From Pristiophorus japonicus (lineage: Eukaryota), in assembly GCF_044704955.1 (NCBI RefSeq), contig NC_091980.1, positions 130,944,001-131,008,000 on the forward strand: a stretch of 64,000 nucleotides of DNA, read 5' to 3'. Numbering within the stretch: the first letter of the stretch is position 1; each line of letters opens with the position of its first letter. Below the pieces are notes generated by a model. It did no database searches, was not told where the DNA came from, and was given only the letters and a program-made list of their open reading frames with translations. Shown here in pieces: positions 1 through 64,000 of this stretch. Made by a program: the position numbers and the translations under genes.

Positions 1-134
1 GCTCTGCATGGACCAATTAATGGCCAACTTGAAAGGTTCATTGAAACCCCTGTTGTTTGCGAGTCAGTGTCTTTTTAATAGTTCTGGATTGTTCAGTGGG
101 TTGGTCATTTTCAGGTATCTGCGGGTTTGAAGCA

Positions 135-345
135 ACATCCAAACAACTCATTGGATATTTATCGATAGACTTATGTCTGGAAATAGAGACAGAGAAGTCG
201 TGAAAGGGAAGTGAAGTGACAGAGATGGACCATGTGAAGGTGAGTGAAGGGTGGAAATTGGAAACATAGTGAATTAAATTTTCCAGTTTATTGTGAGAGC
301 AGGAAACAGTTATCAATGTGCTGGAAAAAGAGGTGAGGGAGGGGC
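135..345 (-). mobile_element. Penelope-like retroelement RT fragment (second copy ~39670-39890)
   Basis: Minus-strand peptide NFHPSLTFTWSIS...LPF(H/L)DFSVSI resembles the RT C-terminal motif of Penelope-like elements. Confidence 0.55.
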
Positions 346-349
346 CAAT

Positions 350-570
350 GTGGGATTTTAATACAAGGATAAGAATCTTGAATTTGAGGCGCTGTCAGAC
401 CGGGAGCCAATGATGGTCCACAAGCACAGGGGTTATGGGTGAATGGGACTAGGTGTGTGTTAGTACACAGGCAGCAGAGTTTTGGATGAGCTTAAGTTTA
501 TAGACCATGTAATGCCAGCAGGAGAGCATTGAAATAGTCAATTCTAGAGATAAAAAGGCACAGATGAGTA
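350..570 (-). mobile_element. L2-type LINE 3' fragment (copies ~39895-40110 and ~61030-61250)
   Basis: Peptide KLKLIQNSAACVLTHT followed by HITPVL-like sequence, typical of the L2 ORF2 C-terminus. Confidence 0.55.
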
Positions 571-1176
571 TTGTGCACAGTTCTGATCTCCACAGAATTA
601 TATAGAAAGTTAGAATTAATAATCTAAGAGAGACTTCAAAAGAATCTTCTTTACTCAGAGTGTTTAGAATGTTTAACTCGCTATCGAAAGGAATAGTTGA
701 GACAAAACACATAGACTCGTTTCAGGAGAAGCTAGATAAACAAATGAGGGAGGAAGGATTGGAAGGATCTGCTGATAGGGTTAAATGAAGTTGGGAAGAG
801 GCTCAGTGTGTGAAGTCAAGTCCTCTCAGTACTTCGCTCTCCATGCTCATGATTGAAAGACTATTAAATCGATCTTGTCCCATTCGGTTCCTCAACTCAT
901 CCTTGATGCGTTTTACGTTCGAGCAGGACCGCTCACCACTGCAATTTGCCGGGCTGAATGGCCTTTTTCTGTGCTGTAAATTCTATGTAATTCTTAAAAC
1001 ACGGGCACCTGTAAAGTTTTTCACATCGAGTGAGCTGAAGAATTTGTTTTGTCTGAAACATGAAGCCGTCAAACCCATCAGCACGCAAACCCAACCTGAA
1101 TTGTAGAATTGTGTCTCATCGACGTATGAGTTGTGGTGACATCGTTACACCAAAAGTGCCATTGAGAGATGCAAAG

Positions 1177-1389
1177 TGTTATGTATTTAACCCCTTGCAC
1201 CCTGTATTACATCACCACCAGAGGGCCTAACTGTGGGAGTCCAAAGGGTTCCCAGCATCCCTTGGAAGCATGGTATATAAGCAGGCTACCCACGAGGTAC
1301 CTGCACTCTGGAGACTTAGTAAAGGAGCTAAGTTCACACTTGCTCATTGTTCACAGTACTCAGTTTCATCCTTTATAGTGAAAGGATCA
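1177..1389 (+). mobile_element. Solo Gypsy-type LTR (orthologous copy ~42338-42533)
   Basis: TGTTATG...GGATCA ends, 5-bp TSD CAAAG (1172-1176 and 1390-1394), internal TATATAA and AGTAAA. Confidence 0.75.
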
Positions 1390-1397
1390 CAAAGTGT

Positions 1398-1645
1398 ATG
1401 GTAACATAGTGGTTATGTTACTGGACTAGTAATCCAGAGGCCTGGACTAATGATCCAAAGTCCCACCACGACAGCTGCGGAATTTAAATTCAGCGGATTG
1501 TCGTAAAAACCCATCTGGTTCACTAATGTCCTTAGGGATGGAAATCTGCCGTCCTTACCTGGCCTGGCCTATATGCGACTCCAAACCCACAGCAATGTGG
1601 TTGAGTCTTAACTGCCCTCTGAAATGGCCAAGCAAGCCACTGTGT
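1398..1645 (+). mobile_element. Probable tRNA-derived SINE
   Basis: A-box-like TGGTAACATAGTGG head followed by a body I recall from shark SINEs ('ccatctggttcactaatgtcc...gccgtccttacctgg'); family assignment is from memory. Confidence 0.45.
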
Positions 1646-2322
1646 TGTAACAAACCGCTACGAGAAACAATAATTAGAATAAAACAGGATGGACAACCCG
1701 GCATTGACCTCGGCACCGGCTTCTGACATGACAATGGTACACCCAGCCCAGTCGACCCTGCAAAGTCCTCCTCACTAACATCTGGTATCTTGTGCCTAAA
1801 TGGGGAGAGCGGTTCCACAGGTTAGTCAAGCAACAGCCTGACATAGTCATAATCACAGAATTGTACCTTTCAGCCAATGTCCCAGATTCCTCCATCACCA
1901 TCCCTGGTATGTCCTGTCCCAGCGAAAGGGCGGACCCACCAGAGGTGGTGACACAGTAGTATACAGTTGGGGGTAGCGGTAGGAGTCCTCAACATTTACT
2001 CTGGACCCGATCAAGTCCCATGGGTTGAGGTCAAGCATGGGCATGGAAACCTCCTGCTGATTACCACCTACCATCCTCCCTCAGCTGATGAATCAGTACT
2101 CCTCCATGTTGAAGGCCACTTGGAAGAAGCACTGGTAGTAGCAATGGGCTTCAATGTTCATCACCCAAAGTGGCTCGGTAGCACTGACCAAGCGGGGTGA
2201 GTCCTGAAGGACATAGCTGCCAGATTTGATGGTGAGAGTATCAACACAAGGGAAAAACCTACTGATCTTGTCCTCACCAATCTACCTATCACAGATGTAT
2301 CTGTCCATGACAGTATTGGTAG

Positions 2323-4208
2323 TGTTATGTATTGTCCAGGTACATTAAGTGTATAGTTACAATGCTGCGCCACAAGGGGCACTGTGGTGGGAGATCGGAA
2401 AGTACCTGCAAGACAGAGTATAAAAGGCTGCCCATCACATCTGAAGGGCATTCTGGAGTTACACAATAAAGGACTAAGGTCATAGCAGTTACTACAACAC
2501 CACACTGTGTGGAGTCAGTGATTTGAGTGCTACATACATCACAAATTGGCGACGAGGACACGGACGAGCTTTGCACGCAACCATGGCTACTTTGGGCATG
2601 CTAAAGGATTTCACAGAGGGTAATGACTGGGATGCCTTTACGAAAAGGCTCGAGTACTACTTTATAGCAAACGACCTGACAGGGAACATGAACGCATTGA
2701 TAGAGAAGCGTAAGGCGATATTGCTGTCCAGTTGTGGCGATGAGGTTTACCGTCTTGTCAGGGATTTGCTGGCACCCGCGAGTGCCAAGGACAAGTCATA
2801 TGAGCAGCTGATTGAACTCATTCGTAACCAACTGAAACCGAAGGAGAGCATCCTCACGGCCAGGCACAAATTCTACCACCACTGCAGACCTGAGGGCCAC
2901 GATGTCACAAAATATGCTGCGGACATCAGGAGACTTGCGGCGCCGTGCGATTTTGGCACACACCTTAACGAGACATTGCGAGACTTCTTTGTTATGGGGA
3001 TTGGCCATGAGGGTCTACTTCACAAGCTGCTATCCACTGAACCTACAGTCAGCCTGCAGCAAGCCATCAACATCAGCCGGGCATTTACTCACCTTGCAGC
3101 ACCAAGCAGATGATCCACACGGTCTCGAACCCGGCAGGTACTATTCACAGGACAGCGCCTGTCACGGCCAAAACTGCTCTGTCCAGTGGCTCTGCCCAGG
3201 GCAGAGAACATGGACCTCAGGGTCCTGGAACTCAGAGTCCGCCGAGGGGGGCTAATCGAGTAGCACCATGCTGGCGCTGTGGAGGAAGCCATGGGGCTCA
3301 CCGGTGCAAATTTGCGGAGTATACGTACAATACCTGCCACACAAAAGGCCACCTTCAGCGTATGTGCAAAAGAAACACAACACACCATGTGGCTGAGGAG
3401 ATGGTAGATGGTCTGCTGTCCAGCGAGGAGCATTGCGGTTTGGCTCGACGGGCATCCCGGCCCCAGGCAGAAGAAGATGATGCGTTTGGACTGTATACTT
3501 GTACCGAAGATTCGGCCCCAGTGATCATGGAAGTCAAGATTAACGGAGTCCCAGTATGGAAGTGGACATGGGGTCAGGTCAGTCGCTGATGAGTCAGGAA
3601 ACCTTTGATAAACTGTGGATCAACCCAGCTGCACGACCCAAGCTGGTCCCGGTCACAGCGAAGCTGCGCACCAACACGAAGGAACTGATACCTGTTCTTG
3701 GCAGAGCGGATGTGCAGGTATCTCACGGTGGTGAGCCACACGGTTTACCTTTGTGGATCATTGCAGGCGATGGGCCGACGCTACTCGTCAGGAGATGGAT
3801 GGGGAAGGTCCGTGGGAGCTGCGAAGACTTCATTTCTCCACAGACCACTGTCCCCCATGATCACAGGCAGAGCAGGCCTTCACCTTCGGATCGGATGGCA
3901 GCGAAGGAAGCGTGTGTGGGGTTGGGCAGAGCAGCGGCGGGCGTCGAATCTCCCCTGCGAAGTCTGAGAGTGAGAAAGAGGCGCTGGAACCAGCAACAGG
4001 CCGATTGTGCTGGAGAAGAGAGAAAGGCTTCGACGGGCTGCTCCAGCAGGCACCGTCGGCCCGCAGGCAGAGGCAGCCGTTAGCGGGTGGAGCGGTGAAT
4101 CGGCAGTTCCGGGAGCGCGACTCGCTCGGCAACATCGTGAGGGCCAGTGCTCTGAGGAGCGGGGCTCGCACAGGACCGGCTGCAGCAGTGAGGAGGTCGG
4201 CTCCGGAG

Positions 4209-4255
<47 letters not shown>

Positions 4256-5248
4256 TGGCACCCGGGCAAAAAGTTCAGCTGCGTGGGGTGCTCCGGAGTA
4301 TGCGGCGGTGCGGGGGCCGGTGCGTTGCGTCTCCCGGGTGCGGTCAGAGTGTGGCGGATCTCGAGAGAGAGAGAGGGAGAGCAGGCAGCAGCACTGCGAG
4401 TTCAAGATGACGGCGAGTCTCGTGGCAGCAGAGTTCTGCAGGGAGAGGCAGGCAGGCACCAGCAGAGCACCTAAAATGGCGGCGCCCTTGGAAACCTTGT
4501 GGGAAAAACCAAATGCCGTCTTAAAAGGGAAATGTACCTGGGAGTCTTAAAGTTGCGTTACACTGTTGCCGGTCCCCACAAAGAGGCTTTTGTAAGGGCA
4601 AGAGCGAGTCAAAATGATTGCTGTGATTTGTATGATGATATGATTTATGACAAGAGTTAATATTTTGATGTTAAAATGATAACTGTGGTTAAAATGATTG
4701 ATATGATTGCTGAAAAGAGTTAACATCACAATGCACAGTTCAAAGGGTTAATGGACCTGTGACTAACATGACTAATAGATTAATGCGATTTCTGATTTTA
4801 TTTGATTTATGCAATGGTTCAGCGTCTGCAGACAAGCCACAAAGGCAACTATTTTCTGAGAACAGAGGCAGCGCACTAGTTGCAACACCCTGTCTCAGCG
4901 CAGCCCATTACCTTGGGCAAAAAGGGACAGTATGCCGCCACCATACCTCACCCAGTGGAGCTGGGATTAAATAACTGTTCAGTGTAGAATGTGCTTTTGG
5001 AACTGCAACGGGGGGGGCGCAGTGAGATGTTATGTATTGTCCAGGTACATTAAATGCGTAGTTACAACGGTGTGCCACAAGGGGCACTCTGGTGGGAGAC
5101 CCGAAAGTACCTGCAAGACAGAGTATAAAAGGCTTCCCACCACATCTGAGGGGCACTCTGGAGTTACAAAACAAAGGACTAAGGTTACAGCAGTTACTAC
5201 AACACCAGACTGTGTGTAGTCAGTGATTTGAGTGCTACATACATCACA
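2323..5248 (+). mobile_element. Non-autonomous Gypsy/Ty3-type LTR element (gag + protease only, no RT/RNaseH/IN)
   Basis: 221-bp LTRs at 2323-2543 and 5028-5248 (TG...CA), 5-bp TSD GGTAG, PBS TGGCGACGAG after the 5' LTR, G-rich PPT before the 3' LTR. Gag ORFs 2523..3113 and 3110..3589 with zinc knuckles; degenerate protease (VDMGS). Empty site in unit 2 at ~45087. Confidence 0.9.
4212..4254. repeat. (GT)n microsatellite, about 21 units
   Basis: Direct reading; it generates the spurious CVCV/HTHT ORFs. Confidence 0.95.
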
Positions 5249-7689
5249 GGTAGCAGTGACCACCACACATTCCTTGTGGGGATAAAGTCTTCTCTTCACA
5301 CTGAGGACAAGCTCCTTCATGGTGAGTGGCTTGACCACAGTGTTAAATGGAATAGATTCAAAACAGATCTAGCAGCTCAAAACTGGGCATCCATGAGGCA
5401 TTGTGGGTCATCAGCAACTGCAGAATTGTATTGCACCACAACCTGTAACTTCATGAGCACACCACTAGCCAAGCTGTTCCAGTACTGAAACATTGGCATC
5501 TACCCAACACTGTGAAAAACTGCCCATGTATGTCCTGTCCAGAAAAAGCAGGACAAATCCATGAAGGCCAATTACCGCCCCATCAGTCTACTCTCAATCA
5601 TCAGCAAAGTGAGGGAAGATTTGTTGACAATAATCTGCTCACCAATGCACAGTTTGGGTTGTGCCAGGAACACTCTGCTCCTGATCTCATTACAGCCTTG
5701 GTCCAAATATCTACAAAGGATCTGAATTCCAGGTGAGGTGAGAGTGACTGCCTTTGACAGCAAGGCAGCATCTGATGGAGTGCGGCATCAAGTAGCCCTT
5801 GTAAAATTGAAGTCAATGCGAATATCGAAAACTCTTGACGAGCTGGACTCATATCTAGCACAAAGGAAGTGGTTGTTGGAGGTCAATCATCTCAGTCCCA
5901 GGACACCGCTGCAGGAATACCTCAGGGCAGTGTCCTTGGCCCAACCATCTTAAGCTGCTTCATCAATGATCTTCCCTCTATCATAAAGGCCAGAAGTGGG
6001 GATGTTCGCTGATGATTCCACAGTGTTCTGTTCCATTTTCAACACATCAGAAAATGAAGCAGTCCATGCCCACATGCAGCAAGACCTGGATGACATTCAG
6101 TGTGGGGCTGATAATGGACAAGTAACAATAGCAGCACACAAGTGCCAGGCAAAGACTATCTGCAAAAAGCAAGAGACTAACCAGCTGCCCTTAACAATCA
6201 CTGTCGCTGAATCCCCAACATTAACCCTTCACCGCTGATCAGGAAATGAACTCGCTCGGCCGCATAAATACTCTGGTAATAAGAGCGGGCCAAAGGCTGG
6301 GTATTTTGCGGTGAGTGTCTCACCTCTTGACACCCTAAAGTCTTTCCAGCATCGAGACGGCACAAGTTAGGAGTGTGGTGGAATACTCTCCACTTGACTG
6401 GATGAGTGCGGCTTCAGCAATCATCAAGAAGCTCGACACCATCCAGGACAAAGCAGGCCGCTTGATCGGCATCCCATCAGCCACCTTCCACATTCACTGC
6501 GTCCACCACCGGTGCACCATGGCTGCAGTGTGTACCATCGAAATGATGCACTGCAGCAACTCACCAAGGCTTTTACAGCAGCACAAGCCATCCCACGAGC
6601 TCTAGCAATTAGAAGGACAAGGGCAGCAGAAGTTTGGGAATACTGTCACCTGCAAGTTCACCTCCACGTTACACACCAACCTGACTTGGAAATATATCGC
6701 CATTCCTTTTTCGTCACTGCGGCAAAATCCAGGAACTCCCTTACTAAAAGCACTATGGGAGTATCTTCACGACAAGACTGCAGCGGTTCAAGAAGATGGC
6801 TGACCAGCACCTTCTCAAAGGCAATTAGGGATGGGCAATAAATGTTGTCCTTGAGCTCAAACATTGTGGGTCTCTATAGCTGTTACTCACTTCTTTACCC
6901 ACACAGCTTAATAGAAAATCCACAGCAGCAGCGGTGCATTTACTGACCTACCGCAGTAAAAACTCTGAATGCAAAGAGCATAGATGCATTTAAGGGAAAG
7001 CTAGATAAACACGAGAGAGAAAGGAATAGAAGGATCTGCTAATAAGTCTAGATGAAGTGGGTTGGGAGAAGACTCACATGGAGCATAAACCACAGCATGG
7101 CCTAGTTGGCCCGGATGGTCTTTTTCTGTGCTATAAATTGTAAGTAATTCTTAAAACACGAGCACCTGTAAAGTTTCACATCAAGTGAGCTGGAGATTTT
7201 ATTGAATACATGAAGCCATCAAACCCAGCAGCACGCAAACCTAGGCCGACTCATGGAACTGTGGCTCATCAATATATGAAATTTTGACACATCGATATCC
7301 CAAAGGTGCTTGAGTGTTGCTAAGACATTAACGTGGAATGTCTGTACATGGCAATTTAATTGCATTCAATTCCTAAAAATAACTTGTAAACACTGGATTA
7401 TTGGAGCTGCAGCAATACCATTTGAATCCATTCATCGCCACGAAGGAGAGAAATGGAGATCTAATCCAGGGTGATAGTAATTAAATACACAATGGTACTA
7501 AAAAAAAAATTGATCGTAGACTTAGAAATTGAGTGTTTCAGCATAGTGGCCAGGGCAGGGTAGAAATGGGTTTAACATCTTGTGCCTTTTGCTTTGTGGA
7601 TTGAAATACATTTACTCCTTCCAGAAGTATTACATTTTGTTGGAGAATAGTTAGTCTTTCAATACCTTACCCAATTGCTTATTCATGTG

Positions 7690-10600
7690 TGTCATGTTTG
7701 TAAGCTTCACATAACTGTAACCTTTATGTAACAACATTGTACACTGTATACACCTGAGAAATGCACATCTTGACCACAGGCGGTGAACTTGTAGGAGACA
7801 CTCCTCAGCTGGTTATCCAGGTATAAAGGTAAGTCCCACGCAGTGTCAGCACTACTTGGCCCTGGGAATAAAGGTTCAGGTCACATAGTGACTTTGCCTG
7901 TAGTACATGCCTCGTGTGATTCTATAGCAAGGTGTAAGGACACTACATTTGGCGACGAGAAACGGGAATCAGCGACCCACGAGGATGGCCACTGGTAGCA
8001 CAGAGGAACGGTACTGTGTTGGTGAGGACTGGGACGATTTCGTTGAGAGGCTCCAGCAGAGCTTTGTCACGAAGGACTGGCTGGGAGAGGAAGCGGCTGA
8101 CCAGCTGCGGATCCAAGACTTATGCGCTGAGAAGCCGGCGGACAAGTCCTTTGACGAGCTCAGCACACTGATCGGTGAGCACCTCAAACCAGCGATCAGT
8201 ATACACGTGGCCGAGCACCGGTTCTATAAACACCGGCGTCGGGAGGGACAAAGCATATCGGACTTCGTTGCGGACCTTCGACGATTGGCCAGACTCTGTA
8301 AGTTCACAGACGCCTGCAGGGGGGAGATGTTAAGGGATTTCTTCATTGAGGGCATTGGTCAGGCCGGGATTTTCAGGAAGCTTATTGAGACCAACGACTT
8401 GACTTTGGAAAGGGCAGCGTTGATAGCTCAGACCTTCATGGCAAGGGAAGAGGAGACCAAGATAATTTATGCGCGCAGCCCTGGTTCCAACGTGGCGATG
8501 GACCAGGAAGTTAACATTGTAAACGAGACTCAGAACCCCTCAGACAGGCAAGGGCAATTCGACACCGCCCAGGCAGCAGCAGACTCTCGGGTGGGCCAGC
8601 AACAGAGACAATGGCAGGGGGATCAGCAATTCACGCCATCACAAGGGACAATGCGTCCTGGGATGGGACCATTGACACTCACCAACAGAGTGCTCAGGAG
8701 TAATCAAAGAGACAATCAGAGAGGAATGCCTGGTAACAGTTCCTTTGTTCACAACAATCTCAGCTCATGCTGGAGGTGCGTTGGCAGACATCTTGCGAAA
8801 ACCTGTAGGTATCAACAATTTATCTGTAGAAACTGTAATTTCAGTGGACATTTGGCCAGAATGTGCAGAAAGCCCGTTGCGAGGCTAGTTTACGAGGCAG
8901 AGGAACCAGACGAGGGGTCTGCAAGGCAGGTTGATGCTTGGGGCAAAGTTATGGACGCTGAAGTCCAGTGGATTCATGTGGCAGACATCCACAGTTCGTA
9001 TACCAAAACACCACCTATGATGATGAAAGTACAATTAAATGGCATCCCCGGTACGCATGGAGCTGGATACAGGAGCCAGCCAGTCACTTATGAGTGCCCA
9101 ACAATTTGAAAAACTATGGCCACTCAAAGCTAACAGGTCCAAACTAGAACGCATTGACACGCAGTTACGGACGTACACCAGAGTGATCATCCCAGTGCTA
9201 GTCAGTGCAAACTTGGTGGTCACACACAATGGATCGGAGAACCAGCTGCCGCTCTGGATTGTCCACAGGGAATGGTCCTGCGCTCTTGTGGAAGAGATGG
9301 TTGGCCGAGATGAACTGAAAATGGGAGGATGTGCACGCCATTTCTTCTGTGGAGTGAAGTTCATGCTCACATGTCCTACAGAAATTTGAGTCACTTTTTC
9401 AACCAGGTGTCGGGACTTTTAAGGGCACCAAAGTAGTGATACGCAACACCCCGGACGCCAGGCCAGTGCAGCACAAAGCCAGAGCCATGCCGTATGTGAT
9501 GCGTGAGAGGATTGAGAGTGAGATGACAGACTGCTAAGAGACGGCATAATTTTGCCTGTTGAATTGAGTGACTAGGCAAGCCCCATCGGTCCTGCCTTAA
9601 AGTGGATGGCTCGGCCAGGATTTGTGACGACTACAAGGCCACCATCAAACAAGTGTCACTACAGGACCAATACCCTCTTCTGAGAGCGGAGGATCTTTTT
9701 GCCACGCTGGCAGTTGGCAAGCTGTTCACCAAGTTGGCTGAAGAACCCAAGTTTCTGACCACCATCACTACGCACAAGGGGCTATTTGTTTACAACAGGT
9801 GTCCGTTAGGCATCCATTCAGCGGCCACTATCTTCCAGAGGAACATGGAAAGCCTGCTTAAATCCATTCCTGGAACAATCGAATTCCAACATGACCTTCT
9901 AATCACGGGTCGAGACACCGAGGAACACCTCGTCAACCTGGAGGAGGTGCTACGCCGACTGGATCGGGTAGGCCTGCGACTAAAGAAGTCCAAGTGCGTG
10001 TTTTTGGCCCCAGAGGTCGAGTTTTTGGGCAGGAGCGTTGCCGCAGACGGGATCCGGCCTACCGAATCCAAAATGGAGGCGATCCGTCGTGCGCCCAGGC
10101 CCGGCAACATATCAGAGTTGCGGTCATTCCTGGGATTCTTAAACTACTTCGGGAACTTTCTGCCGAACTTAAGCACATTGTTGGAGCCGCTACAAGTGCT
10201 CTTGTGTAAGGGTTGCGAATGGTTTTAGCGGGATTGTCAAGAACGGGCTTTCAATCGGGCGCGGAACCTGCTTTGTTCTAACAAGCTGTTGACCTTGTAC
10301 AACCCCTGTAAGAAACTGGTTTTAATGTGTGATGCGTCATCCTATGGGGTAGGATGCATGTTGCAGCAGAGTAATGATGAGGGCTAACTCCAACCTGTAG
10401 CTTATGCCTCCAGGTCACTCTCCCAGGAAGAACGGCGATATGGGATGGTTGAAAAGGAAGCACTCGCATGTGTCTACGGGATGAAAAAGATGCACTAGTA
10501 CCTTTTCGGCAGAAGATTCGAGTTAGAAACAGACCACAAGCCATTAACATCCCTGTTGTATGGCAGCAAAGCTGTCAATGCCAATGCTTGCATACAGCGG

Positions 10601-13041
10601 TGGGCCCTCACGCTGGCTGTGTATGACTATACCATACGGCAGTGGCCAGGCACAGAAAATTGCGCTGACGCGCTTATCAGGCTTCCACTGTTGACCACTG
10701 AGGGGGCGTCGGAGCAAAGCGCGGAGATGGTCATGGCCGTTGAGGCTTTCGACACTGCAGGCTCCCCCATCACAGACCGCCAGATCAAAATCTGGACCAA
10801 CAGAGATCCCCTCCTATCCCTGATAAAGAAATGTGTCCTGACTGGGGATTGGGCTCCCGCACACGGAGCGTGCCCTGAGGAGGTCAGACTGATTCACAGA
10901 CGGATGGATGAGCTCTCCATCCAAGCCGACTGCCTTCTATGGGGCAGCCGGGTAGTCATGCCCCAGAAAGGAAGGGAAGCATTCATCAGGGAACTCCACA
11001 GCGAGCACCCAGGCATCGTGTTAATGAAGGCCATTTCCCGGTCAAATGTATGGTGGCCAGGAATTGACTCACACCTGGAACACTGTGTTCGCAGGTGCAT
11101 GACGTGTGCTCAGCTAGGAAATGCCCCCAGGGAGGCCCCACTCAGCCCGTGGCCCTGGCCCACCAGGCCATGGTCACGCATTCATGTAGACTACGCGGGC
11201 CCGTTCATGGGAAAAATGTTCCCGATTGTTGTCGATGCATACTCGAAATGGATTGAGTGCATCCTATTGAATTTGTGCACGACATCCACCATTGTGGAGA
11301 GTCTGCGTACGGTCTTTGCCACCCACGGCTTGCCAGACATCCTAGTTAGCGACAATGGCCCGTGTTTCACTAGCTATGAATTCCAGGAGTTTATGTCGGG
11401 TAATGGTATCAAACACGTCAGGACAGTGCCATTCAAGCCGGCTTCCAATGGCCAGGCGGAACGTGCGTTTCAAATCATAAAACAGGGCATGCTCCGGATT
11501 CAAGGACACTCCCTTCAGTAGCGCCTATCGCGCCTCCTGCTGGCCTACAAGTCCCGACCGCATTCGCTCACGGGAGCCCCGCCCACGGAACTACTCATGA
11601 AATGCACGCTTAAGACGCAGCTGTCCTTCATTCATCCAGTCCTGTCAGACATTGTTGAGGGCAAGCGCCAGTCCCAAATCGAGTGCCATGATCGAAACTC
11701 AGTGGGGAGATGCAAAGAAATCAATGACCCTGTATTCATTCTCAATTATGCTTTGGGACCCAAGTGGCAAAGAGGGGAATAGGGTCATAGTGGTCAGACT
11801 TAACAATGAGCAGATATGCTGCAAACATCTGGACCAAGTAAAGAAAAGGTTCAACATGTACACTGAGGAACTGTCGAAATCTCGACCTCAGAAAAGAATG
11901 ACTCCGACACTTACAGCTCCGATGGAAGTTTCCCTTTTAATTTACTTGCTCGCAAGGGGTAGGTTTCACTCAGTCAAGGGCCAAATGAACACCTCCGCAA
12001 TGGTACAGCTTCACAAGATATTTATACAGTAAAACCCAAGTTCTGGCCTCTCCCTGTGTATTGCTCTGTCTCACAGTCAGTGAATACAGATAAAGAGTTA
12101 ATTACTATATCCTGGTACTGAAATGGTGTCAAGATATTTCCTTTTGTCAGGGTTATCAGAAAGCCAAACGGCCATTACTCCATGAGTCATAGGTAATGGG
12201 CTATCACCTGTCTTGTATTGTATCAGGATTATCCAATTTCCTGGTCAGTTTACCTGTTTGCTTCAAATGGATGAGGTAAAGGAAAGAGATAATGGCTAGA
12301 AGATAAGGGTGGGGTGACATGGAACTCCTGTAGTGTAGACAATAGGAGAGCACCATGGGAGTTACTTGTCTCAGCATGACTTGTCTCCTAGCTGTCTGAT
12401 AACCATCAGCCATCTAACAGCAGGTTTAGCTGTTCATAATAAGCTGGCTGCTAAAATGCAGAAAGTTCTGGAAGGGCCAGGACTCCATTTTAATCAAAAG
12501 GCACACAAATACCGTATGGTATCAGCTTAGATAAAAATACATTTCCACCGAACCTGAGGAAGATCATGAGATGTTGCCTACACCATTGCCAGTGAACGAG
12601 CAACAAGGACATTCACCAGCATGCACAGTCCCTGCGGCCAGCCCTGACAGACAGGAATCACCTCAGGCGACAGAGACGTATGCCAAGTCTCAACCACCAA
12701 AGCGCCAACTGCAGCGCTCCATGAGAGAGCATCGACTGCGGGAAAGACTCAATCTTTGACCCAAAGATGGTGGGGGGAGGTGTTGTCATGTTTGTAACCT
12801 TCACATAACTAACCTTTATGTAACAACACTGTGCACTGTATCCATCTGAGAAATGCACACCTTGACCACAGGGGGTGAACTTATGTGAGACACTCCACAC
12901 CTGGTCATCCAGGTACATAAAGGAAGGTCCCACGCAGGGTTAGCACTTCTTGGTCCTGGTAATAAAGGTTCAGACCACATAATGACTTTGTCTGCAGTAC
13001 AGGCCTCGTAAAATTCTATAGTAAGATGTAAGGACACTACA
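7690..13041 (+). mobile_element. Full-length but degenerate Gypsy/Ty3 LTR retrotransposon
   Basis: LTRs 7690-7947 and 12784-13041, PBS TGGCGACGAG, PPT 'ggtggggggaggtgt'. Gag 7949..9109 with Cys/His knuckles, protease LDTGA (9039..9389), RT 9602..10228, RNaseH remnants, integrase 10556..11521 (HHCC, HVDYAGP, SDNG, NGQAER). TSD ATGTG/ATATG; empty site ACGTG at ~47463. Multiple stops and frameshifts. Confidence 0.95.
11872..12549 (-). mobile_element. Solo LTR (ERV-like, 678 bp) nested in the Gypsy integrase 3' region
   Basis: 4-bp TSD GAAC (11868-11871 and 12550-12553), imperfect inverted termini TGTCGAAAT...ATTTCCACC, minus-strand TATAAATA (~12020) followed by ATTAAA (~11938). Confidence 0.7.
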
Positions 13042-13859
13042 ATATGAATGGAGGTTGTGCTGCAAGTTATTCAACCATGATGGGAGCAGGTGGAAGAGAA
13101 GCTGTCCCAGAACCACAGGCACTGTATCCACACCAACCAATGAAGCTGTGACAGCAAGCTGATGCCACCTGTCGCTTTCCCTCCTCACCCAATTGTAGTG
13201 CCCAGTGTTCAGTATGCTGAGACATTGCTTGTCTGCCTACAAAGCTTCACTGCTGTAAAGGTTTTCTGATGTGAGTCCAGTTACTGAACTACCTGGATAG
13301 CTGAACAGGATCTGTTGAAGAGCAGTTTGTATTCAGTAGCTGCAAGAGGCAGATACACTAAATCGGAAGCTAATCCAGGACTTTTACTTCACTGGACTTA
13401 AATGGTGCAACAATGAATTACTGGCAAATTGGCCTTGTGTTTAACAGATGTTTTCTCTTGTTGAATTGAATTGTCATTTGTACAAAAACAGATAGTTGGA
13501 ACAGGTAATTTTATACAGCTTCTAAGTCCCAAGCTCTAGAGATGCCTCCCTAAACATGTCTGTACCTCCTTAATACATACCTCTGATCAGGCTTTTGGTC
13601 ACTGGGTCAATATCCCATGGGGCTGCCAGTTGTCCGAACACACCCTTGAACATTTTAGATCTTACAACAGGTGCCTGAATATCCCAGTCAATACAAAGAA
13701 ATTACACTATAGGAAAAACACATTTCATCAGACTGAATCCCATATAACTGTTGCACAGCTCAGTGTAATTCTTGTTTGATGAAAACCAAGTTGTTTTAAA
13801 TGAAAATAAGTAACCACTCAAACTTACAAGGCGACAAAACACAGTCCAATGTTGAACAG

Positions 13860-13865
13860 TTTATT
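13860..13865 (-). terminator. Polyadenylation signal AATAAA of ferritin A1
   Basis: TTTATT on the + strand ~120 nt past the stop; equivalent signals at ~20008 (B1), 33586 (C1) and ~55161 (B2). Confidence 0.7.
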
Positions 13866-13985
13866 TACAGTTATGGGTTTCAGCTCTTTGTATAAAGTAC
13901 AAGCCTTCATTCCTGACAGGACAGGGGCCTGATTATATAAATACAAGTAATAAACAAAATAAGCTTGATCCCATCAGTTAGTTTA

Positions 13986-14159
<174 letters not shown>

Positions 14160-15349
14160 CTAGTTATGGCCAGTAGCAGATATCAACGAACATCAGAGCA
14201 TTCCCTCGCGTTAGGATTTTAATTCTCGAGGAGTGGAGAAGGATCAGGTCGGGCAATTGAGATTGACGTATATTTGCTCTAATGATCGACTAACTCCTGT
14301 ATAATGTGAGCTCAGATCCTGGAAACGTTGGGACACATTTACTTCTCAATGTCCACAGTCGGCCAACTTCCCGGTCCTCTCCCCACCCCCTGAAGAACCC
14401 AGGAGAAACCCTCCCCAAAAACAAAGCTATTGTTCTGAGATCTTTTGAAACAGCTCACGGACAGCAATGTTCCACTACCTTCAACTTACCCAGAAACCCA
14501 CATGAGGAATTTACATGAGGGTCAGTGCTCCCAGTGGAGAGTTTGTGCAGATCCAGCAGACTCTGGTTGACATTCTTCTGCATCTGCAGAGCTCTCTGCA
14601 TCACTTCCAGACCATTGCTCCACTCATCCTGCTCTGGTTTCTGAAGAGGAAAGTCACAGGCAGTTCACTTACAATGGAACAAACAAAATACACCAGACAG
14701 TACAAGGAAAATAGGGGTTTGAAAAAGCAACGAGACATCGATGTTACCATAAACAATGTGTCATAGGAATATAGAAATAATGCATTACACTACCACAACC
14801 ATGGAACCAATTGCTTTCGGAGGTATTTGAAACAATCAGGTCCAAAGGTATCCAGACAGAAGGCCACTAGTTTATTGAACTGAACCTTGATGTCAGACAA
14901 GATGATCCGTCCTCCACGGCGATTCTAGAATTCCATCAGTTTCTCAGCATGCTCACTTTCCTCATGTGACTGCTCCTTGAAGAACTCAGCAAAGTGACGC
15001 AGGGCAACATCATCCCGGTCAAAGTAGAAGGACTGCAGAAAGAATTTAAAACAGCTTCTTTAGACCTTGATCTTCATATACAATGCAGAGTTATTTTTTC
15101 CCTAGTTAGTGAATTCTTAATCCTTCAAAAATAGACACCATTTGTAAACTAGCAAAATGCCATTGACTTCATCAATCAGAGTTGAGCCTCACCTCCCTAT
15201 AGCACGATGAAAATTTTTCTTTGCTGGATGAACCTATAAACCTAAAGTTCAGGATATTTCATGTCCAATCAAACTAAATTCCACTCCTGGATAAGCAATA
15301 CCTCCTCTACTTTCTGTCATTCACACAAGAGTGTGTCAGTCATCAGGTG

Positions 15350-15730
15350 GATGTGAAAGATTAAGGAGGAGAGATTGAGCAGACTAGACCTCTATTCTAG
15401 AGTTTAGAAGGATTAGAGGTGATCTCATTAGAAACATACACAATTCTTACAGGGCTTGAAGGATTAGATGCAGGGAGAATGGTTCCCCTTGCTGGTGAGT
15501 CGAGAACCAGGGGTCAGTTATTGAGGTCAGAGGTGAGGAGGAATTTCTTCACTCAGGGTGGGACTCTTTGGCATTCTCTACCCCAGGAGCTGCAGAGGCT
15601 CAGTATATGCACAAGAAAGAGAAAGAGTAAGAGGAAAAGAGAAAGAGCGAATTTTTTAGATACCAAGGGATCTGGGGACAGTGCAGGAAGTGGAGTTGCA
15701 GTACAAGATCAGCAATGATCTTAGTGAATG
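15350..15730 (+). mobile_element. Old CR1 3' fragment in ferritin A intron 1 (copy ~50520-50860)
   Basis: LETYTILTG...ESRTRG...RRNFFTQ, the CR1 ORF2 C-terminus. Confidence 0.7.
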
Positions 15731-15769
15731 ACAGGAATAGGCCATTGGCCCCTCAAGCCTGTTCGATGT

Positions 15770-15990
15770 TCTCAGTACTACTGCAGGGAGCTCTCTGCAG
15801 TGTCCTGGCCAATATTTATCCCTCAACCAACACCACTAAAATAGATGATCTGATCATTATCTCATTGCAGTTTGTGGGAGCTTACTGTGCACTAATTGGC
15901 TGCTGCATTTCCCACATAACAGGTAACTACTTCATTGGAATGTCCCAATGTGTTTTGTTGCCAAGGTAGTGAAAGGCATTATAGAAATTA
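15770..15990 (+). mobile_element. Deu-domain-like SINE fragment in ferritin A intron 1 (copy ~50900-51125)
   Basis: 'gtcctggccaatatttatccctcaaccaacacc' is the reverse complement of the element at 24330-24600; resemblance to SacSINE1/AmnSINE1 is from memory. Confidence 0.5.
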
Positions 15991-16640
15991 TTATTCTTCC
16001 ATTCTAGTCCAAGTTTGGGCAAGGAGTGAGAAAAATCCTCCACTCCAATAGTTTACACAGCAATAGTGTGATAGAGATCTCAGCACATTGAGCAAGGCTC
16101 CAACACCAGGATTCTCAGTACTTCACCTCCAATAAGAACACTCGGAGGACCTGCCCACATTTCACTCACTACAGTCCCCCCACTGAAACTGAACAACAGG
16201 CCCCTGACCAGGTTTGTGCTCTTCTGTCACACACTCAGGCAGCAGCTGGGCTGGTTTCAGATATTAAACTTCAATAGAGGGTAGCTGCAACAGGTAGCAG
16301 TCCATTAAATCAACAAGATCTCCCTGTATTACACACCTGAAGTGCTCACTACCCAAAGACTCTTCTCCATCAGGAAAGGAAGTCCAGAGAAAAACAACTT
16401 AAAGCCAGTTCATTGAACTGGAGAATTAACAACTTTTCAGAATGCAGCAACAAGGAATACACAACTCACCATGGAGAGGTAAACATAGGAGGAACAGAGC
16501 TCCATGTTGATCTGCTTGTTGACAGCTGCCTCACAGTCCTTGAGGTAGTTCTGACACACTTGGGAAGCAATCTTCACAATATATATTTCACTATCACCTG
16601 CACAGATCTAGAAATCACTCTGTGATTGCACAAGCTCCTG

Positions 16641-16750
16641 TATTTATACTATTGGAACAGCTGCATTCAAACAGGGTATGACATCACCATCGATGATTGA
16701 CAATCCCTGAGAGCCAATCAGGAATCTTCCCTGAATTCAGGCACCAATTA
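16641..16750 (-). promoter_or_regulatory. Promoter of ferritin A1: TATAAATA (16648-16641), TGACATCA CRE-like site, two CCAAT boxes
   Basis: Same motifs, with near-identical spacing, upstream of A2 (TATA 51797-51790). Confidence 0.7.
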
Positions 16751-17229
16751 ACAAAGGAGAGGGGGTTTGGAGGAGGGGGCAGGGGGAGATCAGCCTCAGT
16801 GATGTCACTGCCTTTGGGTTCCTTGAACATCTTCAAATCTGAAAGTGTGCCATTGTTGAATGCTCTCACTTGAATGATATGATAATTTTCTACTTTTGCC
16901 GAAGGGGTTTTTCATAATCTGGCCAAGTTTGTTACTTGCAAGTTTCTGTGGCACTGAGACAATATTCAAAGCGATCAAGTCATCTTGGTGCATTTACAAA
17001 CCAACCATTGGCCAGTGGAATGAGAATTCCATCCTGTGGATGGTGTGAACTGCCCCCAGTTCGAATATAGAGAATGGGCATGTGTCTGAGGATCGGCTAC
17101 TTGGGGGCATCAACAATGTGTCATTTTTATTCTCATGGAATGATGCCTGGTAAAATTCAATATAGTGAGTGAGAATGAGAGGGAGTGAACATTACTGAAC
17201 ACATTGTCACCCACAGACACATCTCCATT

Positions 17230-17590
17230 TGATAGAGGGATTCAAAATCATGAGGTGTCTGGACAGAGTCGACAGTCAGTAACTGTTCCCATTGGCGGAA
17301 GGGTCGAGAACCAGAGGACACAGATTTAAAGTGACTGGCAAAAGAACCAAAGGCGATATGTTTACACAGCGAGTGGTTGGGATCTGGAATGCAATGCCCG
17401 AGAGGGTGGTGGAGGTAGACTCAATCGTGGCTTTCAAAAGGGAATTAGATAAGTACCTGTAGGAACAATTAATAGCAAAGCTGCGGGGAAAGGTCGCAGA
17501 AGTGGGACTAGCTGAAGCGCTTTTGCAGAGAGCCGGCACGGGCTCGATGGGCTGAATGGCCTCCCTCTGTGCTGTAACCATTCTATGATT
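17230..17590 (+). mobile_element. CR1 3' fragment (copy ~52380-52740)
   Basis: ELFPLxEGSRTRGHRFK...FTQRVVGIWNA, ending in a 'ttctatgattcta' tail. Confidence 0.75.
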
Positions 17591-18271
17591 CTAGGATTTG
17601 CTCCAGCGTGTTTTGGGGCAGGCTTCATGGACCAGCTGGTCTTTTCTTGCGCCTCAATTTGGTGTGTTAGACGTGTCCTTTTACAGTCGACTTTCAGTGA
17701 GGCGAAAAAATATTTAAATCTGATTGAAATGATGAGGCTCAGAAGTGCTCTAACTGTCTGGCTCATCATAGATTCTATCAGCACAGAAAGAGGCCATTTG
17801 GCCCATTGTGCCTGTGCAGGCACTTTGAAAGAGCGATCCAATTAGTCCCACTCCTCACCTCCATCCCCATATCCCTGCAATTTATGTCGAGTATATATGC
17901 AACTCCCTCTTCAAAGTTACTGTTGCATCTGATTCCACTGCCCTTTCAGGCAGCGCGTTCCGGATCACAACAACTCGCTGCGTAAAAATAATCGTCCTCA
18001 TCTCTCCCCTCTGGTCGTTGGCCTTTGTCGGAGATCCAAAGCCGTGACGTCTGGTTTCAATGCAGAAGTGGTTCAGTCCTGGATTAGCTGATGAGAGGTA
18101 TTCCCTTGGATTAAAACTCTGCTTTAGATGGGGCCGAGGAGGCGACAGTGATTGAGATCCTGAGCCACCAATCACACCACAGGCACTGCACTTTCGGGGG
18201 AGATACCACCAATGAGCACAGTTGACTCACCTGAATCAAACATGTGTCCGTGTATTTACAGTTGTATTGAT

Positions 18272-18860
18272 CGAAGGAGCAGTGAGGTCGTACTGCAGTT
18301 ATACAGGGCCTTAGTGAGGCCTCACCTGGAATATTGTGTTCCGTTTTTGTCTCCTAATCTTGCTGTTGAGGGAGTGCAGCGAAGGTTCACCAGACTGATT
18401 CTCGCAATAGCAGGACTGACATATGAGGAGAGACTGGATCGACTAGGCCTGTATTCACTGGAGTTTAGAAAGATGAGAGGGGATCTCAGAAGCATATAAA
18501 GTCCTGACGGGACTGGACAGGTTAGATGCAGGAAGAATGTTCCCAATGTTGAGGAAGTCCAGAATCAGGGGACATAGTCTAAGGATAAGGGGTAAGCCAT
18601 TTAGAAAGGAGATGAGGAGAAACTTCTTGAGAATTGTTAACCTGTGGAATTCACTACCACCGAGAATGGTTAATGCCGGTTCATTGGATATATTCATGAG
18701 GGACTTAGATATGGACTTTACGGCTGAAGAGATCAAGGGGTATGGAGAGAAAGCAGTAAAGGGGTACTGAGGTGAATGATCTGTCATGATCTTATTGAAT
18801 GATGGTGTAGGCTCGAAGGGCCGAATGGCCTACTCCTGCACCTATTTTCTATGGTTCTAT
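18272..18860 (+). mobile_element. CR1 3' fragment (copy ~53455-54030)
   Basis: LYRALVRPHLEYCV...GLYSLEFR, ending in a 'ttttctatggttctatg' tail. Confidence 0.8.
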
Positions 18861-20139
18861 GCAGTGAATGTCCTGCAGTCACAAAGGGCTTCAAGCAAAC
18901 TGATGGACATCACAGGGTCATATTCATTGACCAATCCGTGAGCACCAGATACTACTAATTACTATATGTTGACTGGAAACTTCTTTGAGATGCAATAACA
19001 TGGAATGACACAACTGAAATTTCATTGCACTCCCTGCAGTTCTGAACTAATTTTCTCAAATTAGTTCATGTAAATGTGAAGTTGAGGGTAGATTTCCCAG
19101 TCACCCAATTGTACTTCCCTTGCCCCCTAGCAGCATGGCTCACTCAATAAGCTCAGAGAGTGGGTGTGGAGATCAGCATTCTGTGCTACTTTGCCCACAA
19201 CGCTGACGAGAAAATCAATAGCAACGATGAGTTTGGTTGAGTGGGTGACGTGCAGTGTATTCTACAGGAGTAACTCAGAGCGGCATTGGTAGCTTACTTT
19301 AAATAAATACCTAAACTGGAAGTGTTCATTTGGAATGAACTGGTTAAACGCTAATGGACTGGAAAACTCTCCATGCATTAAACATGACAGCAGCTGACAT
19401 TTTGTTGTAGTGAGGGGTTAAATTTTTGCCATTGATACAAAGGGCAGAGAGAATATTCATCACTAGTGGGAGCAGTTACTTGTATTCAGCTGCCTTGGAT
19501 CCCTACTGTAGAGTCCCCTCCCTAAATGCTATCTACTTAAGAAATAGGAGCAGGAGTTGGCCATTTGGCCCCTCGAGCCTGCTGCACTATTCAGTAAGAT
19601 CACAGCTGACCTTGGCCTCAACTTCACTTTCCTGCATGCTCCCCATAATCATCGACTCCCAGAGAGCATACCTCTTGGCCTATGCTTCTGGGTAACTGTC
19701 CCATTCCCGTATGTGGTTCAGGACATTTTACAGGTACTACATCAAAGCAAATTGTTGGATTACAGCATTGCAACAATCACTGAAATGCACCAAATAATTT
19801 ACTCTCAATGGATGCACAGAATTGGAATGACATCTTCAACACGATACCCTAACGATGCAGCTCAACAAATCAGACATACACCAGAAGGGAAGAGGAACAA
19901 TAAAGTGATTACATAGCCCAGTGTAATTCTGGGCTGACATTAGTCTGAAAATAAGCAACCACTCACTCAAATTTACAATGATACAAAATCCCGTCCTTTT
20001 CTGAACAGTTTATTTAATTTCAAATCACGAGGCCAAGTCTCACACCATGTATAAAGTCACAGGCTGTCATTCTCTACAGGACAGAGTCTCACACACAATT
20101 ATATAAACACTCGTACTAAGCTTGTTTCTCGCAGTCAGT

Positions 20140-23100
20140 TCAATCACTTTCCCCCAGGGTGTGCTTATCAAACAGATACTTCCCCATGCCATTTTCAGGG
20201 GCTCAGTCTCTTCAAGTTGGTGATGTGATCTCCAAGCTTCTTGATCATCTTCACTTGTTCATCCAAGTAGTGTGTCTCCAGGAAGTGTCACAACAGAAGG
20301 AGAAAAGAGGGAAACTAGTTGTGACCAGGAGCAGATATCAAGGAACATCAGAGCTTACCCATCGAGAGTTTGGATTTTAATCCTCTTGAACTGGAGGATA
20401 GTCAAGTGGTGCAATTGAAATCAATGGAATTGCTGCATCATTTAGATTAAACGTGCTGCACGATAGTTGCTGGGATACATTTACTCGTCAATGTCCACAG
20501 TGGGCCAGCCTCCTGTCCCGACCGCTCCCCCCACCCACCAAAAAAAAACCCCATCATGAAGCTATTGAGCAGAGATTTTTGTAGTAGGCTCAAGGACAGC
20601 AAGGTTCCACCACCTCCAACTTACCCAGAACCCCACATGAGGAACTTACATGAGGGTCGGTGCACCCAGTGGAGAGTTTGTGCAGATCCAGCAGACTCGG
20701 TTCACATTCTTCTCCATCTGCAGAGCTCTCAGCATGGCCTCCAGACCATTGCTCCACTCATCCTGCTCTGGTTTCTGAAGAGGAAAGTCACAGTTCCTTT
20801 ACAATGGATTAAACAAACAAGTATTGAAGGAATTAGGGATGAAAAAAACAAATCAGAAGTCAAGGATACCATGAACCAATGTGTTAGAATATAGAATTAC
20901 TACATTAAGCCATCAACCACTGGAGTCAAATTGATCAGGTGAATAGCATAGATGTATTTAAGGGGGAGCTAAATAAGTACATGAGGGAAAAGGAAATAGA
21001 AGGATATGTTGCTGGATAAAGCAAGGTGGGAGGAGACATCTAGAGTCTGATCACCAGCACAGACCAGTTTGTCCAAATGGCTGGTTTCTGTGCTATAAAT
21101 TGGAACCATCTGCTTTAAAATGTATTGGGAGCAATCAGTCTAAGGGGAGCCAGACAGAAGGCCCATTGTTTATGGAGCCAAACCTTGATGTCTGCCAAGA
21201 TGATGCGGCCTCCACGCCGATTCTGGAATTCCATCAGTTTCTCAGCATGCTCACGTTCCTCATGTGACTGGTCCTTGAAGAACTCAGCAAAGTGACGCAG
21301 GGTAACATCATCCCGGTCAAAGTAGAAGGACTGCAGAGGGATCAGAAGAGTAGTTGGGTATCACATGACAGATCCATTATTGTGGGTATTGTACACAAAG
21401 CCAAACTCAATTTTGCTTCCTTCAAAGGGTTCAATATCTCCCTGAATTTCAATGTACAATGTTACACAAGCTAGCACCAGCCGACTGACTTCACTAATGT
21501 GGTAGAGAGTGGATAATCCCCGAGCAGTAGGGAAGCTGGATAATGGAAAATCAAATGTGATTGGCGAAAGGAACAGAGGCAACAAGAGACAACTTTTTTT
21601 TTTAATAAATACATCGGGTGCTTGAAAGGATGATGGCAGTAAATTAAATGGCAACAGCTTAAACAAAAAATAGACATAATAGGGACAAATTTGCAGGGCT
21701 ATGGGATAGAGCAGGGGAGTGGAACTAGTTGGATAGCTCCACCCAACAGTCAGCATGGGCAGGATGGGCCGAATGGCCTCCTTCAATGCTACATCATCCC
21801 ATGGTTACCAATTCAGCTTTGATAGAACATGCTCAAAACTATAACCTTAATCTTGGCACCCAATGCTCAAGTGTAGGTTTAGAAATTAGTGAATGATTAT
21901 TATTAACAGTACCATTCCAATCATGGTTTATTGACCAAGATCCATTTTGTACAGACTAGCCAAGGGGCACGACCGGAACTAGAAGCAAAGCCCTTAAAGT
22001 AGAGATCTAGTCACAGCACACAATTCACATAGTACATCTGGCCCAAGTGTTACTGGCTACATTCATCCCGTGGAGCCAAAACCACACAGCATTCATTTGG
22101 CACCTTCAAAACTAAACATCAAGGCATTCCAGCGGACAACCAGATACCACCCCTCAGCTTGAGGTCATCAATGAAGGTCAAGGTAGGGAAGCAGAGGGGT
22201 TAAGGGAGAGTTCCACCGAGTAGGGGGGAAATGGCTGAAGGCTTTACCACTAATAAAGCAAAAGGGAGTTAGAGAAAAAAAAGACAGAAGGGCAAAAACT
22301 GGTAACTAAAGTGAGGAGTTCAAGAACATTAGGAACAGGATTGGCCATTCAGCCCCTCAAACCAGTTCCACCATTCAATTTGGTCAGATCTGCAGCTTAA
22401 CTCCATTTATCCAGCAAGTAATTGGGAAAGCAAATGGTTTGTGAGCTTTTGTTACAAAGGGATTGGAGTTTGTGTAAAAGTCTAGCTATAATTATACAGG
22501 ACATTCTGGGTGTCCTCACCAAAGTATTGTGTACAGTGCTGGTCTCCTTACCAAACAAAGGACATACTTGAATTAGAGATGGAACAACAAAGGTACACTA
22601 GACTGGTTCCTGGAATGATGATGGGATGGCCCTATGTGGAAAGATTGAGTAGACTAGGCCAATGTTCGAGAGTTTAGTAGAATGAGGTGCAAATCTAATT
22701 CAATAAAATTCTTCAGGGGCTTCACAGTATTAATGCAGAAATAATGTTTACCCTAACTGGGGAAATCTAGAACCAGGGGGTCACAGTCTGAGAATTAGGG
22801 GTTGGCCATTAAAGACTGAGAGGAGTTGAAATTTCCTCACTCAGAGGGTGATGAATTTATGGAACTCTCTACCCCAGAGGGCTGTGGATGCTCAGTCGTT
22901 GAGTATGTTCAAGACAGAGGTCAACAAATTTTTGGAAAGTAAAGAAATTATGGCCCAAGGGATAGTGTGGGAAGATGGAATTGAAGGAGAAGATCAGCCA
23001 AATGGCCTACTCCTATTTTTTTAATGTTCTAATCCCTTGATACCCTTACCCATCAAAAACCTTGCCCAGGCAGCCACGGCCTTGGGTGGGTGGAATGCAG

Positions 23101-23397
23101 GAAGCAAGGAGAGAGAATATGTTCCAGACTTCCAACACACGTGTGAAAAGTTGCTTCCCGACTTCTATTATAGTATAGCTTTAACAAATGAATTCACTGT
23201 GCATCTAGTGAGGAGTGGGCCAGATACAGCACAGAATCTAGTAAATTGGCATTGCAACAGGTGCATTGTGAAGTGCTCAGAAATACAAAACTCACTATGG
23301 AGAGATAAACATAGGAGGAACAGAGCTCCATGTTGACCTGCTGGTTGACAACAGCCTCACAGTCCTTGTGGTAGTTCTGACACACTTGAGAAGCCAT
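20140..23397 (-). pseudogene. fth1-like: Ferritin H/M-type pseudogene, copy B1
   Basis: Exons 23397-23296 ([34 protein letters not shown]), 21330-21184, 20774-20650 (125 bp, 1-bp deletion at ~20698) and 20293-20140. Exon 4 has acceptor CAG>CTG, TGT GAC>TGA CAC, and a 2-bp deletion at ~20204. Confidence 0.92.
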
Positions 23398-23430
23398 CCT
23401 AAGTTGCTTTTCCAAAAATCTATGCCTCGT

Positions 23431-23640
23431 TGAAGCAAGAAGCTAAGAGTTAGCTAATTTCATACTCCTGTCTTTATACTGTTGGATAATCCAGAGCGTG
23501 ACAGTCAAGCTGTGAGTGACATTCCTCAATACTCAATCACAAGTTGCAGCCTCTGTCAGAGCACCAATCATGTAAAGGGAGGAGGGGCCATAACTCCCAG
23601 AGCCAGTCACGAACTTTGATGAATGAGCATCATTGGCTGA
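23431..23640 (-). promoter_or_regulatory. Promoter of ferritin B1: TATAAAGA (23438-23431), CCAAT at 23564, ATTGG at ~23632
   Basis: Layout conserved upstream of B2 (~57733-57890) and C1 (38052-38215). Confidence 0.65.
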
Positions 23641-23683
23641 CTCTTCTTTTTGTTGGTGGTAATTGTCAATTTAAAGTCAAGAA

Positions 23684-23965
23684 TGGGCCCCTTTTTAAAA
23701 GGGCACAACCAATAAAGACTGCAACTTAACAAAAGATGTTAAAGGAAACTTAACAAATTAAATTAAAATTCTATACCCAAGGTGATGATGCACTCCAGTC
23801 CCTCCTCTCACGGAAGGCTGCGAGCGTGCCGATGGACACCGCATGCTCCATCTCCAGGGACACCCAGGTGCGAACGTAGCCACGGAAGAGAGGTGGGCAG
23901 TCGGGCTGAACGATCACCTCGAATGCCCGCTGGCCAGCACTGTTGCCGGCCTCTTGCCCAGGTTA
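23684..23965 (-). mobile_element. Old Tx1-type LINE 3' fragment upstream of the B promoter (also ~38365-38610 and ~57935-58210)
   Basis: Reverse complement of the 3' end of the Tx1 copy at 39200-39480 ('gtgtccctggagatggagca...gagggactggagtgcatcatc'). Confidence 0.75.
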
Positions 23966-24329
23966 ATTGAATCTTCCGTTGTGTGCGAGTCAGTGACTTT
24001 TTAATAGTTCTGTGCGGTTCAGTGGGTTGGTAAATTTCAGATATCTGTGGATGCAACATCCAATGACGGAGCAATGAGTCTGCAATGCAACCGACAGCAG
24101 GTCAGGTGAATGGTCAGTGTGTGTGAGGAATTTGACAAGCGCAAGTGCTCAGATACTCCATCACTTCCAAGTTTAGTGAGCACCTGTACACACAGGAGTT
24201 AGAATGTGGCACGGACCGTGGGATTTTGAGTTCTTGTTATGTTACCATGACATTTTACAAGCAATGAAATGGACTGCAGTCCAAAAAGACAAAATATCGC
24301 CCTGCACCTGGACTTCATTGTGGCAGCCT

Positions 24330-24590
24330 TGGGAACATTTATCGTCTTAGAAAGAAGAAAGAATTCCATTTATATAGCCCTTTCATGGTCTCAGGATGTC
24401 TTAGAGCTCTTTACAACCAATCAAGTTCAGCAGTGTGTTAATGACCAGATAATCTGTTTTGGTTGCGGGATAAATATTGTCAAGGACACCGGAGAGAACT
24501 TCCCCCTGCGCTTCTTCGAAATAGCATTCTGAGATTTTTTATGTCCAACTAAGAGAACAGATGGTTTAGCATCTCAGCTGAAAGATGGCA
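24330..24590 (-). mobile_element. Deu-domain-like SINE (copy ~58600-58835)
   Basis: 'gggataaatattgtcaaggacacc...gaaagatggcacctcc' is the inverse of the 15770 element. Confidence 0.5.
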
Positions 24591-24819
24591 CCTCCAACAG
24601 TGCAGCAATCCCTCAGTACTGCCCCTCTGACAGTGCAGCAATCCCTCAGTACTGCCCCTCCGACAGTGCAGAACCCTGTCAGTACGGCCCCTCTGACAAT
24701 GCAATGCTCCCTCAGTACTTCCCCTCAACACTGCAGCACTCCCTTCGTACTGCCCCTCCGACAGTGCGGCGCTCCCTCAGTACTGCCACTCCGACAGTGC
24801 GGCACTCCCTCAGTACTGT
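24591..24819. repeat. 33-bp minisatellite, 7 units (cctccgacagtgcggcactccctcagtactgcc)
   Basis: Direct reading; the unit-2 copy at ~58837-58999 has 5 units. Confidence 0.9.
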
Positions 24820-24858
24820 GCATGTGTGTGTGTGGAGGCAGGGTTATTGAAGACATTT

Positions 24859-25951
24859 AAACATAGAAACATAGAAAATAGGTGCAGGAGTAGGCCATTC
24901 GGCCCTTCTAGCCTGCACCGCCATTCAATGAGTTCATGGCTGAACATGCAACTTCAGTACCCCATTCCTGCTTTCTCGCCATACCCCTTGATCCCCCTAG
25001 CAGTAAGGACCTCATCTAACTCCTTTTTGAATATATTTAGTGAATTGGCCTCAACAACTTTCTGTGGTAGAGAATTCCACAGGTTCACCACTCTCTGGGT
25101 GAAGAAGTTCCTCCGCATCTCGGTCCTAAATGGCTTACCCCTTATCCTTAGACTGTGACCCCTGGTTCTGGACTTCCCCAACATTGGGAACATTCTTCCT
25201 GCATCTAACCTGTCTAACCCCGTCAGAATTTTATATGTTTCTATGAGGTCCCCTCTCATTCTTCTGAACTCCAGTGAATACAAGCCCAGTTGATCCAGTC
25301 TTTCTTGATAGGTCAGTCCCGCCATCCCGGGAATCAGTCTGGTGAACCTTCGCTGCACTCCCTCAATAGTAAGAATGTCCTTCCTCAGGTTAGGAGACCA
25401 AAACTGTACACAATACTCCAGGTGTGGCCTCACCAATGCCCTGTACAACTGTAGCAACACCTCCCTGCCCCTGTACTCAAATCCCCTTGCTATGAAGGCC
25501 AACATGCCATTTGCTTTCTTAACCGCCTGCTGCACCTGCATGCCAACCTTCAATGACTGATGTACCATGACACCCAGGTCTCTTTGCACCTCCCCTTTTC
25601 CTAATCTGTCACCATTCAGATAATAGTCTGTCTCTCTGTTTTTACCACCAAAGTGGATAACCTCACATTTATCCACATTATACTTCATCTGCCATGCATT
25701 TGCCCACTCACCTAACCTATCCAAGTCGCTCTGCAGCCTCACAGCATCCTCCTCGCAGCTCACACTGCCACCCAACTTAGTGTCATCCGCAAATTTGGAG
25801 ATACTACATTTAATCCCCTCATCTAAATCATTAATGTACAGTGTAAACAGCTGGGGCCCCAGCACAGAACCTTGCGGTACCCCACTAGTCACTGCCTGCC
25901 ATTCTGAAAAGTACCCATTACTCCTACTCTTTGCTTCCTGTCTGACAACCA
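24859..25951 (-). mobile_element. Young 5'-truncated CR1 LINE
   Basis: Uninterrupted ORF 24954..25982 (GVPQGSVLGP, FADD, RPHLEYC), 3' (TTTCTATG)n tail; absent from unit 2 at ~59040. Confidence 0.92.
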
Positions 25952-26253
25952 GGTGGAGATAGATAGATAGATTTTTGAACAATAGGGGTCAAGGATTATG
26001 GGGAACAGATAGGAAAGTCTTGAGACCAAGATCAGATCAGCTATGATTATATTGAATGGCAGAGCAGGCTCGAGGTGCCAAGTGCCATAAGCGTGTTATG
26101 TAAACCTCTCTGCCTCCTTTACGACACTAAAATGTACCTATGGTCCCACTGCCTTATGTGGCTGAACAAACGTGAACATTTTCAACTGTTGTATTACATC
26201 ATTGCAACGTTAGATTGAAATGCATGAATAGAATTTGCAAGATATACTCTTAT

Positions 26254-26462
26254 GTATTAATGCTTGGGAGTCACAAGACACCAGAGGGCGCCGCGGTCAG
26301 AGGTCATCGGGCTGTACGCATGTAGCATGTGTGCTTCATCAGCTGTATATAAGCTGGGTGTCTTTGTCACACTGGCACTCTTGGGCTGGACTAAAGATGG
26401 ATCAGGTTGCACCTGAGTGAGTTTACAGTAACCAGACTTTTGAGTCATTACATATACGTACA
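26254..26462 (+). mobile_element. Solo Gypsy-type LTR (copy ~59340-59548)
   Basis: TG...ACA ends, CCAGAGGGCGC motif, TATATAA, and a poly(A) signal (AATAAA in the unit-2 copy). Confidence 0.6.
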
Positions 26463-26482
26463 ATTGAAATTAGGTCTTCAAC

Positions 26483-27070
26483 AATGGCTATCGTAGATTG
26501 GGTATTGTGCAATGAGAAGGGGTTAATTAATAGTCTTTTTGTGCAGGGTCCTTTAGGGATGAATGATCATAACATGATTGAATTCTTCATGAAGTTTGAA
26601 AGTGAAGTTGTCCAATCCAAAACTAGGTCCTAAATCTAAACAAAGGAAACTACGAAGGTATGAGGAATGGCTATGATAGATTGGGAAGAGTCATTAAAAA
26701 GCATGATGGTGGACAGTCAATGGCTAACATTTAAGGAACGACTGCATGAATTGCAACAATTATACATTCCTTTCTGACGCAAAACACAAAAGGAAAAGTG
26801 GCCCAAACATGGTTTACAAAAGAAATTAAGGATAGTATTAGATCCAAAGAGGAGTCACACAAAGTTGCAAGAAAAAGTAGCAAGCCTGAAGATTGAAAGC
26901 AGTTTAGTATTCAGCAAAAAAGGACCAAGAGATTGTTTAAGAGGGGGAAATAGTGTATCAGACTAAACTTGCAAGGATCATAAAAACCTATAAAAATTTC
27001 TCCCAGTATGTAAAAAGAAAATGACTAGTGAAGATAAATGTAGGTCCTTTACGGTCACAAATGGGATGGG
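26483..27070 (+). mobile_element. Older decayed CR1 ORF2, left part, split by the young CR1; continues 31821-~33130 (uninterrupted copy ~59577-60950)
   Basis: WVLCNEKG...DHNMIEF homology; continuous in unit 2 at ~60150-60185. Confidence 0.8.
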
Positions 27071-30000
27071 ACAGAGGCGGGAGTCGAGAGAGGCAGCGGC
27101 CTATAAAAGGCTCAGCAGTCCGGGGAGAGTCGAGAGAATCGGGAGTCGAGAGAGGCAGCGGCCTATAAAAGGCTCAGCAGTCCGGGGAGCGTCGAGAGAG
27201 GCAGCGGACTATAAAAGGCTCAGCATTCCGGGGAGCGTCGAGAGATGCAGTGGCCTATAAAAGGCTCAGCAGTCCGGGGAGCGTCGAGAGAGGCGGGAGT
27301 CGAGAGAGGCAGCGGCCTATAAAAGGCTCAGCAGTCCGGGGAGCGTCGAGAGAGGCAGCGGCCTATAAAAGGCTCAGCAGTCCGGGGAGCATCGAGAGAG
27401 GCGGGATTCGAGAGAGGCAGCGGCCTATAAAAGACTCAGCAGTCCGGGGAGCGTCGAGAGAGGCAGGAGTCGAGAGAGGCAGCGGCCTATAAAAGGCTCA
27501 GCAGTCCGGGGAGCGTCGAGAGAGGCGGGAGTCGAGAGAGGCAGCAGCCTATAAAAGGCTCAGCAGTCCGGGGAGAGGCGGGAGTTGAGAGAGGCAGCGG
27601 CCTATAAAAGGCTCAGCAGTCCGGGGAGCGTCGAGAGAGGCGGGAGTCGAGAGAGACGTACCGGTGCAGCTCCAGCTGGGAAAGAAGGCAAAAAAGAAGA
27701 AGAAAGAAATCAAAAGGTGACGTCACAGCCAACGTGGTAAGTGATTGGCTGCTGATTGGTGAGTAGTTTTTCTTTTTCTTTATTAGTCAGTAACTTTTAA
27801 CATTGTTGTCGCCAATTTAAGTGTATCTAAGGGTTAAGTCATGGCAGGACAGCTCAGTCACGTGATATGCTCCTCCTGTACCATGTGGGAACATGGGGAC
27901 AACACCAGTGTCCCTGACGACTACATGTGCGGGAAGTGTATCCACCTCCGGCTCCTGACGGTCCGCGTTGCGGAGTTGGAGCTGAGGGTGGATTCACTCT
28001 GGAGCATCCACGATGCTGAGAATGACGTGAGTAGCACGTGGAGCGAGTTGGTCTTACCGCAGGAGAAGGGTCCACAGCCAGCGAGGGACTGGAAGACCAG
28101 CAGGAAGAGTAGTGCAAGGAAGGTAGTGCAGGGGTCCCCTGTGGTCATCCCACTGCAAAACAGATACACTGCTTTGAGTACTGTTGGGGGGGGGATGACG
28201 CATCAGGAGAGGGCAGCAGCAGCCAAGTTCATGGCACCGTGGCTGGCTCTGTTGCACAGGAGGGCAGGAAAAAGAGTGGGGGAGCGATAGTGATAGGGGA
28301 TTCAATTGTAAGGGGAATAGATAGGCGTTTCTGCGGCCGTAACCGAGATTCCAGGATGGTATGTTGCCTCCCTGGTGCAAGGGTCAAGGATGTCTCGGAG
28401 CGGGTGCAGGACATTCTAAAAAGGGAGGGAGAACAGCCAGTTGTCGTGGTGCACGTTGGTACCAACGACATAGGTAAAAAAAGGGATGAGGTCCTACGAA
28501 ATGAATTTAAGGAGCTAACTTAAAAAGTAGGACCTCAAAAGTAGTAATCTCTGGATTGCTACCAGTGCCACGTGCTAGTCAGAGTAGGAATCGCAGGATA
28601 GCTCAGATGAATACGTGGCTTGAGCAATGGTGCAGCAGGGAGGGATTCAAATTCCTGGGGCATTGGAACCGGTTCTGGGGGAGGTGGGACCAGTACAATC
28701 CGGACGGTATGCACCTGGGCAGAATCGGAACCAATGTCCTCGGGGGAGTGTTTGCCAGTGCTGTTGGGGAGGAGTTAAACTAATATGGCAGGGGGATGGG
28801 AACCAATGCAGGGAGATAGAGGGAAACAAAAAGGAGGCAAAAGCAAAAGACAGAAAGGAGATGAGGAAAAGTGGAGGGCAGAGAAACCCAAGGCAAAGAA
28901 CAAAAAGGACCATTGTACAGCAAAATTCTAAAAGGACAGAGGGTGTTAAAAAAACAAGCCTAAAGGCTTTGTGTCTTAATGCAAGGAGTATCCACAATAA
29001 GGTGGATGAATTAACTGTGCAAATAGATGTTAACAAATATGATGTGATTGGGATTACGGAGACGTGGCTCCAGGATGATCAGGGCTGGGAACTCAACATC
29101 CAGGGGTATTCAACATTCAGGAAGGATAAAATAAAAGGAAAAGGAGGTGGAGTAGCATTGCTGGTTAAGGAGGAGATTAAGGCAATAGTTAGGAAGGACA
29201 TTAGCTTGGATGATGTGGAATCTATGTGGGTAGAGCTACAGAACACCAAAGGGCAAAAAACGTTAGTGGGAGTTGTGTACAGACCTCCAAACAGTAGTAG
29301 TGATGTTCGGGAGGGCATCAAACAGGAAATTAGGGGTGCATGCAATAAAGGTGCAGCAGTTATAATGGGTGACTTTAATATGCACATAGATTGGGCTAAC
29401 CAAACTGGAAGCAATACGGTGGAGGAGGATTTCCTGGAGTGCATAAGGGATGGTTTTTTAGACCAATATGTCAAGGAACCAACTAGGGGGGAGGCCATCT
29501 TAGACTGGGTGTTGTGTAATGAGAGAGGATTAATTAGCAATCTCGTTGTGCGAGGCACCTTGGGGAAGAGTGACCACAATATGGTGGAATTCTGCATTAG
29601 GATGGAGAATGAAACAGTTAATTCAGAGACCATGGTTCAGAACTTAAAGAAGGCTAACTTTGAAGGTATGAGGCGTGAATTGGCTGGGATGGATTGGTGA
29701 ATGATACTTAAGGGGTTGACTGTGGATGGGCAATGGCAGACATTTAGAGACCGCATGGATGAAGTACAACAATTGTACATTCCTGTCTGGCATAAAAATA
29801 AAAAAGGGAAGGTGGCTCAACCGTGGCTATCAAGGGAAATCAGGGATAGTATTAAAGCCAAGGAAGTGGCATACAAATTGGCCAGAAATAGCAGCGAACC
29901 TGGGGACTGGGAGAAATTTAGAACTCAGCAGAGGAGGACAAAGGGTTTGATTAGGGCAGGGAAAATGGAGTATGAGAAGAAGCTTGCAGGGAACATTAAG

Positions 30001-31820
30001 ACGGATTGCAAAAGTTTCTATAGATATGTAAAGAGAAAAAGGTTAGTAAAGACAAATGTAGGTCCCCTGCAGTCAGAATCAGGGGAAGTCATAACGGGGA
30101 ACAAAGAAATGGCGGACCAATTGAACAAGTACTTTGGTTCGGTATTCACGAAGGAAGACACAAACAATCTTCCGGTTATAAAAGGGGTCGGGGGGTCTAG
30201 TAAGGAGGAGGAACTGAGGGAAATCCTTATTAGCCGGGAAATTGTATTGGGGAAATTGATGGGATTGAAGGCCGATAAATCCCCAGGGCCTGATGGACTG
30301 CATCCCAGAGTACTTAAGGAGGTGGCCTTGGAAATAGTGGATGCATTGACAGTCATTTTCCAACATTCCATTGACTCTGAATCAGTTCCTATAGAGTGGA
30401 GGGTAGCCAATGTAACCCCACTTTTTAAAAAAGGAGGGAGAGAGAAAACAGGGAATTATAGACCGGTCAGCCTGACATCGGTAGTGGGTAAAATGATGGA
30501 ATCAATTATTAAGGATGTCATAGCAGTGCATTTGGAAAGAGGTGACATGATAGGTCCAAGTCAGCATGGATTTGTGAAAGGGAAATCATGCTTGACAAAT
30601 CTTCTGGAATTTTTTGAGGATGTTTCTCGCAGAGTGGACAAGGGAGAACCAGTTGATGTGGTATATTTGGACTTTCAGAAGGCGTTCGACAAGGTCCCAC
30701 ACAAGAGATTGATGTGCAAAGTTAGAGCACATGGGATTGGGGGTAGTGTGCTGACATGGATTGAGAACTGGTTGTCAGACAGGAAGCAAAGAGTAGGAGT
30801 AAATGGGTACTTTTCAGAATGGCAGGCAGTGACTAGTGGGGTACCGCAAGGTTCTGTGCTGGGGCCCCAGCTGTTTACATTGTACATTAATGATTTAGAT
30901 GAGGGGATTAAATGTAGTATCTCCAAATTTGCGAATGACACTAAGTTGGGTGGCAGTGTGAGCTGCGAGGAGGATGCTGTGAGGCTGCAGAGCGACTTGG
31001 ATAGGTTAGGTGAGTGGGCAAATGCATGGCAGATGAAGTATAACAGAGAGACAGACTATTATCTGAATGGTGACAGATTAGGAAAAGGGGAGGTGCAAAG
31101 AGACCTGGGTGTCGTGGTACATAAGTCATTGAAGGTTGGCATGCAGGTGCAGCAGGCGGTTAAGAAAGCAAATGGCATGTTGGCCTTCATAGCAAGGGGA
31201 TTTGAGTACAGGGGCAGGGAGGTGTTGCTACAGTTGTACAGGGCATTGGTGAGGCCACACCTGGAGTATTGTGTACAGTTTTGGTCTCCTAACCTGAGGA
31301 AGGACATTCTTGCTATTGAGGGAGTGCAGCGAAGGTTCACCAGACTGATTCCCGGGATGGCGGGACTGACCTATCAAGAAAGACTGGATCAACTGGGCTT
31401 GTATTCACTGGAGTTCAGAAGAATGAGAGGGGACCTCATAGAAACATTTAAAATTCTGACGGGGTTAGACAGGTTAGATGCAGGAAGAATGTTCCCAATG
31501 TTGGGGAAGTCCAGAACCAGAGGTCACAGTCTAAGGATAAGGGGTAAGCCATTTAGGACCGAGATGCGGAGGAACTTCTTCACCCAGAGAGTAGTGAACC
31601 TGTGGAATTCTCTACCACAAAAAGTTGTTGAGGCCAATTCACTAAATATATTCAAAAAGGAGTTAGATGAGGTCCTTACTACTAGGGGGATCAAGGGGTA
31701 TGGCGAGAAAGCAGGAAGGGGGTACTGAAGTTGAATGTTCAGCCATGAACTCATTGAATGGTGGTGCAGGCTAGAAGGGCCGAATGGCCTACTCCTGCAC
31801 CTATTTTCTATGTTTCTATG
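27071..31820 (+). mobile_element. Near full-length young CR1 LINE
   Basis: 5' tandem array; ORF1 from 27841 (CxxC...CxxC zinc finger, SGNH esterase GDSIVRG; frameshifted near 28190); ORF2 with APE endonuclease (LNARS, GITETW, GDFN, SDH) and RT to 31728. Lesions: TGA at 29698-29700, FADD>FAND, in-frame loss of VDKCEVIHFGGKN. Tail TTTCTATGTTTCTATG. Confidence 0.95.
27075..27656 (+). repeat. Tandem 46/62-bp monomers, 10 copies each containing CTATAAAAG, at the CR1 5' end
   Basis: Unit gaggcagcggcctataaaaggctcagcagtccggggagcgtcgaga(gaggcgggagtcgaga); TATAAAA near 27102, 27164, 27210, 27256, 27318, 27364, 27426, 27488, 27550 and 27603. Confidence 0.92.
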
Positions 31821-33694
31821 ATTTATAACAGGGAACAAGGAAATCGCAGAACAATTAAATACTTCAGCTGTCTTCAAAGAGGACACAAATAACATCCCAG
31901 AAATGCTCAGGAACTAAGGGTCTAGTGAGCAAGAGAAATTAAAGGGAATGATTAATTAAATAGTGCTGGAGAAACTAATGGGACTGAAAGCTGATAAATC
32001 CCCAGGGCCTGATAATCTACATCCCAGAGTACTAAAAGTAGCAGCCATGGAAATAGTGGATGCATTGGTTGTCATCTTCCAAAATCCTAGAGATTATGGA
32101 ACAGTGGCTGCATATTCAAGGGTGGTAAATGTAACCCCACTATTTAAAAAGGGAGAAATAAAACGGGTTAACTACAGCCCGGTTAGCCTATCAGAAATAG
32201 AATGTGATAAAGGACACTTAGAAAATATCACCGAGATTAGACAAAGTCACTGTGGATTTATGAAATGAAAACTGTGTTTGACATATCTACTGGAGTTTTT
32301 TTTGAGTATGTAACCGAGATTAGATAAGGGAGAACCAGTGGATGTAGTGTATTTGGATTTTCAGAAGACCTTTGATAAAGTCCCACAAGAGGTTAGTGTG
32401 CAAAATTAAAAGCACATAGGATTGGGGACAATATATGGCCATGGATTGAAAATTGGTTAATTGATAGAAACAGTTGGAATAAACAGGTCTTTTCCTGGGT
32501 GGTGGGCAGTGACTAGTGGGAAACCACAGGGATCAGTGCTTAGGCCCCAGCTAGTCACTAGTAGATTTGGAGAAAACCAAATATAATATTTCCAATTTTT
32601 CACAGTACAGGAGCAAGGTTGTCTCACTACAATTACACAGGGCCTTGGTGAAACTACACCTGGTGTATTGTGCAGAGTTTTGGGTCTCCATAAGAGCAAG
32701 CACAGCAAAGTCCCACCAGACTGATTCCTTGGATGGAAAGATTGTTGTATGAAGAGATTGGGTTGACCAGGCTTGTATTCACTAGACGAGTGAAAGGGGA
32801 CCTTATTGAGACATAAAACTCTGACTGGTTTGGAGAGACTGGATGTGGGGAGGAAGTTCCCCTGGCTGGGAAGTTGAGAATAATAGGTCACAGGCTCAGG
32901 ATATGGGGTAGGAAATTTAGCACTGAGATGAGAAATGTTTCCACTCAGGATGGGGAAGCGGTTAACCACAGAAGGTAGTAGAGCCCAATCACTGAATATA
33001 TAGGAGATAGATATTTTGATCCTAAAAGGCATCAAGGGCTATGGGGTAAAAGCATGAACACTGGTGTTAAGGATCAGTTATGATCCTCTTGAATGTTGGT
33101 GCAGGCTTCAAAAGGGAGACTACTACTGTTTTTATGACTATAAATGTCAATATATTGACATTACCCCAGCAAAGAGAAAAATTATAGGACTGTTCGCACT
33201 GGCAGAAGGGTCGAGAACCAGCAGACACAGATTTAAGGCAATTGGCACAAGAACCACAGCTGATTTGAGGAAAACTTATGCAGTGAATGGTTAATATCTG
33301 GATTGCACTGCCTGCGAGGGTGGTGGAGACAGATTCAATCATAGGTTTGGACAAGTATGTGAAGGGAAAAAAAATGCAGGGTTACAGGGAAAATGCAAGG
33401 GAGTGGGACTAGCTGAAGTGCTCTTGGAGAGCCAGCACAGGCTGAATGCCCTCCTATGCTGTAACCAATGTATGATTGTTGCATAGCCTAGTGCAATACT
33501 TGTGCTGCAAACAAGTTTTGGTAAATGGAGAATAAGCAACCACTCAAACTTGCAAGGAGACAAAAGCCAGTCCAATATTGAACAGTTTATTACATTTCAC
33601 ATCAAGAGCCCAGGTCTCAGCCTGTACAAAGCCACCATTCGATGTAGGACAGAGTTTCACACAATTATATAAACACGAGTACTGATCAGAAGCT

Positions 33695-37970
<4,276 letters not shown>

Positions 37971-38051
37971 CGTAATGTTTTCTTTTTCTACACTTTAAAA
38001 AAAAGCCTTGTAGAAGTATGTAACTAACATTTAACTAATCTCAAACTCCTG

Positions 38052-38215
38052 TATTTATACTGAGGGATAATCCAGGGTGTGGCACTCTTGATGATGATTG
38101 TGTATTGACGACTATCAATCAGAAATTGCAGCCTCTCAGAGCACCAATCAAGTAAAGGGAGGAGGGAGATGGACTCCCAGAGCCAGTCAGATCTTTGAAG
38201 AATCAGCATCATTGG
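38052..38215 (-). promoter_or_regulatory. Promoter of ferritin C1: TATAAATA (38059-38052), CCAAT at 38144, ATTGG at ~38211
   Basis: Motifs conserved with the B-type promoters. Confidence 0.7.
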
Positions 38216-38727
38216 CTGACATCTCAATGAGGATCTCAATTGTCCTAAGACACTTTCCTCAGACACAGTTCAAATATCCAGTGTCACAGGTTAATTGGAC
38301 CCTCTATTCTTTGGGCTAATTAATTGGAATGATTAAATCAGCTATCAGAAACACTTAAATCATAAGTGCCCCCTTTAAAAAGGGGAATAAACTGTAAGAT
38401 CCACATTATGACCAAACTAACATAAAAATGTTACATTATTTCCCTGTATTCATGCTGCACTCCACTCCCTCTGGTGCCCACCGGTCACGGAAAGCCTCAA
38501 GCATACCGGCAGACACTGCGTGCTCCCTCTCCAGGGACACCCGGACACGGATATAGCCGCGGAAGAGAGGCAGGCAGACGGAGAGAATACGACCGTGCTC
38601 TGCCTGGACCAGTTAATGGCCGCTTTAAAAGATTCATTGAATCCTCTGTTGTTTGCGAGTCAGTGTCTTTTTGATAGTTCTGGATTATTCAGTGGGTTGG
38701 TCATTTGCAGGTATCTGCGACTTGGAA

Positions 38728-39653
38728 ATCCCCTCCGTGCCTTTCAGTTCCGCGCGGAGGGGTTTCCTGTACGGGCTGCTCCTGCACACTCTCAACTTTG
38801 CCATCCTCGCCTGCCGTCCGGACATGCCATGGCGTACCATCTTGCTGTCCAGAGGAGGCGGGGGTCCCCGATGGAGGGCACTCTACGCGGGAGTCCTCCC
38901 ACTATTTATCGGGGACTTGGCCTGGAGGGTGGTGCACGGAGCAGTCCCGTGCAATAAATTTTTAAGCCGGTTCACGGGCTCCCAGGCCGCCTGCAATTTC
39001 TGCGGTCTGGAAGAGTCCGTGTTCCATGTTTTTGTGGAATGCACGAGGTTGCAGCCCCTGTTTTATTATTTAAAGGGGCTGCTCCTGAAATTCTGGCTGC
39101 ACTTCAGTCCCGCACTCCTGATCTTTGGACACCCTGTGCGGAGGGGAGCGGGTAGGTCCGAGGGCCTCCTCGTAGGACTGCTCCTGAGCACGGCGAAGGG
39201 TGCCATCAGCCGGTCCAGGCAACGGGCGGTCGAGGGGGTCATTCAACCTGACTGCCTGCCTCTCTTCCGCGCGTACATCCGCGCTAGGGTGTCCTTGGAG
39301 ATGGAGCACGCGGTGTCCACCGGTACGCTCGCGGCCTTCCGCGAGAGGTGGGCACCGGAGGGACTGGAGTGCATCATCACGCCCGGCAACCAAATTTTAA
39401 TTTGATTTTATGTTTTAAGGTTTAATTTGTTTTAATTGCCGGTGTTTTTAGTGTCCCCCTCCCCTTTTATAGGGAGCACTTGGAGAAAAAAATAAGATTT
39501 TAGTGCCCAAAAAAAAAACTTTAAAAAACAAAAAAAACAAAAAAAACCACAAAAAAACACAAAAAAAAGGGCCTTGGAAATGTTTGGTGCGCCCCCCAGA
39601 TCGGAGGGACACCATTTTATGATTTAATGTTTTATTTTTCTCCCAAAAAGAGT
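38728..39653 (+). mobile_element. Young 5'-truncated Tx1-clade (L1 group) LINE
   Basis: Open ORF2 C-terminus with zinc finger (WRVVHGAVPCN...CNFCGLEESVFHVFVEC) to 39405, A-rich 3' UTR, 14-bp TSD TCTGCG(A/G)CTTGGAA at 38714-38727 and 39654-39667; empty site at ~118-131. Confidence 0.85.
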
Positions 39654-40166
39654 TCTGCGGCTTGGAAGCAACATCCAAATAACTCATTGGATATTTGTCA
39701 ATAGACTTATGTCTGGCAATAGAGACAGAGAAGTCGAGAAAGGGAAGTGACGTGACAGAGATGGACCATGTGAAGGTGAGTGAAGGGTGGAAATTGGAAA
39801 CATAGCAAATTAAATTTTCCAGTTTATTGTGAGAGCAGGAAACGGCACCAATGCCAGCAATGTGCTGGAAAAAGTGGTAAGGGAGGGGCCATGGTGGGAT
39901 TTTAATACAAGGATAAGGATCTTGAATTTGAGGCGCTGTCAGACCGGGAGCCAATGATGGTTCACAAGCACAGGGGTTATGGCTGATTGGAACTAGGTGT
40001 GTGTTAGGATACAGGCAGCAGAGTTTTGGATAAGCTTAAGTTAATGGAGCATGTAAAGCCAGCAGGCGAGCATTGAAATAGTCAATTCTAGACATAAAAA
40101 GACAGATGAGGGTTAACCATTAGCGCAGTTCTGAGCTCAGAGCGAGGAATGCCTGCAGCTGAACCC

Positions 40167-41665
40167 ATCATCATAGGCAGTCGCTCAGCATCCAGGAAGA
40201 TATGATTTCACACCTAAAGTGAGTTCTTTGGTGGCTGAACAGTCCAACATGAAAGCCACAGACCCTGTCACAGATGGGACAGATATTTGTCGGGGGAAGG
40301 GGGTGAGTGACACTGATTTACCACATGCTCCTTCCGCTGCCTGACCTCTTCACGCTCACAGTGTTGAGACTCGAAGAGCTCAACGCCCTCCCGGATGCAC
40401 TTTCTCCACCTAGGGCTGTCTTCGGGCGGGGTCTCCTAGGCATCAGTGGTGCTGTCGCACTTCATCAGGGAGATTTTGAAGGTGTCCTTGTAACGCTTTT
40501 GCTGCCCACCTTTGGCTCGTTTGCCATGAAGGAGTTCCGCATAGAGCAGTTGCTTAGGGAGTCTCATGTCTGGCATGTGGGCTAAGTGGCCTGCCCAGCG
40601 AAGCTGATCGAGTGTGGTTAGTGCTTCAATGCTGGGGATGTTAGCCTGGGTGAGGACACTGATGTCGGTGCGTCTGTCCACCCAGGGGATTTGCAGGATC
40701 TTGTGGAGACATCTTTGGTGATATATCTCTAGCGACTTGATGTGCCTTCTGGAAGTCGTCCATGACTCTGATCGATACAGGAAGGTGGGTATTATTACAG
40801 CCCTGTAGACCATGAGCTTGGTGGAAGGTTTGAGGGCCTGGTCTTCGAACACTCTTTTCCTCAGGCAGCCAAAAGCTGCACTGGCACACTGGAAGCGATG
40901 TTGAATCTCCGCAGCAATGTCTGCCTTTGTTGACAGGAGGCTCACGAGGTATGGGAAGTGGTCCACGTTGTTGAGGGCCACGCCGTGAATCTTGATGTCT
41001 GGGGAGCCATGCTGTGTGGCGAGGACAGGCTGGTGGAGCACCTTTGTCTTACGGATGTTAAGCGTAAGGACCATGCTTTCATATGACTCGGTGAATACAT
41101 CGACTATATCCTGGAGTTCAGCCTCAGAAAGTGTGCAGACTCAGGCGTCGTCCGCATACTGCAGGACAACGACAGAGGTTTCTTTGGTCTTGGACCTGGT
41201 CTGGAGAGGGCATAGGTTAAACTGCTTCCCACTGGTTCTGTAGTTTAGGTCCACTCCAGCGGCGAGTTTGTTGACAGTGAGGTGGAGCATGGCAGCGAGG
41301 AAGATTGAGAACAGCGTTGGAGCGATGACGCAGCCCTGTTTGATCCCGCTTCGGACGTGGTCTGTAACAAATCCGCTGTTTAGGATCACGGACTGCATGT
41401 CATCGTGGAGCAGGCGAAGGATGTTGACAAACTTTTGGGGATATCCAAAATGGAGGAGGACGCTCCATAAATCCTCATGGTCAACAGTGTCAAAGACCTT
41501 TGTACAATCGAAAAATGCCATGTGTAAGGGCTGGCGCACTCCCTGCATTTTTCCGGCATGGCGTGCTGCAAAGACCATGTCCGTTGTTCCCCGTCGGGGA
41601 CGAAATCTGCACTGTGAATCCGGGAGGAGCTCCTCGGCCATAGGGACAAGATGGTTGAGGTGAAC
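40167..41665 (-). mobile_element. RTE-clade (BovB-like) LINE, 5'-truncated
   Basis: RT motifs FDTVD, GIKQGCVIAPTLF, LQYADD, LRWAGH (ORFs 41141..41641 and 40436..41074); GATGAT tail; CTGAACC flanks both ends. Confidence 0.85.
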
Positions 41666-42549
41666 TGAACCACATCCCTGTGCAGCATGTTAAGTTTATA
41701 TTGAACCTTGGCTAGACAACACTTGGAGTATGGTGCACAGTTCTGATCTCCATAGAATTATATAGAAAGTTAGAATTAATAATCTAAGAGAGACTTCAAA
41801 AGAAACTTCTTTACTCAGAGGGTGTTTGGAATGTTTAACTCGCTATCGAAAGGAATAGTTGAGACAAAAAGCATAGACGCGTTAAATGGGAAGCTGGATG
41901 AACACATGAGGGAGGAAGGATTGGAAGATATGCTGATAGGGTTAAATGAAGTTGGGAGGAGGCTCAGTGTGTGAAGTCAAGTCCTCTCAGTCCTTCGCTC
42001 TCCATGCTCATGATTGAAAGACTATTAAATCGATCTTGTCCCATTCGGTTCCTTACCTCATCCTTGATGCATTTTACGTTCGAGAAAGACCGCTCACCAC
42101 TGCAATTTGCCAGGCTGAATAGCCTTTTTCTATGCTGCAAATTCTATGTAATTCTTAAAACATGGACACATGTAAAGTTTTTCACATCGAGTGAGTTGAA
42201 GAGTTTGTTTTGTCTGAAACATGAAGCGGTCAAACTCATCAGCACGCAAACTCAACCTGAATTGTAGAATTGTGAGTCATCAATGTATGAATTGTGGTGA
42301 CATTGATTCTCCAAAAGTGCCATTGAGAGATGCAAAGTGTTATGTATTTAACCTCTTGCACCCTGTATTACATCACCACCAAGTGAGGGCCTACCTGTTG
42401 CAGTCCAAAGGGATCCCAGCATATAAGCAGGTCACCCCGAGGTACCTGCACTCTGGAGTCTTATTAAAGGAGCTAAGGTCACACTTGTGCATTGTTCACA
42501 GAACTCAGTTTTATCCTTTATAGGAAAGCTTCACAAAGAGTACGGTAAC

Positions 42550-44350
42550 TGTAATGTATGTCAGCACCTTTAGTAATGACTCCACGAGGCAGGGTATGAT
42601 ATTTAAACTGTACAGACCTGTAGTCCTTTGTTTGCAGCTCCTGAGTGAAGACAATAAGCTGTGTGTTTATTTTTATACTGGGTTACCTGCAGTGTGCAGT
42701 TAACTCTTAGGTCTCCAGCAGCAGCACCCTCTGGTGTACAGGCAAGGGTACATTCAGTGTTGCATAACAGTGTTACAGACATCACACAGTAAACAGGCAT
42801 GCAGACATAACAACACTTCCCCCCCCTAAGCATTTTTCATATCCTTATTGTCATGCCCAGGGAAGGTGATCACTGGTGGGCTAGGGGAGGTTGTGGTCAG
42901 CGTTATGTGGTTGTCAGGTGTGATCCCTGTGCTTGAGGCTGGCCTCATATGTTTCCCCTCCCTCACACATAGACCATGTGGGTGTTACTGTTGTGGGATC
43001 CCTCAGGAGGGTAGCCACGCCAGCAGTGGGTGGTATGTATACACTGTGATGTGGGTAGTTGTGGGCAGGGCCACAAGACTGGGTGGGCTCCTTGTCCACT
43101 GTTGTTGTGGGGTGGTGGGCAGGGCCACAAGACTGGGTGGGCTCCTTGCCCACCAATTGGGATGAGGGTCAGGTCATTCCAGGGTTTGCCAGGGAAGCTG
43201 GAGGGTATTGATCTCATGCTCCTGGTGTTGGCCCTGGTGGCCAGGGGTTGTAGGGTTGATCTGGTGCAGGTTGCCATTGGTGGTGGCTGGGCTGCCATTT
43301 GACCACTGTCCCTGAAGTGGATGTGCTCCCACTGGCTGCGTGTGTGTGTCCTGCAAGGGGCATCACATTCGTTCCAAAACTCCAGGTTACATGGTCAGGT
43401 AGCCTGCTAGAGCTGGGGGTCTCCCACCAGGGGATTTTTATTGGCATCAGCATGGTCCCTTTAGGACCCAATGTCCTTTGGCAGTGTCGTACCGGTGTAC
43501 GTGACACATTGGCTCTGATCACACATAGTCGAGCCGACATTATACATTCTAGCATTTGCATCACTTTTGGGTGTCCTGGTTTCAACAGACAAGGTTACAT
43601 TAGGCATTTTGCATTCTCTATCATTATTGTTAAGTGTAACAAACTTATTAACCTTACTGATACCTGTATTCATCTCATTAGACACATTAGTTAAACCAGC
43701 ATCGCTATTCATTGTTACATTGCATACATGTTCATACTTGCACCCTTTAATCGCATCTTTAGCTTTAAAGTCCGTGTACTCAACTAGTCGAAATTTCCCC
43801 ATTAAATTTCTTTGGTTACCGGTCTCCTTTAAGAGAGCCTTCAAATCTGATTGGTCGCTCGGTGTCACATGATGCTTCTGCATGTTCACTCGTGGCATGG
43901 CAGAGGCCATTTTGATTACAGGTTCTGCTGCTTGTAGTGCTGCAGCCATTTTCTGGTCTTGCTGCAGGTCACCTGTGGTGCTCTTTTCTTCCACAGGTTC
44001 GATCCTGGATGTTGGGAATCCATTTCTTTCGTCAATGTTCACCTCTTGGAGTGCTGCTGCAGCCCAGACAGTGGAGTTTGGATCCTCGGTCTCGGAGATT
44101 TCGCCGGGGTGCTGTGGGCAGTTGAGCTGGACAGTGGAACCTCCGGATGCTGCGATGGATCCATGTTCGAGGTCGATTGCCGGAACCCGGAGGCCTGGGA
44201 GCAGCTTCGCTTGGACAGGTTGCTGCTGTGGTCGATTGGCGGGATTCCTCCAAAGTTCTTCAAAGGTCGCTTGGCTCATCGCAGACTGGCTCGCCCCTGT
44301 GTCGCTCTCCATAGAAACTGGGACCCCGTCGACATCTACTTTCATCGCCC
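42550..44350 (-). mobile_element. 5'-deleted non-autonomous Gypsy-type element (protease + unknown extension + 3' LTR)
   Basis: 3' LTR 42812-42550 (TGTTATG...TACA), G-rich PPT, protease DTGAS at the start of ORF 43461..44345; no RT/IN; absent from unit 1 at ~1404. Confidence 0.75.
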
Positions 44351-47300
44351 ATGGAGAACTTGTCTTAACTGCCCTCCGAAAACACCAAGCAAGCCACTCA
44401 GTTATAACAAACCGCTACGAGAAACAATAATAAAAATAAAACAGGACGGACTACCCGACATCGACATTGGCACCGGCTTCTGCCATGACAATGGTACACC
44501 CAGCTCAGTCAACCCTGCAAAGTTCTCCTCACTAACATCTGGTATCTTGTGCCAAAATGGGGAGAGCTGTCCCACAGGTTAGTCAAGCAACAGCCCGACA
44601 TAGTCATAATCAAAGAATCATACCTTTCAGCCAATGTCCCAGATTCCTCCATCACCATCCCTGTGTATGTCCTGTCCCACAGAAGGGCAGACCCACCAGA
44701 TGTGGCGGCACAGTGGTATACAGTCGGGAGGGAGTAGCAATAGGAGTCCTCAACTGTTACTCTGGACCCGATCAAGTCCCATGGATTGAGGTCAAGCATG
44801 GGCATGGAAACCACCTGCTGATTACCACCTACCGCCTTCCCTCAGCTGATGAATCAGTACTCCTCCATGTTGAAGGCCAATTGGAAGAAGCACTCATATT
44901 AGCAATAGGCTTCAATTCCCATCACTCAGAGTGGCTCAGTAGCACTGACCGGGCTGAATCCTGAAGGACATAGCTGCCAGATAGGGCTTGCGACACATGG
45001 TGAGAGAATCAACACAAGGGGAAAACCTACTAAACTCGTCCTCGCCAATCTACCTGTCACAGATTCATCTGTCCATGACAGAATTCGTAGCAGGGACCAA
45101 TGCTGTCATGGACAACCTCCTTCGTGGTGAGTGTCTCGACCACAGTGTTAAATGGAATAGATTCAAAACAGATCTACCAGCTCAAAACTGCGCATCAATG
45201 AGACATTGTGGGCCGTCAGCAACTACAGAATTATATTGCACCACAATCTGTAAATTCATGCCCCGCCTCTAGTCAAGCTCTTTCCAGTACAGGGACACTG
45301 GCATCTACCCGACAATGTGAAAAACTGCCCTGGTACGTCCTGTCCAGAAAAAGCAGGACAAATCCATTCAGGCCAATTACCACCCCATCAGTCTACACTC
45401 AATCATCAGCAAAGTGATGGAAGATTTTGCCGACAATAATCTGCTCACCGATGCCCAGTTTGGGTTGCGCCAGGACTACTCGTCTCCTGATCTCATTGCA
45501 GCCTTGGTCCAAATATCTACAAAGGAGCTGAATTCCAGGTGAGGTGAGAGTGACTGCCTTTGACAGCAAGGCAGCATCTGACGGAGTGCGGCATCAAGTA
45601 GCCCTTGTAAAATTGAAGTCAATGCGAATATAGAAAACTCTCGATGAGCTGGACTCATATCTAGCAGAAAGGAAGATAGTCGTGGTTGTTGGAGATCCAT
45701 CATCTCAGCCCCAGGACATCGCTGCAGGAATACCTCAGGGCAGTGTTCTTGGCCCAACAATCTTAAGCTGCTTCATCAATGATCTTCCCTCCATCATAAA
45801 GGCCAGAAGTGGGGATGTTTGCTGATGATTCCACAGTGTTCTGTTCCATTTGCAACACATCAGAAAATGAAGCAGTCCATGCCCACATGCAGCACGACCT
45901 GGATGACATTCAGTGTGGGGCTGATAATGGGCAAGTACCAATGGCACCACACAAGTGCCAGGCAATGACTATCTGCAACAAGCAAGAATCTAATCACCTT
46001 CCCTGTCGCTGCATTCCCCAGCACAGGCCCTGGGGGTTACCAGTGATCTGAAACTTAACTAGCCCGGCCGCATAAATATTCTGGTAATAAGAGCGGGCCA
46101 GAGGCTGGGTATTTTGCAGTGAGTGTCTCACCTCCTGACACCCTAAAGTCTTTCCAGCATCGACAAGGCACAAGTCAGGAGTGTGGTGGAATACTCTCCA
46201 CTTGACTGGCTGAGTGCAGCTTCAGCAATCATCAAGAAGCTCGACACCATCCAGGACAAAGCAGGCTGCTTGATTGTCACCCCATCCACCACCTTCCACA
46301 TTCACTGCTTCCACCACCGGTGCACCATGGCTGCAGTGTGTACCATCGACAAGATGCACTGCAGCAACTCATCAAGGCTTTTTCAGCAGCACAAGCCGTC
46401 CCACGAGCTCTAGCAATTAGAAGGACAAGGGCAGCAGAAGTTTGGGAACACTATCACTTCCAACTTACACACCAACCTGACTTGGAAATATATCGCGGTT
46501 CCTTTTTCATCACTGCAGCAAAATCCAGGAACTCCCTCCCTAACAGCACTGGGAGTAGCTTCCCAACAAGACTGCGGCGGTTCAAGAAAGTGGCTGACCA
46601 GCACCTTCTCAAGGGCAATTAGGAATGGGCAATAAATGCTGACCTTGAGCTCAGACATTGCTGGGCTCTATAGCTGTTACTCACTTCTTCACTCACACAT
46701 CTTAACAGAAAATCCACAGCAGCAGTGGTACGTTTACTGAGCTACCCGCAGTAATAACTCTGAATGCAAAGAGTATAGATGCATTTAAGGGGAAGCTAGA
46801 TAATCACGAATGAGAAAGGAATAGAAGGATATTCTAATAAATCTCGGTGAAGTGGGGTGGGAGAAGGCTCACATGGAGCATAAACCACAGCATGGCCCAG
46901 TTGGCCCAAAAGGTCTTTTTCTCTACTGTAAATTGTAAGTAATTCTTAAATCATGGGCACTTCGAAAGTTTCACATCGAGTGAGCTGGAGACGTTGTTGA
47001 CTACATGAAACCATCAGCACGCAAACCCAGGTGGACTCGTGGAGCTGTGACTCATCAATATATGCAATTTTGTAACATCGATATCCCAAAGGTGGCTGAG
47101 CAATGCTAAAACATTAACATGGAATGTCTGTACATGGCAATTTAATTGCACTCCATACAGTTCTCAACTCAATTCCTAAAAATAAGTTGTAAACACTGGA
47201 TTATTGGAGTTGCAGCATTAACATTTGAATCCATTCATGGAACAAATGAGAGGAATGGAGATCTAATCCAGGGCAATTGTGAATTTCATTACTATGGTAC

Positions 47301-48386
47301 TAAAAAAAAAGTTAGCAGGCTGAGAAATTGCAGCCAATGCAGTGGAGAAATGGATTTAACATCTTGTGCCTTTAGCTTTGTGGAATTAAATACATTTACT
47401 CCTTCCAGAAGGATTATATTTTGTTAGAGTATAGTTAGCCTTTCAAGACTAATTCCTTATTCACGTGAATGGAGATTATGTTGATAAGTTATTCAACCAT
47501 GATGGGAGCAGGCAGAAAAGAAGCTGTCCCAGAACCACATCCACAAAAGGTATCCACACTAACCAATGAAGCTGTGATAGTAAGCTGATGACATCTGTTG
47601 CTTTCCCACCTCGCCCAATTGTAGTGCCCAGAGTTCAGTGTGCTAAGATATTACTTTTCTGCCTAAAAAGCTTAACAAAAATACTATAGCAACAATGGTG
47701 AGTCCCATTACTGAACTACATGGATAATTGAACAGGATCTATTGCAGCTACTGAATACCAACTGCTCTTCTAAACACAAATTAGGAAGCTAATCCAGGAC
47801 TTTTTCTTCACTGGATTGAAATGGTGCAACAATGATTTAATGGCAAATTGGCCCTGTGTTTAACACATGTTACATCTTGTTGGATTGAATTTTCATTTAT
47901 GCAAGGGGAGATAGTTGGAACAGGTAATTTTATGCAGCTTTTAAGTCCCAAGGTCTGGAGCTCCCTCCCTAAGCATCTCCTTAATATATAATTCTGATCA
48001 TGCTTTTGGTCTCTGGGCCTATAATCCCATGGGGCTGTTAGTTGTCTGAACACACCTTTGAACATTTTAGATCTTACAACAGGTGCCTGAATATCCCAGT
48101 CAATATATCGACATTACACTAGAGGAAAAACACATTTCATGAAACTGAATCAAATATAAATGTTCCTCAGCATAATTCTTGTTTGATGTAAACCAACTTA
48201 TGTTAAATGAAAAATAAGCAACCACTCAAACGTACAAGGTGACAAAGCCCCATCCAAACTTTGTTTACTTAGTGACAGGTCTCAACTCTTTGTACAATGT
48301 CACAAGCCATAATTGCAAAGAAGACACAGGTCTGATTTATTTAAATACAAGGACTAAGCACAATAAGCTTGATCCCAGCAGTCAGT

Positions 48387-51721
<3,335 letters not shown>

Positions 51722-51789
51722 CTTCACTATCTATATTTCACTATCACCTACACAGTTCTCAAACTCACACTGTTTTGCACAAGCTCCTG

Positions 51790-51902
51790 TATTTATACTA
51801 CCCCCTGGAACAGCTACATTCAAACAGGGTATGACATCATCAATGATGATTGACAATCCCTGAGAGCCAATCAGGAATCGTCCCAGAATTGAGGCACCAA
51901 TT
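51790..51902 (-). promoter_or_regulatory. Promoter of ferritin A2: TATAAATA (51797-51790), TGACATCA, two CCAAT boxes
   Basis: Conserved with the A1 promoter. Confidence 0.7.
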
Positions 51903-54900
51903 AACAAAGGAGAGGGGATTTGGGGGAGGGGTCTGGGGAGATCAGTTTTGGTGATGTCACTGCCTTTGGGTTCCTGGAACGTCTTCAAATCTGAAAGTGT
52001 GCCGTTGTTTAACGCTCTCACTTGAATGAAATGATAATTTTCTACTTTTGCCAAAGGGGTTTGTCATAATCTGGCAAAGTTTGTTACTTGCAAGTTTCTG
52101 TGGCACTGAGACAATATTCAAAGCAATCAAGTTGTCTTGGTGCATTTACAAACCAAGCATTGGCCAGTGGAATGAGAATTCCATCCTGTGGGTGGTGTGA
52201 ACTTCCCCCAGTTCAAATATAGAGAATGGGCATGTGTCTGAGGATTGGCTACATGGGAGCATCAACGATCTGTCATTTTTATTCTCATGGAATGATGCCT
52301 GGTAAAATTCAATAGAGTGAGCGAGAATGAGAGGGAGTGAACATTACTGAACATATTATCACCCACATCTCCATTTGATCCATCAAAATCATGAGATGTC
52401 TGGACAGAGTCGATAGACAGGAACTGTTCCCATTGGTGGAAGGGTCGAGAACCAGAAGACACAGATTTAAAGTGACTGGCAAAAGAACCAAAGGCGACAT
52501 GTTTACACAGCGAGTGGTTGGGATCTGGAATGCAATGCCGGAGAGGGTGGTGGAGGTAGACTCAATCGTGGCTTTCAAAAGGGAATTGGATAAGTACCTG
52601 AAGGAAAAATTAATAGCAGGGTTGCGGGGGAAGGGCGGGGGAGTGGGACTAGCTGAAGTGCTCTTGCAGAGAGCCGGCACGGGCTCGACGAGCCGAATGG
52701 CCTCCCTCTGTGCTGTAACCATTCTATGATTCTATGATTTGCTCCGGCGTGTTTTGGGGCAGGCTTGATGGACCAGCTGGTCTTTTCCTGCCCCTCAATT
52801 TGGTGTGTTAGATGCGTCCTTTTACAGTCGGCTTTCAGTGAGGCGAAAGAATATTTAAATCTGATTGAAATGATGAATATTTAAATCTGATTGAAATGAT
52901 GAGGCTCAGATATGCTCTAACTGTCTGGCTCATCATAGGTTCTATCAGCACAGAAAGAGGCCATTCGACCCATCGTGCCTGTGCAGGCACTTTGAAAGAG
53001 CGATCCAATTAGTCCCACTCCTCAGCTCCTTCCACATAGCCCTGCAACTTTTGTCAAGTATATATGCAATTCCCTCTTCAAAGTTACTGTTGAATCTGAT
53101 TCCACCGCCCTTTCAGGCAGCGCGTTCCGGATCACCACAACACGCTGCGTAAAAATAATCGACCTCATCTCTCCCCTCTGGTCATTGGCCTTTCATGTTG
53201 GTGTTTCTCGGAGATCCAAAGTGGTGACGTCTGGTTTCAGTGCAAAAGTGGTTCAGTCCTGGATTAGCTGATGAGAGGTGTTCCCTTGGATTAAAACTCT
53301 GCTTTAGATGGGGCAGAGAGTGCGGCAATGATTCAGATCCGGAGCCACCAATCACATCACAGGCACTGCCCTTTCGCGGGAGATGCCACCAATGAGCACA
53401 GTAGACTCACCTGAATCAAACATGTGTCTGTGTATTTACACCTGTATTGTTTGAAGGAGCAGGGAGGTCTTACTGCAGTTGTACAGAGTCTTAGTGAGGC
53501 CTCACGTGGAATATTGTGTTCCGTTTTGGTCTCCTAATCTGAGGAAGGATATTCTTGCTGTTGAGGGAGTGCAGCGAAGGTTCACCAGACTGATTCCCTC
53601 GATAGCAGGACTGACATATGAGGAGACTGGATCGACTGGGCCTGTATTCACTGGAGTTTAGAAGGATGAGGGGGATCTCATAGAAACATACAAAATTCTG
53701 ATAGGACTGGATAGGTTAAATGCAGGAAGAATGTTCTCGATGTTGGGGAAGTCCAGAATCAGGGGACATAGTTTAAGGATAAGGGTAAGCCATTTAGGAC
53801 TCCGATGAAGAGAAACTTCTTCACAGAGTTGTTAACCTGTAGAATTCACTATGGCAGAGAGTTGTTGATGCCAGTTCATTGGATATATTTACGAGGGACT
53901 TAAATATGGCGTTTACGGCTAAAGGGATGAAGGGGGAATTCAGGTGAATGATTAGCCATGTTCTTAATGAATGATCATGCAGGCTCGCTGGGCCGAATTG
54001 CCTACTCCTGCACCTATTTTCTATGTTTCTATGCAGTGAATGTCCTGCACTCACAAAGGGCTTCGAGCAAACTGATGGACATCACATGGTCACACTCAAT
54101 GGCCAGGCCCATGGGCACCAGATCCTGCCATTCGATATATGGTGACTGGAAACGTCTTTGTGATGCAAATACATGGAATGACACAACAGCCATTTAATTG
54201 CACTCACTGCAGTTCTGAACTAATTTTCTAAAGTTAACTTGTGTAAATATGAAATTGAGGGTGGATTTCCCAGTCACCAAATTGTACTTGCCTTGATTCC
54301 TAGTACCATGGCTCACTCAATGAGCTGAGACATTGGGTGTGGAGATCAGCATTCTGTGCTGACCAGAAAATCGATTGCAGTAACGATGAGTTTGGTTGAA
54401 TGAGAGACCTGCCATGTATCCTACAGGAGTAGCAGAGCTGCATTGGTAGCTTACTTTAAATAAAATACCTAAACTGGGAGTGTTCATTTGCAATGAAATG
54501 GTTAAACACTAATGGACTGGAAAACTCTCCATGCATGGAACATTACAGCCACTGACATTTTGTTGTATTGAGGGGTTAAATTGTTGCCATTGATGCAAAG
54601 AGCAGAGAGAATATTCATCACTAGTGGGAGCGGTTACTTGTATTCAGCTGCCTTGGGCCCCTGCTGTAGAGTGCCCTCCCTACCTAAGAAATAGGAACAG
54701 GAGTTGGCCATTTGGCCCCTCGAGCCTGCTGTATTATTCAGTAAGATCACAGCTGATCTGATCTTGGCCTCACCTTCACTTTCCTGCATGCTCCCCATAA
54801 TCATCGACTCCCAAAATGTTTACCTCTTGGACAATGCTTCTGGGTATCTGTGCCGTTCACATATGTGGTTCAGGACATTTCATAGGTACGACATCAATGC

Positions 54901-55299
54901 AAGTTGTTGGATTACAGCATTGCAACAATCACTGAAATGCACCAAATAATTTACTCTCAATGGATACACAGAATTGGAATGACATCTTCAACATGAGACC
55001 TTCATGATGCAGCTCATCAAATCAGACATACACCAGAAGGACAGAGGAACAATAAACCACTTACACAGCCAAGTGTAATTCTGGACAGACATTAATCCAA
55101 AAATAAGCAACCACTCACTCAAATTTACAATGAGACGAAATCCAGTCAAATACTGAACAATTTATTTACATTTCACATCACACGGCCAGGTCTCAAAGTC
55201 TGTACAAAGCCACAGGCTGTCATTCTCGACAGGACAGAGTCTCACACAATTATATAAACACTCGTACTGAAGACAAGAAGCTTATTCCTGGCAGTCAGT

Positions 55300-57659
55300 T
55301 CAATCACTCTCCCCCAGGGTGTGGTTATCAAACAGGTACTTCCCCCATGCAATTCTCAGGGGCTCCCAGTCTCTTCAGGTTGATGATGTGATCTCCAAGC
55401 TTCTTGTTCATCTTCACTTGTTCATCCAAGTAGTGGGTCTCCAGGATGTCACACAAGTAAAGGAGAAGAAGAAAACTAGTTAAGATCAGGAGCAGATATC
55501 AAGGAACATCGGAGCTTACCCATCGAGAGTTTGGATTTTAATCCTCTTGAACGAGAGGATAGTCAAGTGTTGCAATTGAAATCAATGGAATTATTGCATC
55601 ATTTAGATTAAATTTGCTGCACGATAGTTGCTGGGACACATTTACTAGTCAATGTCCACAGTAGGCCAGCCTCCTGTCCCTTCATACCACCCCCGCCCTG
55701 CACCAAAACAAACCACCACAACATGAAGCTATTGGGCAGAGATTTTTGTAATAGGTTCAAGGACAGCAATGTTCCACCGCCTCCAACTTACCCAGAACCT
55801 CACATGAGAAACTTACATGAGGGTCGGTGCTCCCAGTGGAGTGTTTGTGCAGATCCAGCAGACTCTGGTTCACATTCTTCTCCATCTGCAGAGCTCTCTG
55901 CATCGCCTCCAGACCATTGCTCCAGTTTCTGAAGAAGAAAGTCATAGCTCCTTTACAATGGATTCAACAAACAAGTATTGAAGAAATTAATTAGTGATGA
56001 AAAAATGTAATGAGAAGTCAAGGATACCATGAACCAATGACATTAGAATATAGAATTACTGCATTAAGCCATCAACTGCTGGAGTCAGATTGATCAGGTG
56101 AATAGCATAGATGTATTTAAGGGGAAGCTAAATAAGTACATGAGGGAAAAAGAAATAGAAGGATATGTTGCTGGATAGAGCAAGGTGGGAGGAGACATTT
56201 GGAGCCTGATCACCAGCATAGACCAGTTTGTCCAAATGTCTGGTTTCTGTGCTGTAAATTGGAACCAACTGCTTTAAAATGTATTGGGAGCAATCAGTCT
56301 AAGGGAAGCCAGATAGAAGGCCCCTCATTTATAGAACCAAACATTGATGTCCACCAAAATGATTCGGCCCCTACACCGATTCTGGAATTCCATCAGTTTC
56401 TCAGCATGCTCTCGTTCCTCATGTGACTGGTCCTTGAAGAACTCAGCAAAGTGACTCAGGGCAACATCATCCCGGTCAAAGTAGAAGGACTGCAGAGGGA
56501 TCAGAAGAGTAGTTGTGTATCACATGACAGATCCATTATTGTGGGTATTGTACATAAAGCCAAACTCAATTTTGCGAGGAGTTCAAGAAAATTAGGAACT
56601 GGAGTAGGCCATTCAGCCCCTCAAACCTGTTCCACCATTCAATTTGGTCAGATCTGCAGCTTAACTCCATTTATCCAGCAAGTAATTAGGAAAGCAAATG
56701 ATATGTTAGCTTTTGTTACGAAGGGATTAGAGTTCAAGTGTCAAAGAAGTCTTGCTATAATTATACACGACATTGGTGAGGACACACCTGAAGTATTGTG
56801 TACAGTTCTGGTCTCCTTACCAAACAAAGGACATTTTTGACTGAGAGGTGCAACAACAAATGTTCACTAGACTATTTCCTGGAATGAGGAGATGGCCCGA
56901 TGTGGAAAGATTTAGTAGACTAGGCCAATGTTCTAGAGTTTAGAAGAATGAGGTGCAAATCTGATTAAACAAAATGCTGAAGGGGCTTGACAGGGTTAAT
57001 GCAAAAATAAGGTTTACCCTAACTGGGGAAATCTAGAACCAGGGGGTCACAGTCTGAGAATAAGGGGTTGGCCATTAAAGACTGAGAGCAGTTGAAATTT
57101 CTTCACTCAGAGGGTGATGAATTTATGCAATTCTCTACCCCACAGGGCTGTGGATGCTCAGTTATTGAGTATATTCAAGAAAGGAGGTCAATAAATTTTT
57201 GGAAACTAAATAAATTATGACCCAAGGAGATAGTGCGGGAAGGTGGAATTGAGGGAAGAGATCAGCCAAATGTCCTAGTCCTAATGCTGATGTTCTAATC
57301 CCTCGATACCCTTACCCAACAAAAACCTGTCCAGGGAGTCACAGCCTTGGGTGGGTGGAATGCAGGAAGCAAGGAGAATATGTTCCAGACTTCTACCACA
57401 CATGTGAAAAATTGCTTCCCAACTTCTATTATAGTATAGCTTTAACAAATGAATTCACTGTGCATCAAGTGAGGGGTGGGCCGGATACAGCACAGAATCT
57501 AGGAAATTCACATTGCAGCAGGTCCATTGTGAAGTGCTCAGAAATACAACACTCACCATTGAGAGATAAACATAGGAGGAACAGAGCTCCATGTTGACCT
57601 GCTGTGTTGACAGCAGCCTCACAGTCCTTGTGGTAGTTCTGACGAACTTGAGAAGCCAT
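55300..57659 (-). pseudogene. fth1-like: Ferritin H/M-type pseudogene, copy B2
   Basis: Exons 57659-57557 (103 bp, +1 insertion at ~57605), 56489-56343, 55928-55817 (112 bp, 14-bp deletion), 55456-55300 (acceptor CAG>TAC, +1 insertion at ~55345). Confidence 0.92.
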
Positions 57660-60600
57660 CCTAATTTGCTTTTCCAAAAATCTAAGCCTTGTTGAACCAA
57701 GAAGCTGAGAATTAGCTAATTTCGAACTCCTGTCTTTATACTGGTGGATAATCCAGAGCTAGCTATGAGTGACATTCCTCAATACCCAATCACAAGTTGC
57801 AGCCTCTGTCAGAACACCAATCAAGTAAAGGGAGCAGGGGCCATGACTCCAGAGCCAGTCATGAACTTTGAAGAATGAGCATCATTGGCTGACTCTTTTT
57901 GCTGGTGGCAATTGTAAATTTAAAGTCAAGCATGGGGCCCTTTTTAAAGAGGCAAAACCAATAAAGACTGCAACTTCACAAAAAATGTTAAAGGAAAATT
58001 AACAAATTAAATTAAAATTCTATACCCGAGGTGATGATGCACTCCAGTCCCTCCTCTCATGGAAGGCTGCGAGCGTGCCGATGAACACCGCATGCTCCAT
58101 CTCTTGGGACACCCGGGCGCGAATGTAGCCGTGGAAGAGAGGACGAAGTCGGGCCGAATGACCACCTCGAATGCCCGCTGGCCAGCCATGTTGACGGCCT
58201 CTTGCCTGGGTTAATTGAATCTTCCGTTGTGTGCGAGTCAGTGTCTTTTTAATAGTTCAGTGCGATTCAGTGGGTTGGTAATTTTCAGGTATCCGTGAAT
58301 GCAACATCCAAAGACAGAGCCGTGAGTCTGCAACGCAATCGGCAGCGGGTCAGGTGAATGGACAGTGCGTGTGAGGAATGTGACAAGCTCAAGTGCTCAG
58401 ATACTCCATCACTTCCAAGTTTAGTGAGCACCTGTACACACAGGAGCTAGAATGTGGCGCAGACTGTGGGATTTTGAGTTCTTGTTATGTTACCATGACA
58501 TTTTATAAGCAATGAAATGGACTGCAGTCCAAAAAGAAAGAATATCTCCTTGCACCTGGACTTCACTGTGGCAGCCTTGGGAACGCTTATCCTCTAAGAA
58601 AGAAGGAAGAATTCCATTTATATAGCACTTTCACGGCCTCAGGATATCTCAAAGCTTTTTACAACCAAACAAGTTCAGCAGTGTGTTAATCACCAGATAA
58701 TCTGTTTTGGTTGCAGGATAAATATGGTCAAGGACACCCGAGAGAACACCCCTGCGCTTCTTCGAAATAGCATCCTGAGATCTTTTACGTCCACCTATGA
58801 GAGCAGATGGTCTAGCATCTCATCTGAAAGACGGCACCTCCAACAGTGCAGCAATCCCTTCGTACTTCCCCTTTGACAGTGCAGCAATCCCTCAGTACTG
58901 CCCCTCCGACAGTGCGGCACTCCCTCAGTATGGCCCCTCCGACAGTGCGGCACTCCCTCAGTACTGCCACTCCAACAGTGCGGCACTCCTTCAGTAATGT
59001 GTGTATGTGTGTGTGGTGGCAGGGTCGTTGAATACATTTATGGTGGCGATAGATAGATTTTTGAACAATAGTGGAATCAAGGGTTATGGGAAACATGCAG
59101 GAAAGTATTGAGACCAAGATCAGACCAGTCATGATTTTATTGAATGGCGGAGCAGGCTCGATGTGCCAAATGGCATATGCATGTTATTATGTAAACCTCT
59201 CGGCCTCCTTTAAGACACTAAAATTTACCTGTGGTCCCACTGTCTTATGTGGCTGAACATACGTGAACATTTTCAACTGTTGTATTACAGCATTGCAACA
59301 CTAGATTGAAATGCATCAATAGAATTTGCAAGATATACTCTTATTAATGTTTGGGGGTCACAACATACCAGAGGGCGCTGCCGTCGGAGGTCATCGGGCT
59401 GTACGCATGTGGCATGTGTGCTTGATCACCTGTATATAAGCTGGGTGTCTTTGTCACGCTGGTACTCTTGGGCTGGAATAAAGATGGATGATGTTGCACT
59501 TGAGTGAGTTTACAGTAACCAGACTTTTGAGTAATTACATATACGTAGAATTGAAATTAGGCTTCAACATGACTGAATGGCTATTGTCGAAAGCATATTG
59601 TGCAATGAGAAAGGGGTAATTAATAGTCTTTTTGTGCAGGGTCCTTTAGGGAAGAATGACCATAACATGATTGAATTCTTCATGAAGATGGAAAGTGATG
59701 TTGTCCAATCCAAAACTAGGGTCCTAAATCTAAACAAAGGAAACTATGAAGGTATGAGGAATGGCTATGATAGATTGGGAAGAGTCATTAAAAGCCATGA
59801 CAGTGGACAGTCAATAGCTAACATTTAAGAAAGGAATGCATGAATTGCAACAGTTATACATTCCTTTCTGCCACAAAAACACAAAAGGAAAAGTGGCCCA
59901 ACCTTGGTTTACAAAAGTAATTAAGGATAGTATTAGATCCAAAGAGGAGTCATACAAAGTTGCCCGAAAAAGTAACAAGCCTGAGGATTGGGAGCAGTTT
60001 AGATTTCAGCAAAAAAGGACCAACAGATTGTTTAAGAGGGGAAAATAGAATATGAGACTAAACTTGCAAGGAACATAAAAAACGATTGTAAAAGTTTCTC
60101 CCAGTATGTAAAATGAAAGAGATAAGTGAAATTAAAGGTAGGTCCTTTACAGTCAGAAACGGGATAATTTTAATGGGGAACAAGGAAATGGCAGAACAAT
60201 TAAATACTTCGGTTCTGTCTTCACAGAAGAGGACACAAGTAACATCCACAAATGCTAGGGAACCAAGGATCTAGTGAGCAAGAGAATTAAAGGAAATTAT
60301 TATTAATAAGAAGAGAGTGCTGGAGGAATTAATGGGACTGAAAGCTGATAAATCCCCAAGACCTGATAATCTGCATCCCAGAGTACTAAAAGTAGTAGCC
60401 ATGGAAATAGTGGATCTTTGGTTATCATCTTCCAAAATTCTACAGATTATGGAACAGTTGCTGCAGAATGGAGGGTGGTAAATGTAACCCCACTATTTAA
60501 AAAAGGAAGGAGAAAGAAAACAGGTAACTGCAGCCCGGTTAGCCGAACAGCAGTAGTAGAATGTGATTAAAGGCACACTTAAAAAATATCAACGGGATTA

Positions 60601-61307
60601 GACAAAGTCAAGATGGATTTATGAAAAGAAAATTGTGTTTGACAAACCTACTGGAATTTGTTTTGAGAATGTAACTGAGATTAGATAAGTGAGAAACAGT
60701 GGATGTAGTGTATTTGGTTTTCAGAAGGCCTTTGATAAAGTCCCACACGAGATTAGTATGCAAAATTAAAGAACATAGGATTGGGGGTAATATACTGCTA
60801 TGGATTGAAAATTGGTTAATTAATAGGAAACAGAGAGTAGGAATAAACTGGTCTTTTCCTGGGTGATGGCCAGTGACGAGTGGGATACCACAGGGATCAG
60901 TGCTTGGGCCCCAGCTAGTCACATATATAAATAGATTTGGAGGAGGAAACCAAATTTTCCAGTTTATTGTGAGGGCAGGAAACGGCACCGATGTTATCAA
61001 TGTGCTGGGAAAAGAGGTGAGAGAGGAGCCATGGTGAGATTTTAATACATGGATAAGAATCTTGAATTTGAGGCGCTGTCAGACCGGGAGCCAATGATGG
61101 TCCACAAGCACAGGGGTTATGGGAGATTGGGACTAGGTGTGTGTTAGGATATGGGCAGCAGAGTTTTGGATAAGCTTAAGTTTATGGAGTATGTAATGCT
61201 AGCAGGAGAGCATTGAAATAGTAAATTCCAGAGATACAAAGACGCAGATGAGGGTTAACTATTAGCACAATTCTGAGCTCAGAATGAGAAATGCCTGCAG
61301 CTGAACC

Positions 61308-63895
61308 CATCATCATAGGCAGTCCCTCGGCATCGAGGAAGACTTGCTTTCACTCTTAAAGTGAGTTCTTTGGTGGCTGAACAGTCCACCACGAAAGCCA
61401 CAGACCATGTCACAGATGGGAGAGATATTCGTCAGGGTAAGCAGGTGGGTGGCACTGATTTACCACACGCTCCTTCCGCTCCCTGTGCCTGACCTCTTCA
61501 CGCTCACAGCGTTGAGATTCGAAGGGCTCAACGCCCTCCCGGATGCACTTTCTCCACCTCGGGTTGTCTTCGGCCAGGGTCTCCCAGACGTAAGTGGTGC
61601 TGTTGCAATTCATCAGTTAGGCTTTGAGGGTGTCCTTACATAGAGACATAGAAACATAGAAAATAGGTCCTTCGAGCCTGCACCGCCATTCAATAAGTTC
61701 ATGGCAGATCATTCCCTCAATACCCCTTTCCTGCTTTCTCTCCATACCCCATGATTCCCTGAGCCATAAAGGGCATATCTTACTCCCTCTTGAATATATC
61801 TAATGAACTGGCATCAACAACTCTCTGTGGCAGGGAATTCCACAGGTTAACAACTCTGAGTGAAGAAGTTTCTCCTCATCTCAGTCCTAAATGGCCTACC
61901 CCTTATCCAAGGACTATGGCCCCTGGTTCTGGACTTCCCCAACATCGGGAACAGTTTTCCCGCATCTAACCTGTCTAGTCCCATCAGAATCTTATACATT
62001 TCTACGAGATCCCCTCTCATCCTTCTAAACTCGAGTAAAGAAAGTTCCAGTTGATCAGTCTCTCCTCATATGACAGTCCAGCCATATCTGGAATTAGTCT
62101 GGTGCACTCCCTCAATAGCAAGAACGTCCTTCCTCAGAATAGGAGACCAAAACTGAACACAATATTCCAGGTGAGGCCTCATTAAGGCCCTGTACAACTG
62201 CAGTAAGACCTCCCTGCTCCGATACTCAAATCCCCTAGCTATGAAGGTCAACATACCATTTGCCTTCTTCAACGCCTGCTGTACCTGCATGCCAACCTTC
62301 AATGACTGATGAACCACGACACCCAGGTCTCGTTGCACCTCCCCTTTCCTAATCTGCCGCCATTTAGATAATATTCTGCCTTTGTGTTTTTGCCCGCAAA
62401 ATGGATAACCTCACATTTATCCACATTATATTGCATTTGCCATGCATTTACCCACTCACCTAACCTGTCCAAGTCACCCTGCAGCCTCTTTGCGTCCTCC
62501 TCACAGCTCACACCGCCAACCAGTTTAGTGTCATCTGCAAACTTGGAGATATTACACTCAATTCCTTCACCAAATTGTTAATGTATATTGTAAAGAGCTG
62601 GGATCCCAGTACTGAGCCCTGCGGCACTCCAGTAGTCACTGCCTGCCATTTAGAAAAGGACCTGTTTATCCTGACTCCCTGCTTCCTGTCTGCCAACCAG
62701 TTCTCTATCCATGTCAGTACATTACCCCCAAAAACCTTGTAACGTTTCCGCTGCCCACCTTTGGCTCATTTGCCATGAAGGAGTTCCGCATAGAGCAATT
62801 GCTTCGGGAGTCTCATGTCTGGCATGTGAACTAAGTGGCCTGCCCAGCGAAGCTGATCGAGTGTGGTTGCTGCTTCAATGCTGGGGATGTTAGCCTGGGT
62901 GAGGACACTGATGTCGGTGCGTCTGTCCTCCCAGGGAACTTGCAGGATCTTGCGGAGACATCTTTGGTGATATATCTCCAGTGACTTGATGTGCCTTCTG
63001 TAAGTCGTCCATGCCTCTGATCCATACAGTAGGGTGGGTATTATTACAGCCCTGTAGACCGTGAGCTTGGTGGTAGGTTTGAGGGCCTGGTCTTCCAACA
63101 CTCTTTTCCTCAGGCAGCCGAAGGCTGCACTGGCACACTGGAAGCGATGTTGAATCTCCTCATTAATGCCTGCCTTTGTTGACAGGAGGCTCCCGAGGTA
63201 TGGGAAGTGGTCCACACTGTCGAGGGCCATGCCATGAATCTTGATGTCTGGGGGGCCGTGCTGTGCGGCGAGGACAGGCTGGCGGAGGACCTTTGTCTTA
63301 CGGATGTTAAGCGTAAGGCCCATGATTTCATATGCCTCGGTGAATACATCGACTATATCCTGGAGTTCAGCCTCAGAATGTTCACAGACACAGGCGTCGT
63401 CCGCATATTGTAATTCAACGACAGAGGTTTGGGTGGTCTTGGACCTGGTCTGGAGAGGGTGTAGTTCAAACTGATTCCCACTAGTTGTGTAGTTTAGTTC
63501 CATTCCAGCGGGGACGATGTTGACAGTGAGGTGGAGTGTGGCAGCGAGGAAGATTGATAGAAGCATTGGAGCGATGACGCAGCCCTGGTTGACCCCGCTT
63601 CGGACGTGGAATGGGTCTGTAACAAATCCGCTGATAAGGATCACGGCCTGCATGTCGACGTGGAGCAGGCGAAGGATGTTGACAAACTTTTGGGGGCATC
63701 CAAAACGGAGGAGGATGCTCCATAAGCCCTCACAGTCGACAGTGTCAAAGGCCTTTGTAAGATCGAAAAATGGCATGTTTCCTGCAGCTGGCTTGCCGCA
63801 AAGATCATGTCCGTTGTTCCCCTTAGGGGACGAAATCCATACTGTGACTCCAGGAGGAGCTCCTCGGCCACAGGGAGAAGACGATTGAGGTGAAC
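61308..63895 (-). mobile_element. RTE-clade LINE (unit-3 orthologue of 40167-41665), interrupted by a CR1
   Basis: ORF 62766..63929 with KAFDTVD, QGCVIAP, YADD and LRWAGH. Confidence 0.85.
61639..62735 (-). mobile_element. 5'-truncated CR1 inserted into the RTE
   Basis: (ACATAGAA)n tail on the + strand, GVPQGSVLG and RPHLEYCVQFW motifs, CCTT flanks both ends; site is uninterrupted in unit 2 at ~40487. Confidence 0.85.
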
Positions 63896-64000
63896 TGAAC
63901 CAGATTCCTGTGGAGCATGTTAAATTCATATAGAACCTTGGCTAGACAACACTTGGAGTATTGTGCACAGTTCTTGTCATGTATCTTACATTATTATACA

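Follow-up and report, generated by a model that had tools for sequence, protein, structure and literature searches.

The 64-kb window analysed here (by the window we mean the whole stretch of DNA, which is eukaryotic and rich in repeats) carries five ferritin copies, A1, B1, C1, A2 and B2, each with four exons and all on the minus strand. Probably these copies form an amplified vertebrate ferritin array (likely that of a shark, to judge by the proteins and repeats) shaped by birth-and-death evolution, whose ancestor was an IRE-bearing four-exon gene (IRE, iron-responsive element) and in which the CCAAT and TATA elements were kept and the IRE was lost in place, so that output would be set by transcription and copy number. 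The evidence comes from the state of the genes, their promoters, the scans of their leaders for IREs, and the comparison with ferritin genes that still bear one.

Self-comparison of the window reveals tandem segmental units, 85-90% identical to one another and full of retroelement remnants:

About 1-39650: segmental unit 1, holding A1, B1 and C1
39650-60950: segmental unit 2, holding A2 and B2
From near 60950 to the window end: segmental unit 3

Segmental unit 2 is without the C-type ferritin block, which in unit 1 lies at about 32580-39800. Two of the copies, C1 and A2, are intact, with 176-aa frames and GT-AG introns, and the rest are pseudogenes:

37869..37970, minus strand: coding part of C1 exon 1, with the ATG at 37970
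34901..35047, minus strand: C1 exon 2
34155..34280, minus strand: C1 exon 3
33695..33850, minus strand: C1 exon 4, to the stop
48387..51721, minus strand: A2, intact ferritin gene of 176 aa (exons 51721-51620, 50191-50045, 49050-48925 and 48542-48387)
13983..16571, minus strand: A1, ferritin pseudogene (ATT for ATG, in-frame TAG in exon 2, E104Q)
20140..23397, minus strand: B1, ferritin pseudogene (exon 3 short by 1 nt, exon-4 acceptor AG lost, more lesions in exon 4)
55300..57659, minus strand: B2, ferritin pseudogene (1 nt gained in exon 1, 14 nt lost from exon 3, exon-4 acceptor lost, 1 nt gained in exon 4)

The array genes have the structure of vertebrate cytosolic ferritin genes, with four exons, three introns and a product in the ~175-183 aa class (architecture as described in PMC4117605), and inspection places their ATG directly before the ferritin core. 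Of upstream ATGs the A2 leader has none and the C1 leader one, at TATA+29. The residues E24, Y31, E58, E59, H62, E104 and Q138 are all present in C1 and A2; six of them are ferroxidase residues reported for salmon ferritin (PMC4117605), the source of the numbering used for these six ligands. Reading the sequence alone, an earlier note had taken the array ferritins to be ferroxidase-competent, which agrees with the retained ligands of C1 and A2 but fails for A1 (Q104 and a stop) and for the frameshifted B1 and B2. C1 and A2 differ at 12 residues (dN 0.030, dS 0.171, dN/dS 0.17, Fisher P = 6e-6) and are under purifying selection, with C1 altered relative to A2 at a few otherwise constant residues (R60H, R76Q, P158L). 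Elsewhere, residue 26 in exon 1 is Cys in A1, A2, B1 and B2 and Tyr in C1, and residue 6 is Cys in A1, A2 and B1 and Arg in C1 and B2. Exon 1 is 88-96% identical among the five copies, and the A leaders are 51-56% (~53%) identical to those of B and C. This contrast between similar exons of low dS (0.17, C1 versus A2) and divergent leaders suggests either gene conversion confined to the exons or strong constraint on synonymous sites.

Ahead of each ferritin exon 1 stands the 16-mer AGTATAAA(T/G)ACAGGAG, found exactly five times in the window, on the minus strand. Its chance mean is 0.08 with up to two mismatches allowed, and a count of five was reached in none of 100 shuffles. The five copies are:

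16635..16650, minus strand: A1 extended TATA motif (TATA box 16648-16641)
23465..23480, minus strand: B1 extended TATA motif (TATAAAGA at 23478-23471)
38046..38061, minus strand: C1 extended TATA motif (TATAAATA at 38059-38052)
51784..51799, minus strand: A2 extended TATA motif (TATA box 51797-51790)
57727..57742, minus strand: B2 extended TATA motif (TATA box 57740-57733)

The gap from TATA to start codon is 69 nt in A1, 73 in B1, 81 in C1, 68 in A2 and 73 in B2. A TATA box 34-82 bp before the start of every copy had been proposed from the letters; all five copies do have the box, but the range is really 68-81 nt, and the figure of 34 bp is an error because the B1 box had been misplaced at 23431 instead of 23478-23471. 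The conserved CCAAT boxes proposed along with it are there, as CCAAT or ATTGG (either orientation) 50-160 nt upstream in all five copies. Those of C1 are:

38211..38215, minus strand: distal CCAAT box, aligned with B1 23636 and B2 57888
38144..38148, minus strand: proximal CCAAT box, inverted so that the coding strand reads ATTGG; it aligns across the five copies

The conservation of TATA and CCAAT elements is noteworthy because the A-type and B/C-type leaders around them are so little alike. In the 250 nt ahead of each of the five TATA boxes there is neither a consensus ARE (TGA[CG]NNNGC) nor an MRE, so we can point to no stress or metal element. A scan of the leaders for the Inr pattern did not pin down the start site; from the position of the TATA box we infer a start about 30-34 nt past it, with a 5' UTR of about 45-60 nt if transcription starts at TATA+30.

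The absence of a canonical IRE from every array leader, as the sequence-only reading had it, is upheld by both the Rfam and the SIREs scans, in which controls score. At the gathering threshold (34 bits for IRE_I) Rfam has no match over the 64 kb, and at E ≤ 10 IRE_I finds nothing in the B1 leader, the B2 leader, the C1 leader plus 1.7 kb or the A2 leader plus 1.8 kb; the A1 leader was covered by the Rfam scan at gathering level only. Weak Rfam matches (E 0.05-10) fall far under gathering and were taken as chance. Under the SIREs rules as described in PMC2896125, applied as motifs 1 and 2 plus stem rules, which ask for an apical loop CAGWGH, a 5-bp upper stem and an unpaired C8, no ferritin leader passes, nor does the coding strand upstream of one. 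The 16 SELEX loops of SIREs were covered by a loop-agnostic stem test rather than by loop sequence. In this test A2 and B1 have no passing site, C1 has one at TATA+19, ahead of the expected start, B2 passes with G8 and the loop CAAGGC, and A1 passes with three unrelated loops. As positive controls we used loci fetched by the IRE pattern: IRE_I was found in all four, at 46-57 bits, and the three distinct control loci passed the stem rule with no mismatches. Across the window, SIREs motif 1 with the stem rules passes at just two sites, +40359 and -6203, about the chance rate and away from the leaders. Viral contigs scanned for the IRE pattern gave no matches, and a metagenome scan for the ferritin exon-1 start pattern gave no loci.

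On the one hand, then, the statement that the leaders hold no C-N5-CAGUGN-N5' hairpin is right in that none is canonical. On the other hand, it missed degenerate IREs in B1, B2 and, by homology, C1, and a C-N5-CAGAG-N5' hairpin in A1. The former are:

23419..23441, minus strand: B1 decayed IRE (exact 13-nt 5' arm at 23441-23429, loop CGAGGC, three of five upper-stem pairs)
57681..57703, minus strand: B2 decayed IRE (5' arm retained at 12 of its 13 nt, G in place of C8, loop CAAGGC, four of five upper-stem pairs on paper)
37999..38022, minus strand: C1 decayed IRE (loop CAAGGC at 38010-38005, C8 kept, one of five upper-stem pairs)

The 13-mer TTCTTGCTTCAAC of the B1 leader (23441-23429) exactly matches the ferritin IRE shown in PMC5561112 over positions 2-14, and also the 5' arm of the Rfam IRE consensus. 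With at most one mismatch it has two matches in the window, in B1 and B2 only (chance expectation 0.19; 1 of 100 shuffles), and the 17-mer that includes the loop, with three mismatches, finds the same two places (5 of 100 shuffles); the 13-mer was fixed after B1 had been seen, its place in a ferritin leader was not free, and B1 and B2, being duplicates, do not count as two separate observations. In local alignment to the published IRE, B1 scores highest among 1504 tiles of the window and the B2 score is reached by four tiles including itself. Against three real IREs, the background tiles reaching the B1 score number 4, 13 and 1 of 1398, and those reaching the B2 score 4, 9 and 4 of 1398. Judged by these similarities, the B1 and B2 elements descend from a ferritin IRE.

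Taken by itself the C1 remnant does not reach significance, since 115-155 of 1398 tiles do at least as well. C1 aligns without gaps from the TATA box to B1 and B2, with 30 and 29 of 41 positions identical, respectively, and it is only by this ungapped homology that its element is recognised as a putative IRE remnant. The loop of the IRE register lies at TATA+49 in B1, B2 and C1, and the decayed element at TATA+37..+59. The computed upper-stem pair probability in this register is 0.00 in all three copies and 0.96-1.0 in two controls. In the B/C lineage, as the alignments read, the IRE has decayed in place, the AGU of its loop being changed in both types. The loop change is common to B and C and therefore predates the lesions by which B1 and B2 became pseudogenes; since, in addition, the intact C1 has the most decayed element, loss of the IRE would not be a mere result of pseudogenisation.

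The A-type leaders have no significant likeness to an IRE (92-1036 of 1398 tiles score as high), and each carries an element of a different kind:

16613..16628, minus strand: A1 IRE-like hairpin with a 5-nt loop (unpaired C, five of five Watson-Crick pairs, CAGAG, TATA+20..35)
51767..51772, minus strand: A2 CAGTGT hexamer (TATA+25, stem broken, not significant)

The A1 hairpin spans the expected start site, and about 0.37 such sites are expected by chance per 64-kb strand. Deletion of base 6 of the IRE loop is reported not to lower IRP binding in the yeast three-hybrid system (10.1101/524991). The CAGAG and CAGTGT elements could conceivably be an IRE shifted onto the start site by deletion, and so a second route of loss, a reading that we would put at somewhat short of even; otherwise they are chance likenesses picked out post hoc. 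Whichever reading is taken, A1 is dead and A2 is without the stem.

How the ancestral leader may have been laid out can be seen in L001, a ferritin gene in genomic DNA that bears an IRE and has the residues of an M type. The 13-nt TATA core of this gene is matched at 13 of 13 positions in A1, C1 and A2 and at 12 of 13 in B1 and B2, and the exact core occurs only three times in the window. In L001 an ATTGG stands 53 nt upstream of TATA, the loop of the IRE falls at TATA+71, and another 160 nt lead to the ATG; the exon-1 donor follows the same 34 codons as in the array, and TATA, IRE, ATG and donor lie in a single stretch. The distance from TATA to the start is 76-89 nt in the array versus 231 in L001, about 145 nt shorter, and the layouts suggest that this is mostly sequence lost after the IRE. 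Because L001 holds its IRE between the shared TATA core and the ATG, no upstream exon with an IRE is needed. Before the ATG, a T-rich/A-rich stretch of C1 resembles L001 and L004 (as good a score is reached by 6 and 8 of 1398 tiles), the stretch being of low complexity; the B and A copies have no significant likeness of this kind to either locus. The array proteins are identical to M-type L004 at 104-107 of 150 aa and to L-type L002 at 84-85 of 150, in a comparison that took in these two loci. The nucleation residues E54 and E61 are present in the array, and residue 57 is His, versus Asp in L004 and Glu in L002. A further observation is that the L-type ferritin copy at L002:26-1225 and L003 lacks introns and has an intact IRE; apparently it is a processed copy that retained the element.

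Could the loss of the IRE be without adaptive meaning, the array being a duplication by-product in a repeat-rich region and its surplus copies, barely expressed or dying, having been left to decay? That three of the five copies are pseudogenes fits such relaxation, as do the segmental duplicates, 85-90% identical and rich in retroelement remnants, and the similarity of exon 1 (88-96%) against that of the A and B/C leaders (51-56%) means that gene conversion could hold frames open for a while. We nevertheless consider this explanation unlikely. The dN/dS between the intact C1 and A2 is 0.17, the 16-nt TATA motif and the CCAAT boxes persist in both leader types, which otherwise agree at ~53%, the loop change common to B and C predates the pseudogene lesions, and shark ferritin clusters are reported to be expressed and >85% full length (10.1101/2024.09.09.611499).

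Two other explanations would leave IRP control in place. In one, which we regard as very improbable, the true 5' UTR comes from an IRE-bearing upstream non-coding exon or an alternative promoter, and the proximal TATA is secondary. An acceptor-like TAG does occur in the C1 leader at 37989 (10 of 15 pyrimidines, true acceptors having 11-15), but it is not conserved in B1 or B2. Canonical-looking loops with four of five upper pairs occur at -53301 (1.5 kb upstream of A2), -18121 (1.5 kb upstream of A1) and -23942 (0.5 kb upstream of B1); we rejected them as IREs, since none satisfies the SIREs stem rule in full and chance would give about 2.1 sites of this kind per strand, and that at -23942 sits within a retroelement fragment. 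For B2 the search for an upstream IRE covered the 6.2 kb of upstream DNA within the window. An upstream IRE exon is disfavoured because the fossil IRE lies in the leader between this TATA and the ATG, as does the IRE of L001. In the other explanation, to which we give the least credence of all, the remnants are weakened yet working non-canonical IREs that confer partial IRP control. B2 passes the SIREs stem rule in the IRE register (one mismatch, two wobbles, n8 a G), and its loop retains the C1-G5 pair; a G3U change is reported to have lowered binding just slightly in the yeast three-hybrid system, and by analogy with the tolerated deletion of loop base 6 the A1 pentaloop hairpin would be a plausible binder (10.1101/524991). 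However, B2 and A1 are pseudogenes, the A1 hairpin begins upstream of the expected start site, and among the intact genes C1 retains one of five pairs and A2 has no passing stem. Computed folding is 0.00 for the IRE register in B1, B2 and C1, and unstable upper stems are described as giving weak or no IRP1 binding (10.1101/524991).

Under the preferred reading, loss of the IRE in place, transcription of C1 and A2 would start ~30-34 nt past TATA, and the resulting short 5' UTR of 45-60 nt would not be bound by IRP1/2, so that transcription and copy number, rather than cell iron, would determine the amount of ferritin. The product of both genes would be ferroxidase-active cytosolic ferritin. The least certain step is the last, in which this output would serve as an ovary/oocyte iron store and oxidant buffer regardless of iron status, a step proposed because shark ferritin clusters are reported to be ovary-expressed. 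Freedom from IRP control had been claimed for all the copies; for C1 and A2 it appears well supported (no foldable IRE, ligands kept, dN/dS 0.17), whereas A1, B1 and B2 are pseudogenes. In people, mutations of the IRE are reported to suffice to de-repress FTL, with unregulated overproduction of L-ferritin (PMC11719527). More speculatively, and on balance doubtfully, escape from IRP control may have been a founding step of an ancient amplified shark ovarian family, taken at least twice here, by decay of loop and stem in B/C and, in the A lineage, by a deletion that brought the IRE onto the transcription start. The family would then be a dosage-driven vertebrate counterpart of the IRE-less yolk ferritin, made of standard ferroxidase-active subunits.

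In the Greenland shark genome, 155 FTL- and 179 FTH1-annotated copies are reported, >85% of them full length, and ferritin clusters, of 100+ copies, are described as common to Greenland and great white shark, the largest being ovary-specific in expression (10.1101/2024.09.09.611499). These clusters are likewise tandem and multi-copy with many full-length members (10.1101/2024.09.09.611499), in contrast to the two of five copies that are intact in this window, and we infer a link between the window and such clusters. The words ‘IRE’ and ‘responsive’ are absent from the main text of that report (10.1101/2024.09.09.611499), and the preprint 10.1101/2025.02.19.638963 does not mention ferritin or FTH1. 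Ferritin mRNA is reported to be abundant in fish ovary (PMC1488847).

Mammalian FTHL17, which is intronless and ferroxidase-deficient, and the Xenopus ‘oocyte isoform’ ferritin are both germ-line-associated ferritin paralogues. An FTH1b expansion in the Greenland shark has reportedly been described in a journal paper. Vertebrate M/H ferritin genes with a 5' IRE (as described in PMC4117605, and L001 and L004) share with the array the four exons, the 176 aa, the full ferroxidase centre and E54/E61, and differ from it in that the array has a decayed IRE, a shorter leader and H57; all five salmon H and M isoforms are reported to retain the IRE (PMC4117605). Like the array, FTMT is a vertebrate ferritin with ferroxidase ligands and no IRE, described as transcriptionally controlled and tissue-restricted (PMC13010531). 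However, FTMT is described as an intronless mitochondrial retrogene (PMC13010531), whereas the array genes contain three introns and an IRE fossil, keep the ancestral promoter and lack an N-terminal extension. IRE-less paralogues beside IRE-bearing ones are also reported for snail yolk ferritin, which serves eggs (PMC10799875), and for the atypical sponge ferritins (PMC8395497). The snail protein is described as having a signal peptide and a 42-aa insertion (PMC10799875), whereas C1 and A2 are of standard length and have neither; the sponge proteins have altered iron ligands in the account of PMC8395497, and those of C1 and A2 are unaltered. That the array might encode an FTMT-like or secreted yolk ferritin was ruled out by the three introns and, on inspection, the ATG directly before the core.

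What is already known, therefore, is the existence of IRE-less ferritins (FTMT, snail yolk and atypical sponge); what we did not find in the literature searched, which takes in few subscription journals, is any paper describing an IRE lost from a ferritin array of sharks or other fish, or decayed in an intron-bearing vertebrate array, and IRE decay in place in such an array would be new. The suggestion that the array is an undescribed system has to be narrowed accordingly: it fails if the window belongs to the reported shark clusters, and IRE-less ferritins are a known category; what may be new is the IRE decay in a vertebrate array. A 5' IRE is described as a hallmark of vertebrate cytosolic ferritin genes, used to separate genes from pseudogenes (PMC4117605). 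C1 and A2, intact, intron-bearing and with their ferroxidase ligands kept, indicate that IRE control can be shed with protein and promoter retained. If the window belongs to the ovary-expressed shark clusters, this would offer a mechanism by which hundreds of copies become useful: active IRP would repress extra IRE-bearing mRNA, whereas IRE-less copies would let gene dosage pass through to protein. The natural reading would then be an iron store in the ovary or oocyte that does not depend on cell iron. As the fossil IRE fixes the former position of the element, its loss is datable and testable.

The repeats around the genes deserve a final remark. Non-LTR retrotransposon 3' fragments lie at 38370-39500 (plus strand), 23760-24100 (minus) and 58000-58260 (minus), adjoining the C1 promoter in one orientation and the B1 and B2 promoters in the opposite one, ~300 nt upstream of TATA; the conserved promoter is restricted to the space below them. 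The retroelement ORF beside C1 (38641-39402) has seven homologues in a homologue search, the best of which carries PF13966. At 25988-31823 (plus strand) there is a nearly full-length, young-looking CR1-type LINE, open for 675 aa at 29701-31728; its 3' end recurs in inverted orientation, at 95% identity, at 24859-25952.
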